Source: Bacteroidales bacterium UBA5515 (GTDB taxonomy: Bacteria; Bacteroidota; Bacteroidia; Bacteroidales; P3). Taken from it: a stretch of DNA of 64,000 nucleotides. Positions 1 through 64,000 of this stretch are shown here, piece after piece. Made by a program: the position numbers and the translations under genes. The DNA is taken from positions 2,161 to 66,160 of the forward strand of contig DIOL01000035.1 in the NCBI GenBank assembly GCA_002423895.1. Reading direction: 5' to 3'. How positions within the stretch are numbered: the first letter of the stretch is position 1; each line of letters opens with the position of its first letter. The notes beneath the pieces are model-generated. The model did not search any database and was not told the origin of the DNA. It saw only the letters and a program-made list of their open reading frames with translations.

Positions 1-955
1 ATTTATTCAGTAATTCTCTTTGCTCTTGAACCTGTTTTAATTTATCAATATTATCACTGATAATTTTATCATGTTTTTCTTTTAGTTTTGCTTGTGTGTT
101 TTCTCCTCTATTTACTGTTGTTTTTTTAAGAATTCTAACCTCTACATTCTTTTTACTTCCCTGAGATTGTCTTTTTGCTTGTCTTTGAATTATCTCTCTG
201 GCTTTTTTCTGAGCTTCATTGACTTTCTTTTTCTCATAATTGATTTCATTTATAATAGCATTATCTTCTATCTCTTTTTGATTTTCATAGAAAGAGTAGT
301 TACCACCATAAAGATTGATGCCATTATGTGATATTTCATACATTGCTTCTAATTGGTTAAGCAGAGTTATATCATGACTTACTACAAGCATTGTAGCTTT
401 TGTTTGCTCGATATAATTATAAAGTAATTCTCTGCTTGATAAATCAAGATGATTGGTAGGTTCATCAAATAAAATAATTTTAGGATTAAAAATGTTTAGT
501 TTAGATAAATATACTTTGATTCTTTCTCCTCCGCTTAATTGACTGATTTCAGTGTTAAGATTTAAATATGATAACCCCCAGTAACTTAAAGCAATTTCAC
601 ATTTAGTTTCAATATCCCAATCGTCTTCAAGAATATCGAAATCTGTTTGAGATATACTCCCATTGGCAATTGCATTTAAAGCTACAATTTTTTTATCAAC
701 GCCAAGCATATTGGCAACATTTGAAAAATTGCTTTCAATCAGTTGTGGAATATAAACAGGTTTGGAGCCTAAATAAATATCTCCTGAAACAGGTTTCAAG
801 TAACCTGCAATTAGTTTTAATAATGTAGATTTTCCTCTTCCATTATTACCAACTAAGCCGCATTTAGAATTATTATTTATAGATAAACTTAAATGTTCAA
901 ATATATTTTTTTGATTTGGATAGTGATATGACAAATCACTTATAATTATACTCAT
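1..955 (-). CDS. ABC-F family ATPase, N-terminal part (3' end runs off the window)
   Basis: The minus-strand translation from the ATG at 955 reads MSIIISDLSYHYPNQ...GLVGNNGRGKSTLLKLIAG (Walker A). Further on come QLSGGE (ABC signature), ILFDEPTNHLD (Walker B) and a charged linker. The frame stays open to position 1. This ORF is not in the supplied track. Confidence 0.85.
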   Translation of the reverse strand, partial: MSIIISDLSYHYPNQKNIFEHLSLSINNNSKCGLVGNNGRGKSTLLKLIAGYLKPVSGDIYLGSKPVYIPQLIESNFSNVANMLGVDKKIVALNAIANGSISQTDFDILEDDWDIETKCEIALSYWGLSYLNLNTEISQLSGGERIKVYLSKLNIFNPKIILFDEPTNHLDLSSRELLYNYIEQTKATMLVVSHDITLLNQLEAMYEISHNGINLYGGNYSFYENQKEIEDNAIINEINYEKKKVNEAQKKAREIIQRQAKRQSQGSKKNVEVRILKKTTVNRGENTQAKLKEKHDKIISDNIDKLKQVQEQRELLNK

Positions 956-1159
956 AATAAATAATTAAATTTACCTCGAAAAGGTAAGGTTAAACCGAAT
1001 AAATTAAAACTTTTCTTGTGGAGTCGGTTTATTAAACCAACATTTAATTATTTTTCTTCATAAGAGTATTCTTTTTTATTTCTGCAAAGATATAAATATT
1101 TATTATAATGCCAAAAAAATAATTAGTTGAGCTTGAAAAACATATTTGCTAATAAATAT

Positions 1160-2326
1160 TTACTGAAATGAATATTCCTTATCATCCATCAATAATATTT
1201 TAAATTCATCTATTTCTTTTAGTTCGTCAAATGTCTTAATTTCTTTATTGGTTTCTCTCTTATCTGTAAATTCTGATTCAGAAAAGTAAACATTATTGAT
1301 ATTGAATAATCCCTTGTATTCATTTATTCCTTCTTCAACAATATATTCCTTTTTTATTTTTTCAAATCCTTCTTTTGGTATTATTTCCATTATACTTTTT
1401 TGAAATACATTATTTATAAGATATTTACCATTATATTTTGTATAGTTGTGTACTGAATAAACTTTATGAATTTTAGACTTATAATATAAGCCATTAAAGA
1501 ACTTTTCATTAGCATTCATGTCAATTATAACTTCTATTTTAGTAATTGTAAAATCATTACAATTAATAAAAAATTTAGTGATGCGAGGATTAACTCTAAC
1601 ATAAAAAGGAATAATAACCGGTTTATTATTTTTGTTATTCATAGTTATAATATAAGACGATTCATTATTGCTATCATATACAATATCCATACTATACTCA
1701 AAACTATTAAGGATTGATTTTAAATAATCCATTTGTGTTACAAAATCTATCTGTTTAATATTAAATTCTGATGCCCCACTATTGATAGTTTGCATATTGC
1801 TATACAAAGGTTTGATTTCAAGATTATGATCGTCATATCCTTTATGTTTATATATTCCTTTTAGATTGTTCATGAAGAAAACACTATCTTTATTTATCCC
1901 TATTTGATTATACGAAACATCTAAATAAATATTAGAAGTATAATAGTTATCATCTATTCTTTTTAAAGCTTCTTTAATAACGGCCTTTGCAGTCATTCCT
2001 GTTATTGTTACTTCTGAAAGAGTTCTTGCCTGAGGAGTTAATCTGATTATTTTGGTTTTTGAAAGTTCTTCAAAACTAAGTTTTTTAGATTTATATCCAA
2101 TACAACTAAAAACAAGATTATTATTAACTTTAATATTTGAAATAGAAAAGAAACCTCTGTCATCTGTAATTGTTCCAAGAGGTTTTCCTTCAACTCCAAT
2201 ATTTACAAAAGGGATAGATTCTTTTGTTTTTTCATCAATTACTTTTCCTTGAAAACTGTTTTTCTGTGAAAAAGATAGGATTGGAAAAAGCAACAATATA
2301 CTAACAATCAATAGTGAGTTTTTCAT
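1160..2326 (-). CDS. Secreted CarboxypepD_reg-like domain protein
   Basis: Signal peptide followed by FQGKVIDEKTKESIPFVNIGVEGKPLGTITDDRGFFSI, typical of the carboxypeptidase regulatory-like fold. Paralogous to 14107-15309. Confidence 0.7.
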   Translation of the reverse strand: MKNSLLIVSILLLFPILSFSQKNSFQGKVIDEKTKESIPFVNIGVEGKPLGTITDDRGFFSISNIKVNNNLVFSCIGYKSKKLSFEELSKTKIIRLTPQARTLSEVTITGMTAKAVIKEALKRIDDNYYTSNIYLDVSYNQIGINKDSVFFMNNLKGIYKHKGYDDHNLEIKPLYSNMQTINSGASEFNIKQIDFVTQMDYLKSILNSFEYSMDIVYDSNNESSYIITMNNKNNKPVIIPFYVRVNPRITKFFINCNDFTITKIEVIIDMNANEKFFNGLYYKSKIHKVYSVHNYTKYNGKYLINNVFQKSIMEIIPKEGFEKIKKEYIVEEGINEYKGLFNINNVYFSESEFTDKRETNKEIKTFDELKEIDEFKILLMDDKEYSFQ

Positions 2327-2448
2327 ATATTTATATCTAAAAATGGTAATGTAATATATTTATAACTTAAATACTAACTGCAAACTTACTTAGATATTTT
2401 AAAGATGCAAAATTATTTGGAATATATTTTTAAACCACTTCTCCCAAC

Positions 2449-2484
2449 AAAAAAAACTCCAAGAGATAAGGAGTTCTCTTGGAG
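2449..2484 (-). terminator. Rho-independent terminator of hydG
   Basis: 10-bp stem CTCCAAGAGA/TCTCTTGGAG with an 8-nt loop, followed on the minus strand by a T-run. Confidence 0.75.
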
Positions 2485-2547
2485 TTTAAATCAACTTTTA
2501 GGAGGAAAGTTAATTTTTTGAAGGTATATCGTTACAAATCTATTTCT

Positions 2548-3954
2548 TTAAAAATACAAGTCTCTTTGACCGTTGTGAATGTTTTGAAGATTTTCTTCAA
2601 TTTTCTTTTGAAGTTGTGGTTTTGGAACTTCATTCTTCATTTTTTCGATTAATGCCAATCCTTTTCTCTTGGTTTCTTCTGATGCGAAGTCTTCAAGATA
2701 TTCCTGGAAGGTAAACATAGCATTTGGCAAGCAGAATTCTTTTATCAAACCTGGTTTGGCTAAATCCATAAAGTCGTGTCCAACTCTACCTTTACGATAA
2801 CAACCTGTGCAGAATGAAGGAATATAACCAGCATCTGCCAATGAAGAAATTACTTCATCCAATGTTCTGTGGTCACCAGTTGAGAATTGAGTTCCAGTTC
2901 CTTCTTCATCATGTGCATAAGAGCCAGGATTGGTTTTAGAAGCAGCTGAAACTTGGCTGACTCCATATTTAATTAATTCATTTCTCATTTGGTCGTTTTC
3001 TCTTGTTGAAAGAATAATACCAGTGTAAGGAAGTGCGATACGAATAATGGCAACAAGCTTTTTGAAATCATCATCACTTACTGGTGAAGGAATGTTTTCG
3101 GCAGTAGGAGCTCCAACAGCTGGTTCCATTCTTGGAACAGAAACAGTGTGAGGTCCACATCCATAAGCTCTTTCAAGATGGTTGGCATGTTCAATCATTG
3201 CCAACACTTCAAATCTGTAATCTATCAATCCCAATAAAGCACCAATCCCAACATCATCAACACCGCCTTCCATTGCTCTATCCATAACAGTTAAACGATA
3301 AAGATAATCAGCCTTTGGTGTTCCTTTTGGATGGAATTGTTCATACATTACTTCATCGTAGGTTTCCTGGAAACAAACATAAGTACCAATCTTTTCAGCT
3401 TTAAGTCTTGCAAAGTCGTTAACTTCCATTGGAGCAAGTTCAACATTAATTCTTCTTACATAATCTTTTCCATCTCTTTCTCTAACTCCATAAGTTGTTC
3501 TAAGAGCTTCAATCATATAATCAGTACCATTATAATTGTTTTCTCCACAAATCAAAAGCACTCTTTTATGTCCTTGTTTCAATAGGGCAGAAGTTTCCTG
3601 TGCAATTTCATCCATTGTTAAAATCTTTCTCTTAATTTGATGATTATCTTTTCGGAAAGAACAATAGGTGCAATTGTTTACACATACATTTCCAGTATAT
3701 AAAGGAGCAAACAAAACTAATCGCTTGCCATAAATATCTTCTTTAATGATTTTAGCAGTTTCCATAATCTTATGGATTTGTGCTTTGTCTTCCACTCTAA
3801 GTAATGCTCCAACATCTCCCAATCCAATTCCTTTAAGTTTAAGGGCTTGGTTTAATATTTCATCAACTTGGCTATCTGTTGGTGCTTCTCCTTCAATTAT
3901 TGAATAAAGTTTATCTCTATCAATAAAGTTCTTGTGTCTTTCTGCTATATTCAT
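2548..3954 (-). CDS. hydG: [FeFe]-hydrogenase maturase HydG (radical SAM tyrosine lyase)
   Basis: CNNCTYCSF radical-SAM cluster motif, and a C-terminal CTGC-x22-C motif (CX2CX22C) that distinguishes HydG from ThiH. The 468-aa length fits. Confidence 0.9.
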   Translation of the reverse strand: MNIAERHKNFIDRDKLYSIIEGEAPTDSQVDEILNQALKLKGIGLGDVGALLRVEDKAQIHKIMETAKIIKEDIYGKRLVLFAPLYTGNVCVNNCTYCSFRKDNHQIKRKILTMDEIAQETSALLKQGHKRVLLICGENNYNGTDYMIEALRTTYGVRERDGKDYVRRINVELAPMEVNDFARLKAEKIGTYVCFQETYDEVMYEQFHPKGTPKADYLYRLTVMDRAMEGGVDDVGIGALLGLIDYRFEVLAMIEHANHLERAYGCGPHTVSVPRMEPAVGAPTAENIPSPVSDDDFKKLVAIIRIALPYTGIILSTRENDQMRNELIKYGVSQVSAASKTNPGSYAHDEEGTGTQFSTGDHRTLDEVISSLADAGYIPSFCTGCYRKGRVGHDFMDLAKPGLIKEFCLPNAMFTFQEYLEDFASEETKRKGLALIEKMKNEVPKPQLQKKIEENLQNIHNGQRDLYF

Positions 3955-3974
3955 ATCTTTGTTTATTAATTTTT

Positions 3975-4229
3975 TTATCTGTTATTTCCCTTAGCCAAAA
4001 TAGATTTCACTTCAACGTTTTCCAATCTACCCAACTTTCCTGTTAGAGCATTGATTTCGTTGCTTGTTGATTCAATAACTAAGGTGATTATGTGCAAACC
4101 TTTATCTAAAAGAGGTAAGCCCTGACGAGCCAAAATGGAATCAGAATACTCTGACAATAAACTATTGACAGTAGAAGCTACCGCTTTATCATAAATAACA
4201 ATTGAGATTGTTCCAATTCTCTTTTCCAT
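3975..4229 (-). CDS. TM1266-like putative iron-only hydrogenase system regulator (ACT-like)
   Basis: An 84-aa protein directly upstream of hydG. Size and sequence style (ISIVIYD...ARQGLPL...IITLVIE) match the small ACT-like proteins found with hydEFG. Confidence 0.65.
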   Translation of the reverse strand: MEKRIGTISIVIYDKAVASTVNSLLSEYSDSILARQGLPLLDKGLHIITLVIESTSNEINALTGKLGRLENVEVKSILAKGNNR

Positions 4230-4521
4230 TAGTCCTGCTTTTGGATTAGATTAATAAATATTTTTGTTTAATAGATTGATTTTACTCGCTTTGCGAAAGA
4301 GTTCCATAAATGAAAGTCTTATCACTCAGGTTTCAAATACGCTGCAAAGATACAAAAGATTTCTTTAATCAATTATTTTTAAGTAGAAAAATTGTTAAAA
4401 GCTTCATTAAACTCAATCTCTTGCTTATTTCTGATAAATAATAAAGACCTTTAACCAGAAAATCAAAGATTTAAACTAACGAAATGCCGTTTAGAAAAAT
4501 TTTTGCTTGATATAAAACTGA

Positions 4522-4631
4522 TATAATGCCATTAAATGATAAGTATAATGCCATTATACTTCCCATATAATGCCATTAAACCATCAATATAATGGCATTA
4601 TACCGAGAATATAATGGCATTATACTAAAAT
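4522..4631. repeat. Phased palindrome array A: 5 units of TATAATG(C/G)CATTA(TA), period exactly 22 bp
   Basis: Units start at 4522, 4544, 4566, 4588 and 4610. The first three carry a GCC centre and the last two GGC, i.e. the opposite orientation. A degenerate AAACTTCGTTT unit follows in phase at 4633. Confidence 0.9.
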
Positions 4632-4711
4632 TAAACTTCGTTTGATAAGATTTAGATAAGGATTTCTGACATGTATTCCTTATAAATCAGCTTTATAAAT
4701 TGAGGGAAATT

Positions 4712-5932
4712 CTATTTCTCCCTAATTCGAATAACATTAACAAGAGTATCTTTCTTTGTCAGGGTGATGCCATGAGAGGAGTAAAGCATGTTTTTCTTTT
4801 CTTCAAAGGTTTTTTGTTTGTAAAGACGGTTAAAATCTACCCAAACAATATTATTTGAAACTCCTTTTTGAGGTATTATTGTTGGAGTTTCTTCTCTTGA
4901 TGCTATTGTGCCTCTTGAAAGCTCACTACATAAAGCAAATACAGATGTTTTAAAAAGTGGATCTTTGCTTTCCCAATCCTCACCCTTATCAATTATCTTA
5001 TCCCAATCTTTTACATTAAGAACATAAACCTCACGTTTCTCTTTTATAGTATCAATCTTTAAGTCTGTATATTTACACAAATCGTCAATAACCGATTTAT
5101 AATCAATAAAACTATTTGTGTCTTTTTGTTTTACAAGCAAATCATAGTTTCTGAAACTTAAAATTTCATTTTGCTTAATCCAATATGTTTTAGTGTCATA
5201 AGCTCCAATTAGTCTTTCAGCAATAGAACCAAGTGTTGTGTTTTTAAAACTAATTGTTTCTCTTCCAAGTGTATTTGTTTTAACGGAATTATTGCCCCAT
5301 TCCATAGTTGTATTAGTAAAAGTGGCTTTATAAGTTTTTCCTTCAAAATTAATTGGTTTATCGGAATTAAAAAATAATCCCAGAGTAGCAATAGCAACAA
5401 AATTATTTAAAGCATGTGCAATTATGGAGGTGAGAAGATTAAATCTTAGTGTAAGATAGGAGCAAAACAAACCAATCCCAACATATTGAGGGAATGAGAG
5501 GAAGAAACTCATAGGTTGAAGGTTGCCATAATGCAAAGATGCAAAGGTTATTGAACTTAGAATAAGAAAAGAGTATAACCTGAGTTTGGGTTTGTCTTTC
5601 AGGAAAAAGATTATTAATAAGAATAGTACTGAGTATATAATTCCTCCATAAACATTGATTATTAAAACATATACAGTAGAAACTGCAAAACTAATCCAAA
5701 TCCATGCTTTTCTTTTACATGCCCATGAACGGAAAGCAATTTCTTCTGTAATTGGTGCAAAAATCACTGTAAGAAAGAGAACTAATCCCAGAGGTAAGTT
5801 GAAAAGGAACTTATAAATAGGATCATTAAATACATCTTGTTCTTTGTCAAAAAGTGTTCTAAGTAAAACTCCCAAAGCTATTAGGCAAAGAGATATGACC
5901 AATAAATAACGATAGTTTTTCTTTAAGTTCAT
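4712..5932 (-). CDS. CPBP (CAAX/Abi) family intramembrane protease fused to a roughly 210-aa soluble C-terminal domain
   Basis: Multi-TM N-terminal half with the EEIAFRSW and HALNNF motifs of the CPBP family. The C-terminal half is hydrophilic and I do not recognise it. Confidence 0.75.
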   Translation of the reverse strand: MNLKKNYRYLLVISLCLIALGVLLRTLFDKEQDVFNDPIYKFLFNLPLGLVLFLTVIFAPITEEIAFRSWACKRKAWIWISFAVSTVYVLIINVYGGIIYSVLFLLIIFFLKDKPKLRLYSFLILSSITFASLHYGNLQPMSFFLSFPQYVGIGLFCSYLTLRFNLLTSIIAHALNNFVAIATLGLFFNSDKPINFEGKTYKATFTNTTMEWGNNSVKTNTLGRETISFKNTTLGSIAERLIGAYDTKTYWIKQNEILSFRNYDLLVKQKDTNSFIDYKSVIDDLCKYTDLKIDTIKEKREVYVLNVKDWDKIIDKGEDWESKDPLFKTSVFALCSELSRGTIASREETPTIIPQKGVSNNIVWVDFNRLYKQKTFEEKKNMLYSSHGITLTKKDTLVNVIRIREK

Positions 5933-5962
5933 GGTTTTTATTGATTAATTATTATTTTCCAG

Positions 5963-5970
5963 CAAAGATA
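5963..5970 (-). promoter_or_regulatory. -7 box for the CPBP gene
   Basis: CAAAGATA on the plus strand, about 31 nt upstream of the start at 5932. Confidence 0.5.
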
Positions 5971-6032
5971 TATATTTTATTTTAAAAGAAGTATTTAATG
6001 ATAATTTTAAATCAAAAAACCATATAATGTTT

Positions 6033-6374
6033 CTAATTCTCTTTTTCTAAGTCTTTAAGTGCTTTCTTGTTTGATTTTCTTGATGTAAATACAAAGAAAA
6101 GGAATGTAAGAGGGAAGAATTTAATTGTATATGGAGTTCCCATTTCTTTTTCGTAATCAAAATAACCATAAATGCAGATTGAATAATAGATAACAATATA
6201 CGACAAAATAAATATAAGTAAAAACCTGCTTATCTTAATGTTTTGTTTAATGGCTTGAACTGGATTTTGTAGTTTTTTGTAATACTTATTGTAAGGGAAA
6301 TAGTAGATTACAAAATATAAAGCAAGTACAACTATGCTAATAATAATATCTACTAAGCTAAATTGAATATTCAT
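6033..6374 (-). CDS. Small integral membrane protein, unknown function
   Basis: The track ORF starts at a TTG (6407) that overlaps a -7 promoter box. The ATG at 6374 (MNIQFSL...) is the more likely start. Three predicted TM helices. Confidence 0.5.
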   Translation of the reverse strand: MNIQFSLVDIIISIVVLALYFVIYYFPYNKYYKKLQNPVQAIKQNIKISRFLLIFILSYIVIYYSICIYGYFDYEKEMGTPYTIKFFPLTFLFFVFTSRKSNKKALKDLEKEN

Positions 6375-6404
6375 ATCTTTTTTTGATTTATTAATATTTT
6401 CCAG

Positions 6405-6412
6405 CAAAGATA
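6405..6412 (-). promoter_or_regulatory. -7 box for the small membrane protein gene
   Basis: CAAAGATA on the plus strand, 31 nt upstream of the ATG at 6374. Confidence 0.5.
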
Positions 6413-6631
6413 TTGATTTTATTTTAGAAGGAGAGCTTAATGTTAGTTTTTAATGTGTAAACCAAAAATAGTATTAAACCCAAAGAGTGTAAATAGTATT
6501 TAGTATTAATTTCAATTCTGCAAACAATAATAAGGGATAAAAGAAAGGTAAAATCAAGTAAATAACTACAAAAACAAAATCTTAAACTAAATAAACAGGC
6601 TTTCAAACTAATTAAACTTCATTTCAATCTC

Positions 6632-6741
6632 AAAACAATGCCATTGTTTTGTCAAAACAACCGCATTGTTTTAGGCAAACAATGGCATTGTTTTAGTAAA
6701 ACAACCGCATTGTTTTGAGTAAACAATGGCATTGTTTTTAC
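6632..6741. repeat. Phased palindrome array B: 5 units of AAACAA(TGCC/CCGC/TGGC)ATTGTTTT, period exactly 22 bp with a 44-bp higher-order repeat
   Basis: Units start at 6632, 6654, 6676, 6698 and 6720. Segment 6654-6697 is nearly identical to 6698-6741. Confidence 0.9.
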
Positions 6742-6922
6742 ATCAAGTCCTTATAAAAATATTTTAATACTTGATTTAGTGAGATTAAAGTCTTGATAAA
6801 TCAGCTCTATTTCTTGTGTAATTTGATTGTTAAAAGATATATTTGAAAATAGGATAGGAGTTAAGAAATTTTTTCATAATATTGCATTCTATTTAATGGA
6901 AGTTATTTTCTTTAATTAAAGG

Positions 6923-7591
6923 ATGATGATGAAAAACAAAACTTTGATATTAATTTTGATTTGCTTTTTTGCTGTTAACACATTTGCTCAACAATGTGAT
7001 TCATGCAAAAGAGATTTTAAACTTCTATTAATAATAAAAGATAAATCAGAAATAAACTCAACCGATTTGGAAATGAGTTGGGGAATAACAAAGAACCTAT
7101 ATTATATTAAATATACAGATTATATAGATAGCGTTTCAAAAGGGACATCTTATGTTTCTCATAGCCTTACAAGAGTATTTTCAGATATATGTTTAATGGC
7201 TGATAGCATGTTAGGAGTTGATTATTATTTTAAATATTTAAGTTTAATAAATGGCTCTTCTGAAGAAGAACGTTCTTTCGCACTTGAAAGAATTTTTGTT
7301 AAATACCCTGTGATTGTTCTTAATAAAATAGGGGACAACAAAGAATGGCTTAATTATTTAACTTGGGGATTTATAAACAATAGATATTATGGAGCTGTAA
7401 ATCCATATGAAAAGGAAGATTATTCAGCAATGACTATTTATGAAGATTCTCAGAAACCTATCCTAAATAAAGAGAATTGCAGAAAAATATTCTTTGAAAC
7501 AAATCCAATCTTGAAGACAAAGTATAGTCAATATAGATATCAAATAGATTTTATAATAAATACTGCAATTGATAACTTAAAAGATAATTGA
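6923..7591 (+). CDS. Secreted hypothetical protein
   Basis: Signal peptide MMMKNKTLILILICFFAVNTFAQ. I recognise no domain. Confidence 0.55.
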   Translation: MMMKNKTLILILICFFAVNTFAQQCDSCKRDFKLLLIIKDKSEINSTDLEMSWGITKNLYYIKYTDYIDSVSKGTSYVSHSLTRVFSDICLMADSMLGVDYYFKYLSLINGSSEEERSFALERIFVKYPVIVLNKIGDNKEWLNYLTWGFINNRYYGAVNPYEKEDYSAMTIYEDSQKPILNKENCRKIFFETNPILKTKYSQYRYQIDFIINTAIDNLKDN

Positions 7592-7691
7592 GTAAGTAAA
7601 ATATAATAAAGCATTGTATTTTCATAATTGATTAACTTTGCTGAGTGTAATTATAAATAAGAGGATTAAGTGTTTTCTAAAAAATAATAAT

Positions 7692-8615
7692 ATGAAACGT
7701 GTATTTAAGATAATTGTTTTTTGTGCCTTTATAAGTTGTATAGGCTTTCAGTCATTTGCAATAAAACCTGATAGTGTTTATGTGATGCGTCCAGAGAATC
7801 TTGGTTTAATTTATAGAGATTTAAATGTAACAACTTCTGACGGATTGAAGATTAAAACATGGTTTTATCCTGCTCAACCTGCTCTTTCAGAAAAAGAAAT
7901 AAATGAAGCTTGGAATAATCCTGTCAAGAAACCTTATAAAACAATTGATAAAGAACCTCGCCCAACAATAATTATTGCTAATGGTGATGCAGGAAATATG
8001 TCTTACCAGCAAGTGCATTTTGCACTAAATTTTACTTCAAAAGGATATAATGTAGTAACTTTTGATTGGCGTGGTTTTGGAGAAAGCAGTGAGTGGGAGA
8101 TAAATAATGATTATTTAGTTTATTCGGAGTTCTTGCTTGATTATGATGCAGTAATAAAAGAAGTATTAAAACAAAATGAAGAGGTAGATACTAATAGAAT
8201 TGCTGTTTTTGGATGGTCAACAGGAGCATATCTTTCTATGGCAGCATCAAGTAAGTATGATAATATTAAAGCCTTTGTAGGTATTGGCTTAATTACTTCT
8301 TTTGATGATGTGCTTCCTCTTTTAAAACAATTACAAACCCATAAAGATCGTAATTTAATAGTCCCTGATAACTATCCTAAAGAATTATTGCCAGTAAACT
8401 TAGCACCAAACTATAACAAATCAACATTTCTAATAGTTGGAGAAAAAGATAATCGTACACCCGTTTGGATGAGCAAGAAAATATATTCATTACTACCTTC
8501 AAAGAAAGAGTTATGGATAGTTGAAGGAGCAGAGCATGGAGGGCAAAATGGTCCAATAAAAGATTTCAAACTTTTCGATGAAAGATTTATAGAGTTTTTG
8601 GATAAGAACTTGTAG
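7692..8615 (+). CDS. Secreted alpha/beta hydrolase
   Basis: GWSTGA nucleophile elbow (GxSxG), a late Asp, a His in EGAEHG, and a signal peptide from the ATG at 7692. The track start at 7638 is a TTG. Confidence 0.75.
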   Translation: MKRVFKIIVFCAFISCIGFQSFAIKPDSVYVMRPENLGLIYRDLNVTTSDGLKIKTWFYPAQPALSEKEINEAWNNPVKKPYKTIDKEPRPTIIIANGDAGNMSYQQVHFALNFTSKGYNVVTFDWRGFGESSEWEINNDYLVYSEFLLDYDAVIKEVLKQNEEVDTNRIAVFGWSTGAYLSMAASSKYDNIKAFVGIGLITSFDDVLPLLKQLQTHKDRNLIVPDNYPKELLPVNLAPNYNKSTFLIVGEKDNRTPVWMSKKIYSLLPSKKELWIVEGAEHGGQNGPIKDFKLFDERFIEFLDKNL

Positions 8616-8730
8616 AGATTAATAAAATTTGAGAAAGAAGTATTTATATAAAATAATTACATTTTCAGTTGAGAAATTGTGATAAATAGTAAATAAATAT
8701 AATTGAAGACTAATAAAATTACGATATAAT

Positions 8731-11649
8731 ATGGAAATTCCAAAATCACTTATTGAGAAAATGAATAAAAATCAACTTGTAATCTTTGCAGGTGCAGGAT
8801 TGTCAATGAATGCAGGTCTTCCAAGTTGGATTGATTTAATTAATGGCATACTCGATGATTTAGGAGATAAAGAACCTAAAAAAGATAAGTACAAGGACGC
8901 ATTAAAGGATGAAATAATGACTCCTTTAGAAGTACTCAATAAAATTGAAATTCACAAGGAATTTGTTATTGAAGCGATAGATAAAATAATTAGAGGCTTT
9001 GATGATGTTAAGCCAAGTCGATTATTTAATTATATAGGAGAAATTTCAACAAAGATAATCACTACAAATTATGATTATATTTTAGAGTCCATTTATAAAG
9101 ATTTTGAAAAAGTTGTATATAATAATTCATTTAAAGTTTCTAAACTATCAAACTATGAAAAATATATTTTTAAAATTCATGGAGATATTCAAGAACCAGA
9201 TAAATGTATATTATTCTCTTCTCAATATGAAGAATTATATATTAAAAATGAGCAATCATCAATTTTTGAATTAAAAAAAATAATATCAGATAAATCAATA
9301 CTTTTTCTTGGTTTTAGTCTAAATGACCCATACATCAATTTTGTTTTTGATTTTGTAACTAAAATTTATGGTGGTTTCACCCCTGAACATTTTATAATTA
9401 CTACTGAAAAAGAAAATAAATGGCCAAATAGAATTACTCCAATAAAAATCAATACTTACTCTGAAATAGAATCTTTTTTATCAGAATTATCTAAAGAGAA
9501 AAATAATCAAGAAAATAAAGAAGAAACATTAGTGGCAAAACTAAATGATAATCATCATCATAATAATATTATTGATTTGACTGAATCTCTTGAATATGAT
9601 TTGCCACCAAACAACAAGTTTTGGGTTGGAAGAAGAAAAGAAATAGAAAATATCTCTGTTGATATATTTAAAGTGATTTTTATTACAGGTATTGGAGGTC
9701 AAGGTAAATCAGCACTCGCAGCATATTATGTAAAGAATTGTTTTGATGCCAAACTGTTTGAATATGCTGATTGGAGGGATTTCAAAGAGGAAACAAATAG
9801 ATTTCAGACAAAACTAATTTCTATAATTAAAAGAATTTCTAATAATCAAGTTACAGCAAATCAATTAGAATGTGTAAGAAACAATGAATTAGTTGATTTG
9901 TTTTTTAAGTGTTTATCTGATAAAAAAATAATATTTGTTTTTGACAATATTGACAGTTATATAGATTTGGAAACTTTTACACCAAGTGGAGGAATGAAGT
10001 ATTTTTTTGAACAAGCATTAGAAATAAATCATAACTCTAAATTTATCTTTACATGTAGACCATTTATTCGAGAAGCTAGTTCAAACTTTTATCAACTTAC
10101 TCTTTCAGGTTTGTCAGAAAAAGAAACTGAAGAAATTTTTTCATTATACAATATAAATATCTGTAAAGAACAATTAAAAGAATTAAGCAAAAAAGCATAT
10201 ACACTCACAAAAGGACATCCTTTATGGTTAAATCTTATAGCAGCTCAAGCATTAAGAGGTTTTGAAACAGTGAACAAATTTATTCAAAGTATTGAAGATA
10301 AAACTGATTTCAATGAAGAAGGATTTTCTTCAATACTTTCGGAAAAAATTTTAAATGAAGTATGGTACTCTCTCAATAATAAGCAACAAACATTACTTAG
10401 GGGAATTGCAGAAACTGTAAAGCCAGAAACACTCTCTAATTTAAAGAAAATAATGGAATCTGAACTTAATGTTAATCAACTTGATAAAGCATTTAAAGTT
10501 TTGAAGAATTTGAACTTAATTGAACTAAAATCATCTGATATAAGTGAAGATCAAATTGAATTACATCCTCTAGTAAAAGAATTTATATCTTTGAAATTTC
10601 CAAAAACTGAAAGAGCAAAATTCATCACGTTACTAGTCCAATATTATGATAGGTTTATTTATATATTGAAACCGCAACTTAGTTCTAATATGAGTTTATC
10701 TGATTTTCAAAATTGGACATCCAAAATAGAATTACAGATAAACAAAGGGGATTTTAAATCTGCTTTAGTAGCTTTAGAAGAAGTATCAGCATCAATTATA
10801 TCAGCAGGATTTTCTGAAGAATATTTAAGGGTTTCAGAGAGATTATTTAATTCTGTTGATTGGAAATTAGCAATTGGTAATGAGTATCCATATTTTGAAA
10901 CTCAATTTGATACACTTACACAAGTTATGACACAATATGGTAATTTCAACGATTGTGAATTATTATTAGAAAAATATTCTAAATTAATTAATGGGAAAAG
11001 TTCAAAATACTTATCTTATTGCAGTGGAAAATGTTATTTATATTGGTATCAAGAAAAATTCAATGAGGCTATTGAAATTGGAGAGTATGGTCTTTTTTTG
11101 ATTAATAATTCAGGTATTTCTGATAATTATTCACTTAGACACAATTTAGCATTAGCAAGAAGGGACTCTAAAATAGATAAAAATATAAAAGAAGCATTAT
11201 TGTATTTTCTTAAAGGGGAAAATTTAGAAAATATAATTAATAATGTGAATGTAGATTTAGGAGGTCATTTCTATGGAAATATTGGTAAGTGTTTAGAACT
11301 TCTTAATGATAAAGTAAATGCATTGACTTGTTATTATATATCGTTTTCCATATTATGTAACGAAGATAATAATAATTCGAAGTTAAATTTAGGCTATGCT
11401 GCATCTTGGATTTATAGCATACTTAAGGATACGAAAAATAAATTAGATTCGCTATACTTTTTAAAACTGAGTATTAACATTTGGGAACATTCTTCACCTC
11501 CTAGAGCAGATAAAATGAAGAAAGAATGGAAAAATTTCATTATTGATAAACAGACAAAACAAGAAATTGAAAAGATTCCTGATTGGAAGATAGCTAATTA
11601 CTGTAAGGAAAAATCAAAAACTTATATTGGTAGTGGTTTTGTAAAATAA
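8731..11649 (+). CDS. SIR2-like effector fused to a STAND/NB-ARC NTPase and a helical-repeat (TPR-like) sensor; Avs-like antiphage candidate
   Basis: N-terminal SIR2_2-type motifs FAGAGLSMNAGLPSW, TTNYD, KIHGD and LGFSLND (aa 15-215). P-loop GIGGQGKS at aa 320-326 (nt 9688-9708) and Walker B IIFVFDNID around aa 400. The C-terminal 450 aa or so are helical-repeat-like. Confidence 0.85.
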   Translation: MEIPKSLIEKMNKNQLVIFAGAGLSMNAGLPSWIDLINGILDDLGDKEPKKDKYKDALKDEIMTPLEVLNKIEIHKEFVIEAIDKIIRGFDDVKPSRLFNYIGEISTKIITTNYDYILESIYKDFEKVVYNNSFKVSKLSNYEKYIFKIHGDIQEPDKCILFSSQYEELYIKNEQSSIFELKKIISDKSILFLGFSLNDPYINFVFDFVTKIYGGFTPEHFIITTEKENKWPNRITPIKINTYSEIESFLSELSKEKNNQENKEETLVAKLNDNHHHNNIIDLTESLEYDLPPNNKFWVGRRKEIENISVDIFKVIFITGIGGQGKSALAAYYVKNCFDAKLFEYADWRDFKEETNRFQTKLISIIKRISNNQVTANQLECVRNNELVDLFFKCLSDKKIIFVFDNIDSYIDLETFTPSGGMKYFFEQALEINHNSKFIFTCRPFIREASSNFYQLTLSGLSEKETEEIFSLYNINICKEQLKELSKKAYTLTKGHPLWLNLIAAQALRGFETVNKFIQSIEDKTDFNEEGFSSILSEKILNEVWYSLNNKQQTLLRGIAETVKPETLSNLKKIMESELNVNQLDKAFKVLKNLNLIELKSSDISEDQIELHPLVKEFISLKFPKTERAKFITLLVQYYDRFIYILKPQLSSNMSLSDFQNWTSKIELQINKGDFKSALVALEEVSASIISAGFSEEYLRVSERLFNSVDWKLAIGNEYPYFETQFDTLTQVMTQYGNFNDCELLLEKYSKLINGKSSKYLSYCSGKCYLYWYQEKFNEAIEIGEYGLFLINNSGISDNYSLRHNLALARRDSKIDKNIKEALLYFLKGENLENIINNVNVDLGGHFYGNIGKCLELLNDKVNALTCYYISFSILCNEDNNNSKLNLGYAASWIYSILKDTKNKLDSLYFLKLSINIWEHSSPPRADKMKKEWKNFIIDKQTKQEIEKIPDWKIANYCKEKSKTYIGSGFVK

Positions 11650-11713
11650 AGTATAGGTTAATTTCTAAAATAAAAGTTTATTTTGATTTTTGTGTTTTAC
11701 AAACAATAAAACT

Positions 11714-13825
11714 TTACGAAATCTGAGAGAAATCAATTTGGGGTTTGGTTCTTTGGAAGTATTCTTTTAGTTTTTGATTTTGTGGAGTAATAAGCATTGG
11801 GTCTTGTTGCGCTATTTCAATTGCTGTGTTTCTTGCAGCTTTTAAAATAGGCTCATCTTTAACAATATTAGCTATCTTTAAATCTAATAAACCACTTTGC
11901 TTTGTTCCAGCAATATCGCCTGGACCTCGAAGGCGAAGGTCAATTTCTGAAATTTCAAATCCATCATTTGTTTCAACCATTGCTCCAAGTCTTTCCTTTG
12001 CTTCGGAAGATAGTTTGTAGCTACTCATTAAAATGCAATAAGACTTTTCTGCTCCTCTACCAACTCTGCCACGCAATTGATGCAATTGAGAAAGTCCGAA
12101 GCGTTCTGCATTTTCAATTATCATTACAGAAGCATTGGGAACATCAACTCCAACTTCAATTACTGTTGTTGAAACCATAATATGAGTTATGCCTTTTTTA
12201 AATCTATCCATCTCATATTCCTTATCCTGAGCTTTCATTTTGCCATGAACAATGCTTATTTGAAATTCTGGTAATGGAAATTCTCTAACTATGCTTTCGT
12301 AGCCATCCATCAGATCTTTAAGATCTAATTTTTCGGACTCTTTGATTAATGGGTAAACAACATAAATTTGTCTTCCTGCTTCAATCTCTTTTCGCATAAA
12401 TGCAAAAATTCTAAGACGGTCTTTGTCGTAGAAATGAGCTGTTTGAACTGGCTTTCTTCCTGGAGGTAACTCATCAATCACTGAAACATCCAAGTCTCCA
12501 TACACTGTCATTGCAAGAGTTCGAGGAATAGGAGTAGCTGTCATTACCAAAATATGTGGAGCTGTATGATTTTTTGTCCACATCTTGGCTCTTTGTTCAA
12601 CTCCAAAACGATGTTGCTCATCAATAACACATAACCCTAAATTGGAAAACTTAACCTTGTCTTCAATTAAAGCATGTGTGCCAATAATTATATCAATTTT
12701 TCCTTCTTCCAATTCAGGGAGAATAACATTTCTTTCTTTTTGTGTTGTGCTTCCAGTTAAAAGAGCAACTTCAAGAGGCATATCTCCCAAAAATTTCTTT
12801 ATTGAAACATAATGCTGCTGAGCCAATATTTCGGTTGGTGCCATAATGGTTGCCTGAAAACCATTATCTATTGCAATTAGCATGCTTAAAAGAGCAACCA
12901 GTGTTTTTCCACTTCCTACATCTCCTTGCAAAAGGCGATTCATTTGATGTCCTGTTCTTAAATCATTGCGTATTTCCTTAATAACTCTTTTTTGAGCATT
13001 TGTTAATGGGAAAGGTAAATAGTTATTGAAGAAATCATTAAAAGCATTGCCAACCGTTGAAAAAACAAATCCTTGTGACTTTTCAACTCTATTGGTTTTG
13101 AGAAGTTGATGTTCAAGTTGCATAAAGAATAGCTCTTCAAATTTCAGTCTTGCTTTTGCTTTTGAAAGTAATTCAGTTGATGAAGGGAAGTGTATTTGAA
13201 TTAAAGCTTCTTCAAGTGAGATTAAATGATACTTATCAATAATATACTTTGGTAAACTTTCTGGGATATATCCTTTAACTTGTCCAATTAAAGTTCGCAT
13301 CAGGTTGGAAATAGCCTTAGAGTTTAAGAAGGCATTTTTCATTTTTTCGGAAGTATTGTAGAGAGGGGAGAACTTTTGAGTCAGGTTTTCTTGTGAGGCA
13401 AGGTATGTTTCCAACGGTTCAATGTCGGGGTGAGCAAAATTATAGTTTCCTTTAAAAAGTGAAGGCTTTCCGAAAATCACATATTCTTTTCCTTGCTTAA
13501 TGCTTTCTTTAATCCATTTTATTCCTTTAAAGAATACCAATTCAACCTTTCCAGTTTGGTCAGCAAAATTAATAGAAAGTCTTGCTTTTGCACCAATTCC
13601 AATAATTTCCATTCCAATGACTTTTCCTCTAATTTGAATGAAAACTTCTTCTGATTGAATATCCTTTATTTGAACAAAATTACTTTTATCAACATAGCGA
13701 TAAGGATAATAGGATATGAGGTCACGGTAAGTTGTTATGCCAAGTTCTTTGTTAAGAACTTTTGCTTTCTTCTCACCAACTCCTTTTAGAAATTCAATCT
13801 TAGTATCTAAGAGATTAACCTGCAT
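11714..13825 (-). CDS. recG: ATP-dependent DNA helicase RecG
   Basis: Wedge-domain N-terminus, GDVGSGKT, DEQHRFGV, QLRGRVGRG. Length 703 aa. Confidence 0.95.
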   Translation of the reverse strand: MQVNLLDTKIEFLKGVGEKKAKVLNKELGITTYRDLISYYPYRYVDKSNFVQIKDIQSEEVFIQIRGKVIGMEIIGIGAKARLSINFADQTGKVELVFFKGIKWIKESIKQGKEYVIFGKPSLFKGNYNFAHPDIEPLETYLASQENLTQKFSPLYNTSEKMKNAFLNSKAISNLMRTLIGQVKGYIPESLPKYIIDKYHLISLEEALIQIHFPSSTELLSKAKARLKFEELFFMQLEHQLLKTNRVEKSQGFVFSTVGNAFNDFFNNYLPFPLTNAQKRVIKEIRNDLRTGHQMNRLLQGDVGSGKTLVALLSMLIAIDNGFQATIMAPTEILAQQHYVSIKKFLGDMPLEVALLTGSTTQKERNVILPELEEGKIDIIIGTHALIEDKVKFSNLGLCVIDEQHRFGVEQRAKMWTKNHTAPHILVMTATPIPRTLAMTVYGDLDVSVIDELPPGRKPVQTAHFYDKDRLRIFAFMRKEIEAGRQIYVVYPLIKESEKLDLKDLMDGYESIVREFPLPEFQISIVHGKMKAQDKEYEMDRFKKGITHIMVSTTVIEVGVDVPNASVMIIENAERFGLSQLHQLRGRVGRGAEKSYCILMSSYKLSSEAKERLGAMVETNDGFEISEIDLRLRGPGDIAGTKQSGLLDLKIANIVKDEPILKAARNTAIEIAQQDPMLITPQNQKLKEYFQRTKPQIDFSQIS

Positions 13826-13842
13826 TTACATTTTATTTTCTG

Positions 13843-13850
13843 CAAAGATA
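13843..13850 (-). promoter_or_regulatory. -7 box for recG
   Basis: CAAAGATA on the plus strand, 18 nt upstream of the start. Confidence 0.45.
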
Positions 13851-14106
13851 ATGAATTTTACTTTACTTTTCACTTCGTGGCTCTCGACCTTCGGTCTTCG
13901 GGTGTCTTGATACAAAAGTAACAAAAAATCAAGACTGTTCACAAATAAACTAAAAATTGAAGCCTTGAACTAAAAATTTATAAACTCGCCTTTGGCTCAA
14001 ACATATAAACTTTCTTTACGTTCAAAACTTCAATTTTCTTTACGCATATTTGTAAAATGTCGGTTGGTTTGTATTTTGGAGTTTATTTGTTGGTTTATGA
14101 TTATGG

Positions 14107-15309
14107 CTATTCATAACTATTCTTAACATTATCTAAGAATAATGGAGAGAATAATTCTAATTTTCTCATTTCATTCAGAGGCATATAAACATCTTTTTCT
14201 AATTCTAATTGTAAATCATCTTGTTTGTAAGCTATATTCTTTACTCTGAAAATATAAACTTCTTCAATTGTATTAATTTTCAACTCCCCAGGTAATCTGG
14301 AATACTTTTTAAGCATAGAATATGGTTCATAATAATTTACTTTATATTTTACCTTTGATAGACGATTTGCTAATACATATATACTATCTTTTTTTTGATA
14401 ATTATAAATTTGATATAGCCCTAAGTAATTATATTTGACTCCTCTTTTTCCCATGTAATCCATAATTGTAGTATCCTGAAAAATTTCAACTTGTTTAATT
14501 GCAAAAGTTCTTGCATCAATATGATAATTACAAATTATAGGGAAATTGTCCTTTCTAAAACTTTTATTTGATAATTCATTTTTATTACTTCTTGTAGTTA
14601 TTATATAATCTTGTTCATCGCCTTTATCATCGTATATTGTTTGCATTTTTATATTCAGTCCATCAAATATAGACATGTCATTTTTTCCCAAATCTTTCTT
14701 ATTATTTTTATAATTACTTATAACAAAATCTGGGTCAATTTTGTTGTATTTAAATTTAATAGTAGAATCAGAATAATAAGCATGGCAATATTTAGGCTTC
14801 ATTACTGTATGTCTTGACAATGCTCCTCTACATAAGTATATCCCATCATTATAACTTAAAAAACTTAATGTATTAGTATCAATTTTCTTGTTAAGTATTT
14901 CTATTTCGGCGTAATATTTATCTTTAATGTAGTTATTAGGCACTGCTTTAAAAGCTTTAAAAAGTATTGTTTTAGGTGAAAACCCCTCAATTGTAACTTC
15001 TTTTAATTCTTTTATTTTAGGTGAAAGTTTTATAGTCTTATTCCTTATAATATTATCAATGCCAATTATTGCCTTATTATAAGAAGTATGACTAAACTCT
15101 AAAGTTTTATATTTTTCGGGAACATTTATACTAAAACATCCATTTTCATCCGCCATTGTTCCTGAACTTGAATTTTTAATATTAATTGATGCAAATGGAA
15201 TTGGTATATTATTTGTTTTGTCAACTATCTTTCCTTCAATTCTCACTGACTGAGCAAGACTGTTTATACACATTAATAGAAGGAAAATTAATATAATATT
15301 TTTCTTCAT
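14107..15309 (-). CDS. Secreted CarboxypepD_reg-like domain protein (paralog of 1160-2326)
   Basis: Signal peptide followed by VRIEGKIVDKTNNIPIPFASINIKNSSSGTMADENGCFSI. Same overall length and architecture as 1160-2326. Confidence 0.7.
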   Translation of the reverse strand: MKKNIILIFLLLMCINSLAQSVRIEGKIVDKTNNIPIPFASINIKNSSSGTMADENGCFSINVPEKYKTLEFSHTSYNKAIIGIDNIIRNKTIKLSPKIKELKEVTIEGFSPKTILFKAFKAVPNNYIKDKYYAEIEILNKKIDTNTLSFLSYNDGIYLCRGALSRHTVMKPKYCHAYYSDSTIKFKYNKIDPDFVISNYKNNKKDLGKNDMSIFDGLNIKMQTIYDDKGDEQDYIITTRSNKNELSNKSFRKDNFPIICNYHIDARTFAIKQVEIFQDTTIMDYMGKRGVKYNYLGLYQIYNYQKKDSIYVLANRLSKVKYKVNYYEPYSMLKKYSRLPGELKINTIEEVYIFRVKNIAYKQDDLQLELEKDVYMPLNEMRKLELFSPLFLDNVKNSYE

Positions 15310-15498
15310 GATTTTTATTTTTGTTAATTATAAAAAGTTTTATTGACAAAAGTACATGTTTTATTTTATATAATCATAGAAAAATACTTTAAAATTAGTA
15401 TTGATAATGAAAGAAGTTTTTCTTGATAAAAATAACGGTATAAAAAAAGCGAGGAGATTTCTCATCTACTCGCTCAATTATATTATTATGAAAAAATA

Positions 15499-16323
15499 TT
15501 ATAATGGTTTTAAACCTAATATTTCTCTTGCTTCTTTTGGATTAGCAATTTCTCTTCCTAACTCTTTAGCCATGCGAACAACTTTTGCAACAAGTTCTCC
15601 ATTGCTTTTTGCTAAAACTCCTTTTGATAGATAAACATTATCTTCAAATCCAACTCTAACATGTCCACCATCAATGATAGCTAAAGCTGCAAGAGGGAAT
15701 TCAAAACGACCTACTCCTGCAACAGTGTAAGTTGCATCAGCAGGAATTGAACCTCTAAGGAAAGTGAAATCTCTAATATCTCCACCAATACCACCATTTA
15801 CTCCCATAACAAAGTCAAAGTGCATAGGTTTTACAATATGACCTTTTTTATGAAGTCTTAAAGCCATTTCAATCATACTTTTATCAAATACTTCAAGTTC
15901 TGGCTTAATACCTCTTTCAATCATTCTGTCTCCAAAATATTTTATTGTGTTTTCAGTGTTAGTGAATACATCATCTCCACCAAAATTACAAGTACCACAA
16001 TCAAGTGTTGCCATTTCTGGGCATAGTTCAGTTGGTTGAAGACGTTCATCATCTGTCATTCCAACGGCTCCACCAGTTGAAGGTTGAATAATTACATCAG
16101 GACATTCTTTATGAATAGCATCCATAATTACCTTGAAACGATTCTTGTCTTGAGTTGGAGTTCCATCATCTTCTCTAACGTGAAGGTGAATTATTGAAGC
16201 TCCTGCATCATAAGCAGATTTTGCTTCTCTAACGCACTCTTCAACAGTGTAAGGAACAGCTGGATTGTGTTCCTTTAACACTTCAGCACCACAAATTGCT
16301 GCTGTTATAATTAACTTTTCCAT
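15499..16323 (-). CDS. kce: 3-keto-5-aminohexanoate cleavage enzyme (BKACE/DUF849 family)
   Basis: MEKLIITAAICGAEV...HLHVRE...GGHVRVGFEDN is typical of Kce/BKACE. Length 274 aa. Confidence 0.85.
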   Translation of the reverse strand: MEKLIITAAICGAEVLKEHNPAVPYTVEECVREAKSAYDAGASIIHLHVREDDGTPTQDKNRFKVIMDAIHKECPDVIIQPSTGGAVGMTDDERLQPTELCPEMATLDCGTCNFGGDDVFTNTENTIKYFGDRMIERGIKPELEVFDKSMIEMALRLHKKGHIVKPMHFDFVMGVNGGIGGDIRDFTFLRGSIPADATYTVAGVGRFEFPLAALAIIDGGHVRVGFEDNVYLSKGVLAKSNGELVAKVVRMAKELGREIANPKEAREILGLKPL

Positions 16324-16342
16324 AGTTTAATTTCTTGATTTA

Positions 16343-16735
16343 TTATTTGTTTTTTCTTTGACATTGTTTTGGTACAACGCAAGTTCCAGTTGCTCTACAA
16401 ACAACGATAGGTTCTTCCAAAACATCAGCAGCTGAAGCAGAAATATCTGTTCTTGGAACAATAACTTTTCTTGCTTCAAATTTCATTTTTCTTGATGAAT
16501 TTCCAACTGAAGTTATTTCTCCTTCTGCTTCAATGAAGTCTCCAGCATAAACAGGTGCTAAGAATTCAACATTATCGTAAGCACAAAATAGTCCTTCGTC
16601 TCCATCGTTTATTATTAATAGTTCTGTTGCAACATCTCCGAAAAGGTTTAACATCTTTGCTCCATCAACAAGATTTCCACCATAATGAGCGTCGTGCATG
16701 CTCATTCTAACTCTAATTATAGATTTTGTAGCCAT
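16343..16735 (-). CDS. kal: Hot-dog fold protein, probable 3-aminobutyryl-CoA ammonia-lyase
   Basis: A 130-aa protein with [20 protein letters not shown]...[23 protein letters not shown]. Its position next to kce is as in lysine-fermentation clusters. Confidence 0.65.
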
Positions 16736-16765
16736 AGTTTTTTATATTTTAAAATATTTGCTTTA

Positions 16766-17401
16766 TTATTTTACTAAGTAATCAATGAATAAATAAGGAG
16801 TATGAATTTCATGAGGTTCTAATTTTTCAACCTCTTCAGTAGCTTGCGCTATAACAACATCAGCAGCCATAGCAATTAATGGGTTGAAGTTTTTAGTAGT
16901 TCCTCTGAAAACCAAGTTACCATAAGAGTCAGCAATACTTGCTCCAACTAAAGCTATATCTGCTCTAAGTGGTTTTTCTAAAAGAAAATCTTTTCCATCA
17001 ATATTTATAATTTGTTTTCCTTTTTCCACCATTGTTCCTAATCCAGTTGGTGTCAAAACTCCACCTAATCCAGATCCACCACAACGAATTTGTTCAATAA
17101 GAGTTCCTTGAGGAACAAGTTCAATTTCCAATTCTCCACTTAACATCATATCTCCAGCAACTGGGTTTGTGCCAATATGTGAAGCAATAACTTTCTTTGC
17201 TAAACGATTTGCGACAAACAATCCGCTTCCACATTCAGGAAATGCAGTATCGTTGCAAATTATTGTAAGGTCTTTCTTCCCTGATTTTACAATGGCTTTA
17301 ATGATTTCATCAGGAGCACCAACTCCCAAAAAACCACCTACCATTATTGTCATTCCGTCCTTTATAAGGTCAACTGCTTGATTGATATCAATCCTTTTCA
17401 T
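16766..17401 (-). CDS. 3-oxoacid/acetoacetate CoA-transferase, subunit A
   Basis: DGMTIMVGGF, ASHIGTNP, ELVPQGTL, CGGSGLGG and NFNPLIAMAA match AtoD/ScoA-type alpha subunits. No beta subunit gene is adjacent. Confidence 0.85.
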   Translation of the reverse strand: MKRIDINQAVDLIKDGMTIMVGGFLGVGAPDEIIKAIVKSGKKDLTIICNDTAFPECGSGLFVANRLAKKVIASHIGTNPVAGDMMLSGELEIELVPQGTLIEQIRCGGSGLGGVLTPTGLGTMVEKGKQIINIDGKDFLLEKPLRADIALVGASIADSYGNLVFRGTTKNFNPLIAMAADVVIAQATEEVEKLEPHEIHTPYLFIDYLVK

Positions 17402-17522
17402 ATATCTGAGTTTAGGTATTTAATATGTTAAATTATGAATTGGCAAAGTTAAGTATTATTTTTAGAAGAGCCAAATTTTGCAATAATTGCTTGCTTAAGT
17501 TAGTTTATTCCCATTTATTTTA

Positions 17523-17530
17523 TACCTTTG
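17523..17530 (+). promoter_or_regulatory. -7 box TAccTTTG for the acyl-CoA synthetase operon
   Basis: TAnnTTTG consensus, 47 nt upstream of the ATG at 17577. Confidence 0.5.
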
Positions 17531-17576
17531 CAAGTTAAATCGATATATAATAATAAATTAAAAACGATATTAAGAT

Positions 17577-19643
17577 ATGAGTACAAAGGTTACTAAAGAA
17601 TTGGTTAATCCAAGAAGTATTGTGGTTGTTGGAGCATCAAATGACACAACAAAACCAGGTGGAGCTGTTTTGAGAAACATTATTGAAGGAGATTTTAAGG
17701 GTAGTTTATGTGTAGTAAATCCAAAAGAAGACGAAATTCAAGGAGTAAAATGTTATCATAAAATTAATGAAGTTCCTCAAGTGGATATGGCAGTAATTGC
17801 TATTGCAGCAAAATTTACTGAAGAAACAGTTAGAGTGTTGGCTCAAGAAAAAGGAACAAAAGCATTTGTTATTATTTCAGCAGGATTTGGTGAAGAAAGT
17901 CAAGAAGGAAAAGAACTTGAAAAAAGAATTGTAAAAATAATTGAAGATAATAATGGTTCTTTAATTGGACCTAACTGTACAGGTATTTTCACTCCTTATC
18001 ATCATGCAATTTTCTCTAAACCTTTTCCAAAATCTTCTTCAAAAGGAGTTGATTTTATAACTGGATCAGGAGCAACAGGATGTTTCATTATGGATATTGG
18101 AATGCAACAGGGATTACATTTTAATCATTGCTGGGGAGTTGGAAACTCTGCTCAATTGGGTATTGAAGATATTTTGGAATATCATGATGAGGTTTACAAC
18201 CCAGAAACTTCTTCAAAAGTTATTTTAATGTATGCTGAAAATATTAAAAACCCAGCAAAACTTCTTAAACATGCAACATCTCTATATAATAAAGGTTGTA
18301 GAATTGCAGCAATTAAATCAGGAGGTTCAGAAGCAGGTTCAAGAGCTGCTTCATCTCACACTGGAGCATTAGCTTCTCCAGATGTTGCAGTTGATGCTCT
18401 TTTCCGTAAGGCAGGAATTGTACGTTGCAATGGTAGAGAAGAATTAATTACTGTTGGAGCAATATTTACTTATCCTGAATTTAAAGGAAAGAATATAGCA
18501 ATTATAACTCACGCTGGAGGTCCAGCAGTTATGCTAACTGATGCTTTAAGTAGAGGAAAAATGGAAGTTCCACATATTGAAGGAGAAAAAGCAGATAAAC
18601 TTTTATCAGAACTTTTCGCTGGTTCATCTGTTGGAAATCCAATTGACTTCTTGGCAACTGGAACACCAGAACAATTAGGAAAGATTATTGATGCTTGCAA
18701 CAATGATTTTGATAATATTGATGCAATGTGCATAATCTTTGGAACTCCAGGTTTGGATAAAATCTTTGACGCTTACTCAGTAATTGATCAAAAGATGAAA
18801 ACATCAAAGAAACCTATATTCCCAATTATGCCTTCAACTCTTGTTGCAAAAGAAGAAGTTAATGATTTTGTTTCAAAAGGGAATAACTATTTCCCTGAAG
18901 AAACTGTTTTTGGAACAGCTTTAGCAAAAATCAAATCAACTCCAAAACCAAGTGTAGATGCAAAAGATATAATTGAGATAGATGTAAAGAAAATTAGAGA
19001 AGTTATTGATAGCGTAGAAGATGGTTATTTAGACACAAAACCAATGTATCAATTGCTTGATGCAGCAGGAATAAAACGTTCTCATGAAGTTTCATCACCT
19101 AATGTTGAAGATGCTATTGCTTTTGCAAGAGAATATGGATATCCTTTGGTAATGAAAGTTGTTGGACCTGTTCATAAGAGTGATGTTGGAGGTGTTGTTT
19201 TGAATGTTAAGGATGAAGAAACAATTAGAAAAGAATTTGACAGATTAATGAAAATTAAAGACACTTACGCAGTTCAAACTCTTGAAATGCTCTTTGGAAC
19301 AGAAGTTTACATTGGAGCAATGCGTACTGAACTTTTCGGACATCAAGTTCTTTGTGGAATTGGAGGAATATTTATTGAAGTATTGAAAGATGTTCAATCA
19401 AATCTTGCACCAATTGGAATAGGAGAAGCAAAACAAATGATTAAGAATTTGAGAAGCTATAAAATTATTCAAGGAGTTCGTGGACAAGAACCAGTTAATG
19501 AAGAATTATATGCTGATCAAATAGCAAGAGTAAGTGCTCTTGTTCAAGCTGCTCCTGAAATTGCAGAAATGGACTTAAATCCACTTTTAGGTTCTGCAAA
19601 TGCTGTTGTTGCTGTTGATGCTCGTATTAGAATTGAAAAATAA
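17577..19643 (+). CDS. ADP-forming acyl/acetyl-CoA synthetase (fused alpha-beta, CoA-binding plus ATP-grasp)
   Basis: N-terminal SIVVVGASNDTTKPGG CoA-binding fold, a phosphohistidine-loop region SSHTGALAS, and a C-terminal ATP-grasp domain. Length 688 aa. Confidence 0.85.
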   Translation: MSTKVTKELVNPRSIVVVGASNDTTKPGGAVLRNIIEGDFKGSLCVVNPKEDEIQGVKCYHKINEVPQVDMAVIAIAAKFTEETVRVLAQEKGTKAFVIISAGFGEESQEGKELEKRIVKIIEDNNGSLIGPNCTGIFTPYHHAIFSKPFPKSSSKGVDFITGSGATGCFIMDIGMQQGLHFNHCWGVGNSAQLGIEDILEYHDEVYNPETSSKVILMYAENIKNPAKLLKHATSLYNKGCRIAAIKSGGSEAGSRAASSHTGALASPDVAVDALFRKAGIVRCNGREELITVGAIFTYPEFKGKNIAIITHAGGPAVMLTDALSRGKMEVPHIEGEKADKLLSELFAGSSVGNPIDFLATGTPEQLGKIIDACNNDFDNIDAMCIIFGTPGLDKIFDAYSVIDQKMKTSKKPIFPIMPSTLVAKEEVNDFVSKGNNYFPEETVFGTALAKIKSTPKPSVDAKDIIEIDVKKIREVIDSVEDGYLDTKPMYQLLDAAGIKRSHEVSSPNVEDAIAFAREYGYPLVMKVVGPVHKSDVGGVVLNVKDEETIRKEFDRLMKIKDTYAVQTLEMLFGTEVYIGAMRTELFGHQVLCGIGGIFIEVLKDVQSNLAPIGIGEAKQMIKNLRSYKIIQGVRGQEPVNEELYADQIARVSALVQAAPEIAEMDLNPLLGSANAVVAVDARIRIEK

Positions 19644-19657
19644 AAAACAAAAATAAT

Positions 19658-19909
19658 ATGAATAAGAAAGTTCTTTGGAACATAGTTTCATCAGTATTGA
19701 TAATTGCAATGTTTCTTTTGCAATATTCTCCACAATTGGAAGAATTCAAATATTGGATTTGTTTTGCAATTGTTGTAGCATCTTGCGGAATGATAGTTTA
19801 TAACACTTTTGCAATATCTTATAAGTATTCACAAGCAAATAAGCAAATTGAACGTTCAAGCAAAAGAATTGCTGAATTGGAAGGTCAATTAACTAATAAA
19901 CAAGAATAA
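19658..19909 (+). CDS. Small membrane protein with a C-terminal coiled coil
   Basis: Two hydrophobic helices. Tightly packed after the acyl-CoA synthetase gene. Confidence 0.5.
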   Translation: MNKKVLWNIVSSVLIIAMFLLQYSPQLEEFKYWICFAIVVASCGMIVYNTFAISYKYSQANKQIERSSKRIAELEGQLTNKQE

Positions 19910-19924
19910 TACTATAAAAAAATA

Positions 19925-20623
19925 ATGAAATTAAAAGACATATTAATCACCCTGATAGTTATCGGGGTGATTGCTTTATTTATTACAATTGAGCCACTAA
20001 GAGATTGGTTTATGCAATGGAGTGGTGCTAAGGATTGGAGATATTTCCTTTTAGCTTTCTTTAAGTTTGCAATTTTGGCAACATTAGGAGAAAGTATTGG
20101 ATTGAGAATATCAAAAGGAGTTTATAATGAAAAAGGATTTGGACTTTTGCCAAGAGCTTTTGTTTGGGGAATATTAGGAGTTGTGATTACAATTGCTATG
20201 GGATTATTTGCAAGAGGAACCTTTGGACTATTTGATTATTTTGGATTAAATATCAATGGTGCAAATCTTTCAGAGCAAACCTTTGGAATGAGACTGCTTT
20301 ATGCTTTTTGTGTTTCATTGTTTATGAATACATTCTTTGCTCCTGTTTTTATGACAGTACACAAAGTTACAGATACCCATATTTTATCAAATAAAGGTTC
20401 GTTTAAAGGATTCTTTACTCCAATACCTTTTGGAAGAATTATTGAAAACCTTAACTGGAAAGTTCAATGGGGATTTGTATTTAAGAAAACTATTCCTTTT
20501 TTCTGGTATCCAGCACATACAATCACTTTTATGCTGCCAAAAGAATTCCAAGTATTATTTGCAGCCCTTTTAGGTGTGGCTCTTGGAGTAATACTTTCAA
20601 TTGCTAACCTTAAAAAGAAATAA
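19925..20623 (+). CDS. Integral membrane protein, unknown family
   Basis: About six hydrophobic segments. Appears translationally coupled within the operon. Confidence 0.6.
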   Translation: MKLKDILITLIVIGVIALFITIEPLRDWFMQWSGAKDWRYFLLAFFKFAILATLGESIGLRISKGVYNEKGFGLLPRAFVWGILGVVITIAMGLFARGTFGLFDYFGLNINGANLSEQTFGMRLLYAFCVSLFMNTFFAPVFMTVHKVTDTHILSNKGSFKGFFTPIPFGRIIENLNWKVQWGFVFKKTIPFFWYPAHTITFMLPKEFQVLFAALLGVALGVILSIANLKKK

Positions 20624-20630
20624 AATTTAA

Positions 20631-21851
20631 ATGATCAGAAATTATAGAATAATAATATTTTCACTTCTCACAATAATTACCTTTAGTTCTTTTGCACAAG
20701 AGAAATCAGGATTTTCCTATGATATCTATGGTTTTTTCAATGCGCAGTATTATTTCAACACTCGAAAGACATATTCATCTGTTGATGGATTGTATTCCTT
20801 ATATCCTTTAGCTCCAAATTATAATTCAAAAGGAGAGGACTTGAACGGAATAAATAACCATTATTTTACAGTATCAACAACTCGAATTGGAACAAAATTT
20901 AACTTTGGAGAAATTAATGGAACAAAATTTAGAGGACTTATTGAAGCTGACTTTACTGGACAGGCAGGTGGATTAGCTAATTATTTTAGATTTAGACATG
21001 CTTATTTGCAAATAAATTGGAAAAAATCTCAAATGATAATTGGGCAATATTGGAATCCAATGACTATTCATCAAGTATCTCCTTTTAACAAAGAAATACA
21101 TAATGGAGCTCCTTTTCGTCCATTTTCACGCATTTATCAAGTAAGATATGAATACAAACCATTTGGAAAGTTTAATATCCTTTCAGCATTATCTTTTCAA
21201 AGAGATAATGCAACAATTGGAGTTGATAAAATTAAGGATTACAACCAACAAGTAAGAACATTTATTCCAATAATGAACTTGCACTTTCAATATTCTTCAG
21301 ATAATTTGTTTGCTGGAATTGGAGGAGAGTTTAAGGCTATTCAACCAAGAGAAACTTATACAATAAATAATCAAACTTTGATTATGAATGAGAAAATGTA
21401 TAATTTTTCAACTTCAGTTTATTTTAAATACCTGACAAAGAAACATTCATTCAAGTCACAAGCAATTATTGGAGATAATTTAAATGATATGTCTATAATT
21501 GGAGGTTATTATGAAAGTGCATTTGATACTATAAATAATAAGTTTTCATATAATCCAACAACAACATTTTCTTCATGGTTAGACTACTCCTACGATATGG
21601 GCAATTTTAAACCAGCAGTTTTAATTGGTTATACAAAAGACTTGGATGTTAATACAAAAGGTTATCAAAATGCTTATGGATTAGGAATGGATATTGACAA
21701 TTACTTTAGAATATCACCAAGAATTGATTATGAACTAAAAAACAATTTTTTCCTTACTTTTTGCGTTGAATATCAAAATGTAAAATTTAAAGATATATCT
21801 AAAAGAGTTGAAGCCCTTAAGTTTTCTTTAAATTGTACCTATACTTTTTAA
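20631..21851 (+). CDS. Outer-membrane beta-barrel (porin-like) protein
   Basis: Signal peptide, alternating amphipathic beta pattern, aromatic C-terminal residue (..CTYTF). Confidence 0.6.
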   Translation: MIRNYRIIIFSLLTIITFSSFAQEKSGFSYDIYGFFNAQYYFNTRKTYSSVDGLYSLYPLAPNYNSKGEDLNGINNHYFTVSTTRIGTKFNFGEINGTKFRGLIEADFTGQAGGLANYFRFRHAYLQINWKKSQMIIGQYWNPMTIHQVSPFNKEIHNGAPFRPFSRIYQVRYEYKPFGKFNILSALSFQRDNATIGVDKIKDYNQQVRTFIPIMNLHFQYSSDNLFAGIGGEFKAIQPRETYTINNQTLIMNEKMYNFSTSVYFKYLTKKHSFKSQAIIGDNLNDMSIIGGYYESAFDTINNKFSYNPTTTFSSWLDYSYDMGNFKPAVLIGYTKDLDVNTKGYQNAYGLGMDIDNYFRISPRIDYELKNNFFLTFCVEYQNVKFKDISKRVEALKFSLNCTYTF

Positions 21852-21856
21852 CAAAA

Positions 21857-22657
21857 ATGGAAGCAATAAATTTTGTTAAGTATCAAGCCTCTGGAAACGA
21901 TTTCGTTTTAATTGACAATCGTTTCAAAGAATATTCTTTCACAGAAGAACAAATTCAAAAGATTTGTCATAGACATTTTGGAATTGGTTCAGATGGTTTA
22001 ATCCTATTGGAAAACTCCAAAGAAGCAGATTTTCTAATGAAATTCTTTAACCCTGATGGGTCATCCGATATGATGTGTGGAAATGGAGGGAGAAGCATTG
22101 TTGCTTTTGCCAAAAGTCTTTCAATTATTGATAAAGAAACAAGTTTTATTGCTCCCGATGGATTGCATACCGCTCAAATCATAAGCCAAGAGGAAAACCA
22201 TTCTTTGGTTAAATTGAGTTTAAGGGATGTAAGTGAGATTTCTTTGTTTGATGATGGTCAATATCTCAATACTGGTACTTCTCATTTTGTTAAAGAGGTT
22301 GATGATGTTTCTCAAATCAACATTAAGGAAGAAGGGAGTGCAATTCGTTATGATAAGCGTTTTGAGAAATTTAAAGGGACTAATGCCAATTTTATTCAAG
22401 TTGTGAATAATGGAGAGCTAAGAATAAGAACTTACGAAAGAGGAGTAGAGGACGAAACTCTTTCGTGTGGAACAGGAATAACAGCTTCTGCCATCGCCTA
22501 TGCAGAAAAATATAAACTAAATCAATCACCAATTACCATTCAATCAAAAGGAGGGGAGTTGAAAGTATTTTTTGAAAAAACAGCTCAAAATACCTATTCT
22601 AATATATTTCTTCAAGGCTCAGTTGGAAAAGTTTTTGACGGAGTAATAAATCTATAA
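21857..22657 (+). CDS. dapF: Diaminopimelate epimerase
   Basis: FVKYQASGNDFVLIDN, catalytic Cys motifs MCGNGGR and SCGTG. The ATG at 21857 is preferred over the overlapping TTG at 21833. Confidence 0.9.
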   Translation: MEAINFVKYQASGNDFVLIDNRFKEYSFTEEQIQKICHRHFGIGSDGLILLENSKEADFLMKFFNPDGSSDMMCGNGGRSIVAFAKSLSIIDKETSFIAPDGLHTAQIISQEENHSLVKLSLRDVSEISLFDDGQYLNTGTSHFVKEVDDVSQINIKEEGSAIRYDKRFEKFKGTNANFIQVVNNGELRIRTYERGVEDETLSCGTGITASAIAYAEKYKLNQSPITIQSKGGELKVFFEKTAQNTYSNIFLQGSVGKVFDGVINL

Positions 22658-22667
22658 AATTTTCTTT

Positions 22668-24926
22668 ATGAAAAAATATAAAGGGACTTTCTTTTATTTG
22701 ATAATAACAAGCCTGTTTACTGCTCTTATTTTCTATATAATTTATATAGGAAAAGACCTTGAAGTAGGGCGTGAAATTATTAGAAATTTTTCAAAGAATA
22801 CCCCTTTTCAAGATTTCTCTAATTTTATTTCTAACAATCTTAAACATTCTGTTGGTCTATTAATCTTACAAATTATAGCAATAATTATAGTTGCAAGAGG
22901 AATAGGCTTTTTCTTTAGAAAAATGGGACAGCCAGTTGTTATTGGTGAAATACTTGCAGGTATTATTCTTGGTCCTTCTCTTTTGGGAACTTATTTTCCT
23001 GAATTTTCCAATTTTCTTTTTGCAAAGGATTCTCTTGGAGGGCTTCAAATACTTAGTCAAGTTGGACTTGTTTTATTTATGTTTGTTATTGGAATGGAGC
23101 TTAATTTAAAGGTACTTAAAAATACAGCCTACGAAGCAACAGTTATAAGTCATGCAAGTATTATTATTCCTTTTGCTTTAGGAATTGGATTGGCCTATTA
23201 TCTTTATCCTTCTTTTGCTCCTGAAAATATTCCTTTCTCTTCTTTCAGCCTTTTTATTGGAATTTCAATGAGTATAACTGCTTTTCCTGTTTTGGCGAGA
23301 ATTGTTCAGGAAAAAGGACTTCACAAAACCAAGATTGGAGCTTTGTCCCTAATATGTGCCGCAATAAACGATATAACTGCTTGGTGTTTGCTGGCAGTGA
23401 TTATTGCTGTTGTTAAGGCTGGCTCTTTTGCAAGTTCAATTTACACTATAGTTTTTGCAATAGCCTATGTTTTCTTAATGATTTCTGTAGTGCGTCCTTT
23501 CTTAAAGAAAATTGTTAGCTCATCCAAATCCGATATTTCACTAAATAAAACCTTAGTGGTTATTGTCTTTTTGGTATTGCTAATATCTTCTTTTATAACA
23601 GAAACAATAGGAATTCATGCTCTCTTTGGAGCTTTTATGGCAGGAACCATTATGCCTGAGAATATCCGTTTTAGAAAACTCTTTATTGAAAAAATTGAAG
23701 ATGTTGCCTTAGTGCTTTTCTTACCTATTTTCTTTGTTATAAGTGGATTGAAAACAGAAATTGGATTAATTGATAATTCTAATTTGTGGGAGCTAACAGG
23801 AATTATAATTGCTGTTGCCATTGCAGGTAAATTTATAGGAAGTGCTGCAGCTGCAAAGTTCGTTGGACAAAGCTGGAAAGACAGTTTAACATTAGGAACA
23901 CTAATGAACACTCGAGGCTTAATGGAAATTGTAGTATTGAATATTGGTTACGATTTGGGAGTGTTGAATGCAGAGATATTTGTAATGCTAATTCTTATGG
24001 CACTAACAACAACCTTTATGACAGGACTTTCATTAAGTGGAATTGAAAAGATATTTAAAACAAACAAAATAGATATTAAAGATTTAGAGTCTTCAAAAGA
24101 TAAAATTCTCCTCTTTTTCCGAAATGCTCAAACCAGCACATCGTTAGTAAGAATAGCCAACTCATTAACTAAGAAAACCAATTCCCAATCACTAATCACA
24201 GCCATACATATTGCTCCTTCCAATGGACTCTCGCAAATGAATACAGAGCAAATTGAAAAGGAAAGCTTTAAGCCAATAGTTAGAGAAGCAAATAACTTGG
24301 ATAGAAAGTTAATATCATTCTTTAAGGTTTCAAACAACTTTCAAACTGAAGTGGTGGAGTTTGCCAATCAAGGCAATTTCGACTTTTTGTTGATGGATAG
24401 CGAAGAATCCATATTCTACGGAACACTCTTGGGAAGAGTTTTGGGCTTTACAACCAAAATCATCAATCCCGAAAAACTAATAAACACAGTAAGAGGAAGA
24501 GAACCACTATTGGAAACCTCAATAATTGACCTTAATACAAGAGCAATTGAGAAAAAGACAAAAATGCCCGTTGGAATATTATTAGACAAAGAAATAAAGA
24601 AATTTGATAATATTCTTTTTATATATTTTACCAAAGAAGATGTATACTTAAATAAGTATTCCAAGAAATTTATTGATAACGAATACTCATCAATAACAAT
24701 CTTAGACTATATACCTAACGATAAATCATCCATAAAACAAAGCCTAAGTACTTATGAAGAAAATTATTTGGATAGTATTAACATAATAACCTATAAAGAT
24801 ATAAGCGAAAACCTGATATCATCACAAGATTTAATAATAGTTAGCTTTAAGAATTTCAATAAACTATTCCAACTAAAGAAAGATTGGTTAAATAGCATCC
24901 CTTCAGTACTTATTATCTCAATTTAG
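22668..24926 (+). CDS. CPA2-family cation:proton antiporter with a large cytoplasmic C-terminal domain
   Basis: Na+/H+ exchanger-type membrane domain with about 12 TM segments (GEILAGIILGPS...), followed by a roughly 300-aa soluble tail. Confidence 0.85.
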   Translation: MKKYKGTFFYLIITSLFTALIFYIIYIGKDLEVGREIIRNFSKNTPFQDFSNFISNNLKHSVGLLILQIIAIIIVARGIGFFFRKMGQPVVIGEILAGIILGPSLLGTYFPEFSNFLFAKDSLGGLQILSQVGLVLFMFVIGMELNLKVLKNTAYEATVISHASIIIPFALGIGLAYYLYPSFAPENIPFSSFSLFIGISMSITAFPVLARIVQEKGLHKTKIGALSLICAAINDITAWCLLAVIIAVVKAGSFASSIYTIVFAIAYVFLMISVVRPFLKKIVSSSKSDISLNKTLVVIVFLVLLISSFITETIGIHALFGAFMAGTIMPENIRFRKLFIEKIEDVALVLFLPIFFVISGLKTEIGLIDNSNLWELTGIIIAVAIAGKFIGSAAAAKFVGQSWKDSLTLGTLMNTRGLMEIVVLNIGYDLGVLNAEIFVMLILMALTTTFMTGLSLSGIEKIFKTNKIDIKDLESSKDKILLFFRNAQTSTSLVRIANSLTKKTNSQSLITAIHIAPSNGLSQMNTEQIEKESFKPIVREANNLDRKLISFFKVSNNFQTEVVEFANQGNFDFLLMDSEESIFYGTLLGRVLGFTTKIINPEKLINTVRGREPLLETSIIDLNTRAIEKKTKMPVGILLDKEIKKFDNILFIYFTKEDVYLNKYSKKFIDNEYSSITILDYIPNDKSSIKQSLSTYEENYLDSINIITYKDISENLISSQDLIIVSFKNFNKLFQLKKDWLNSIPSVLIISI

Positions 24927-25034
24927 GAAAAGATAGAAAGTAAAAATATCAGCCATTCTTAACTTTCTCATTTGCTTTGCAAATTTGGGGAAATAATTAA
25001 TGGTAAATTCAACATTAAATTCAAAATAATTTTG

Positions 25035-25042
25035 TATATTTG
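25035..25042 (+). promoter_or_regulatory. Orphan Bacteroidota -7 box (TAtaTTTG) pointing into array C
   Basis: Matches TAnnTTTG. No ORF lies between it and the separate P1 promoter at 25413. Confidence 0.4.
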
Positions 25043-25137
25043 CAAATATAAACCATTCATTAGGTTTATTTAGGACTATTTATCCTAAAGTCAATTTCTG
25101 GAAAACAAACTCCAATCCCTAAAAATATATCAAAAAA

Positions 25138-25220
25138 AAGATGCACATCTTTTATAGTGAAAGATGTGCATCTTTTGGTATGAAAGATGTGCATCTTTGG
25201 GGTAAAAAGTCTTCGTTTAA
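25138..25220. repeat. Phased palindrome array C: 3 units of AAGATG(CA/TG)CATCTT, period 23 bp, plus a terminal AAGTCTTCGTTT unit
   Basis: Dyad centres lie at about 25144.5, 25167.5 and 25190.5. Unit 1 is inverted relative to units 2 and 3. Confidence 0.85.
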
Positions 25221-25387
25221 TAAGTTTTTTATAAGGAGTTTGTAGATTTATTCGCCGTTTACGCAGAATTATTCCCTATTTAATTTTAAATAATAAGGAT
25301 TATTTACCAAGAAAGTCTTTTTGATTCTCAAAAAAGACAACCATATTCCATTTAAGAAAAGAAATAAAAATAAATATAAGTTAAGAA

Positions 25388-25472
25388 TTAACACTATTTA
25401 AAAATATTTCCCTACCTTTGAACATTAATAATAAATATAAGTTATTAATGAATAAGTATAGAATTGAAAATC
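25388..25472 (+). repeat. Promoter/leader module P1 (direct repeat of P2)
   Basis: About 85 bp that aligns to 30060-30146. Shared sequence runs ACTATTT..AAAATATTT..CT..TTTGA...AATAATAAATATAAGTTATTAATGAATAAG..GATTG.AAATC. It includes a TAccTTTG -7 box at 25413-25420. Confidence 0.8.
25413..25420 (+). promoter_or_regulatory. -7 box TAccTTTG of the island cassette operon (inside P1)
   Basis: TAnnTTTG consensus, 138 nt upstream of the ATG at 25558. Confidence 0.5.
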
Positions 25473-25485
25473 TTAATAATAATAT

Positions 25486-25539
25486 AGTGCGTGATTACTT
25501 ATCGACTTTGTCGCTTTGCAAAGCAAAGAAATCCCAAAC
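25486..25539 (+). repeat. Inverted repeat R, left copy
   Basis: AGTGCGTGATTACTTATCGACTTTGTCGCTTTGCAAAGCAAAGAAATCCCAAAC matches the reverse complement of 29785-29840 at roughly 85 percent by eye. The core TTTGCAMAGCAAGAAATC also occurs at 26390-26407. Confidence 0.8.
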
Positions 25540-25557
25540 TAAGGAAAATTACCTATC

Positions 25558-26283
25558 ATGAGAAAATATTTAATTTTATTATTGTCATGCTTTTTAATTA
25601 CAGCATGCATTAAATCAAAAGTAGAATTAGAAGATTTAAATACTATTTGTTTTAAAATATCTGAAAGAGCATGTGATAATGCATATAGATATAAAAAATA
25701 TCAAGACAAAGAAGCTCTTGCATTATCTTTTAAACAATGTGATTCTATCATTTATGGCGGATGTGATGTTAATGCAATAGGATCAGCAATACATATAAAG
25801 TTTAATCTATATTTTTGGACTAAACAATACAAACAAGCATTAGATGAAATAGAAAAATTAAGGACCAGAGATGATATTTTTTGGGATGCTAATTTCCCCA
25901 GCTCAACTTATTATAAATTATTAATACAAACATTCTGGGCTAATGATAGAGGAGAAATAGAAGAACGCAACCATTATATAAAACAAAATATTGCTTTTAT
26001 GGATGCTTGCTTTAATGCTTATAATGAGGTTAAATACGCAGATATAAAAAAAAATCTAAAAGAAGTAGATTTAGCAGACGCAGAAATTCATCATGTTAAA
26101 AAAGACTATATGAGTTTAGTTACATATTATTCAATAAAATCATTGCTATATAAAAAAGAAGATCTTTTGGAAGAAATAAAAAATATAAAAGTAGAAAAAC
26201 CTTTAGAGGAATTTTATTCTCTTGAAGATTATATAAAGAAACTAGACACAAATTTGTATTGGAAAGAGGAAAATTTATTTTAA
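25558..26283 (+). CDS. Helical lipoprotein, unknown function (island cassette 1)
   Basis: Lipobox LITAC. The ORF is followed by the conserved inter-cassette repeat X. Confidence 0.6.
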   Translation: MRKYLILLLSCFLITACIKSKVELEDLNTICFKISERACDNAYRYKKYQDKEALALSFKQCDSIIYGGCDVNAIGSAIHIKFNLYFWTKQYKQALDEIEKLRTRDDIFWDANFPSSTYYKLLIQTFWANDRGEIEERNHYIKQNIAFMDACFNAYNEVKYADIKKNLKEVDLADAEIHHVKKDYMSLVTYYSIKSLLYKKEDLLEEIKNIKVEKPLEEFYSLEDYIKKLDTNLYWKEENLF

Positions 26284-26296
26284 GTAGGGTAGTTGG

Positions 26297-26380
26297 TAAT
26301 GTATCAGATTGGGAGCCTTATTTAGTGAAGAGTTAAAAACTAAAAGTTAAAAGTGATAGGAAAACAATGGATTACTAATC
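26297..26380 (+). repeat. Inter-cassette repeat X, copy 1
   Basis: TAATGTATCAGATTGGGAGCCTTATTTAGTGAAGAGTTAAAAACTAAAAGT...GGATTACTAATC, starting 14 nt after the stop of cassette 1. Confidence 0.8.
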
Positions 26381-26488
26381 GGTTTACCGTTTGCACAGCA
26401 AGAAATCATAATAATAAAGAAGTACTGGATTATAAATCGCGCACGACAAAAGTATCAACGTTTTTGCAACTGTCTTGAATAACAGCCT

Positions 26489-27016
26489 ATGAGAACAATA
26501 TTTTTTACATTATTAGTTTTAAGCTTAAATGTTTTCGGTCAATCTGATAAAAAAGATACATTAATAAATTATTGGTTACCTGATTTTGATACATATTCAT
26601 TTGATACCATTATAAATCAGACAAATTATCGAATGAAAACGTATTGTTTAAATGATAGTGCAGTTTATAATGAAACCTTTACTGTAGAGGGAAGTAAATA
26701 TAATAACCTAATTGAATATAGTGTAGCACATAATTTTGCGACTGATTTTACGATTAAAACAGCTAATAATGAGATTAAGTTACATTTAATAAAGGAAAAT
26801 TTTAAGGATAGCTTATCATCTGATTTCTTTAAGATTTGTCACATGTGGAAAAATGAGTTTTCACATGTAGAGAATGGACAGTTAATTTTTCGTGCAACAT
26901 TTGCGAAACCAGATACTGATTATCAATTTGCAATTTTATATTTAATAACAGACAAAGGTGATATTAGAATATTAAAAGTAGAAGATGAATCATTCTATGG
27001 ATTGGGAAATGAATAA
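26489..27016 (+). CDS. Secreted small protein, unknown function (island cassette 2)
   Basis: Signal peptide MRTIFFTLLVLSLNVFGQ. Flanked by Y-type repeats. Confidence 0.55.
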   Translation: MRTIFFTLLVLSLNVFGQSDKKDTLINYWLPDFDTYSFDTIINQTNYRMKTYCLNDSAVYNETFTVEGSKYNNLIEYSVAHNFATDFTIKTANNEIKLHLIKENFKDSLSSDFFKICHMWKNEFSHVENGQLIFRATFAKPDTDYQFAILYLITDKGDIRILKVEDESFYGLGNE

Positions 27017-27081
27017 ATTTCCCGCACTACAGAAGTACTGGATTCTAAATCCAGCACTACGGAACAATAAAATATAAGATT

Positions 27082-27627
27082 ATGAAAAAAATAGCAATAA
27101 TAATATTTTCAATCATTGGTATTTCAGGTTGTTATATGATTTACCCACTTGAGAACGAATCTCGAAATGTTTTTGATTTAGATGATTATACTGAGACAAA
27201 ATACGAAGTATCGTTGCAATTTGGTATAAATAGTTGGATGACTCCTGACGAGAATTATGGTAAATACTCTGATACACTAGATAGATTAAAATATATATTT
27301 AGTATACCTTGTCCAGAACTTCCTTTAGTAAAGCTAAATTCATTTACTTTTACAAGGCAAAAAGACAAGGATACAATCCCAACCATATTTTATGTATGGG
27401 GAGGAAAGGGGGAGACATTATTGATTGATAGCTTGCCTGTTAGTTTTGATAATAAAATAAAAGAAAAGATTCAATCTTTTTCAATTATTGCTGAGAGTAA
27501 TGCTCCATTTCGTGATATAGATAGTGTTTATATAAATTACAATATACAAGTAGGGAAGGATACAATTATAAAAAGTATTTTTTATAAACGAACTCTACGA
27601 AATGGATCAAAGTGGTTAATGTGGTAA
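27082..27627 (+). CDS. Lipoprotein, unknown function (island cassette 3)
   Basis: Lipobox GISGC. Followed by the second copy of repeat X. Confidence 0.55.
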   Translation: MKKIAIIIFSIIGISGCYMIYPLENESRNVFDLDDYTETKYEVSLQFGINSWMTPDENYGKYSDTLDRLKYIFSIPCPELPLVKLNSFTFTRQKDKDTIPTIFYVWGGKGETLLIDSLPVSFDNKIKEKIQSFSIIAESNAPFRDIDSVYINYNIQVGKDTIIKSIFYKRTLRNGSKWLMW

Positions 27628-27632
27628 TTGAT

Positions 27633-27717
27633 TAATGCATCAGAAAAGGAGCCTTATTTAGTGAAGAGTTAAAAACTAAAAGTGAAAAGTGATGGAAAAA
27701 CAACGGATTACAAATCC
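27633..27717 (+). repeat. Inter-cassette repeat X, copy 2
   Basis: TAATGCATCAGAAAAGGAGCCTTATTTAGTGAAGAGTTAAAAACTAAAAGT...GGATTACAAATCC, starting 6 nt after the stop of cassette 3. Confidence 0.8.
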
Positions 27718-27737
27718 TGCAGATGAAAATAGTACTG

Positions 27738-29225
27738 CTATAATAGTTTTTTAATCGCATTTATTGTTTCTATTGTTTTTAGTTTAAGTTCTGGATCTAC
27801 ATTAGCTTGTTCAATCATCATTAGACAACTATCAATCTTCTCTATTGTATCAGCATTTGATAATTTAATCTTCTCGAGTTCAGTACTATTAACAACACTA
27901 ATAGAATTAGTATTCAAATTAATCAACTCTGGAAGTATTTTTAACAATTTCATAGCTTTATTCATTTCAATCAAGGGATTAGTCTTAACTAAAGCATTGA
28001 ATAATGTGAGAGTATTATCTCTATCTTTAAACCTATAATGAACAGAACACTCTCTTAACTGCATATTGTTAATATCATCACTTACTGCTAATTCTTTTAA
28101 CTCTCTTTCAATTTTAACTAATAAATCTGTCAAGTTTTTATCAGTTGAAGATATTAAAATTGAATATATATTTTGTTTCCAGAATGATTTAGATTGTTCA
28201 ATATCTGTATATCCATAAATGTGTTTAAATCCCTCATACACTATGATATTAATACGCCTTAGATTTAATTGTTTTTCAAAGTAATACTCAGAACTTAAAT
28301 ATGCTCTTATTGCACTTGCTAAATCCAAATATATGAAATGGATATGAACACCTAAATAAATTGATTTAACAATAGTTTGAAGTCTTCCCTCAAAAGTTTC
28401 TCCTAACTTAAATTTATCTTGCACAATTTTAGTCTTTTTACAATTTGAGACAATGCTGTCTAAATTATTACTATATAAAGTTATTTGCGCACCAAGTTCA
28501 TTGAATAATTTATTGTTTCCATCAGGGAAATAATTAATCTTTTCCCTTACATCAATATTATAATTATCAGTTGAGTAAATAAGAGGTATTTGAAACTTTA
28601 AGATATACTTATGCAAGAAAGGCAATATGTCTTTTATTATCTTTAAAAAGGCATTTATTCTATTAGTTTCAGTATCTTCTCCTATTTGTATTAAAAAATC
28701 GTAAACTTTTTGAGGATATAAATCATAGTGAATGGAAAGATTTCGAGTATCTTTATCTGTTGATAGTGCATAACTATTCTCAAATTCTTTTGCTTGTTGT
28801 TCTATTTTATTAATATCCGTTAATAATTCTGAATCGTTTATTTCTTTAGCTAATATTTTAAATTTAGCCCATATTGCATTATCCTTATCTTTACCAAAAC
28901 CAAATAAATATTTATAGCCTTCTAACGTTATTACATTTATATATTTTAGATTAAAACGTTTTTCAGGAACTAACATTGTTCTAAAATTTGCCCTTAAAAA
29001 TGTACTTAAATCAAGATCCATAAGCAAAGAAAATACATAAAGTCTTATAAATATTTTCCACAATTTAAATTCTTTTATACATTTATACTCTTTTTCATCT
29101 ATATCTTCTAAGCTTTCTAATGAACTAACACAACTACACAATATAGGTACATATAATGAGAAGTTATTCCCCATATTTTCATATAATCTATGAATTGTTT
29201 CTTCGGATGCTGGTTTCTGTGTCAT
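27738..29225 (-). CDS. Internally duplicated protein with two Rx4H motifs (candidate double-HEPN RNase)
   Basis: Two homologous halves, aa 68-180 and aa 298-410. Each has NL+xINxIxxEGxK...W and ends in an Rx4H-Y motif: TRNLSIHY (R161-H166, nt 28728-28745) and LRECSVHY (R391-H396, nt 28038-28055). Confidence 0.55.
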   Translation of the reverse strand: MTQKPASEETIHRLYENMGNNFSLYVPILCSCVSSLESLEDIDEKEYKCIKEFKLWKIFIRLYVFSLLMDLDLSTFLRANFRTMLVPEKRFNLKYINVITLEGYKYLFGFGKDKDNAIWAKFKILAKEINDSELLTDINKIEQQAKEFENSYALSTDKDTRNLSIHYDLYPQKVYDFLIQIGEDTETNRINAFLKIIKDILPFLHKYILKFQIPLIYSTDNYNIDVREKINYFPDGNNKLFNELGAQITLYSNNLDSIVSNCKKTKIVQDKFKLGETFEGRLQTIVKSIYLGVHIHFIYLDLASAIRAYLSSEYYFEKQLNLRRINIIVYEGFKHIYGYTDIEQSKSFWKQNIYSILISSTDKNLTDLLVKIERELKELAVSDDINNMQLRECSVHYRFKDRDNTLTLFNALVKTNPLIEMNKAMKLLKILPELINLNTNSISVVNSTELEKIKLSNADTIEKIDSCLMMIEQANVDPELKLKTIETINAIKKLL

Positions 29226-29413
29226 TGTAATTATATTGCTTTAATAATTAATTCTATTGAGATAATATTCTATCCTATTTATTGTTTAACCTATTTTCTA
29301 TTCGGTTTTTTATAAGACTTTATAAGGGAGAAAATTGATATGCTTTTTCAATTTTATAGTAAGTGTGGTTTATAAAAGATAATATTAAATGAGAAAAATT
29401 AATTATCTTTTTG

Positions 29414-29421
29414 CAAAGATA
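29414..29421 (-). promoter_or_regulatory. -7 box (TATCTTTG on the minus strand) upstream of the double-Rx4H gene
   Basis: CAAAGATA on the plus strand. It implies a leader of about 180 nt. Confidence 0.4.
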
Positions 29422-29529
29422 AAAATAATAATGATATAATGATCACAAATCTAACATCGTATTCTGCCTCTTTCTATTTTTAACCATCTAAAACAAGCTT
29501 AAAATATGATACCTTATGATATTAAATTT

Positions 29530-29760
29530 AGACTTCTTGTTTTTGAAACGAGACTTCTTCTTTTTACTTTTAGACTTCTTGTTTGTAGTCAATAAGTCTG
29601 ACTTTTGTTATCAAAAAGTCTGACTTATTGGGTTGAAAAGTCTGACTTTTTATATTGAAAAGACTGACTTTTTAGGTAAGAAAGACTGACTTTTTGGGTA
29701 TAATAACTTCTTCTAAAAGTATAATAACTTCTTCTAAATGTAAAATTAGGAAGTTATTGT
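29530..29760. repeat. Phased array D: about 10 units in four sub-families, period 21-22 bp
   Basis: AGACTTCTTGTTT at 29530, 29551 and 29572. AAGTCTGACTT at 29594, 29616 and 29638. AAGACTGACTT at 29660 and 29682. ATAATAACTTCTTCTAAA at 29700 and 29721, with an inverted partner GGAAGTTATT at 29749. Confidence 0.85.
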
Positions 29761-29784
29761 TTGAAATAAACTAATCGTTTTTTT

Positions 29785-29840
29785 GTCGTGTGAGATTTCT
29801 TGCTGTGCAAAGCAATAAAGTCGATAATTAATCATGCACT
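29785..29840 (-). repeat. Inverted repeat R, right copy
   Basis: The reverse complement reads AGTGCATGATTAATTATCGACTTTATTGCTTTGCACAGCAAGAAATCTCACACGAC. Confidence 0.8.
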
Positions 29841-29858
29841 TCTTAATAAAAGCAATAA

Positions 29859-29952
29859 AAAGTTAACCAAGTTAATCAAGTTAATCAAAAATGAAAAGTA
29901 TTTCAGAATAGAAAATACAATACTTTTTAAAACAAGTTAACTTGGTTAACTT
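29859..29952. repeat. Nested palindrome between R(right) and P2
   Basis: Perfect 16-bp arms: AAGTTAACCAAGTTAA at 29860-29875 and TTAACTTGGTTAACTT at 29937-29952. They enclose a 9-bp inner inverted repeat, AAAAGTATT at 29894 and AATACTTTT at 29919. AAGTTAA is also repeated three times with a 9-bp period. Confidence 0.8.
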
Positions 29953-30059
29953 CATTAACTATTTTAAACAAGATTTAAAATGCAGTAATGTTTCAATCTA
30001 ATTTTCCCCCTGCAATTATCTTTTCTTCAATACCTATATAGCTAATATTTTATTGATTA

Positions 30060-30146
30060 ATTAATACTATTTTGAAAATATTTACTTATCTTTGACGAGC
30101 AATAATAAATATAAAGTTATTAATGAATAAGCATTGGATTGCAAAT
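30060..30146 (+). repeat. Promoter/leader module P2 (direct repeat of P1), upstream of the MFS-M20 operon
   Basis: See P1. The -7 box TAtcTTTG lies at 30086-30093. Confidence 0.8.
30086..30093 (+). promoter_or_regulatory. -7 box TAtcTTTG of the MFS-M20 operon (inside P2)
   Basis: TAnnTTTG consensus. Confidence 0.5.
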
Positions 30147-30251
30147 CACGTACAACGTAAAAGCAATGAAATTATTCACGACGTAAATCTAAATTTATTA
30201 AAATAACGATATAGAAAGATACAATAAATAAACAATTAAAAACTAATAATT

Positions 30252-31700
30252 ATGACAAACACAGTTCAGTACAAAGGGAATGACAAACTATTGTTTGGCA
30301 TTATTCTGGGAGTGTTAGCTTTTTGGCTATTTGCTCAAACCACATTAAATATCAATGTGGATATGGCGAAAGATTTAGGTATGGATACTTCGATGATGAA
30401 TATTGCCGTATCTATTACATCGCTGTTTTCTGGAATTTTTATTGTAGTATTTGGTGGGTTGGCTGATAAAATTGGTCGACTTAAAATGATTCGACTTGGT
30501 TTTTATTTCAGCATCATAGGTTCGCTATTGGTAGGGTTAACGCCTGTTGGTGGAGCATCAAGTCCAGTTTTGATTTTGGGAAGAATTTTTCAAGGACTTT
30601 CAGGTGCAGCCATTATGCCGTCAAGTTTAGCACTTGTTAAAGCATACTGGGAAGGAAAAGAACGCCAACGTGCCATTAGTCTTTGGTCAATGGGTTCATG
30701 GGGAGGTTCTGGTTTTGCAGCATTGTTTGGAGGTTTAATGGTTGGAATTGGTTGGAGATATATCTTTTTTACTGCAGTAATTATTTCAGTAATTGGACTA
30801 CTTTTGATTAAAGGGACACCTGAAAGTAAAGCAGAACCAACTGGAAATAAAAAAAGGGATTTTGCAGGTATTATTATTTTTATGTTAGCTATGATTGCAT
30901 TACAAGTTATAGTAACTAAAGGTTCTCAAATTGGATTCGCAAGTCCACTTGGTATTGTTCTAATTGCAGCAACAATTATTTTTGCATTTTTATTTTATAA
31001 AATTGAAAAAGGTAAAGACGGTGCATTTATCGACTTTAAACTGTTTAAAAATATGACTTTTACTGGTGCAACTATATCAAATTTTATGCTGAACGGAACT
31101 GCAGGAATATTGATTGTTTCGCTTGCTTTGTTGCAAATTGGTGGTAATCTTTCAGCACAAGAAGCAGGAATACTAACACTGGGCTATGCTATTTCAATTG
31201 TGGCATTTATTCGTGTAGGTGAAAAGCTGTTGCAACGTTTTGGTTCACGCAAACCAATGATTTGGGGCTCACTAATTGTCAGTGTGGCTATTATTCTGCT
31301 TATGTTCACCAATGTAATGACAGACACTTACAAAATTTTGGCTATGGTGGCTTATACGCTTTTTGGTATTGGCTTGGCTTTCTATGCCACTCCTTCTACT
31401 GATGCAGCACTTTCCAACTTGCCAGCATCACAAGCAGGTGCAGGTGCAGGTATTTATAAAATGGCTTCATCGCTTGGAGCAGCTTTTGGAGTAGCTATCC
31501 CTGCAGGTATATTTACTTCATTACGTGTTGGCGAACATATAACATGGCTTGAAGGTGTTATCACTTTTGTGGGAAGACAAGATAATCTGTCTGTACGTGA
31601 AGGAGCAACCATTGCTTTGGGTGTAAATCTGCTAATGGTTATATTTGCAATTATCATCATTATGATTACTATCCCAAAAACATCGGGAAAAGGTAAATAA
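30252..31700 (+). CDS. MFS transporter, 14-TMS DHA2 (EmrB/QacA-like) type
   Basis: About 14 hydrophobic segments and the GGLADKIGR motif between TM2 and TM3. Confidence 0.85.
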   Translation: MTNTVQYKGNDKLLFGIILGVLAFWLFAQTTLNINVDMAKDLGMDTSMMNIAVSITSLFSGIFIVVFGGLADKIGRLKMIRLGFYFSIIGSLLVGLTPVGGASSPVLILGRIFQGLSGAAIMPSSLALVKAYWEGKERQRAISLWSMGSWGGSGFAALFGGLMVGIGWRYIFFTAVIISVIGLLLIKGTPESKAEPTGNKKRDFAGIIIFMLAMIALQVIVTKGSQIGFASPLGIVLIAATIIFAFLFYKIEKGKDGAFIDFKLFKNMTFTGATISNFMLNGTAGILIVSLALLQIGGNLSAQEAGILTLGYAISIVAFIRVGEKLLQRFGSRKPMIWGSLIVSVAIILLMFTNVMTDTYKILAMVAYTLFGIGLAFYATPSTDAALSNLPASQAGAGAGIYKMASSLGAAFGVAIPAGIFTSLRVGEHITWLEGVITFVGRQDNLSVREGATIALGVNLLMVIFAIIIIMITIPKTSGKGK

Positions 31701-31736
31701 TAAATCACAATTCATTAATTAAAAAGTCGAGAAATT

Positions 31737-32900
31737 ATGAACGATAAATTATTATCAGAAGTTTCTAAACTTCAACCAGAGATGAAAGAATGGATGGATT
31801 TTATGCACCAAAATCCAGAGTTGAATATGGATACCCAAAATACAGCCAAATTTATTGCCGAAAAACTTAAATTGTGGGGTTATGATGTTGTTGAAGGTGT
31901 AGGAGGATCTGGAATTGTGGCATCATTAACCGTTGGGAAAGGAACAAAATCCATAGGACTACGAGCAGACTTTGATGCTTTGCCTATATTTGAAGACAAT
32001 GATTTACCTTATAAGAGCAAGGTAGAAGGTTGGTCGCATCTTTGCGGCCATGATGCACACGCAACAATGCTACTTGGCGCAGCTAAATACATGGCAGATA
32101 ACAAAAACTTTGATGGAACTATACGTTTAATTTTCCAACCAGGAGAAGAAACAATGGAAGGAGCTCCTGCAATGGTTAAAGATGGTCTTTTTGAACGTTT
32201 CCCAATGGATGCAGTTTATGGAATGCATAATATGCCAGGACTGCCTTTAGGGAAATTCTTTTTCCGAGAAGGAGAAACAATGGCGGCAGTTGATAACTGG
32301 GAGATAGAACTCACAGGAAAAGGCAGCCACGGTTCTATGCCTGAATTAAGTATAGACCCTCTGGTTTGTGGAGCGTCGTTGGTAATGGCACTTCAAACTA
32401 TTGTGAGTAGAAATGTATCACCATGGAAAAACTCAGTGGTAAACGTTGGCGCATTCCAATCTGGAATTGCAGGAAACGCTGTACCACAAAAGGCAATATT
32501 AGGATTAAGTATAAGAAATATGGAACCAGAGCTTCGCATAATGGTACTTGATAAAATCCGCATAATAACAAAAGCACAAGCCGAAGCTTTTAATTGTGGT
32601 TATGAAATTCGAGAAGGAGTTGCAGGTGCTGTATTGGTAAATACACCTGAAAACACTCAATGGGCATACAAAGTAGCACAAGATACCTTTGGCGAAGATA
32701 ATGCTGAGTACGGCATGCATCCATATATGGGCAGCGAAGATTTTGCTTTTATGCTTCAAAAGAAAGCAGGAACCTACTGCATGATTGGCAACGGTGATAC
32801 TTTTATGGTACACCATCCAAAATATGTTTTCAATCAAGATTTGCTGAGCCGTGGAGCAACCTATTGGGTAGCCCTTATAGAAAACTACTTAAAAAATTAA
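31737..32900 (+). CDS. M20D-family amidohydrolase (N-acyl-amino-acid / hippurate hydrolase-like)
   Basis: RADFDALP, HLCGHDAH, FQPGEE and SEDFAF motifs. Confidence 0.85.
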   Translation: MNDKLLSEVSKLQPEMKEWMDFMHQNPELNMDTQNTAKFIAEKLKLWGYDVVEGVGGSGIVASLTVGKGTKSIGLRADFDALPIFEDNDLPYKSKVEGWSHLCGHDAHATMLLGAAKYMADNKNFDGTIRLIFQPGEETMEGAPAMVKDGLFERFPMDAVYGMHNMPGLPLGKFFFREGETMAAVDNWEIELTGKGSHGSMPELSIDPLVCGASLVMALQTIVSRNVSPWKNSVVNVGAFQSGIAGNAVPQKAILGLSIRNMEPELRIMVLDKIRIITKAQAEAFNCGYEIREGVAGAVLVNTPENTQWAYKVAQDTFGEDNAEYGMHPYMGSEDFAFMLQKKAGTYCMIGNGDTFMVHHPKYVFNQDLLSRGATYWVALIENYLKN

Positions 32901-32952
32901 ATTAATATTGAATAGGTGTTGGATTATTTATCCTAATTATAGAAACATACTA

Positions 32953-33384
32953 ATGAAATATTTATATGTAATAATATTCTTTTTCCCATTTTTATGCAAC
33001 GCGCAAGATAAAGATTCAGTTACTCTAATTTTAAAGAACAATCAAAAAATAGATTATATACTTAATCCCTTTGTAAATACAATAGGATATGATAATGCTA
33101 AAACTACAATAAATGGAGATACGCTGATATTCAAAACATCATTCTTACTTGACGATACTATACTTTTTGATAATGGAACATTGGGATATAATTTTAGAAA
33201 AAATGTTCAGCCTAAAGAACGTGTGGGAAAAACTATATATATAAATCCATTACCATTTATTAGTAAAATTATTAAAGTTGAAATTAGGGATAATGATAAG
33301 GAGTATATTTACTATTTTAGGCATAAGAGAAAAAAAGTGTACACTTTCTATAAATTAGAAATAAGTAATAGTATTTCAGAATAG
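32953..33384 (+). CDS. Small secreted hypothetical protein
   Basis: The signal peptide MKYLYVIIFFFPFLCNAQ starts at the ATG at 32953. The track start is a TTG at 32908. Confidence 0.5.
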   Translation: MKYLYVIIFFFPFLCNAQDKDSVTLILKNNQKIDYILNPFVNTIGYDNAKTTINGDTLIFKTSFLLDDTILFDNGTLGYNFRKNVQPKERVGKTIYINPLPFISKIIKVEIRDNDKEYIYYFRHKRKKVYTFYKLEISNSISE

Positions 33385-33445
33385 ATTTTCGTTGTGTGGG
33401 ATTATGTATTTCAATATGAGATAAGAAAATGATAAAATATTTCTT

Positions 33446-34912
33446 TTAATCTTTAGTCCAAATTGATTTGGAGAACATTGCCAAGAATGAAAAAATTTCT
33501 AATCGTCCTATAATCATTAAAATCATTAATGTTATTTTAGAGCCATCGTTAAGAGTGTCGTAGGTTGTTTCTGGAGATATATAACCAACAACTGGTCCAA
33601 CATTACTTAAGTTTGAAACCGATAGGGCAATGGAAGGAAGGAAATCATTGCCTAAAAGGGTTAGGGTAAATGCTCCAAGAATAAAAATCATTAGATAAAG
33701 GAAAAAGAATCCGAAAACAAGTCCTGTTGCTTCTTCAACCAAGGCAACTTTATTATATCTTATTGGTAAAACTGCTCTTGGGTGAAACATTTGCTTGAAA
33801 GATTGTTGCAAATATTTGTAAAGTATGATTACTCTGATTATTTTTAATCCTGTGCATGATGAGCTGCTTGAACCTCCAATAAACATTAATATTATTATAA
33901 ACACAACTGCAAATAGTCCGAAGTCTTCTGCTTCTGGCATATAGTAACCTGTGGTTGATACAACTGAAACAATATGAAAAAGTGATGATTTTAAACTGAT
34001 AACAAAGTTATGATCGTGGAAAAAGAATAATGAAATGAAAAGAATTATTGTTCCAAAAAGAATTATTAGTGTGTAAATCTTTGTTTGCTCATCTTTAAAT
34101 AGTTTCTCTGCTTTGCCTTTAAATAGCCAATAAACTAAAACATAACTAATACCAGAAAGAAACATTAATCCCATTATCACATATTGAGTATAGGAAGAGA
34201 ATTGTCCAATATTGCCATTAACAGTTGTAAATCCTCCTGTTGAAATGGTTGAAAGGCTATGGCAAATAGCTGTAAAGGTATCCATATCTCCAAAAAAGAG
34301 CAGGATAAAAGCTAAAATGGTATAGCTGAAATAAATTAAAAAAATTCGAGATACTGTTTGTTTTATATGTGGATGAATTTTCTCTTTATCAATGGAAGTA
34401 AATTCAGCATTAAAAAGATAGTTTGAGCCGTTACGGAAGTTTTTCATAAACATTATAATAAATAATGTTATACCCAAACCTCCAATCCATTGTGTTAAAG
34501 CTCTCCATATTAAAACGCTCTTTGGTACGCTTTCTATATTATTGAGTATGGAAGAGCCAGTTGTTGTGAAACCAGAAAATGATTCAAATAATGCGTTAAT
34601 TGGACTTGTAAAGTATTGAGGAAGCAGTAAAAAAGGAACAGAAGCAGTTATTGGAGCGATACTCCATATTAATCCTACAACAGCTCGACCTTCTTTTTTA
34701 GTTAGACTTTGAGGATATTTTCTGTTTGCATACATTATTGAACCACCAATTACTAATGCAAAGATTAATGAAAAAGTAAAAACAATAAGAGTTGGTTCTT
34801 GAAAGATATAGGCAGTTACTATTGAGGGAATAAAACAAAAGCCAATAAAGCTTATTGTTAATCCCAAAATATAAAATAGAATTTTTGTGTTAAAACTTTT
34901 GGCAATTATCAT
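33446..34912 (-). CDS. trkH: Potassium uptake protein TrkH
   Basis: Multi-TM protein with repeated M1-P-M2 selectivity-like motifs (TTTGSS, STGGFT, STTGY). Abuts trkA. Confidence 0.85.
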   Translation of the reverse strand: MIIAKSFNTKILFYILGLTISFIGFCFIPSIVTAYIFQEPTLIVFTFSLIFALVIGGSIMYANRKYPQSLTKKEGRAVVGLIWSIAPITASVPFLLLPQYFTSPINALFESFSGFTTTGSSILNNIESVPKSVLIWRALTQWIGGLGITLFIIMFMKNFRNGSNYLFNAEFTSIDKEKIHPHIKQTVSRIFLIYFSYTILAFILLFFGDMDTFTAICHSLSTISTGGFTTVNGNIGQFSSYTQYVIMGLMFLSGISYVLVYWLFKGKAEKLFKDEQTKIYTLIILFGTIILFISLFFFHDHNFVISLKSSLFHIVSVVSTTGYYMPEAEDFGLFAVVFIIILMFIGGSSSSSCTGLKIIRVIILYKYLQQSFKQMFHPRAVLPIRYNKVALVEEATGLVFGFFFLYLMIFILGAFTLTLLGNDFLPSIALSVSNLSNVGPVVGYISPETTYDTLNDGSKITLMILMIIGRLEIFSFLAMFSKSIWTKD

Positions 34913-36253
34913 TTAACTAAATAAATTTATCAGTTTTTGAGCTGATTCTGGAATTGTGAAAGCAACAACATTATCATTAGCCATTATTTGAGTATCTCCA
35001 TTAGCAATTATTGCTTTCCCTTCTCTAATTATTCCTCCAATATTAACTCCATTTGGAAAACGAATATCTTTTAATTGTTTCTTTGTGATTGAAGAGTTCT
35101 TCTGTGCAATTATTTCAATTAAATCAGCATCAATTCCTGAAAGCCATTTTGAAGAAGTAATTTCTCCTCCTAATGTGAAACGAGTAATGTAGCTGGCAGT
35201 AATAAGTTTTTTATTGATTATTGTGTCAATACCTATATCTTGCGAAACATCAATATAGTTTACATTTTCAACCAAAGCAACTGTTTTCTTTACGCCTTGT
35301 CTATGTGCATAAATGCAAGCCATGATATTTGTTTCGGTAGAGTTTGTTAGTGAAATGAAAGCATCTGTTTCATTAATGCCTTCTTCTTGAAGCATGTTTA
35401 TATCACTTCCATTTCCATTAATAATCATTACATCATCAAACTCATTTGCCAAGCGATTGCAACGTTCAATGTCTTGGTCAATTATTTTTAGGTTTATCTT
35501 ATCGTGAAGGTTTATTGCAGCTCTTCTTCCAATTCTTCCTCCTCCAACAATCATAGCGTTTTTGATTGTGAAATCTTTCTTTCCACTTATTTCCTTTATC
35601 TTCTCTACCTTATCTACAGTTGTTATTAGATAAACTAAGTCATTAATAATATACTTTTCATCTCCGTTAGGGATGATTGTTGTCCCTCTACGAATAATAC
35701 AAACTGTTCTAATTCCCAAATTAGGGTATTCTTTTGCAACTTCAATAAGACTTTTGTTGATAAAAAGTGATTTATTGTCAATTCTTATCATATAAATTCT
35801 TAGAAGTCCATTTGCAAAATCAAATAGTTCTGTTGAAATATTTCGAGTAAGAAGATTTGATATTTCTTTTGCAGCAATCTTTTCAGGACAAACAAGTTCA
35901 TCAACCCCCATGCCTTTAAACATTCCTTTGTTTATGTCATTCAAATACTCTTGAGTATTTACTCTGGCAATTGTTCTTTTTGCTCCCAAACGCTTACCAA
36001 GCATACAAGTAATGATATTTATGCTTTCCTCATGCAAAACGGCAATTAATAAGTCGGCTTTTTCAACTCCAGCTTGTCGCAATGTTTCCAAAGAGGTTGA
36101 ATTTCCAGCAATGGTTAAAAGATCCGATTCTGCTTCAAGCATTTTCAACAGTTCAGAATTAGGGTCCACAACAGTAATATCATGTCTGCTCTTTGAAAGA
36201 GAACGTGCTAAGTGAAACCCTACTTCACCATCACCTGCAATAACTATATTCAT
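34913..36253 (-). CDS. trkA: Potassium uptake protein TrkA (tandem RCK/NAD-binding)
   Basis: MNIVIAGDGEVG and a second MIVGGGRIG Rossmann motif. The ATG is at 36253; the track start at 36259 is a TTG. Confidence 0.9.
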   Translation of the reverse strand: MNIVIAGDGEVGFHLARSLSKSRHDITVVDPNSELLKMLEAESDLLTIAGNSTSLETLRQAGVEKADLLIAVLHEESINIITCMLGKRLGAKRTIARVNTQEYLNDINKGMFKGMGVDELVCPEKIAAKEISNLLTRNISTELFDFANGLLRIYMIRIDNKSLFINKSLIEVAKEYPNLGIRTVCIIRRGTTIIPNGDEKYIINDLVYLITTVDKVEKIKEISGKKDFTIKNAMIVGGGRIGRRAAINLHDKINLKIIDQDIERCNRLANEFDDVMIINGNGSDINMLQEEGINETDAFISLTNSTETNIMACIYAHRQGVKKTVALVENVNYIDVSQDIGIDTIINKKLITASYITRFTLGGEITSSKWLSGIDADLIEIIAQKNSSITKKQLKDIRFPNGVNIGGIIREGKAIIANGDTQIMANDNVVAFTIPESAQKLINLFS

Positions 36254-36293
36254 AAACAAAATTACTTATTAATAAAATACCATTTTTTCACGG

Positions 36294-36320
36294 CAAAGTT
36301 AATATTTTTTTCTAAATTTG
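36294..36320. promoter_or_regulatory. Divergent -7 boxes for trkA (minus strand, 36294-36301) and kbl (plus strand, 36313-36320)
   Basis: CAAAGTTA (reverse complement TAACTTTG) and TAaaTTTG. Confidence 0.45.
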
Positions 36321-36395
36321 CAGCTTATTATATAACTAATATCTATTAGTTTTATGATAATACAAAAACAGTAATAACATTAAAAATATAGACTT

Positions 36396-37586
36396 ATGTA
36401 CGAAAAGTTTCAAAATTTCCTACAAACAGAAATAGCAGGGATTAAAGACGCTGGTCTTTACAAAAATGAAAGAGTTATTATTACTCCTCAATCAGCTGCA
36501 ATTAAAACTGCAGAAGCTGGCAATGTATTAAATTTCTGTGCTAACAATTATTTAGGATTAGCAGATAGTAAAGTATTAATTGAAGCAGCAAAGAAAGCAT
36601 TGGACGAAAGAGGTTATGGTATGAGTTCTGTTCGTTTTATTTGTGGAACACAAGACTTGCACAAAGAATTAGAAAAGAAAATATCTGATTTCTTTGGAAC
36701 AGAAGATACTATTCTTTATGCTGCATGTTTTGATGCTAATGGTGGAGTTTTTGAACCTTTATTAAATGAAGAAGATGCAATTATATCAGATTCATTAAAC
36801 CATGCTTCAATTATTGATGGTGTTCGTTTATGTAAAGCTCAACGTTTCCGTTATGCTAATGCAGATATGGCAGACCTTGAAAAACAACTTCAAGATGCTC
36901 AAAAATGTCGTTTCAGATTAGTTGTAACTGATGGTGTGTTCTCAATGGACGGTAATGTTGCACCTTTAGATAAGATTTATGCTCTTGCTCAAAAATATGA
37001 TGCAATGATAATGGTTGATGAATCACATTCAGCAGGTGTTTGTGGTCATACAGGAAGAGGAACTACTGAACAATATAATTTAAGAGGTAAAGTAGAAATA
37101 TTAACAGGAACACTAGGAAAAGCATTTGGTGGTGCAGTTGGTGGATTTACTACAGGTAAGAGAGAAATAATAGAAATGTTACGTCAACGTTCTCGTCCAT
37201 ATTTATTCTCAAACTCAATTCCTCCAATGATTGCAGCAGCAGGTATTGCTATGTTTGATCTTATTGACAAAACTAATACTCTTCAAGATAAACTACATTC
37301 AAATACATCTTATTTTGTAGAAAAGATGAAAGCAGCTGGATTTGATATTAAACCAACTCAATCTGCTATTTGTGCAGTTATGCTTTATGATGCAAAACTT
37401 TCACAAGACTTTGCTGCAGAACTACAAAAAGAAGGAATATTTGTAACAGGATTCTATTATCCAGTTGTTCCAAAAGGACAAGCAAGAATTCGTGTACAAG
37501 TTTCTGCTGCTCACGAAATAGAACATTTAGATAAATGTATAGCAGCATTCACGAAAATTGGAAAGAAATTAGGTATATTGAAATAA
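36396..37586 (+). CDS. kbl: 2-amino-3-ketobutyrate CoA ligase (glycine C-acetyltransferase)
   Basis: Fold-type I PLP enzyme with FCANNYLGL, DESHSAG and TLGKA (PLP lysine). Followed by tdh. Confidence 0.9.
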   Translation: MYEKFQNFLQTEIAGIKDAGLYKNERVIITPQSAAIKTAEAGNVLNFCANNYLGLADSKVLIEAAKKALDERGYGMSSVRFICGTQDLHKELEKKISDFFGTEDTILYAACFDANGGVFEPLLNEEDAIISDSLNHASIIDGVRLCKAQRFRYANADMADLEKQLQDAQKCRFRLVVTDGVFSMDGNVAPLDKIYALAQKYDAMIMVDESHSAGVCGHTGRGTTEQYNLRGKVEILTGTLGKAFGGAVGGFTTGKREIIEMLRQRSRPYLFSNSIPPMIAAAGIAMFDLIDKTNTLQDKLHSNTSYFVEKMKAAGFDIKPTQSAICAVMLYDAKLSQDFAAELQKEGIFVTGFYYPVVPKGQARIRVQVSAAHEIEHLDKCIAAFTKIGKKLGILK

Positions 37587-37605
37587 TCAATAGAAAAGTT
37601 TTTAG

Positions 37606-38559
37606 ATGAAAAAAATATTAGTATTAGGCTCAGGTGGACAAATAGGTTCAGAGCTTACGATGCGTTTAAGAAGCGTTTATGGTGGAGCAAATGTTGTTGC
37701 AGCAGATATTAAATTACCATTGATTGATGATATTATGCAATCAGGTCCAGTTGAACAATGTGATGCAACAAATGCAGCTCAAATAGCAGAAATAGTAAAG
37801 AAACATAATATAGATGCAATATATAACCTTGTAGCTATTTTGTCAGCAACAGCAGAAAAGAATCCAATGTTAGGCTGGAATATTGGTATGGGAGCTTTAT
37901 TAAACTGTTTGGAAGTTGCAAGAGAAAATAACTGTGCAATATTTACACCAAGTTCAATTGGAGCTTTTGGAGCATCCACACCACTTGACGGAACTCCACA
38001 AGATACAATTCAAAGACCAAACACAATTTATGGAGTAACAAAGGTTGCAGGTGAATTATTAGGAGATTATTATTTTACCCGTTTTGGAGTTGATGCACGT
38101 TCAGTACGTTTCCCAGGACTTATCTCAAATGTAACCCTTCCTGGCGGAGGAACAACAGACTATGCAGTTGAAATATACTATGCAGCAGTTAAAGGAGAAA
38201 AGTTCTCTTGTCCACTAAAGAAAGGTACATTATTAGATATGATGTATATGCCAGATGCACTTGATGCAGCCATAAATATTATGGAAGCAGACCCATCAAA
38301 ACTAATACATAGAAACTCTTTCAATGTAACAGCAATGCACTTTGACCCAGAAGAAATCTATGCTGAAATAAAAAAGCATAAACCTGATTTTGTTATGGAA
38401 TATCAATTAGATGACATGCGTCAAAAGATAGCTGATTCATGGCCAAATTGGATGGATGACTCATGTGCAAGAGAAGAATGGGGTTTCAAACCTAAATTCA
38501 ATCTTCAAAACATGACAGTAGATATGTTAGATATCTTAAGCAAGAAATTTGGAAAATAA
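37606..38559 (+). CDS. tdh: L-threonine 3-dehydrogenase, short-chain (NAD-dependent epimerase-like) type
   Basis: GSGGQIGSEL Rossmann motif, YGVTK catalytic motif, and operon pairing with kbl. Confidence 0.8.
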   Translation: MKKILVLGSGGQIGSELTMRLRSVYGGANVVAADIKLPLIDDIMQSGPVEQCDATNAAQIAEIVKKHNIDAIYNLVAILSATAEKNPMLGWNIGMGALLNCLEVARENNCAIFTPSSIGAFGASTPLDGTPQDTIQRPNTIYGVTKVAGELLGDYYFTRFGVDARSVRFPGLISNVTLPGGGTTDYAVEIYYAAVKGEKFSCPLKKGTLLDMMYMPDALDAAINIMEADPSKLIHRNSFNVTAMHFDPEEIYAEIKKHKPDFVMEYQLDDMRQKIADSWPNWMDDSCAREEWGFKPKFNLQNMTVDMLDILSKKFGK

Positions 38560-38607
38560 TATTTCTTTTGTGTAATAAATCCTACACATTAAGGATTTAT
38601 AGTTAAA

Positions 38608-38648
38608 GAGTCTGATATTAAATTTCTAATATCAGACTCTTTTTTATT
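38608..38648 (+). terminator. Rho-independent terminator of kbl-tdh
   Basis: 14-bp stem AGAGTCTGATATTA/TAATATCAGACTCT followed by TTTTTTATT. Confidence 0.8.
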
Positions 38649-38689
38649 GTAGAAATTGTATATTATATGCTATATGGCTATTGAGAATA

Positions 38690-39559
38690 TTAGTTTTTAA
38701 TTATTTTCTTTGTGGTTACATGCATATCATTATTGTAAAAACTAAAGAAATATATTCCCGATTTATCTGTAGACATATCAATTGTGTTATAGCCCTTTTT
38801 GATTAATTCCAAACGTAGTTCTTGCCCTAAATTATTATATATTTTAACGAAATAATCATCATTAGACTCAATTATTAGCTTGTCTTTAACAGGATTTGGA
38901 GATATTTTTATATTATTGTCTTGACTAATATTATCTAAGCCTATCTTTACGTTTGAGACATTAATATGATAATTTATCTCAACACCATCTTGTTGAATTT
39001 TAAATCCAATATTTTGAATATTTGGACAATAACTTTCTCCAAATATTGTGTCAATAAGAAATGCATCATGTACAGAGGTGTCAATTGTATCAGTTTCAAA
39101 TAGTATTTTTGTTTCAATATCAGATATTCGCAGTAAAGAAAGTTTATTATTATCATATGAACCTCTTAACAATGCATATCCAGTATTTTGATTAATCATA
39201 TTTATTTCTTCAATTTCATAATAGCCCAAATGACAAAAAGGAGCCCAAGAATTTCCAGCATCTAAAGTTATATTAGAAAATAAAAACCCAGCCCCATTTA
39301 CAACTATAAGAACAATGGAGTCAGTAAAAACTTCCATTTTATCTATATTACAACAGCCCATCATCCCAGATTCTGATCTAATGAGTGTGCTATTGCGAAA
39401 TACATCATACCTATTTCCATGTGCTTCAATTTGAGTATTTGTATATGTATAAGTAAATGTAACAGGAGGGTCACAAATATCATTTATCTTGCCTACATAA
39501 CTCCATTGAGCAAAAATTTGCAAAGGCATCAAAGCCAAAAGAAATAATAATTTTTTCAT
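38690..39559 (-). CDS. Secreted protein with a T9SS C-terminal sorting domain
   Basis: Signal peptide, and a C-terminal ISPNPVKDKLIIES...GIYFFSF Por_Secre_tail-like domain. Confidence 0.7.
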   Translation of the reverse strand: MKKLLFLLALMPLQIFAQWSYVGKINDICDPPVTFTYTYTNTQIEAHGNRYDVFRNSTLIRSESGMMGCCNIDKMEVFTDSIVLIVVNGAGFLFSNITLDAGNSWAPFCHLGYYEIEEINMINQNTGYALLRGSYDNNKLSLLRISDIETKILFETDTIDTSVHDAFLIDTIFGESYCPNIQNIGFKIQQDGVEINYHINVSNVKIGLDNISQDNNIKISPNPVKDKLIIESNDDYFVKIYNNLGQELRLELIKKGYNTIDMSTDKSGIYFFSFYNNDMHVTTKKIIKN

Positions 39560-39661
39560 AATATAATACTTTTTATCATTCTAATTTAATGAGCAAATAT
39601 ACAACAAAATAAAAATAGAGTAAATAAAATATATTTTTTTTTAGAATAGAAAAAATATTTT

Positions 39662-40408
39662 CTAATGTGTATGTGCAGGAAGAAGAAGTACTATTGCAAA
39701 TGCTAATATTACAATCAAGAAACGTGTTAGATTATACTTATGACTTTCTTCAGAATCGAATAGGGTAGTTATTGAAACATGCAATAAAATACCAACAACA
39801 ATACCAAGTATAATATTTTGATATGGATGAAGAATTTCAAGGTTTTGATTTAACAAAGAACCAATTATTGCCATCACTGCAAAAACACTTAAGAGTAATA
39901 AAGACTTAACTTTAGTTAATCCACTTTGCATAAATGCACCCACTAAAATTATACTTAAAGGTATATTATGTATTATTATTCCTGTTATCATTGAAACATT
40001 TGGCTCACCATTATTAACAATTGGGAAACCTTCCAAAAAGGCATGAATGCTTACTCCAACAAGGAGCATAATTGAAGAAACTAAGCTTTTCTTTTCATTA
40101 TTATTATGAATATGACCATGTTCAGCTCCATGAGAGAGTTGTTCTAAAAGAAGTTGAATAAGGAATCCTACAAGAATAAAAGCTCCAGCAGGTATTATTG
40201 AATGTTCAGAATGCTCACAACCAGAATGTGAATGAGATTCAAACATAGATGGTATTAAGTCAACAAAACACACAGCAAAAAGAAAGGCTCCACCAAATAC
40301 AGTAATGAGTTTAAGAGTCTTTTTGCTGCTTTTGTTAAACGTAAAAACACTAATACCACTAACTAATGAGCCAAAGAAAAGAGCCAGATATGCAATTATT
40401 GCTTCCAT
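39662..40408 (-). CDS. ZIP-family metal (zinc) transporter
   Basis: Eight TM segments, a His-rich loop (HSHSGCEHSEH; GAEHGHIH), and a HNIP motif. Confidence 0.8.
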   Translation of the reverse strand: MEAIIAYLALFFGSLVSGISVFTFNKSSKKTLKLITVFGGAFLFAVCFVDLIPSMFESHSHSGCEHSEHSIIPAGAFILVGFLIQLLLEQLSHGAEHGHIHNNNEKKSLVSSIMLLVGVSIHAFLEGFPIVNNGEPNVSMITGIIIHNIPLSIILVGAFMQSGLTKVKSLLLLSVFAVMAIIGSLLNQNLEILHPYQNIILGIVVGILLHVSITTLFDSEESHKYNLTRFLIVILAFAIVLLLPAHTH

Positions 40409-40508
40409 ATTTTTAAATATTTTTATGGTACAAAATTAATATTATAATTGATAATAATCAAAGTAAATAGTAGAAAATAACTATCTTTGCATACTTAAAA
40501 ATAAGAAA

Positions 40509-41225
40509 ATGGGAGTAATAAAATGGATAACAGGTCTCTTGGGATTTCTTTTTGGAGGGGGATTCATAGGAGGTTTTATTGGCTATGCTGCAGGAAGCCT
40601 TTTAGAAGGACTTGTTAAAAAGGAATATAAGTCTGGTACTACAAGGCAGGGAGATTTCTCAATTAGCCTTCTTATATTGGCTGCTCAGGTAATGAAAACT
40701 GACGGAAAAGTAATGCGAAGTGAGTTGGATTTTGTTAAAGACTTTTTTGTTAGGAACTTTGGAATAGAACATACTAATAATCGTTTAGCAATACTTAAGG
40801 AACTTTTAGATAAGGATATTGACATCCAAGAAGCATGTAACCAAATCAGAACAAATCTAAACTACTCCAATAGATTACAACTTCTACATTATTTATTTGG
40901 ACTTGCCAACTCCGATAAAGCTTGTTCTCAAAAGGAAAGAGATATGATTTACTATATCTCACAACTGCTTTGGCTTAATGAAGCAGACTTCAAAACCATT
41001 GAAGCAATGTATTTCAAGACAGCCGATTCAGCTTATACAATTCTTCAAGTTGGAAGAGATGCAAGCGATGAAGAAATTAAAAGCTCTTATAGAAAATTAG
41101 CAAAGAAATATCATCCAGATAAACTTTCTTCATTGGGAGAAGACGCACAAAAGGCAGCAAAAGAAAAGTTTCAGGAGATTAATAACGCTTACGAAACAAT
41201 TAAAAAGGAAAGAAATATAAACTAA
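40509..41225 (+). CDS. DjlA-like co-chaperone (TerB-like domain plus C-terminal J domain)
   Basis: N-terminal Gly-rich TM segment, TerB-like middle region, and a C-terminal [13 protein letters not shown]-domain. Confidence 0.75.
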
Positions 41226-41238
41226 TTCCAAGATATAG

Positions 41239-43335
41239 ATGATTCTAACTCACAATTCCTTCTGGTATTTAATTCCAATTCTGCTAATCTCTTTTGCAGT
41301 ATCATCTCTCTTGTATCACTATTCAAAAGGAGCAAAAACTTATACTAAAAAACAAAGAATCCTTCTTTTCTCACTTCGATTTCTTGCTTTTTTCCTTGCA
41401 TTATCTCTTTTTTTAATGCCTTCAATCAAGATAAAAGACAAAGAAATTCAAAAACCAATCATACTTATTGCGCAAGATAATTCTTCTTCAATTTTAATGT
41501 GTAAGGATTCCACATTTTATAAAACCAAGTTCTTAAATGAAATAGAAGAGATTTTCAAAGATCTTAAGTCAGATTATGAAATTAAGTTTTTTAGATTTGG
41601 AAATCAAGCAAAAGAGATAAGTAATATAAAAGAAATTAACTACAAAGATAACACGACAGATATGTCGGAACTTTTGCAAATGGTTAATGATAACTACTCC
41701 AATCTCAATCTTTCTACTTTGATAATATGTTCTGATGGAATAATCAATAAAGGCATAAGTCCTTTAAACCAAATTAAAGATTTCTCTTATCCCATCTTTA
41801 CTGTAGCAATGGGCGATACTACAATTAAAAAAGATATTTCCATAACTGAAATTAGATATAATAGAATTGCTTATCTAAACAATAAGTTTCCTTTAGAAAT
41901 TGTGGTCTTAGCTCAAAAGGCAAAGGGCTCAAACTCTGTTTTGAGAGTTATGAAAGAAGGAAAAACATTGTTTGAAGAGAAGTTTTCTATAGACAATGAA
42001 ACCTATTCAAAGCAATTCAATACAATACTTAATGCCGATAAAGTAGGAATTCAGCGTTACACTATCTCTGTTCAACCTGTCGATAATGAACAAACCACAA
42101 CAAATAACACAAGAGATATTTTTGTTGAAGTATTAGATGGAAGACAGAAAGTATTACTTTTGGCTAATTCTCCTTCTCCAGATATTGCAGCAATAAAACA
42201 AGCAATAGAGAATAATGAAAACTATGAAGTAGAATCGTTTCTGTTTAATAAATTTGACAAGAAAAATTCTTTAAAAGAATATAATATTGCAATACTTCAT
42301 CAAATTCCATCTTCCAATCCAGAGCATAGAAAACTAATAGAAAACCTGACAAAAGAAAATATCCCAATACTATATATAATAGGGCAGCAAACCGATATGC
42401 CTTATTTTAATAAAGTACAAAAAGGTTTACAGATAACACAAACTAAATCAACACTCAATCAAGTTACTCCAATCTTAAATTCTAATTTTACACTTTTCTC
42501 AATTTCTACTCAAACACAAGATATAATAAATCAATTTCCACCTTTGCAATCACCTTTTGGAAAGTATAACTTATCTGCAAATCTTCAAAGCCTAATGTTT
42601 CAAAAAGCTGGAACAATAAGTACAGATTATCCTTTAATATGTTTTTCTAATTCTAATTTAGAAAGAACAGGAATTATAGTAGGAGAGGGCTTTTGGCGTT
42701 GGAGAATGCAAAACTATTTAATAAATCAAACTCATTCAGAGGCTGACGAAATAATAAATAAAAGCATTCAATATCTTGCTTCAAGAGTTAATAAAAGCCG
42801 TTTTAGAGTAATATGTAATAATGTTTTTGCTGAGAATGAACCAATCCTTATGGATGCTGAACTCTATAATGAAAGTTATGAATTAGTAAATACTCCAGAA
42901 GTAAAGCTTACCATTACTGACAGCAAAGGCACAAAGTACCCATTCATATTCTCAAAAACAATTAATTCTTATCACCTGAATGCAGGAGTTTTCCCTTCTG
43001 GAAAATATACCTATAACGCTTCCACTCAATTTGGAGGAAGTACTTTTACTGCAAGTGGAGTCTTCTATGTTTCAACTCAAAATCTTGAAGCAATTAATTT
43101 TGTTGCTGATCATAACCTGCTTTATAATATTTCTAATCAATCGGATGCAAAGATGATTTATCCAAATCAAATTAAACAATTAAAGGACTTAATTAAAGAA
43201 AGAAAAGATATTAAACCATTAATAACTCAAACAATAACAAATAAAAACCTTATTGACCAGTGGTGGTATTTGGCACTTATAGTTTTATTATTTGCTGCTG
43301 AATGGTTTTTGAGGAAGTATTGGGGAAGTATATAA
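41239..43335 (+). CDS. Large membrane-anchored conserved protein of uncertain function
   Basis: N- and C-terminal TM helices and a GEGFWRWRMQNY motif. I could not assign a family with confidence. Confidence 0.55.
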   Translation: MILTHNSFWYLIPILLISFAVSSLLYHYSKGAKTYTKKQRILLFSLRFLAFFLALSLFLMPSIKIKDKEIQKPIILIAQDNSSSILMCKDSTFYKTKFLNEIEEIFKDLKSDYEIKFFRFGNQAKEISNIKEINYKDNTTDMSELLQMVNDNYSNLNLSTLIICSDGIINKGISPLNQIKDFSYPIFTVAMGDTTIKKDISITEIRYNRIAYLNNKFPLEIVVLAQKAKGSNSVLRVMKEGKTLFEEKFSIDNETYSKQFNTILNADKVGIQRYTISVQPVDNEQTTTNNTRDIFVEVLDGRQKVLLLANSPSPDIAAIKQAIENNENYEVESFLFNKFDKKNSLKEYNIAILHQIPSSNPEHRKLIENLTKENIPILYIIGQQTDMPYFNKVQKGLQITQTKSTLNQVTPILNSNFTLFSISTQTQDIINQFPPLQSPFGKYNLSANLQSLMFQKAGTISTDYPLICFSNSNLERTGIIVGEGFWRWRMQNYLINQTHSEADEIINKSIQYLASRVNKSRFRVICNNVFAENEPILMDAELYNESYELVNTPEVKLTITDSKGTKYPFIFSKTINSYHLNAGVFPSGKYTYNASTQFGGSTFTASGVFYVSTQNLEAINFVADHNLLYNISNQSDAKMIYPNQIKQLKDLIKERKDIKPLITQTITNKNLIDQWWYLALIVLLFAAEWFLRKYWGSI

Positions 43336-43349
43336 TATAATACATTATT

Positions 43350-44135
43350 ATGGATATAAAAGAATTGAACGTAAAGACTAAGAATAACAAAAAACTCAAT
43401 CATCCTTGGGAAATGGCAAGGATAGAGGTTGTTTTAGATATATTGAAGCCATTATTAAAGGATAAAACTACTGAGAAAAATGTTTTGGATATTGGTTGTG
43501 GTGATGTTTTCTTTATCAGTGAGTTCTATAAAAGATATCCAAACTTTAAACCTTCGGCTGTAGATATTGCTTTTACAGATGAGATTATTAATAATTTGAA
43601 ACAAGAATACTCTTCTTTCCCAATAGATTACTATAAGGATGTTAAAGATGTTAATTTAACTTGTGGAAATGCTGATTTAATTTTCTTTTTAGATGTAATT
43701 GAGCATATAGAAAACGATATTGACTTCCTAAAAGGCATAAAAGAACTTCCTTATGTTGATAATGATAGCTTATTTGTTATAACTGTTCCTGCTTTTCAAG
43801 GATTGTTTTGCAATCATGACAAATGGCTTGGACATTATAGAAGATATTCCAATAAAATGTTAAGAGAACATATCTCAAAGGCTGGTCTAACAGAAGTTAA
43901 GAGTGGATATTTTTTCTTCTCACTTTTGATTCCTCGTATTATTCAACAGCTTATTGAAAAACCTTCCAATGAAGATAAGGTTGAAGGAATAGGAAACTGG
44001 AATAAAGGAAAGGCTGTAACTAATATTTATAAGTCAATTCTTACTTTTGATTACTATTTCACAAAGGTATTATCAAAAATTGGAATCCGCCTTCCTGGAC
44101 TTTCTACTTATATTATTTGTAAAAAAGCATTATAA
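43350..44135 (+). CDS. Class I SAM-dependent methyltransferase
   Basis: VLDIGCGDV motif I, and the FFLDVIEHI motif typical of the Methyltransf_11/23 families. Confidence 0.75.
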   Translation: MDIKELNVKTKNNKKLNHPWEMARIEVVLDILKPLLKDKTTEKNVLDIGCGDVFFISEFYKRYPNFKPSAVDIAFTDEIINNLKQEYSSFPIDYYKDVKDVNLTCGNADLIFFLDVIEHIENDIDFLKGIKELPYVDNDSLFVITVPAFQGLFCNHDKWLGHYRRYSNKMLREHISKAGLTEVKSGYFFFSLLIPRIIQQLIEKPSNEDKVEGIGNWNKGKAVTNIYKSILTFDYYFTKVLSKIGIRLPGLSTYIICKKAL

Positions 44136-45347
44136 AAGCATAGTCTTGGCTCTCTTTAAGCCTTCAATAAATATATCTATATCTTCTTTTGAGGTGTAAA
44201 CGCCAAAGGAAACTCTTGCTGTACCAACAATATTATAATGTTTCATCACTGTTTGTGCACAATGGTGTCCTGTTCTTATGGCAATTCCCATTTGGTCTAA
44301 AAGTGTTCCTACATCAAAAGGATGAACATCTTTTAAATTAAAAGAAATTGCTCCTGCTTTATGTGGAGTTGTGCCATATATCTTGATATCATCCAAAGAT
44401 AGAAGTTTTTCTGAGGTGTATTGCATTAGAAATTCTTCATGCTTTTCTATAAAATCAAATCCTATCTCATTAATATACTCTATTGCTGCATTAAATCCTA
44501 AAACATCTGCAACAGAAGGAGTACCTGCTTCAAATTTAAAAGGCAATTCGTTGAAAGTTGTTCCCTCAAAAGAAACTTCCTTTATCATTTCTCCACCTCC
44601 ATGATAGGGTGGCATGGCTTCAAGATATTTCTTCTTACCATAAAGAACTCCAATTCCCATTGGTCCATAAAGTTTATGGGCTGAAAAAGCATAAAAATCA
44701 CAATCCAACTCCTCAACGTTTATCTTAAAATGAGGAACTCCCTGTGCTCCATCAATAAGTACAGGAATATCTTTCTTGTGAGCAAGTTCAATAACTTCTT
44801 TAATTGGATTAACAACTCCCAAAGCATTGGAAACATGAGTTAGTGCAACTAATTTAGTCTTTGAATTTAAAAGAGATTTGAATGTTTCCATATCCAATTC
44901 TCCTCTATCCTTAAATGGAAGTACTCTGATTTCGAATTTATATTTGTTTTGAGCCAATTGCCATGGAACAATATTGGAGTGATGTTCCATTTCCGAAACA
45001 ATAATTTCATCTCCTTCCTTAACAAATTCCTGACAGAAAGTTGAGGCAACAAGATTAATGCTTTCAGTTGTTCCTCTTGTAAAGATAATTTCCTGAGAAT
45101 GTTTTGCCCCAATAAAGTTTTGAACATTTTTTCTTGTTTTCTCAAACTCATCGGTTGCTTTCTGGCTAAGCAAATGAACTCCTCTATGAACATTTGCATT
45201 AAGATGAAGATAATAATTGCTCATTGCATCAATCACCTTAAGAGGTTTTTGAGAAGTTGCAGCGTTATCCAAATAAACAAGAGGCTTATTGTAAATCTTT
45301 TCTTCAAGTATTGGAAAATCCTTGCGAATATCGTTTATTGTTTTCAT
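44130..45347 (-). CDS. sufS: Cysteine desulfurase, SufS subfamily
   Basis: YLDNAATSQKP, the SAHKLYGP PLP lysine, and the RTGHHCAQ active-site Cys loop. Confidence 0.9.
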   Translation of the reverse strand: MKTINDIRKDFPILEEKIYNKPLVYLDNAATSQKPLKVIDAMSNYYLHLNANVHRGVHLLSQKATDEFEKTRKNVQNFIGAKHSQEIIFTRGTTESINLVASTFCQEFVKEGDEIIVSEMEHHSNIVPWQLAQNKYKFEIRVLPFKDRGELDMETFKSLLNSKTKLVALTHVSNALGVVNPIKEVIELAHKKDIPVLIDGAQGVPHFKINVEELDCDFYAFSAHKLYGPMGIGVLYGKKKYLEAMPPYHGGGEMIKEVSFEGTTFNELPFKFEAGTPSVADVLGFNAAIEYINEIGFDFIEKHEEFLMQYTSEKLLSLDDIKIYGTTPHKAGAISFNLKDVHPFDVGTLLDQMGIAIRTGHHCAQTVMKHYNIVGTARVSFGVYTSKEDIDIFIEGLKRAKTMLL

Positions 45348-45427
45348 TTCAGGTAAATCATTTATGGTTAATTCTTTTCTTAATCCCTTTATTTATTTGG
45401 AATAATACCTAATCTTTTTCAAATTAG

Positions 45428-45648
45428 ATCAAGATATTTCGTCCTGCAACTTGATTATTTTGTCGTCAGACTTGATTATTTTGTCCTCAGAAGGCTTCCT
45501 TATGCTCTATAAAGCCGCTTTTTAACCAGAAAAAGTGGCTTTTTTGGGTGAAAAAAGCGGCTTTGGAGACCTCCAACTCTTGATTAAAATCCTAAAAGAT
45601 CAAGTCTAAATTCTAAATAATCAAGTTCCAGAACAAAATATCTTGATA
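45428..45648. repeat. Phased array E: about 220-bp imperfect palindrome built from about 10 units of 21-22 bp (MITE-like)
   Basis: The left arm ATCAAGATATTTCGTCC plus 2x CTTGATTATTTTGTC is mirrored on the right by AAATAATCAAG and GAACAAAATATCTTGAT. The centre holds three AAAGC(C/G)GCTTT / AAAAGTGGCTTTT dyads at 45516, 45537 and 45559. The symmetry axis lies at about 45537. Confidence 0.85.
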
Positions 45649-45676
45649 AAAAGTATGTTTGTGTTGTTGTCTCTTT

Positions 45677-48088
45677 TTAATCTACCAAAACAATGCTTGG
45701 AATATCAATCATATTTTCAACATAATGGAATGTCAGTCCTTCCAAATAGTCTTTGGTGATGTCCTCAATGTCTCTTCGGTTTTCTTCTGAAAGAATTATA
45801 TCAGTTATCTTTGAACGTTTGGCTGCAAGTATTTTTTCCTTAATGCCACCAACAGCAGTAACCTTACCTCTAAGAGTTATTTCTCCTGTCATTGCAAAAT
45901 TTGAATTGACTTTACGGTTTGTGAATATGCTAACCATTGCAGTAAACATTGTAACTCCTGCAGATGGACCATCTTTTGGCGTTGCTCCTTCGGGAACATG
46001 AATATGCAGGTTTGTTTCTTCAAATCGTGCAGGGTCAATTCCTAATAAATTAGCATGAGCCTTTAAATATTCGTATGCCAAAGTGGCAGATTCTTTCATC
46101 ACATCACCCAAGTTTCCAGTCAAGGTTAGAGTTCCTTTGCCTTTGCTTGTGCTTGCTTCAATGAAAAGTATTTCACCTCCAACCTGAGTCCAGGCTAATC
46201 CAGTAACAACTCCAACAGTATCTTTTTCCAAATGCATATTGTGATCAGCAATTGGAAGTCCCAAGATTTTTTGAAGGCTTTCAACTTTGATAGTCTTTGA
46301 ATATTTTTCTTCTTTTGCCAATTCCACAGCTCTGGAACGAACTAATTTGGCAATCATTTTCTCCAATTGTCTTACGCCAGACTCACGAGTATATTCATTA
46401 ATCACTTTTGAAAGAACTTCATCGGAGATTGTTATTTGAGATTTCTTAAGTCCATGTTCTTTTATCTGTTTTGGGATAAGATGTCTTTTTGCAATTTCCA
46501 TCTTTTCCTCAAAAATATATCCAGAGATGTTAATTACTTCCATTCTGTCAATAAGTGCAGGCTGAACAGTGTTTAATGTGTTGGCAGTTGCCAGGAACAT
46601 AACCCTTGAAAGGTCGTATTCAACATCAAGATAGTTATCGTGGAAAGCAGTGTTTTGTTCTGGGTCCAAAACTTCAAGCATTGCAGAAGAAGGGTCGCCA
46701 TTAACGGTCATTCCAGCAACCTTATCAATCTCATCCAAAACAAAAACAGGATTAGAAGATTTAGCTTTGTTTATAGACTTAAGAATTCTTCCTGGCATTG
46801 CACCAATATAAGTTTTCCTGTGTCCTCTAATTTCGCTTTCGTCATTCAAACCTCCAAGAGCCATTCTTATATAATTTCTACCAATAGCTTTGGCAATAGA
46901 CTTTCCAAGAGAAGTTTTTCCAACTCCAGGAGGGCCAACCAGGCAAAGGATAGGGGATTTCATATCTCCCTTAAGCTTAAGTACGGCAAGATATTCAATA
47001 ATTCTTTCCTTAACTTTCTCTAAACCATAATGGTCAGCATCCAAAATTTCTTTGGCTTTGTGTAAGTCGAAATTATCTTTTGTATACTGGTTCCATGGTA
47101 GTTCAATCATGAAGTTCAAATAGTTCAATTGAACAGAATAATCAGGAGAACTGCTATGCATTCTTTCTAACTTAACAAGTTCCTTGTTGAACACTTCTTC
47201 AATTTCCTTGCTCCAATGTTTTGTTCTTGCTTTATCTCTTAACTCCAAAACAGCTTGTTCAGTTGGATTACCACCAAGTTCTTCTTGAATGGTTTTAAGT
47301 TGTTGAGTTAAGAAATAATCTCTTTGCTGTTTGTCCAAATCCGTAGATACTTTCTTTTGAATTTGCATCTTTACTTCCTGCATTTGAACTTCTTTAGAAA
47401 GGATAGCCAAAACTTTAGTTGCTCTTTTGGTGAAATCATTCACTTCCAAAAGTTTTTGTTTTTCAGCTAAAGGAATTTCCAAATGGGCAGAAATATAGTT
47501 TAAAAGAAAATATGGATTGTTTATATTTTGAACAGCAAAAGAAACATCTGTTGGCATATTAGGAGTAAGCTTAATTAGCTTTAAATAAACGTCCTTCATT
47601 GCTGCAACAAGTGCATTTGCATTCTTAGGAATATTCTTAGCCAGGTCATTATTCAAGCTAACATTTCCCATTAAGAAAGGTTCACTTTGAGTTAAGCTAT
47701 TAAGATTAAAAATATCCAAACCTTGAATAATTACCATGGTAGTTCCATCTGGCATATTCAGAGTTCTAACAACTCTTGCAAGAGTTCCTGTTTTATATAA
47801 ATCATCAAAATCGGGGTCGTCAACATCATTTTTTTGTGCAACAACACCAATTATCAGTTTTTTCTTATATGCTTCTTTTATTAAGTTGATTGATTTCTCT
47901 CTTCCTGCAGTAATTGGCATAACAACACTCGGAAAGAAAACATTACCTCTTAAAGGTAGTATAGGCAGTTCAGAAGGTAAATCCTTAATTCCAAAATCTA
48001 ATGTGTCATCTTCGTTCAATAAAGGAATGAATTCAGGCTCCCCTGCAAACAACTTTGAGAATTCAATCATTTTTTCGTCATAATTCAT
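45677..48088 (-). CDS. lon: ATP-dependent Lon protease
   Basis: LON N-domain, GPPGVGKTS, and a protease domain with PKDGPSAG. Length 803 aa. Confidence 0.95.
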   Translation of the reverse strand: MNYDEKMIEFSKLFAGEPEFIPLLNEDDTLDFGIKDLPSELPILPLRGNVFFPSVVMPITAGREKSINLIKEAYKKKLIIGVVAQKNDVDDPDFDDLYKTGTLARVVRTLNMPDGTTMVIIQGLDIFNLNSLTQSEPFLMGNVSLNNDLAKNIPKNANALVAAMKDVYLKLIKLTPNMPTDVSFAVQNINNPYFLLNYISAHLEIPLAEKQKLLEVNDFTKRATKVLAILSKEVQMQEVKMQIQKKVSTDLDKQQRDYFLTQQLKTIQEELGGNPTEQAVLELRDKARTKHWSKEIEEVFNKELVKLERMHSSSPDYSVQLNYLNFMIELPWNQYTKDNFDLHKAKEILDADHYGLEKVKERIIEYLAVLKLKGDMKSPILCLVGPPGVGKTSLGKSIAKAIGRNYIRMALGGLNDESEIRGHRKTYIGAMPGRILKSINKAKSSNPVFVLDEIDKVAGMTVNGDPSSAMLEVLDPEQNTAFHDNYLDVEYDLSRVMFLATANTLNTVQPALIDRMEVINISGYIFEEKMEIAKRHLIPKQIKEHGLKKSQITISDEVLSKVINEYTRESGVRQLEKMIAKLVRSRAVELAKEEKYSKTIKVESLQKILGLPIADHNMHLEKDTVGVVTGLAWTQVGGEILFIEASTSKGKGTLTLTGNLGDVMKESATLAYEYLKAHANLLGIDPARFEETNLHIHVPEGATPKDGPSAGVTMFTAMVSIFTNRKVNSNFAMTGEITLRGKVTAVGGIKEKILAAKRSKITDIILSEENRRDIEDITKDYLEGLTFHYVENMIDIPSIVLVD

Positions 48089-49270
48089 CTATCGTAGCTT
48101 CTTGTTTTTTAAAGTTTGATTAAATATGTGTTGGAGAATTTTCTTATCTTCATCACTCATTACCAAACCTCTTCTTTGCATCATTCTTTCGTTCACTTCA
48201 ATTGCCTTTTCTAATTCGTAAAGTTTGAGACCAGTATTGGTGCCTCCCCAAGCAAATGAAGGAATGAAATTTCTTTGGTAACCAGCTCCGTAGATGTTAG
48301 AACTTATTCCAACAACTGTCCCTGTGTTAAACATTACATTTATTCCACACTTGGAATGGTCTCCAAAAATCGTACCACAAAAAACTTGACCGGTAGGAAC
48401 AAAGGTATTTTTCTCAATATCAAATAGTCTTACTTCATCGTAAGTATTCTTAAGATTAGATGCATTTGTGTCAGCTCCAAGATTACACCATTCTCCTATG
48501 ACAGAATGTCCTATAAAACCATCATGAGCTTTGTTGGAATATCCAAAAATGACAACACTATCAAGTTCTCCACCAACTTTGGCATAAGGTCCTATTGTTG
48601 TTCCTCCATAAATCTTAGCATTTAGTTTTAAAACAGCATGTTCTCCCATTGCAAAAGGTCCTCTGACAACAGCACCTTCCATAATTTCGGCATTCTTACC
48701 AATATATATAGGGCCATTCTTAGCATTTAAGCTAGCATATTCAATACTTGCACCTTCTTCAACAAAAATATTTTCAGGATTTATAAGGTTATTGGTTGAA
48801 CTTATGGTTTGAGATTTTCTACCCTTTGTTATTAATTCAAAATCTTCTCTAATAGCTCTATCATTATAAACATAAATATCCCATACATTGTTTAATTTAA
48901 TAAAGTCTTCTTCAATTTCAATTTTTTCAATATCATCTCCTTCAGAAATAAAATCTTCTCTGGTTTTACTCATTGCAATAATATTATCATTGCAAACCAA
49001 AACTTGATTTACTGAAAGGTTTTTAATTGCTTGAACTAATTTAGGAGTAGGGCATACTGAACCATTAATTAGTGTCATTGAGTCAGCAAATATGATTGGA
49101 AATTTATTTGAAAGATATTCTTCTGTCAATGTTGATGTTGTTTCGCCCAAGTATTTTTCCCATTTTTCTCTAATTGTAAGAATTCCAATTCTTATATCAC
49201 AAACAGGTCTTATATAAGTAAATGGTTTCAATGATTTTCTTGCAACATCGTCAAAAAGTATGTAACTCAT
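48089..49270 (-). CDS. GlmU-like sugar-phosphate nucleotidyltransferase-like protein with a left-handed beta-helix
   Basis: The C-terminal half carries hexapeptide repeats (IGKNAEI, IGPYAKVGG, IGEWCNLGA). Its stop abuts the lon start codon. Confidence 0.6.
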   Translation of the reverse strand: MSYILFDDVARKSLKPFTYIRPVCDIRIGILTIREKWEKYLGETTSTLTEEYLSNKFPIIFADSMTLINGSVCPTPKLVQAIKNLSVNQVLVCNDNIIAMSKTREDFISEGDDIEKIEIEEDFIKLNNVWDIYVYNDRAIREDFELITKGRKSQTISSTNNLINPENIFVEEGASIEYASLNAKNGPIYIGKNAEIMEGAVVRGPFAMGEHAVLKLNAKIYGGTTIGPYAKVGGELDSVVIFGYSNKAHDGFIGHSVIGEWCNLGADTNASNLKNTYDEVRLFDIEKNTFVPTGQVFCGTIFGDHSKCGINVMFNTGTVVGISSNIYGAGYQRNFIPSFAWGGTNTGLKLYELEKAIEVNERMMQRRGLVMSDEDKKILQHIFNQTLKNKKLR

Positions 49271-49373
49271 AAAAATAGTGTTTAAATTAATTTAATGATA
49301 TAACTAATAATACAACGCAAATATACTTATAATATTTCAAAGAAAAGCTTCTGAGTAGAAATATTTTTAAATA

Positions 49374-49413
49374 ATAAAAAAAGTCTCATCAAATACTTGA
49401 TGAGACTTTTTGT
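49374..49413 (-). terminator. Bidirectional hairpin terminator downstream of rpmE
   Basis: AAGTCTCATCAA/TTGATGAGACTT stem flanked by an A-run and a T-run. Confidence 0.7.
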
Positions 49414-49435
49414 TAAACATATAGTATGTATATAA

Positions 49436-49693
49436 TTACTTAGATGTTTTACGGTTTTTGTACTTGTTCATAAACTTATCAACTCTACCAGCTGTATCCA
49501 CAAGTTTAACCTTACCTGTAAAGAATGGGTGAGATGTGTTTGAGATTTCCATCTTAATTAATGGATAAGTTACTCCATCAATTTCAATTTCATCTTTTGT
49601 ATTTGTACAAGATTTTGTAATAAAAACCTCTTCATTTGACATGTCTTTGAATGCACAAAGACGATAATTTGTTGGGTGAATGTCTTTTTTCAT
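49436..49693 (-). CDS. rpmE: 50S ribosomal protein L31, type B
   Basis: [10 protein letters not shown]... with no CxxC zinc motif, and HPFFTGK. Length 85 aa. Confidence 0.9.
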
Positions 49694-49830
49694 ATTCTTT
49701 ATTTTTGCCGTTTATCCATTTATATAAACGGATTGTGTTAATGTATTTCTGTAAAATAACAAATTTTCAGCTTGCAAAGATATAAATAATAATTTATATT
49801 GCAATAGCGTTGATGCAAATTTTATTATTT

Positions 49831-51810
49831 TTAATTTGCTTTATCAGACGCTTCGTCTATCATTTTTAGTTTAGCTTCTTCAAGAGCAATTTCTTTTCTT
49901 GCATTTTCCATCTTCTTCTCAAACTCTGCTTTTAAAATATCAGCTTGTTTTGAATTTGCCAAAAATCCAAGATTGTTCTCCCAAAGTTTTATTTCTTCTT
50001 TTAGTTTTTGAATCTTATCCAACAAGAATCTCTTTTCTTTAGAAACAGATTTATGATCATCGGAATGAGATAATCTTTCTTTAAAAGAATTAAGTTTGAA
50101 CTCTTGAGCATCAATTTGAAGTTTTTCAAAATGAGAATTAATTGCTGCACGAAATTCTTTTTGTAAACGTTCTTTTTCATTTGAAGGAACATATCCAATT
50201 TCTGACCATTGACGTTGGAAATCTTTAATTGCATTAAGATTTTCTTCTTTGTTTTGACCAAATTGAAATTCTTTAACAGCTTTAATCAATGCTTCCTTCT
50301 TTGCAAGGTTTTCTACTTCACTTTCACGATTAGATTGGAAGAATGTAGATTTTCTTTCAAAGAACTTATCACAAGCAGCACGGAAACGAGTCCAAAGCTT
50401 GTCAGCAAGTTTCTTTTGAACATATCCAATATCTTTCCAGTCTTTTTGTAATTGTAAAAGTTCTTGTGTGGCATTTCTCCAATCGTTTCTTTCACTAATT
50501 GCTTCTGCCTTAACACATATTTCAACTTTCTTATTGTAATTTACATCTTGGTCTTCTTTCATTTTTTCGAAAACTACCTTTTTTGCTTCAAAGAAAGTAT
50601 CCAATGAAGATTTAAATCTATTCCAAATAGATTCGTTTTCCTTTTGAGGAACAGCTCCAATAGTTTTCCATAGCTTAAGCATTTCATTCAAATCATTGGA
50701 AGAAGTATTCCATTGAGAAATTGATGTGTGTTCACCTTTAACAATAGCTTCTGCTTTTTCGCAAAGAGCTTGTTTTGCTAAAAGATTATTTTCAAGTTCT
50801 GCTTTTAATGTTTCGTAATATTCTTGACGACGTTTGTTGATTTGATCAGATGCATTCTTAAATCTTTCCCAAATTTCTTCGTTTTTGTCCATTGGAACAC
50901 TTCCAATTTCCTTCCATTGTTGGTGAATTTCTTGCAAAGCTTTAAAAGCAACATTCAATGATGGTTCAATCATTAAACCTTCTGCCTTTTCGCAAAGTTC
51001 AATCTTAGCATCCAAATTACGTTTTAAATCTAAATCTCTAAGTTCACGATTGATTTTAACTTTATCATAGAACTTTTCAATTAAGAAATGGTAGTTTTGC
51101 CATAGTCCATTAACTTCTGAACGGGGAACCTGACCTATTGACTTCCATTTTTCTTGAATAAGGTTGAATTTATCGTAGATTTCTTTTAAACTTTCTTCAG
51201 AATCTAAAAGTAAACGTAATTCTTCTAAAGTTTCATTCTTTTTTGCAACATTATCTTGTTTGATTCTTTCTTGTTCATCAATATAATGTTGTCTTTTTTC
51301 TCTATATAATGAGTAATATTTATTGAACTCAATATCAAGATTATCATCTTCAAATTTGAAGTCTTCTTCAAGTCCACCTTCTTTAAGGAAATTTTCCTTA
51401 GCCTTGTTTCTCAATTCATCAGTAAGGGCTCTAAAAGCATTGCGTACTATATTTGAACGCATCTTCATCTGCTCTATGTTTTGAGAGTTTGCTAATGAGT
51501 TAATTTCTCCCACTAATTCCTCTCTATTCATTTTAGAATAATGAGCAGTTAGCTCTTCAAGAGTTTCTGTTTCTTGATTTTCCAATTCTTCATCATGCTC
51601 TGCAGAAAGTATTTCAGCAGAATAGTCGTTTTGAGCATTGGTTTGATTGTTTTGAGGTTTTGTTTCTTCCTCAGTAGCTGCCTTTGGAGTTTCTTCAGCC
51701 TTAGTTTCTTCAATTTTTTCTTCAACTACATCATTAATTATTTCTTGAGTAGTTTCTTCTGATTGATGTTCCATTTCTGGTAATTCAACATCTTGATTTT
51801 GGTTGTCCAT
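49831..51810 (-). CDS. DUF349 repeat protein
   Basis: Repeated W(K/Q)xIGxVPxxxxExLWxRF helical modules. The ATG at 51810 is preferred over the TTG at 51840. Confidence 0.8.
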   Translation of the reverse strand: MDNQNQDVELPEMEHQSEETTQEIINDVVEEKIEETKAEETPKAATEEETKPQNNQTNAQNDYSAEILSAEHDEELENQETETLEELTAHYSKMNREELVGEINSLANSQNIEQMKMRSNIVRNAFRALTDELRNKAKENFLKEGGLEEDFKFEDDNLDIEFNKYYSLYREKRQHYIDEQERIKQDNVAKKNETLEELRLLLDSEESLKEIYDKFNLIQEKWKSIGQVPRSEVNGLWQNYHFLIEKFYDKVKINRELRDLDLKRNLDAKIELCEKAEGLMIEPSLNVAFKALQEIHQQWKEIGSVPMDKNEEIWERFKNASDQINKRRQEYYETLKAELENNLLAKQALCEKAEAIVKGEHTSISQWNTSSNDLNEMLKLWKTIGAVPQKENESIWNRFKSSLDTFFEAKKVVFEKMKEDQDVNYNKKVEICVKAEAISERNDWRNATQELLQLQKDWKDIGYVQKKLADKLWTRFRAACDKFFERKSTFFQSNRESEVENLAKKEALIKAVKEFQFGQNKEENLNAIKDFQRQWSEIGYVPSNEKERLQKEFRAAINSHFEKLQIDAQEFKLNSFKERLSHSDDHKSVSKEKRFLLDKIQKLKEEIKLWENNLGFLANSKQADILKAEFEKKMENARKEIALEEAKLKMIDEASDKAN

Positions 51811-52000
51811 ATTAATTTGTGTTAGAATGAGTTTTGCCAAAACATAACCTGAGGCAAACTCTTAAATTGGTTAAATCTACATTTATTATAAATTAGTGTT
51901 ATAAAAATATAAGGATGCAAAAATAGTAAAATTTTCTTTTAAACAAATTATTTATAGTATATTTGCAACCACAACTAAAATATAATTTGATAAACATACT

Positions 52001-52795
52001 ATGAAAAAAGCCTTATCAATAATAATTGTAGCATTAATTTGTTTTACACCATCATTTCTATTTTCTCAAAAGAAAGGATTGAAAGTTGAAATAGAAAACA
52101 TTAGCCTTAGAGCTCCAGAACACTATTTAGTTAACAGGACACAAAAGAAGATGTATGGCTTTACTGTTAAACTTTACAATGAAACAAATAATAATCAAGT
52201 TGTAGTTAGTTGCATTAAGAAAGCAATGAACCAAGAGGCAGCAATAATGGAGGCTTCATCCGAAAGAAGTCTTAAGCCAGGATATGAATATATGATTATT
52301 GAAAAAGTTAAATCAAAACCACTTGGAAAATATAATGCCAAATTTGTAGAATACACCAATAGCCCACTTCGAGACTATTTTAGAGGAGGATATTATGGAA
52401 TTATTGATAATGGATATACCTATGTTGTGGAATACTACTCAGTCGACACACCAGAAGACAGGCAAGAGGTAGAGAAAATTCTTTCTTCTCTTAATATACT
52501 TAAACCAGAATCACGTCCTAATTTCTTTGAAGTAGAAAAGGAATACTTAGTTGAGGATGTATCAGTAAAGAAGCCTGAAGAAAATGCTGACGACAGCAAA
52601 ATGGAAGAAGAAGATTCAGCCAAAGAACCAAAGATAGAAAAAAGCAAAAAAGAATCTAAAACCCAAGTTCAAGAGATAACTCATGAAATTCCAGAAGTAG
52701 CTCCAATAGCTGAAATAAAAGATGAACCAACACAAGAAAAGAAATCTTTTTGGACAAAGATAACTTCAATCTTTAAAAAGAAAGATAAGAAATAG
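52001..52795 (+). CDS. Secreted protein with a Glu/Lys-rich tail
   Basis: Signal peptide and a low-complexity acidic/basic C-terminus. Confidence 0.55.
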   Translation: MKKALSIIIVALICFTPSFLFSQKKGLKVEIENISLRAPEHYLVNRTQKKMYGFTVKLYNETNNNQVVVSCIKKAMNQEAAIMEASSERSLKPGYEYMIIEKVKSKPLGKYNAKFVEYTNSPLRDYFRGGYYGIIDNGYTYVVEYYSVDTPEDRQEVEKILSSLNILKPESRPNFFEVEKEYLVEDVSVKKPEENADDSKMEEEDSAKEPKIEKSKKESKTQVQEITHEIPEVAPIAEIKDEPTQEKKSFWTKITSIFKKKDKK

Positions 52796-52927
52796 ACTTG
52801 ATTTGTCTTTCTTTATAGTCATAATTCGATTATTCTTCAAATTATAAGTCCCCCTAAATCTTGCAAGCTGATAATAATTATCAAATAAGCATGCAAAATT
52901 TCTCAAAAAAGCTTATTTCATAAATAA

Positions 52928-53071
52928 AAAGATAGGCTTATAGCATCAAAAAGATAAGATCTTTTGACAAAATAACGGCGTCTTTGACTATTAAAGATCT
53001 CGTTATTTGATTAAAAGATGTCGTTATTTATCCTCAAGATGTTTTTATTTGTGGTAAAGATATAGTAATTT
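52928..53071. repeat. Phased array F: about 7 units related to AAAGATNNCGTTATTT, period 21-22 bp
   Basis: Units start at 52928, 52950, 52970 (inverted: AAATAACGGCGTCTTT), 52993, 53014, 53035 and 53056. Confidence 0.75.
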
Positions 53072-53735
53072 GCACAAATAGAATTGAAATTAACTCCATT
53101 TCTAAAAAAGATTTATTATTAATATTTAATTTCTAAAATCAATAAAGAAGAACAATCTGCTTTTTCTTAAAAAATCTTATTTTAATACTATTTGTGATTG
53201 AAAAGATTCACAAAATGGAAAATTAATTTAATATATTATTAGAGGTAAAAAAACAAGAATATTTCCAATTAAAATTTAAAAATATTTCCAAAAAATTTGT
53301 TTTATAAAAATAAAGATATACATTTGCAACTTGAACTTGAATTTTAATAATAATGATAAGATTATCTAATGTATTATTTTTTAACCCAGCTTATAATAAA
53401 AGATTATTAGCTGTATATTCAAGTTTAATTATTTTAATTTTGACATATCCTATTGTTAATAAATACCTTTATATTAAAATTAATTTCTATTTAAGTATGT
53501 ATGGTATTTTCTATTTGGGGAAGAACAACTTCGTAAAATAAGGAACTTTGGTTGCTTAACTACTCCCAATCTCTTGCCAAAGTTCCATAAATAATAAGCC
53601 CAAGAAGCAAAAGAGAAGCTCAATTTATAATACAGAAATAAAGATATTCACTTTCTACAATTAACTTAACCTTTTCAAAGAATATCTTTAGTTATAAATC
53701 CCCTAAGAGTATTTATTAATTAAAAATTTATAGAG

Positions 53736-54851
53736 ATGAAAAACATCAAAAAAATAATATTCATAGCTTTATTAGCTATATTTGCAGTAGCATGTACAAA
53801 TGAAGAAGATTTTACATCTAATTCTTCAGATACAACATTCAATAAAAAGACTATAATTCAAGGAGAAAGTAATCCTTATGCGTATTTTGAAGATAAAACA
53901 TTTACTGATGTGCAACTTGAAGATATGCTTGGAGTGTTTAATAATGCAGTAAATAATAATAATGTTACAATGCCAGATTATGATATTCCTACTGCATTGG
54001 CAAATATGGAGTTTCATTTTAATTATGGTGTAGTTGTAAAATTACCATATAACAAAGATGCTACTCATTACGATAAGTTAACATTTACCTTTAGTGTGCC
54101 AATTGTAAATAATATTATCAATGGAACTGTACTAAAAAATGCTTATATTAATTTTGTTAATAGTATTATTACACAAATGGCAGGTAAGAATTTAGAATTA
54201 TCCGATATTTATGTGAAAGATTATTCTTCAACGTTAGTCACCTTTGGTTTAGATATGGAACCAATACTTGTGCCTGAAGGAGCCGATGATGCTTATATTC
54301 CAGCCTTTATAAAAGTTAAAGATCTTAATTCAATAACCATACCAGCTGAAGTAACTTCTAGATGGGATAACCTTCCTTCATGGAGTTTAATTCTTCCTCC
54401 TGGTTATCCAAGTGATCCATACTATGAAAGAGCTGCATTTGAATCAGTTGTTAATTATTATTCTTTCGAAAGAATACCGATCAATTATAATGTAGTAGGG
54501 AAAGAACTTATATATGGACATTTTAGAGAAAACTATGATAAAGCAAATGTTAAAGATATGTATGTTTATAATACAGGAAGTACTGTGATTTGGAATAGTC
54601 AATCAATCAATGATTTTGTTAGAGAATCAATAATTCAGGCAAATGTTCTTAATCAATATGCTTCAGATGGTTTTGTTGTTTATAGTTTTGTGCCTGCTGT
54701 ACATTTTACTAAAAATTATGTGACTCCTGAAGGTCTTAAAGATAAGTACCAACTAAGAGTTCAGGATGTTAGATCTGCCAAACTTAGCTATTTAGATATT
54801 AATTCTTTGTTTATGGCCAATGTTACTTCTCCAATGATTGAGATTAATTAA
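53736..54851 (+). CDS. Lipoprotein, unknown function
   Basis: Lipobox FAVAC. A hairpin follows at 54858-54884. Confidence 0.6.
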   Translation: MKNIKKIIFIALLAIFAVACTNEEDFTSNSSDTTFNKKTIIQGESNPYAYFEDKTFTDVQLEDMLGVFNNAVNNNNVTMPDYDIPTALANMEFHFNYGVVVKLPYNKDATHYDKLTFTFSVPIVNNIINGTVLKNAYINFVNSIITQMAGKNLELSDIYVKDYSSTLVTFGLDMEPILVPEGADDAYIPAFIKVKDLNSITIPAEVTSRWDNLPSWSLILPPGYPSDPYYERAAFESVVNYYSFERIPINYNVVGKELIYGHFRENYDKANVKDMYVYNTGSTVIWNSQSINDFVRESIIQANVLNQYASDGFVVYSFVPAVHFTKNYVTPEGLKDKYQLRVQDVRSAKLSYLDINSLFMANVTSPMIEIN

Positions 54852-54857
54852 TTATTA

Positions 54858-54884
54858 GGGGCTAATATTTATTATATTAGCCCC
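54858..54884 (+). terminator. Hairpin after the 53736-54851 lipoprotein gene
   Basis: GGGGCTAATA/TATTAGCCCC stem. The downstream T-run is weak. Confidence 0.5.
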
Positions 54885-54906
54885 TTGTCAATATATAATA
54901 TTTACT

Positions 54907-56394
54907 ATGAAAAATAATATTATTTTGATCCAATTATTATTGATAATAAGTATAGGATTACAAGCACAAACTTTTACAGAAATTTATAGAGGAGATTATT
55001 ACAAGATAAAAGGTATTACAAATGAAGGAAATAATACATTAAATGTTTTTAATAACTTTGATGAAGAAGAACTATTTATTTCTTCTTATGGATATCCTTC
55101 AGATACAATGTTGTATTTTTTAATTAATGATAATTTAGATGTTGTAAAAAGATATGAGTTTAATAGAAATTTCATCTTTCCTTATTTATGTGTTCTGAAT
55201 AATAAAATTTATGGATTGAGAGGAGATTATGTGTGGACTAATTATTACTATATAGAAAATCTATGGCTTTTAATGTATGATAGTGTTGAAAATGTATTGC
55301 ATAAAGATACAATAATGAAATATAATGATGATACATTAAAATGGACAGAGCTCAAACAATGGGTACTTAAAGATAGAAATATAATGTTGTCATTGGAGAG
55401 TTATCCAAAAACGGCAGCAGATCCACTGGAAGGAGGCTCAATAGCAACAAAACTAATAAAGATAGATACATTGGGCAATGTTTTAAAAACAAAGATATTC
55501 TACCATAAATGCTTGACTGTTGATTTTGGAGAAATGCCAAACCATTACATGTATGCCATTAATGGCTCAAATTGGGGTTTGGATTCTATGCAGAAGCAAT
55601 GTGCAGTTTATTATCTCAACAAGGAAACTTTAGAAATAGAAGATAGTATTAAAGGTTATGATGTCCAGCAACTAACACCAATAAATGATTCAATTTTTGC
55701 CTTTACTTATTTTGGAGGCTCAGGTTTTTCAATAAATGATACAATATCTGTTTATAATCTAATGAATATAAATACTAAGAAAGTTACACCAGTAAAAACA
55801 CGTAACTTAAGTTCTTCAGGAAGTAATATGTTTTTTTCAACATATTCTGATTATGAATTGATTGATTTTAAAAGAACAGACTCTATTTATGCAGCCTATA
55901 TTGTAAGATATAGCGGATTAGATTTTAATAATTCAAATATAGAGTTTACAAATTTTAATATAAATGGAGATACAAATTTTACTTTTAAGATAAACTATGA
56001 TAATGGAAAGTTTAAACAGATACAAGGAGTTAAGGCAACAAAAGATGGAGGAGTAATTATTGCCGCATTATCAGATGAAGATGATGCTTGGCTAATAAAA
56101 TTCAAACCAACTGGCTTAATTAATCTAACTAATATTGAAACAGGGGAGAAGGAATCAATAAAAGTTTATCCTAATCCTGCTAAGGATTTTGTTTATGTTG
56201 ATATAGAAGCAACTAATTTTGAAAAGGGAGAAATAGAGTTATATGATATGCAAGGAAAGTTAGTTAAGAAAGCTAAGTTAAGTGCTAAGCTTGGAAATAG
56301 GGTTGATGTTTCTAAGCTTAATGCAGGAGCTTATACTTATAATGTTTCTCTTAATGGAAAAACTATTAGTGGAAAATTTATTGTTGGGAAGTAA
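54907..56394 (+). CDS. Secreted protein with a T9SS C-terminal sorting domain
   Basis: Signal peptide and a C-terminal VYPNPAKDFVYV...GAYTYNV...GKFIV domain. Confidence 0.7.
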   Translation: MKNNIILIQLLLIISIGLQAQTFTEIYRGDYYKIKGITNEGNNTLNVFNNFDEEELFISSYGYPSDTMLYFLINDNLDVVKRYEFNRNFIFPYLCVLNNKIYGLRGDYVWTNYYYIENLWLLMYDSVENVLHKDTIMKYNDDTLKWTELKQWVLKDRNIMLSLESYPKTAADPLEGGSIATKLIKIDTLGNVLKTKIFYHKCLTVDFGEMPNHYMYAINGSNWGLDSMQKQCAVYYLNKETLEIEDSIKGYDVQQLTPINDSIFAFTYFGGSGFSINDTISVYNLMNINTKKVTPVKTRNLSSSGSNMFFSTYSDYELIDFKRTDSIYAAYIVRYSGLDFNNSNIEFTNFNINGDTNFTFKINYDNGKFKQIQGVKATKDGGVIIAALSDEDDAWLIKFKPTGLINLTNIETGEKESIKVYPNPAKDFVYVDIEATNFEKGEIELYDMQGKLVKKAKLSAKLGNRVDVSKLNAGAYTYNVSLNGKTISGKFIVGK

Positions 56395-56432
56395 GTAATC
56401 CAAATTTGTTTTTTCTTTAATTATCTATACTT

Positions 56433-56520
56433 AAATCCAAATTACGCAGTAGAAATTTTCATTAGGCTATGGGATTATCCTATTGTTCTATCTGTAAAAT
56501 TTACTGCATAATTTGGATTT
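56433..56520. repeat. Long inverted repeat (about 26-bp arms, about 36-nt loop) downstream of the T9SS gene and left of array G
   Basis: AAATCCAAATTACGCAGTAGAAATTTT at 56433-56459 pairs with AAAATTTACTGCATAATTTGGATTT at 56496-56520. Confidence 0.8.
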
Positions 56521-56580
56521 TATTTGATATAAGTGTACCAAATCCTTATTACAGTTTAAAAATATAAGATATAAATTTCG

Positions 56581-56683
56581 TATGGTACGACCATAATGCA
56601 ATTATGGTCGTACCATAACTTAGTTATCATGCCACCATAAACTCATTATGGTACGACCATAACTAAATTATCATGACACCATA
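56581..56683. repeat. Phased palindrome array G: 5 units of TATGGTACGACCATA / TATCATGCCACCATA, period exactly 22 bp with a 44-bp higher-order repeat
   Basis: Dyad centres lie at 56588, 56610, 56632, 56654 and 56676. The ACG/CGT centre flips between units. Confidence 0.9.
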
Positions 56684-56872
56684 CAGAATTTATTCCTTGT
56701 TTAAATAAATTTTTACTTGATTTCAGTAAATTTATTCATGATATAAATAAATTCTTATCTAAGATAAATTTACTTTTTATTGGATTTAAATAGGCGTAAT
56801 TAGTCTCTCAAATGCTTATTAAAGCAAATGTTTTTTATTTCTATAAGTAGAAGGAGAAATAGGGGGATATTA

Positions 56873-58180
56873 TTAGAATGATTCTCCGTCTTTATTCTCT
56901 ATTTCCATTATTTCTGATGATGATGCTTCATTTAAGGAAGCATTTGTTTTGGTTTTTCTTTTGGGATGAAAGAAAAAACGCATAAAAATATTGGCTTTTG
57001 GGTAGCGTTCAATGATGAAAATAAGAATTGAACAAAGAAGAATGGAAAATAAAACTGTTGCATAAACAACATTCTTTATCATATCTCCTTGAGCAAGCCC
57101 CATTTGTTCGGGAATTGAAGCCAAAACTGCTGCTGCAAGTCCTTTGGGTATCATTAATGATATTATGCTTTTGTCAAAACCATTAGATTGCTTTGGAGAA
57201 AAGAATTTGGCTATGAAAATTCTCATAATTAGAAGCACAACAGTAAAACTTAAGCCAGCAAATAGTGCAATTGTGTTATCAAAAGGAATGGAAATGCCTA
57301 TGTAAACGAAAAAGAAGGTCTTTAGAACGAAAACTAACTCGCCTAAAAAGTCTTTTTCGCCATCTGTAAGTTTTAATTCTCTATTTTTTTGGTAGCGTTC
57401 TAAAAATTTAAAGTGGAAATACTCCATGTTGGATATTGTTATTCCTACAGCCAATGCAGCAATTGCCCCACTAAAACCAAGTGTCTCGGCTATTCCATAA
57501 ACAATAAAAAGATAAGCAGGAGTTAGAAACATTGAGTTTTTAAATGTTCTGATTTTCTGCAAAAGGCTTGACCAAACAATTCCACTTGCAAATCCTATAA
57601 TTGTTGCCATAACGAAAGAAGAAAAAACTCCTCCAGCAACAGAACCAAAATTAACTCCATTTCCTTCTTTTGATGCTTCCATAAAGGCTAATGCCAAAAC
57701 AAAACAAATAATATCTGTGATTGCACTTTCCAATACTAAGGCAGTTTTTGTGCTTTTGCCAAGTTTTAGGTGTTGAGTTAAAGGAATTACCACTGCAGAT
57801 GATGTTCCTGAAAGAATTACTCCAACAATTAAACTATTGATGAAAGTTAGACCAATAAGCATGCAAATGGATGTAACCAAAATAATTGAGCCTATAACTG
57901 AAGATATAGTTAGTGTAATGGTAGGTTTCCATGATAGTTTAAGGTCGTGAATACTAATATCCAGTCCTCCATCAAAAAGAATTACAATAAGGACAATGGA
58001 TGTGAAGATGGTGCCAGCTTTTCCTAAGAAATCGGGATAAACAAGTCCTAAAACTGGTCCAATAATAATACCAATCAAAAGCAAGAGAAGAACATCGGGT
58101 ATTTTCTTTTTTGAAAAAATCATAGCAAAAAGATGTGCTGCAAAAATCAATAGGCCTATAAAAATTATTGCTTCTCCCAT
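56873..58180 (-). CDS. Cation:proton (Na+/H+) antiporter
   Basis: About 11-12 TM segments, Na_H_Exchanger-like sequence, short polar tail. Confidence 0.8.
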   Translation of the reverse strand: MGEAIIFIGLLIFAAHLFAMIFSKKKIPDVLLLLLIGIIIGPVLGLVYPDFLGKAGTIFTSIVLIVILFDGGLDISIHDLKLSWKPTITLTISSVIGSIILVTSICMLIGLTFINSLIVGVILSGTSSAVVIPLTQHLKLGKSTKTALVLESAITDIICFVLALAFMEASKEGNGVNFGSVAGGVFSSFVMATIIGFASGIVWSSLLQKIRTFKNSMFLTPAYLFIVYGIAETLGFSGAIAALAVGITISNMEYFHFKFLERYQKNRELKLTDGEKDFLGELVFVLKTFFFVYIGISIPFDNTIALFAGLSFTVVLLIMRIFIAKFFSPKQSNGFDKSIISLMIPKGLAAAVLASIPEQMGLAQGDMIKNVVYATVLFSILLCSILIFIIERYPKANIFMRFFFHPKRKTKTNASLNEASSSEIMEIENKDGESF

Positions 58181-58198
58181 TTCCTTAAGTTTTTATTA

Positions 58199-59923
58199 TT
58201 AATAGTCTAAATCTACATCAAAGTCGGCTCTTAATTTCAATAAAGCAGGTTGTTTTTTAGCAAGAAAATTAAATTTATCAACTGGACGATAAAGTTTTTC
58301 CTTAACCTCATCTTGAACTATTTTTATTTTAAAACGAAAACTTGAACAATTGGTCGTTTTCCTGATTATTCTGACAATTTCATGTCTTCCTGCTTCAAAT
58401 TCTTTTTCCTGCATAGAGTTAAGAAAGGTTATTGTTGTAGAGTTATCATTATTGTTTTCTATTTCACAATTGGTAAGAATAAAGTATAAATTAGGCTTAG
58501 AGTCTTTAATTGCATCGGCATATTCGTTAAGTTTCTCCATAAACAAATTCCAATCCAAAGCAATTGAGGCAGGATTAAGTTTTGCCTTTTCCTCATCATC
58601 AGCCTTTATAGTGTTTTCAATATTTGCATTTATAGAAAAAGAACTTGTTTTAGGAAGATTAATCTTAATGGCAGGCGAGCTTTTCTTTTCTTTTTCTACG
58701 GGTTGCTCTTTAGGAGTTTCTTCTAACTTTGGAGTTTGGGGTTGCTGGACTCCAACTTCTTTATCCTCGTTGTTGCTTTGTTTGGTTTCATCTAAGCTTT
58801 GCCTGGGAAGCGATGCTTTAGGTTTCAACTTATTCATTATGTTGGCCATCTTCAAAAGAGCCAACTCAACGCAAAGACGTCTGTTTGAAGCATTGCGATA
58901 TTCAATTGCACAAGTGTTTGCAAAGTCTAATGCTCGAAGAATAAAGGTTACTGGACACTCTGCAGCTTGAGAAATGTATTTTTGTTGAACGCTATTGCTT
59001 GTTTGCATTAAAACAATTGTTGAAGGATCCTTACTGACTAATAAATTTCTTAAGTGAGAAGAAAGTCCATTGATGAAATGAGAGCCTTCAAATCCTTTTT
59101 CCAAAACTTCATTGAATAACAATAGAGTATTTTGTAAATCTGTCTTTAAAAGATTATCAACAAAACGGAAATAATAGTCATAATCCAAAATATTTAAGTT
59201 CTCAATAATATTGGAATAGGTAAGATTTCCATTTGTGAAAGAAACCAACTGGTCAAACATAGAAAGTGCATCACGTAAACCACCATCAGATTTTTCAGCA
59301 ATAATATGTAAAGCTTCAATATCTGCTTTAACGTTTTCTTTCTTTGCAATATATTCTAAATGTTGAACAATGTCTTTGTTTTCAATTCTATGAAAGTCGA
59401 AAATTTGACAACGGGAAAGAATTGTAGGAATAATCTTATGCTTTTCTGTTGTAGCAAGTATAAACTTTGCATAAGCAGGTGGTTCTTCCAGTGTTTTCAA
59501 GAATGCATTGAAAGCTGCAAGTGAAAGCATATGAACCTCATCAATTATATATACCTTGTATTTTCCTCCTTGTGGTGGAATGCGAACCTGTTCAACCAAA
59601 GCACGAATATCTTCAACAGAATTATTTGAAGCAGCATCAAGCTCAACTATATTAAATGCAGAATTTTCATTAAAAGACAGACAGTTTTCACACTCATTAC
59701 ATGCCTCCATCTCATCTGTTCTGTTTGTGCAGTTGATGGTTTTAGCCAAAATTCTTGCACAAGTTGTTTTACCAACTCCTCTTGGACCACAAAATAAAAA
59801 GGCTTGGGCAAGTTGGTTTGTGTTAATTGCATTTTGAAGTGTTGTTGTAATGTGTGATTGCCCTACAACACTTTTAAAATTGGCAGGACGATACTTACGA
59901 GCTGAAACTATATAATTTTCCAT
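58199..59923 (-). CDS. dnaX: DNA polymerase III subunit gamma/tau
   Basis: ARKYRP, GPRGVGKTT, DEVHML and the zinc module CNECENC. The ATG at 59923 is preferred over the TTG at 59938. Confidence 0.9.
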   Translation of the reverse strand: MENYIVSARKYRPANFKSVVGQSHITTTLQNAINTNQLAQAFLFCGPRGVGKTTCARILAKTINCTNRTDEMEACNECENCLSFNENSAFNIVELDAASNNSVEDIRALVEQVRIPPQGGKYKVYIIDEVHMLSLAAFNAFLKTLEEPPAYAKFILATTEKHKIIPTILSRCQIFDFHRIENKDIVQHLEYIAKKENVKADIEALHIIAEKSDGGLRDALSMFDQLVSFTNGNLTYSNIIENLNILDYDYYFRFVDNLLKTDLQNTLLLFNEVLEKGFEGSHFINGLSSHLRNLLVSKDPSTIVLMQTSNSVQQKYISQAAECPVTFILRALDFANTCAIEYRNASNRRLCVELALLKMANIMNKLKPKASLPRQSLDETKQSNNEDKEVGVQQPQTPKLEETPKEQPVEKEKKSSPAIKINLPKTSSFSINANIENTIKADDEEKAKLNPASIALDWNLFMEKLNEYADAIKDSKPNLYFILTNCEIENNNDNSTTITFLNSMQEKEFEAGRHEIVRIIRKTTNCSSFRFKIKIVQDEVKEKLYRPVDKFNFLAKKQPALLKLRADFDVDLDY

Positions 59924-59988
59924 ATAAAATATTATCAATAATCTTTGTCAAAAATACGAAAACCCTTTTAAAGAATAAAAATATTAGA

Positions 59989-60267
59989 CTATTTTTCTAT
60001 TATTGCATTGTTTTCTATTCCGTTATTTTTAATGCATGCTTCCTGACATTCACCACATCCAACGCAACGATTTGTTCTTATTCTTGCAACATAAAAAGTG
60101 TCTGGTCCATCAATATAATTAATTTCTCTAACTATCATATTATTTGGACATTCTTTATAACACTTTCCACAATCATTACACTTGTTTTTATTTACTATAT
60201 ATTCATTTGTCAGTTCACAACTACAAAACAAAATAATTATGGAAAAAAGAAATGCTATTTTCTTCAT
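59989..60267 (-). CDS. Small 2x[4Fe-4S] ferredoxin-domain protein with a lipoprotein-type signal peptide
   Basis: MKKIAFLFSIIILFCSC lipobox, followed by the CNDCGKCYKEC and CVGCGECQEAC cluster motifs. Confidence 0.65.
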   Translation of the reverse strand: MKKIAFLFSIIILFCSCELTNEYIVNKNKCNDCGKCYKECPNNMIVREINYIDGPDTFYVARIRTNRCVGCGECQEACIKNNGIENNAIIEK

Positions 60268-60385
60268 ACTGTTTTTAAATTTAGGGCAAAAATACATTTT
60301 TTTATTAATATCATCGGTACAGACAATTATAATTATTTCTATATTTGCGCCTTCATAATGTAAATAATTAATAATAATATTTAAA

Positions 60386-61174
60386 ATGAATTTATTTAGA
60401 CACGCTTTGCTATCTCTATTTTGTATAGCTTTTGTATTACCGTCCTTAGCTCAAACTACAGGAACTTTATCAATTTCTGTAACTACAGTTACTCATAATG
60501 GACAATATAGACCAAAACATATTTTAGCAATTTGGATTGAAGATGCTTCAACAAATGCTTTTGTGAAAACTCGTCTTTTACGTTCTCAAAATACTTCATA
60601 TAGAAAGTATTTGACCAAGTTTAAAACTGCAACTGGCAGTTCTTATAATGTTGTTGATGCTCAAACAGGAGCAACTTATTCTTCGCATAGCACAAGAACA
60701 GCTACTTGGGATGGAAAAGATATTAATGGTAATATTGTACCTGATGGTAATTATAAAGTATGTATTGAATTTACTGAAAGTAATGGTACAGGTCCTTATG
60801 TATTTTACACCTTTAATAAATCAAATCAAGCTGTTACTTTAACTCCTGATAATACTGCAAATTTTCAAGATATAAATATTACTTGGACTCCGTCAACGGC
60901 TTCCATAAATAATATTTCAAATGGGAAAGAAAGTTTTAGTGTATATCCAAATCCTGTGAAAAAATCAGCTCTTATAAATCTTCTTCCTGATTCAAGGAAT
61001 ATTTATGTGGTTGATGTTAATGGAAAGATTGTTGATAGAATAAATAAACCTAACAGTTTATTGAAAAATCAAGTGTTTTGGACTCCAAAAACGGATTTGA
61101 AGAATGGCGTTTATTTTATTGTGGTAGAAAATGATTTTATCAAACAGACAAAGAAAATAGTTTTACAAAGATAA
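60386..61174 (+). CDS. Secreted DUF2271-like protein with a T9SS C-terminal sorting domain
   Basis: Signal peptide, RPKHILAIWIED (DUF2271-like, from memory only), and a C-terminal FSVYPNPVKK...GVYFIVV sorting domain. Confidence 0.55.
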   Translation: MNLFRHALLSLFCIAFVLPSLAQTTGTLSISVTTVTHNGQYRPKHILAIWIEDASTNAFVKTRLLRSQNTSYRKYLTKFKTATGSSYNVVDAQTGATYSSHSTRTATWDGKDINGNIVPDGNYKVCIEFTESNGTGPYVFYTFNKSNQAVTLTPDNTANFQDINITWTPSTASINNISNGKESFSVYPNPVKKSALINLLPDSRNIYVVDVNGKIVDRINKPNSLLKNQVFWTPKTDLKNGVYFIVVENDFIKQTKKIVLQR

Positions 61175-61184
61175 TTTATCAGAT

Positions 61185-61568
61185 ATGAAAAAAGGAATTT
61201 TATCATTAGCATTAATGATGCTAATTGCTTTTGCAGGTTTTTCCTGCAATGTTAAGTTTTTGGTTAATGGTCAAGAAAATATTGACAAAAATGCAATTTA
61301 TAAAGTTGGAGAAGAAATTAAGATAACCATTTTAGTTGATTTTATACATCAACCATGTCAAATAGCAATGGATGAAACTAAATTAAAACTTGATGGTTTG
61401 GAAATTGTAAAAAAAGGAGAGTGGATAAAGAGTGAAGGAACTAATGGTTACTATTTAGAAATGGTTGTGAAAATAAAACCAGACTATCCTAAAGAAGGAA
61501 AACTAACTTTAACAAGAACTTGTACAAATGAAGGTGGTTTTGGTATGTTAAAGTTTAAACATAACTAA
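61185..61568 (+). CDS. Small lipoprotein, unknown function
   Basis: Lipobox FAGFSC. Tightly packed between 60386-61174 and 61575-62810. Confidence 0.5.
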   Translation: MKKGILSLALMMLIAFAGFSCNVKFLVNGQENIDKNAIYKVGEEIKITILVDFIHQPCQIAMDETKLKLDGLEIVKKGEWIKSEGTNGYYLEMVVKIKPDYPKEGKLTLTRTCTNEGGFGMLKFKHN

Positions 61569-61574
61569 TCTTAT

Positions 61575-62810
61575 ATGAGAAAAACACTTTTAGGATTTCT
61601 ATTATTATTTATTCCTTTCTTTTCTAATGCACAATGGAACTGCCCAAGCAAGTTAGGCAGTTTTACAAGACCTATTCCTTTTACTCCAATAAAAGGAGGA
61701 ATTGAGCTAACGGGTTCTGGAGGAATTATTGACGATAACTATTTTGGTTTCTTTGCTGGATATGCTGCATTAGAATATACAAAAAATCAACATACTTTTT
61801 ATGCTGAAGGAGGAATTAAAGCATGGGCAAGATATGATGATGGCTTAAACCAAACTTATGATAATACCTATGGAGGATTTCGTGAAGCCTACTATCAGTT
61901 TCTTAATAAGAAAACAAGTTTGCGTTTAGGTATTCAAACAATTAGATTAGACGATCATTATTTGGTTAATGATAGAGCTGCTGGAGTTAATTTTGGCTTT
62001 GATTATAAGAAACTTTCTTTTCAATTTGCTGGAGGTTCTGTAATGAAACATTTCTCAAGAAATGGTTTGTTTTGTAATGTGGGATATGTTTATGATATTC
62101 TTCATCGTGATAGAGGTTTAATGGGAAATAGATTATTAGAAACAAATTTTGGAGCCTTAACTCTTTCTTATAATAACAAAGGGATTGAAAGAGGACTTAA
62201 TAAAGTTGGATTAGCTATTTATGATGAATTCGGTACAAGGATAGATACTAATGTGTTTATGACAGGGCTGTATGCAACTTTAACTCTACCTTTTGATATA
62301 GAATTAACTCCTGAAGTCTTATATCAAAATTCTCTTTCTAATGATGCGATTTTATATTCATTAGGACTTAGAAAGATGTTTGTTTTGGAAAATTCTCAGC
62401 GTTTTGAGCTTCAAGCAAGAGCTTTGGAAAGTACTCAATTGGACAAAGGAGCAATGATTAAGAACTCTTTCAGTAATCTTTTTCTTGGAGATGTGATACG
62501 CCTTGAAGCAAAAGACTTACCTCTTTATCAAGCATCTTTAAGATATAGTATTCCAAAACATAGTCTTCATTTTAAGATACAATATACTTCTGAGTTTGAC
62601 TCAAATGGATTGTCAGAAATTGATCTTTCAATAGGGAAGAGAATTCTTAAGCAAGTTCAATTATCTGCAATTGGAGGATATATTAAAAGTCCAACATTGG
62701 AACATAAAGATGCATTTTTAGCAAGAATTGAAGCAAGAGTTTATCTGTTTTCTCCACAAATAAAGGATAAAAATGAATTAATTAATAAAATAAAAGCCTT
62801 TCATTTTTAA
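61575..62810 (+). CDS. Outer-membrane beta-barrel protein
   Basis: Signal peptide, beta-strand periodicity, C-terminal Phe. Confidence 0.55.
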   Translation: MRKTLLGFLLLFIPFFSNAQWNCPSKLGSFTRPIPFTPIKGGIELTGSGGIIDDNYFGFFAGYAALEYTKNQHTFYAEGGIKAWARYDDGLNQTYDNTYGGFREAYYQFLNKKTSLRLGIQTIRLDDHYLVNDRAAGVNFGFDYKKLSFQFAGGSVMKHFSRNGLFCNVGYVYDILHRDRGLMGNRLLETNFGALTLSYNNKGIERGLNKVGLAIYDEFGTRIDTNVFMTGLYATLTLPFDIELTPEVLYQNSLSNDAILYSLGLRKMFVLENSQRFELQARALESTQLDKGAMIKNSFSNLFLGDVIRLEAKDLPLYQASLRYSIPKHSLHFKIQYTSEFDSNGLSEIDLSIGKRILKQVQLSAIGGYIKSPTLEHKDAFLARIEARVYLFSPQIKDKNELINKIKAFHF

Positions 62811-62854
62811 GAGAAAGGCTTTTACTAATTTATTAATTTAAAAATAATAATCTT

Positions 62855-63715
62855 CTATAGATAAGATTGAAGTTGTTCGGTTTTGGCTGTTTGTTTTAGT
62901 CTTTTAAGTGCTTTGTCTCTAATTTGACGAACTCTTTCACGAGTAATGTTTATATGGTTTGCAATTTCGTCTAATGTATATCCATGAGTTTGTCCAATTC
63001 CATAGAATAGAGTTATTATATCTCTTTCTCTTTTGTTAAGAACAGATAAAGTACGTTGGATTTCTGTTGAAAGACTTTCCTGCATAACTGTTCCATCAGT
63101 TCCTTTTGCATTATCATCAACATAAACATCAATCAAACTTACATCTTCATCTCCAACCAATGGAGCATCCATTGAAACTGCTCTCATTGAAATTGAAAGA
63201 ACATCATTAAGCTTATCTCTTGAAGTGTCTAATATTTCAGATAGTTCTTCAATTGTTGGATTCCTTTCCAAATATTGTTCTAAACGAGATGATTCTTTTT
63301 TAATCTTGCCTAATGCTCCAACTTGATTCAGAGGCAAACGAACAATTCTGCTTTGTTCTGCAAGAGCTTGAAGAATTGCTTGTCGAATCCACCAAACAGC
63401 ATAAGAAATAAATTTAAAACCTCTTGTTTCATCAAAACGTTTTGCTGCTTTAATTAAACCAAGATTCCCTTCATTAATTAAATCGGGTAAACTTAATCCT
63501 TGATTTTGGTATTGTTTTGCAACAGAGATAACAAAACGAAGATTGGCTTTAACAAGTTTGTCAAGAGCTTCCTGATCTCCATTTCTAATTCTTTGAGCCA
63601 ATAAAACTTCTTCTTCGGCAGAAACCATTTCTTCTCTACCAACATCTTGAAGAAATTTATCCAATGACCCAATTTCTCTATTTGTAATCGATTTAGCAAT
63701 TTTTAATTGTCTCAT
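62855..63715 (-). CDS. rpoD: Primary RNA polymerase sigma factor (sigma-A, Bacteroidota type)
   Basis: Regions 1.2 to 4.2 are present (NLRFVISVAKQY, YAVWWIRQAI, TLDEIANHINITRERVRQI). Length 286 aa. Confidence 0.95.
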   Translation of the reverse strand: MRQLKIAKSITNREIGSLDKFLQDVGREEMVSAEEEVLLAQRIRNGDQEALDKLVKANLRFVISVAKQYQNQGLSLPDLINEGNLGLIKAAKRFDETRGFKFISYAVWWIRQAILQALAEQSRIVRLPLNQVGALGKIKKESSRLEQYLERNPTIEELSEILDTSRDKLNDVLSISMRAVSMDAPLVGDEDVSLIDVYVDDNAKGTDGTVMQESLSTEIQRTLSVLNKRERDIITLFYGIGQTHGYTLDEIANHINITRERVRQIRDKALKRLKQTAKTEQLQSYL

Positions 63716-63771
63716 AAATCCGATATTTAAAACAGTATCTTTCTGTTAAAAAGACACTTTTATGTACCTTG

Positions 63772-63779
63772 CAAAGGTA
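63772..63779 (-). promoter_or_regulatory. -7 box for rpoD
   Basis: CAAAGGTA on the plus strand (reverse complement TACCTTTG). Confidence 0.45.
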
Positions 63780-63846
63780 AATCGTAAATACTCAAAATTT
63801 AAGCTACTATTAAAAAAGTTATTAACGAGTTTTCAACAATATGAGA

Positions 63847-64000
63847 TTAAAGGACTAACATAAAATAGTAAGTTCTAAAATCATTTGGATAGAACCCTTC
63901 AATGATTACTTTTCCTTTCCTTGAATTTAGTGCTTTAATATCATCCTTTGTTATATTTGGATTTCTGTCAAGGCTTGTGATAACAAAACCTTTTTTTATT
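63847..64000 (-). CDS. C-terminal fragment of an unidentified protein (5' end outside the window)
   Basis: Open minus-strand frame ...KKGFVITSLDRNPNITKDDIKALNSRKGKVIIEGFYPNDFRTYYFMLVL with a TAA stop at 63847-63849. Not in the supplied track. Confidence 0.35.
   Translation of the reverse strand, partial: IKKGFVITSLDRNPNITKDDIKALNSRKGKVIIEGFYPNDFRTYYFMLVL

Follow-up and report, generated by a model that had tools for sequence, protein, structure and literature searches.

The window analysed in this study is a 64-kb stretch of chromosomal DNA from an uncultured Bacteroidales bacterium, with a GC content of ~30%; its genes include those for RecG, Lon, DnaX, RpoD, and TrkAH. The organism occurs in fermentation and digester metagenomes. 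Array D, the tandem repeat tract considered here, lies within a 1026-bp intergenic region that is bounded on one side by the gene for a 495-aa protein on the minus strand and on the other by an MFS transporter gene on the plus strand (Table 1). The -7 promoter element of Bacteroidetes has the consensus TAnnTTTG. We take the TATCTTTG boxes at 29421-29414 and 30087-30094 to be elements of this type, which upholds the minus-strand promoter box that the initial annotation had placed at 29414. The same intergenic region holds a dispersed leader or promoter-like block, with further copies at 25486-25530 and 26390-26407 (both on the plus strand), and inverted repeat R, the 52-nt spacer of which carries a palindrome of its own.

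Array D is contained in an 8-kb strain-specific accessory island that extends from ~25.5 to 33.4 kb of the window. At L052, the corresponding locus of a relative that is ~90% identical, 3.8 kb of unrelated genes occupy the place of the island region. The same genes as in the window were found on 15 metagenome contigs from other samples, in which the intergenic region is 99.9-100% identical; array D itself is identical in 13 of these 15 independent assemblies and carries one substitution in the other two. No orthologue of array D was found in the fetched relatives, and the loci located in reference genomes via the MFS protein are not syntenic and contain no arrays. A decayed gene beneath array D was considered and rejected, as tblastn searches with the island proteins matched just the short dispersed leader block. 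No tRNA was found in a tRNA search.

Between 29530 and 29742, array D comprises ten short repeat units in three blocks, with an inverted partial copy downstream. Successive steps in block 1 are 21, 21, and 22 bp, and identity at lag 21 is 67%, with an invariant core and a variable linker. Block 2 is built on a palindromic core, which reads AAGTCTGACTT at 29594, 29616, and 29638 and AAGACTGACTT at 29660 and 29682. Its identity at lag 22 is 79%, and its motif is confined to this block within the 64-kb window. Deviations in block 2 are concentrated in the linkers (16 of 55 positions) as opposed to the core (2 of 55; p = 5e-4). In block 3, identity at lag 21 reaches 95%. The inverted copy at 29748-29759 pairs with 29723-29731 as a perfect 9-bp inverted repeat and forms a hairpin in the minus-strand fold. 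Both TRF and a repeat finder recover the 22-bp and 21-bp arrays. Over 29530-29742, base identity reaches 0.49 for a lag of 21 and 0.53 for a lag of 22, in comparison to a top value of 0.44 at any lag among 500 shuffles; the periodicity of array D is far above chance.

Table 1. Features of the array D locus and sister arrays of the window. Curvature percentiles are from a wedge model applied to all 105-bp windows of the 64 kb.
Feature	Position	Strand	Description	Curvature percentile
495-aa protein gene	27738..29225	-	Two invariant Rx4HY motifs (R160/H165, R390/H395); array neighbour, not demonstrated partner	
-7 box of 495-aa gene	29414..29421	-	TATCTTTG, Bacteroidetes-type; array D ~110-340 bp upstream	
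Proposed left-flank motif	29477..29493	+	TTTTTAACCATCTAAAA; probably not a common element	
Array D block 1	29530..29593		Three direct units, 9-bp core AGACTTCTT with 12-13-nt variable linker; starts 29530, 29551, 29572	about 3
Array D block 2	29594..29699		Five 22-bp units; A and T runs flank core; variable 11-nt linkers	about 3
Array D block 3	29700..29741		Two 21-bp units ATAATAACTTCTTCTAAA(A/T)GT; starts 29700, 29721	10.3
Inverted partial copy of block 3 unit	29748..29759		AGGAAGTTATTG; absent from initial annotation	
Dispersed leader or promoter-like block	29794..29840	-	…TTTGCACAGCAAGAAATC; points towards array D	
Inverted repeat R	29857..29964		Three 9-bp AAGTTAAYC repeats per arm	
-7 box of MFS transporter and M20 peptidase genes	30087..30094	+	TATCTTTG; array D ends ~330 bp upstream	
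Sister array A	4521..4625		Five 22-bp units, core TATAATGSCATTATA	70
Sister array B	6630..6738		Five 22-bp units, AAACAATGSCATTGTTT and AAACAACCGCATTGTTT alternating	0.3
Sister array C	25137..25209		Three 23-bp units, palindrome AAAGATG-NN-CATCTTT	2.1
Sister array E	45435..45626		Direct 21-bp units followed by three AAAAGCSGCTTTT palindromes and by inverted 21-bp units	0.1
Sister array F	52945..53075		21-bp units AAAGAT.T.GTTATTT, one inverted and one palindromic unit	0.2
Sister array G	56581..56770		Five 22-bp units, core TATGGTACGACCATA, then about four 21-bp units	92

All ten units begin where the initial annotation had listed them, from 29530 to 29721. They form three blocks instead of the four sub-families proposed, since the two AAG(T/A)CTGACTT types lie one base apart; every unit has an ACTT core. 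The sequence (G/A)ACTT(C/T)TT is common to all three blocks, which look like diverged relatives or a single family of half-sites. Across the junction of blocks 1 and 2, the adjoining units have a common linker at lag 22, with 52% identity. The proposed 21-22 bp register is kept within blocks but is only approximate at the junctions: the listed starts are separated by 21, 21, 22, 22, 22, 22, 22, 18, and 21 bp, and the junction steps measured on the common ACTT are 27 and 17 bp. The left-flank motif that arrays A and E were thought to have in common could not be sustained. Its sequence TTTAACCA occurs three times on the plus strand versus 2.6 times expected, is a linker inside array E rather than a flank, and was not found near arrays B and C or near the arrays of relatives.

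At least six further intergenic arrays of the window have periods in the 21-23 bp range, and each has a core of its own (Table 1). These cores are often palindromes of 11-18 bp that lie between runs of A and T and precede a short variable linker. Most arrays are located 100-350 bp upstream of TAnnTTTG boxes; array G is intergenic to convergent genes, and a search for a -7 box there found none. In 9.6 kb of intergenic DNA, exact 8-mer self-matches number 29, 64, and 16 at lags 21, 22, and 23 respectively and ~1-2 at other lags, and coding DNA has no peak. There is approximately one array per 9 kb, in a genome of ~2.7 Mb.

Arrays are also present in relatives at ~93%, 90%, 82%, and 76-78% nucleotide identity, and 27 of the 49 arrays that TRF detects in loci of the lineage repeat with a period of 21-23 bp or twice that length. 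Matches at lags 21-23 have a density of 1.8 per kb for the window and 1.47 for relatives, versus 0.22-0.29 per kb in 1.57 Mb of DNA from other Bacteroidota. By this comparison, the array class is restricted to this uncultured Bacteroidales lineage. Composite arrays of abutting blocks are the norm, as seen in arrays E, F, and G and at the relatives' loci L042, L045, L049, and L050. Palindromic blocks tend towards a period of 22-23 bp and direct-repeat blocks towards 21 bp. Certain cores recur between arrays. All eight occurrences of AATGSCATT in the 64 kb fall in array A or B, between which lie two genes, and the arms AAAGAT…ATCTTT are found in both arrays C and F; a three-unit array in L049 is built from a relative of the latter motif with two mismatches. 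In addition, a single genome carries arrays of CTACG-type palindromes at two separate loci, upstream of a homologue of the 495-aa protein and upstream of a McrB-like gene. The remaining cores are locus-specific across the window and ~95 kb of relatives.

Within 500 bp, the array D locus combines 22-bp tandem repeats, AT-rich DNA, and an inverted repeat assembled from 9-mers, all inside a strain-specific island. One explanation is that array D comprises true iterons or a centromere, serving as the origin or partition site of an integrated plasmid- or phage-like element. Replication-origin iterons, such as those of R6K, pSC101, F, and RK2, are tandem units of ~22 bp with a core of 17-19 bp or shorter and few free linker bases; their sites face the same side of the helix, and curvature of the arrays is common. 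Array D likewise consists of tandem repeats of ~17-22 bp with a period near 22 bp. In contrast to iterons, the arrays of this lineage have chromosomal surroundings without an initiator gene or replicon context, are many per chromosome with their own cores, and are often palindromic rather than direct repeats. No Rep, Par, integrase, or relaxase gene was found in the island or the whole 64 kb when ORFs of 100 aa or longer were scanned with Pfam; for five of the ORFs (17577-19643, 20631-21851, 21833-22657, 36396-37586, and 37606-38559), we relied on precomputed Pfam labels where they had any, and none is Rep, Par, or integrase. Neither megablast nor blastn detected similarity to plasmid, phage, or viral records, and the exact two-unit pattern of array D had no match in viral contigs. 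With at least six equivalent arrays situated beside chromosomal housekeeping genes, an origin or partition function for array D is extremely unlikely.

The 495-aa protein encoded next to array D belongs to a family of 79 members, none of which has a name. Its structural model is confident and all-alpha (pLDDT 90). The protein had no match in Pfam, NCBIfam, or PADLOC, and no significant match in the PDB by structure or by sequence. Homologues are encoded in unrelated contexts, often defence islands. A tandem array that precedes the gene for a protein with a pair of invariant Rx4H motifs is reminiscent of type III toxin-antitoxin and AbiF-like systems, with ToxI-ToxN and the abiF motifs as models; in such a case, repeat RNA from array D would neutralize or guide the double-Rx4H (HEPN-like) protein. 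Type III antitoxins and abiF RNA motifs are known as repeat arrays that precede an RNase gene (PMC12373285), and array D is also found upstream of a putative HEPN-type RNase gene. A homologue at L042, 82% identical at the protein level, has arrays upstream as well.

This precedent nevertheless does not suit array D because six of the eight homologue contexts inspected have no tandem array upstream, two of these six being inside operons. Despite the 82% protein identity, the L042 arrays are unrelated in sequence to array D. The array is hence not co-conserved with the protein family, and arrays of identical style occur at unrelated loci, including beside housekeeping genes. The precedent is also disfavoured by the unit length (21-22 nt versus 33-50 nt in known systems), by the -7 box between array D and the gene, by the lack of a predicted terminator there, and by an Rfam scan at E-values up to 10 that gave no abiF (RF03085) match. 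In type III loci, array and toxin gene are co-transcribed, with a terminator but no internal promoter between them, an arrangement from which this locus departs as far as prediction goes. We regard a toxin-antitoxin or AbiF-like role as highly improbable. The tie to the double-Rx4H gene that the initial annotation had implied is likewise lost, as the comparison of homologous contexts shows no link between array D and the neighbouring gene.

CRISPR arrays have repeats of 23-50 nt, unique spacers of similar length, and cas genes nearby. A CRISPR array was rejected on the basis of the 21-22 bp period, the 4-12-nt linkers, and the finding of no cas genes in the window.

To evaluate constraint, arrays B and C were compared with L052, the coding DNA of which is ~90.5% identical to that of the window. 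Array B retains all five units with no indel, and its cores are unchanged at 85 of 85 positions, versus 3 changes in 20 linker positions. Array C also has no indel; none of 42 positions in the palindrome arms has changed, versus 3 of 6 in the central dinucleotides, where one change is an exact flip from TG to CA. When the two arrays are pooled, changes amount to 0 of 127 in cores or arms and 6 of 40 in linkers or centres (Fisher p = 1.4e-4). At 9.3% divergence, 127 positions would all stay unchanged with a probability of 4e-6. On this substitution pattern, the cores of the sister arrays are under strong short-term purifying selection.

These results qualify the suggestion of the initial annotation that spacing, rather than any motif, is the selected property. 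It is correct that the 21-23 bp period is the sole property common to arrays with unrelated cores. However, the suggestion is overstated because the cores are constrained, the units of array D have a common ACTT core, and the phase is not strict at its junctions. The initial annotation had also advised that spacing be compared in homologous loci; among the sister arrays, to which the comparison applies, no arbitrary spacing was seen.

Over longer distances, arrays are remodelled. Array F at L050 retains its proximal units, has gained one whole 21-bp unit, and has lost its distal end. Around array E, the flanking coding DNA of L050 is 100% identical to the window and the intergenic region cannot be aligned: five AAAATCSGATTTT units are present instead of three AAAAGCSGCTTTT units, and they adjoin the same 13-bp anchor, now inverted. 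The core of L050 differs from that of the window by a symmetric G:C to T:A double change. Array E has thus been re-made in a relative that is ~93% identical, and its unit number varies between 1, 3, and 5. The position of array G in L049 (~78% identity) is occupied by a different palindrome array with a 21/42-bp period. At both of these orthologous intergenic sites (G in L049, E in L050), the core has been replaced and the array period is the same. Symmetric changes in both palindrome arms were observed in two cases, AAAAGCCGCTTTT versus AAAATCCGATTTT and CTACGATG…CATCGTAG versus CTACGGTG…CACCGTAG. The alignments show that core and spacing are both constrained in the short term, while in the longer term the core is replaceable and the period persists. 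Array evolution proceeds by gain and loss of whole units, flips of palindrome centres, and occasional wholesale replacement.

Such turnover is also what would be expected of neutral or selfish minisatellites, in which a lineage-specific mutational process generates and homogenizes arrays that have no function. Candidate processes are hairpin slippage and template switching between mutually complementary palindromic units. The changes in copy number by whole units (one more in array F of L050; 1, 3, or 5 in array E), the flipping of palindrome centres, and the symmetric double changes typical of template-switch correction all fit this explanation, as do the higher-order repeats of 42-44 bp that occur among the arrays and the position of arrays near island breakpoints. 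It is harder to reconcile with linkers that are saturated with differences within an array while the cores are identical: conversion tracts that homogenize cores would homogenize linkers of 4-11 nt too. Cores without a single change in 127 positions contrast with ~9% divergence in adjoining coding DNA, the unit number and spacing of arrays B and C are kept at 90% identity, and array D scarcely varies among the 15 assemblies. A neutral VNTR would have even divergence and polymorphic copy number, a pattern that was not found here, although unit number does vary in arrays E and F. A minisatellite origin without function is distinctly unlikely.

The curvature of all 105-bp windows of the 64 kb was predicted using a wedge model, with the parameters of Bolshoy et al. 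1991 and with A5N5, A4T4, and T4A4 sequences as the only controls. By this model, no 105-bp window of the 64 kb is more curved than those of arrays E, F, and B, and no curvature is predicted for arrays A and G (Table 1). Most arrays are thus predicted to be intrinsically curved. The explanation closest to that of the initial annotation is that intrinsic curvature, or ease of wrapping, is the reason why arrays are selected or tolerated, with spacing as the selected property; A and T runs phased every two turns would then act as sequence-independent upstream promoter elements or as landing pads for nucleoid proteins. In its favour, the period is the only feature common to arrays with unrelated cores and survives when the core is replaced, many units have the form A3-4…T3-4, and array C and blocks 1 and 2 of array D join the three most curved segments in the lowest 2-3% of the distribution. 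Against it, selection extends over the whole core, including GC-rich centres that are useless for A-tract bending, as in the unchanged 85 core positions of array B. Arrays A and G, at the 70th and 92nd percentiles, are not predicted to be curved at all. Moreover, the model renders any repeat with a period of ~21 bp as curved, which makes curvature a possible by-product, and the wedge parameters were checked on three control types only. We therefore consider a purely structural role unlikely.

RNA from array D is predicted to fold better than shuffled sequences on both strands (z = -4.5 and -4.9), and neighbouring units can pair over 17 nt, linker bases included. This raises the alternative that the arrays are transcribed and that unit hairpins stabilize flanking mRNAs or yield small RNAs. 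The symmetric arm changes resemble compensatory substitutions, and the minus-strand promoter-like block points into array D. Good folding is, however, expected of tandem palindromes automatically. In blocks 1 and 3, as in many other arrays, the units are direct repeats and lack a partner to pair with, and the hairpins of single units are very weak, with 4-6 mostly A-U pairs and loops of 1-4 nt. A gathering-threshold Rfam scan of the window and an E-value scan of the intergenic region returned chance microRNA-type matches only. A strict period of two helical turns is, in addition, a property of duplex DNA rather than RNA. An RNA-level function is very unlikely. A role of the arrays as terminators was rejected separately, as ordinary terminator hairpins occur apart from the arrays and none is predicted in array D.

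The best explanation, which we favour tentatively and with slightly under even confidence, is that the arrays are phased series of candidate sites for sequence-specific DNA-binding proteins, laid out in the manner of operators or iterons. Array D would be a composite phased array of ~10-11 protein sites in a 1-kb divergent control region, with the 495-aa gene on one side and the MFS/M20 genes on the other. In each unit, a short core is constrained and the linker is free to vary. The putative half-site (G/A)ACTT would stand alone in blocks 1 and 3 and would be paired with an inverted copy, as AAGTC-T-GACTT, in block 2. As a period of 21-22 bp corresponds to two helical turns, successive sites would fall on one helix face, where bound proteins could oligomerize cooperatively; the phased A/T runs would add intrinsic curvature. 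Array D is one member of the lineage-wide array class, in which each locus has its own core.

Several features argue for such binding sites. Cores are constrained and linkers are free, palindrome arms are conserved and centres are free, no indels disturb the two-turn period, and cores are in part reused between arrays. The arrays are also intergenic, lineage-specific, and often located 100-350 bp upstream of -7 boxes. Since only the centres of palindromes vary or flip, a symmetric dimer site is suggested, and any proteins that bind would probably be dimeric. The evidence of selection in this argument comes from the sister arrays as opposed to array D. From the observed periodicity, core-versus-linker constraint, and conserved spacing in sister arrays, we infer protein binding, cooperativity, and a transcriptional or architectural output.

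Other observations count against the binding-site interpretation. No candidate for a protein that binds the arrays was found: scanning ORFs of 100 aa or longer with Pfam revealed no transcription factor gene adjoining any array, and no small regulator genes were found beside the arrays, where the small ORFs encode ribosomal protein L31 and an 84-aa product upstream of a radical-SAM gene. Locus-specific cores at one array per ~9 kb would call for many specificities in a ~2.7-Mb genome, the reuse of cores being limited, and the cores turn over faster than is usual for transcription factor motifs. Symmetric arm changes fit base-pairing or template switching better than protein recognition. Finally, array G is placed between convergent genes with no -7 box found.

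Known systems offer partial counterparts. ARG boxes are 18-bp palindromes spaced 3 bp apart, which gives a 21-bp period, and the 17-bp operators of lambda OR and OL have a period of 23-24 bp. Palindromes of 13-18 bp likewise recur every 21-23 bp in this lineage, with conserved arms and free centres, and array C resembles a tripartite operator. The layout of cooperative tandem operators was found in block 2 of array D and in arrays A, B, and C. Unlike those operators, the arrays have up to 5-10 units, abutting blocks with different cores, and no adjacent repressor gene; they are also hundreds of bp from promoters and may lie between convergent genes. A second counterpart is found in the sites of LytTR-type response regulators, which are 9-bp direct repeats with 12 bp between them. 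Block 1 repeats the same layout three times, with a 9-bp core AGACTTCTT and a 12-nt AT-rich spacer adding up to 21 bp, and a 21-bp period prevails among the direct-repeat arrays of this lineage. Known LytTR sites differ, however, in that they are paired rather than in runs of 3-17, their consensus is unrelated, and no LytTR-domain gene was found in the 64-kb window.

The arrays also resemble REP/BIME elements in being short, intergenic, tandemly clustered palindromes with flipping orientation. REPs nevertheless form one family with hundreds of copies, whereas each array here has its own sequence and a fixed period; the same palindrome at many loci was not observed in the window and ~95 kb of relatives. 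By analogy, array D would be best placed among tandem binding-site arrays, as a variant.

In a limited literature search, we came across no account of 21-23-bp arrays that have locus-specific cores and form a genome-wide class in Bacteroidales. It is possible, if doubtful, that a few hundred two-turn-phased arrays per 2.7-Mb genome form a class with selected, locus-specific cores that are swapped between strains like cassettes. Such a class would be a bacterial counterpart of homotypic clusters or enhancers, or would point to a new system that reads the structure of phased, hairpin-capable units instead of their sequence; array D would be one of its largest members. For annotation purposes, array D should be treated as neither CRISPR-like nor a toxin-antitoxin-like partner of the double-Rx4H gene.

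The interest of these findings stems mainly from the lineage-wide phenomenon rather than from array D alone. If the arrays are protein-bound, they would constitute an unusually regular and abundant regulatory or architectural layer in a small genome, made up of many multi-site arrays on one helix face that are conserved in the short term and replaceable in the longer term. This would raise the question of what reads so many different cores. It would also become testable whether two-turn phasing drives cooperative filaments or DNA wrapping, and whether the swapping of arrays rewires expression between strains.

The intergenic tandem-repeat arrays of the window, with periods of 21 to 23 bp, have counterparts in other genomes. 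A more distant Bacteroidota (39.5% GC) carries a 21-bp-period array of 17 units, in which two core families (TACAGTAG.TCAAA and GCAGTAAGCCAAAG) are in phase; a gene-free stretch of 1.8 kb surrounds it, and within this stretch there is also a GC-rich, structured-looking segment. Within a single closed genome, 23-bp-period arrays precede two different defence-type genes, a homologue of the 495-aa protein and a McrB-like gene. The related 18-bp palindromes of these two arrays (CTACGATG..CATCGTAG and CTACGGTG..CACCGTAG) differ symmetrically, with both arms changed.

Coordinates of the features discussed (in the window unless another locus is named)
Feature	Position	Strand
Distant Bacteroidota array	L045 6793-7149	
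GC-rich segment	L045 ~7390-7600	
Closed-genome arrays	L042 9467-9530; L049 21716-21777	
Lon-IscS intergenic DNA	45348-45676; L050 7931-8503	
Accessory island 1	~6800-11713	
Accessory island 2	~25500-33440	
Array A	4521-4625	
Array B	6630-6738	
Radical-SAM/BATS gene	2548-3954	
84-aa ORF	3975-4229	-
Inverted repeat R	29857-29964	
Leader element copies	25428-25475; 26413-26440; 27030-27060; 30103-30160; L052 12940-13010	
Dispersed block, copy 1	29794-29840	-
Dispersed block, copy 2	25486-25530	+
Dispersed block, copy 3	26390-26407	+
495-aa protein	27738-29225	-

Between the window and a ~93% identical relative, the Lon-IscS intergenic DNA has been replaced, and the coding DNA on its flanks is 100% identical. 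The palindrome array of the relative is inverted and has five units instead of three, each of them with G:C symmetrically changed to T:A. In another relative (L052, ~90% identical), two accessory islands of the window prove to be absent or replaced. The first encodes a SIR2-NB-ARC protein matching the ThsA/Dsr1-type SIR2 models of PADLOC, and array B lies at most 60 bp from its left breakpoint; array C is ~100-300 bp from the left breakpoint of the second.

Arrays A and B have in common the 9-bp palindrome AATGSCATT, all eight copies of which in the 64 kb fall inside them. As these arrays also bracket two genes, one Rce1-like and the other encoding a 124-aa protein, a single factor for both is suggested, possibly with a DNA loop between them. 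Array A is upstream of a gene pair, the radical-SAM/BATS gene and, immediately upstream of it, the 84-aa ORF, which we take to resemble the small TM1266-type regulators found beside hydrogenase maturases.

Each arm of inverted repeat R holds three 9-bp AAGTTAAYC repeats, and its 52-nt spacer has a palindrome of its own (AAAAGTATT…AATACTTTT); R looks like a separate element with multiple protein-binding sites. Downstream of -7 promoter boxes, island genes share a leader element, AAG(T/C)A..GGATT(N2-3)AAATC followed by GCAC/GTAC…ACG, preceded in two cases by AATAATAAATATAA(A)GTTATTAATGAATAAG. It may represent a regulatory RNA of the 5' UTR, or else a short leader peptide (MNK…). The window also has a dispersed block, …TTTGCA(A/C)AGCAA(A)GAAATC, at three positions; its minus-strand copy is directed into array D, the array upstream of the 495-aa gene, and has no ORF behind it.

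The 495-aa protein is one of 79 unnamed Bacteroidota family proteins. It is internally duplicated, with two invariant Rx4HY motifs, and its confident structure model is all-alpha; searches of Pfam, PADLOC, NCBIfam and the PDB gave no match. Defence islands are a frequent setting for its homologues, which adjoin Eco57I-like, AbiEii, KAP NTPase or TIR genes. We regard the 495-aa protein as a candidate for a new tandem-HEPN defence RNase.

Follow-up and report, generated by a model that had tools for sequence, protein, structure and literature searches.

REPs fall into one or a few sequence families, reach tens to hundreds of copies and are linked to the RAYT transposase, and the roles proposed for REP, BIME and REPIN elements comprise mRNA-end protection, termination and protein binding. 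BOX elements of pneumococci (boxA-boxB(n)-boxC) number more than 100 copies per genome, have middle units of 45 bp and are not phased at 21-22 bp throughout. Plasmid iterons and parC-type sites repeat with a period of 11 or 22 bp, are bound cooperatively, and lie on plasmids beside a rep or par gene. Among known elements, the one most akin to that described here is BrickBuilt of Porphyromonas gingivalis, which is present in 19 copies per genome and built from one unit consensus (Klein et al., 2015; PMC4596501). The same bacterium also has tandem repeats of 22, 23 and 41 nt (PMC4596501), so that a period near two helical turns may characterise the Bacteroidales as an order. Finally, three sources (PMC8604942, PMC7202029, PMC8794818) describe how template switching between imperfect inverted repeats homogenises their arms and inverts the spacers between them.

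The element in question is a single-locus variant of intergenic palindromic minisatellites, and fills nearly the whole spacer between lon and sufS in the window, by which we mean the entire 64-kb stretch of DNA analysed (G+C ~30%). In an ungapped scan of every axis in the window, positions 45428-45647 form a 220-bp dyad centred on 45537.5, in which complementarity holds for 71 of 110 position pairs. This score lies ~7.5 sd over the window-wide mean of 31.6 (sd 5.2) and ranks second-highest within the 64 kb, bearing out the dyad symmetry reported in a first-pass annotation of the locus. The arm sequences quoted in that annotation agree exactly with the window sequence, as does the start of the element; its end was placed one base too far, at 45648. 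A repeat finder returns arms of 54 nt at 45428-45481 and 45594-45647 that are 81% complementary and separated by a gap of 112 nt, the arm identity being 25/28, 44/54 and 48/75 over the outer 28, 54 and 75 nt, respectively. The sequence AAAAGTGGCTTTT at 45531-45543 is centred on the dyad axis, where the annotation had set its central dyad.

Two kinds of unit, each 21-22 bp long, make up this structure: CTTGAT-bearing units in the mirrored arms, and near-palindromes of A-tract, GC-core and T-tract in the centre (Table 1). Autocorrelation is highest at lag 21 (52% identity, z 8.3) and is echoed at lags 42-43 and 63-64, and the CTTGAT/ATCAAG hexamers follow one another at start-to-start spacings of 22, 21, 108, 20, 21, and 22 bp, such that the phasing of sub-units claimed at first reading is real. 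The right arm mirrors the left and has one additional inner hexamer. Three central cores start at 45511, 45532, and 45554, and the A and T tracts around them have centres ~11 bp apart, that is, in helical phase.

Table 1. Coordinates of the element, its parts and the adjoining genes (window numbering; a dot marks features without a strand).
Feature	Coordinates	Strand	Remarks
Whole dyad-symmetric repeat element	45428..45647	.	~10 units of 21-22 bp; varied forms in alleles L007, L013, L255
Left (sufS-proximal) arm	45428..45489	+	Outward-facing ATCAAG at 45428-45433, then two direct 21-bp units ACTTGATTATTTTGTCSTCAG, with CTTGAT at 45450 and 45471
Inner inverted-repeat half GAAGGCTTCC	45490..45499	.	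Pairs with 45565-45574; read from the sequence
Central block, three near-palindromic units	45511..45564	.	AAAGCCGCTTTTT at 45511-45523; AAAAAGTGGCTTTTTT at 45530-45545; AAAAAAGCGGCTTT at 45551-45564
Inner inverted-repeat half GGAGACCTCC	45565..45574	.	Partner of 45490-45499
Right (lon-proximal) arm	45579..45647	-	CTTGAT at 45579, ATCAAG at 45599 and 45620, CTTGAT at 45642
Small flanking palindrome CTAATCTTTTTCAAATTAG	45409..45427	.	Adjoins the left end of the element
sufS, class-V aminotransferase/SufS cysteine desulfurase	44130..45347	-	Pfam; start codon 80 nt from the element
lon, LonA protease	45677..48088	-	Pfam; stop codon 29 nt from the element
NTP_transf_4 gene	48089-49270	Co-oriented with lon and sufS	Abuts lon upstream

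The reported position between sufS and lon is borne out by Pfam, which identifies the neighbourhood genes as lon, sufS, a methyltransferase gene and an NTP-transferase gene. Genes around the element and around the other arrays in the window are ordinary chromosomal ones, encoding a radical-SAM maturase, a CAAX protease, Na+/H+ exchangers, an MFS transporter and a DUF349 protein among them, and the window holds neither tRNA genes nor Rfam families at gathering score. SufS homologues, together with an identical neighbouring protein that NCBI records as belonging to a TPA MAG, assign the window to an uncultured member of the Bacteroidales. An assembly artefact is ruled out, because six independent Logan contigs from different samples reproduce the element and are 99.99-100% identical over the region.

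Set against the described systems, the element resembles BrickBuilt in belonging to the Bacteroidales, in being strictly intergenic and built of tandem units that are imperfect and span roughly two helical turns (23 nt in BrickBuilt), in differing in unit number between strains, in its predicted long stem-loops, and in lacking an Rfam match. Unlike BrickBuilt it is single-copy and made of its own units, of the CTTGAT type and the AAAGCSGCTTTT type with a period of 21-22 bp as against the 23-nt unit; its arms are themselves repeats; and it has neither IS-like ends nor a target duplication. None of the other hallmarks of BrickBuilt was seen in the element, whether the shared 23-nt consensus, the leader, the tail, or the IS5-like ends GAGACCTTTGCA / TGCAAAGGTCTC. 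Kinship to those IS5-type ends was considered and rejected, the only common piece being the 6-mer GAGACC in the wrong orientation. With the REP, BIME and REPIN elements of proteobacteria (PMC3733652, PMC3116915) it shares short extragenic palindromes that are clustered, alternate in orientation and often lie between co-oriented genes, but its sequence is unique, every array in the window is private in sequence, and in place of a high-copy palindrome family the central unit was found at one locus in the window. Its modular layout recalls the pneumococcal BOX, where two partly complementary end modules enclose a copy-variable middle module. The likeness to plasmid iterons and parC-type centromeres lies in repeats disposed on one helical face, which the lag-21 periodicity demonstrates here, and in the two sets around a centre; no rep or par gene adjoins the element, however, and its context is one of chromosomal housekeeping genes, with no match in the plasmid collection.

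Within the window the element has no second copy. With blastn-short, neither the arms, nor the centre, nor the element as a whole gave a match elsewhere of more than 13 nt, the unit 16-mer at up to three mismatches matched at chance level only, and the central unit did not occur beyond its own locus. An exact-match scan of 185,579 GTDB species genomes (one genome per species) with a degenerate 28-mer of the terminal arm returned one match, in the orthologous sufS-lon spacer of CTSoil_023 (JAFNAR010000024.1), a MAG with 95.5% identity to the window in this region. BLAST against plasmid and phage collections, also at low stringency, found no match to the element. Carriage is restricted to alleles of at least 91% nucleotide identity, a narrow Bacteroidales lineage. 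Relatives whose SufS is 79-82% identical (~80% at the nucleotide level) have lon and sufS adjacent and co-oriented with no element between them, so that the element is lineage-specific. Their element-less spacers measure 115, 127 or 251 bp, one of them holding a small membrane-protein-like ORF, and are not alignable to the flanks of the element, being too diverged to define an empty site.

The history of the element is recorded in its alleles, of which four were compared: that of the window, and L007, L013, and L255, whose surrounding DNA is 91-95% identical to the window at the nucleotide level. Three central units are present in the window allele versus four in each of the others, the indel being exactly one unit of 22-23 bp. 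The 8-10 nt between the two outermost hexamers occur in two forms: the window allele and L007 carry one form on both arms (25/28), L255 carries the other form on both arms (28/28), and L013 is a hybrid with one form per arm (21/28). RNAalifold registers six pairs in which both partners have changed and pairing is retained. Five of these are contiguous, forming a single block in the outer unit, the sixth belongs to the central hairpin, and L013 represents the broken intermediate for the five-pair block. Elsewhere in the element, the two tandem inner units of L255 carry an identical pair of substitutions, a concerted change; in L013 the first central unit and its linker, read as their reverse complement, reproduce the last linker and unit, and the inner half at 45490-45499 reads GAAGGTCTCC, giving 9/10 complementarity in that allele. 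As a test for selection at the RNA level, G.U mismatches were counted against A.C mismatches on the sense strand, yielding 6 vs 4, 7 vs 6, 6 vs 3 and 8 vs 5 in the four alleles, and no G.U strand bias was found on either strand. Since G.U is not in excess over A.C on either strand, the symmetry appears to belong to the DNA itself rather than to a single transcript.

These differences carry the signatures of unit slippage and of arm-to-arm copying, from which we infer the conversion mechanism. Whole units would be gained or lost by slippage or unequal exchange, and intramolecular template switching across the palindrome would copy blocks between the arms. Copying of this kind would keep restoring the dyad, making its symmetry largely a mutational property at the DNA level, and template switching would also account for a C/G toggling seen in a neighbouring array (see below). 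Comparison with template-switch quasipalindromes (PMC8604942, PMC7202029, PMC8794818) is apt on two counts: arm homogenisation resembles the two-step block replacement of the outer unit, and spacer inversion resembles the toggling of palindrome centres in the neighbouring array. Template switching, however, is a way in which sequences mutate rather than a type of element, and its operation here is deduced from sequence.

Across the four alleles, 1 of 42 hexamer columns is variable, compared with 38 of 178 elsewhere in the element (Fisher p 0.003, a value that overstates the difference in that the variable columns stem from few block events); the one mutated hexamer is CTTGTT in L255. The hexamers, the cores and the spacing of two helical turns thus persist while the DNA between them is replaced, and because these three remain fixed, the element may be regarded as a putative array of binding sites phased on one face of the helix. 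We therefore lean, with confidence somewhat above even, towards a non-mobile, locus-specific and self-homogenising quasi-palindromic minisatellite that probably serves as a phased protein-binding or architectural spacer. Such a minisatellite would have arisen between lon and sufS in a single narrow lineage of the Bacteroidales, and its putative protein-binding sites would be phased on one helix face around an intrinsically bent centre, where the pattern is as expected for phased A-tract bending. Protein binding and an effect on transcription are both inferred from this arrangement; the most likely effect would be to separate, or insulate, the initiation of sufS from read-through transcription of lon. 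Conservation of the cores could derive from conversion among units, rather than from selection. No binding protein was found among the genes examined beside the element, which are housekeeping genes. In and beside the element, the Bacteroidetes promoter motif TAnnTTTG has only off-consensus or non-conserved matches, and none inside it on the sufS strand; one of them, a weak -7-like TAATTTG on the sufS strand within the CTAATCTTTTTCAAATTAG palindrome, is not conserved in L013. For this reason we make no claim of a promoter.

The other tandem arrays of the window place the element in a wider setting. When arrays of period 12-60 are collected and overlaps collapsed, 13 of 15 have a period of 21-23 bp, compared with only about one-fifth of the arrays in a rough background of 1.9 Mb of unrelated contigs, a sample that is itself biased towards 21-bp repeats. 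This likeness does not extend to sequence. The 8-mers common to different window arrays are at or near the shuffle expectation, and an all-against-all BLAST of spacers ties the element to one other spacer by a 13-nt match only, which together rule out a sequence family among these arrays. They share period and build but not sequence, so that the term family holds only in the architectural sense; the first-pass suggestion that the element might be the minimal or empty form of a family is accordingly not supported, as there is no sequence family of which it could be an empty member. In the other arrays, the unit consists of an invariant palindrome of 14-17 bp with a variable centre of 1-3 bp and a saturated linker of 5-7 bp, repeated at exactly 22 or 23 bp. 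Arrays A and B were followed into relatives of 87-95% nucleotide identity, where the cores are unchanged and the flanks are 74-81% identical; the unit number across strains is 5, 5 and 4 in one and 5, 1 and 4 in the other, linkers have changed their order, and the middle base of the same palindrome switches between C and G. In a relative of 72% protein identity, the corresponding position is occupied by a different 21-bp array. That so many distinct cores occur within one genome speaks against each array having a regulator of its own.

Tentatively, and with low probability, the element could be one member of a genome-wide and as yet undescribed Bacteroidales class of intergenic arrays, each composed of private palindromes or hexamers at a strict spacing of two helical turns. 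The reader or generator of such a class might be a chromosomal protein that recognises shape or structure, or a process of recombination or replication with a ruler of ~22 bp, and the arrays might serve as tunable spacers of variable copy number by which the architecture of the local DNA and the insulation of genes are set.

The same arrays bear on the view that no function exists at all, which we judge unlikely. Under that explanation, a seed palindrome in an AT-rich spacer would have been amplified by slippage, homogenised by template switching and tolerated in a spacer that would be dispensable, and the conservation of its cores would reflect concerted evolution only. The youth and lineage restriction of the element are consistent with such an origin, as are the instability of unit number here and in the other arrays (1 to 5 units), the failure to find an associated gene, and the capacity of block conversions to generate symmetry without selection. 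It accounts poorly, however, for the convergence of unrelated unit sequences on the 21-23-bp period in nearly all arrays of the window, and for hexamers which outlast the replacement of the spacers between them. Linkers are saturated where cores are invariant, both within arrays and across strains at 87% identity, and simple duplication followed by drift fails to predict this combination.

A role at the level of RNA is similarly doubtful. In this explanation, a long imperfect hairpin in the lon 3' UTR or between the lon and sufS cistrons would uncouple the expression of the two genes in the manner of REP or BIME elements, through a block to 3' exonucleases, transcription termination or cleavage by RNase III. 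The potential for a large hairpin or cruciform, proposed at first reading, is real as computed: RNA of the minus strand, which is the sense strand, is predicted to fold at -94.2 kcal/mol (z -10.3), and in all three alleles folded (window, L007, and L013) the sense fold is ~10 kcal/mol more stable than the antisense. Co-transcription of lon and sufS is plausible because the genes are co-oriented, as is the NTP_transf_4 gene, and the spacers of relatives are as short as 115-127 bp. Further, the symmetry has been restored after disruption, and the central units resemble hairpins of A-tract, GC-stem and T-tract. By eye, the plus strand at 45514-45545 offers a 10-bp stem (GCCGCTTTTT/AAAAAGTGGC), a 6-nt loop and a T6 tail, with only a weaker version on the lon-sense strand. 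A consensus scan of the element and its borders gave no canonical terminator. At gathering thresholds Rfam returns no match for the element, and the best matches below threshold are to plant miRNA precursors and to BTnc231 (24.6 bits, against a threshold of 80.4), generic long-hairpin matches that score far under the gathering level. Selection on a transcript is also difficult to reconcile with the lack of G.U excess on the sense strand, with the ~15-17 non-wobble mismatches that persist in each allele, and with the tolerance of a broken outer block in L013. Moreover, arrays of the same class at 6632-6741 and 29520-29760 lie between divergent genes, where there is no 3' end.

Mobility, the first-pass interpretation, fares much worse. 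The annotation had described the element as MITE-like, and a true MITE here would be a non-autonomous, BrickBuilt-like transposon lodged between lon and sufS and mobilised in trans by a transposase recognising its CTTGAT-bearing ends. We consider this very unlikely. Imperfect terminal inverted repeats (54 nt at 81%) are present, the element occurs in one lineage and is missing from the same spacer in relatives, and each end contains sub-terminal direct repeats, as do Tn7- or Mu-type ends. Within the Bacteroidales there is also the precedent of a MITE that carries a 23-nt minisatellite (PMC4596501). Yet the element is single-copy in the window, its one match among the GTDB species genomes is orthologous, and it has no plasmid or phage match. 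The check for a target-site duplication, which the annotation had recommended, likewise came out negative: the flanks (...AAATTAG| and |AAAAAGT...) are not direct repeats, and the bases at the left junction differ by allele (TTAG, TTAA, TTTT, or TTAT). The ends are unlike the IS5-type ends reported for BrickBuilt, the whole body consists of phased units that vary in place, and no transposase was found among the genes examined around the element and the other arrays. Terminal inverted repeats notwithstanding, copy number and the junctions, as seen in the window and in the exact-match GTDB scan, do not support classification as a MITE. Two observations had been named in advance as pointing to a locus-specific palindrome instead, of which one was made, namely the lack of other copies, while the other was not, as conservation of the spacer does not extend to the wider clade. 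Diverged copies may possibly exist in parts of the genome beyond the 64-kb window, and the MITE interpretation survives only if they do.

An inverton, with the arms as recombinase sites and sufS turned on or off by inversion of the 112-bp centre between them, is extremely improbable despite the inverted repeats around a short segment upstream of a gene and the frequency of invertons in Bacteroidales, given that nine independent assemblies (four alleles) all carry the asymmetric centre spacers in one orientation, that the centre is itself near-palindromic and its flip would alter little, and that there is no recombinase gene nearby and no clear promoter inside the element.

Three narrower leads were also pursued and set aside. 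Three occurrences of CTTGATT at 21-22 bp, scanned for in metagenome and viral contigs, do not define a family, in that most of the matches listed are coding 7-residue repeats or unrelated satellites. Also among the matches listed are AT-rich, Bacteroidota-like intergenic arrays (L063, L069, L119, L121, L033, L092, L105 and L129), and no recurrent neighbouring gene of the CTTGATT-type intergenic arrays was found among those matches. CTTGATT arrays do lie directly 3' of sufS in two relatives (L010 and L012). An operator linked to sufS is not established, as CTTGAT-type units are found beside two other arrays in the window and the hexamer is ~3-fold enriched in spacers. LytTR-type regulators bind direct repeats with a 21-22-bp period; the neighbouring ORFs encode neither response-regulator nor LytTR domains, and the motif is unlike known LytTR boxes.

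To return to the phased protein-binding or architectural spacer that we favour, the locus is of interest chiefly because it records how a palindrome regains its symmetry, and because of the genome-wide preference for periods of 21-23 bp. With two symmetric states and one hybrid in four alleles, it is a clean natural case of a palindrome that has repeatedly regained its symmetry, and would be useful for studying mutagenesis by template switching in organisms other than the usual models. Should a protein read the phased arrays, they would constitute a hitherto overlooked level at which chromosomes are organised or genes insulated in the Bacteroidales, one that evolves fast and by whole-unit steps, in an order that dominates gut and anaerobic-digester microbiomes. 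More practically, arrays of this kind could serve as markers for strain typing. They also break short-read assemblies, and one of the six Logan contigs ends inside the element.

Besides the lon-sufS element, the window contains at least ten other tandem arrays in intergenic DNA, nearly all of which have a period of 21-23 bp (see table). Each of these arrays has a private unit that combines a short invariant palindrome with a variable centre and a saturated linker, and several are composite; the array at 29520-29760, for example, comprises three in-phase sub-arrays. Comparison of array 4521-4630 with contigs of two relatives (L252:5703-5808 and L253:1753-1836) revealed that the central base of its palindrome, TATAATG[C/G]CATTATA, switches between C and G in corresponding units of different strains, and that linker order is permuted. 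The toggling and permutation fit a model in which template switching inverts spacers and units are gained and lost. Copy number also differs in array 6632-6741 (unit AAACAATGSCATTGTTT), with five units in the window versus one in the 93%-identity relative (L252:2290-2320), and four in a relative at 87% identity. L252 (here at 93-95% identity) further carries a 1.4-kb insertion between a CAAX-protease gene and the adjoining array (L252:4222-5663), containing two ORFs of 218 and 207 aa, for which a solid Pfam match was not found.

The hexamers characteristic of the lon-sufS element, CTTGAT/ATCAAG, occur at a density of 2.4 per kb in spacers versus 0.78 per kb in coding DNA, and an inverted repeat, GTCTTGAT-N16-ATCAAGAC, lies in a different spacer. 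In two relatives that lack the element, a 21-bp CTTGATT-type array sits directly 3' of sufS (L010:5217-5307 and L012:1455-1519); as CTTGAT-type units recur in the clade, this link to sufS may be due to chance. In another relative (SufS 79% identical), the place of the repeat element between lon and sufS is taken by a 75-aa hydrophobic ORF (L008:3763-3990). In the window, sufS is overlapped at its 3' end by a methyltransferase gene (43342-44129); this gene is absent from L255, the allele of the element at 91% nucleotide identity (L255:2281-2282).

A 41-bp motif, AGTGCRTGATTANTTATCGACTTT..GCTTTGCAMAGCAA, is present as two copies in inverted orientation, separated by approximately 4.3 kb, along with a partial third copy. 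Two genes have a 31-bp AT-rich motif upstream. Both motifs may constitute common leaders or regulatory sites. Finally, the short-read Logan contig L005 terminates inside the lon-sufS element, at window position 45584, showing that such arrays fragment assemblies.

Repeat features of the window outside the lon-sufS element
Feature	Window position	Strand
Tandem array	4521-4630	
Tandem array	6632-6741	
Tandem array	13997-14044	
Tandem array	25137-25205	
Tandem array	29228-29267	
Tandem array	29520-29760	
Tandem array	52960-53075	
Tandem array	53248-53291	
Tandem array	56581-56683	
Tandem array	56687-56753	
Inverted repeat	13904-13935	
41-bp motif	25486-25526	+
41-bp motif	29800-29840	-
41-bp motif, partial	26390-26407	
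31-bp motif	25427-25456	
31-bp motif	30101-30131
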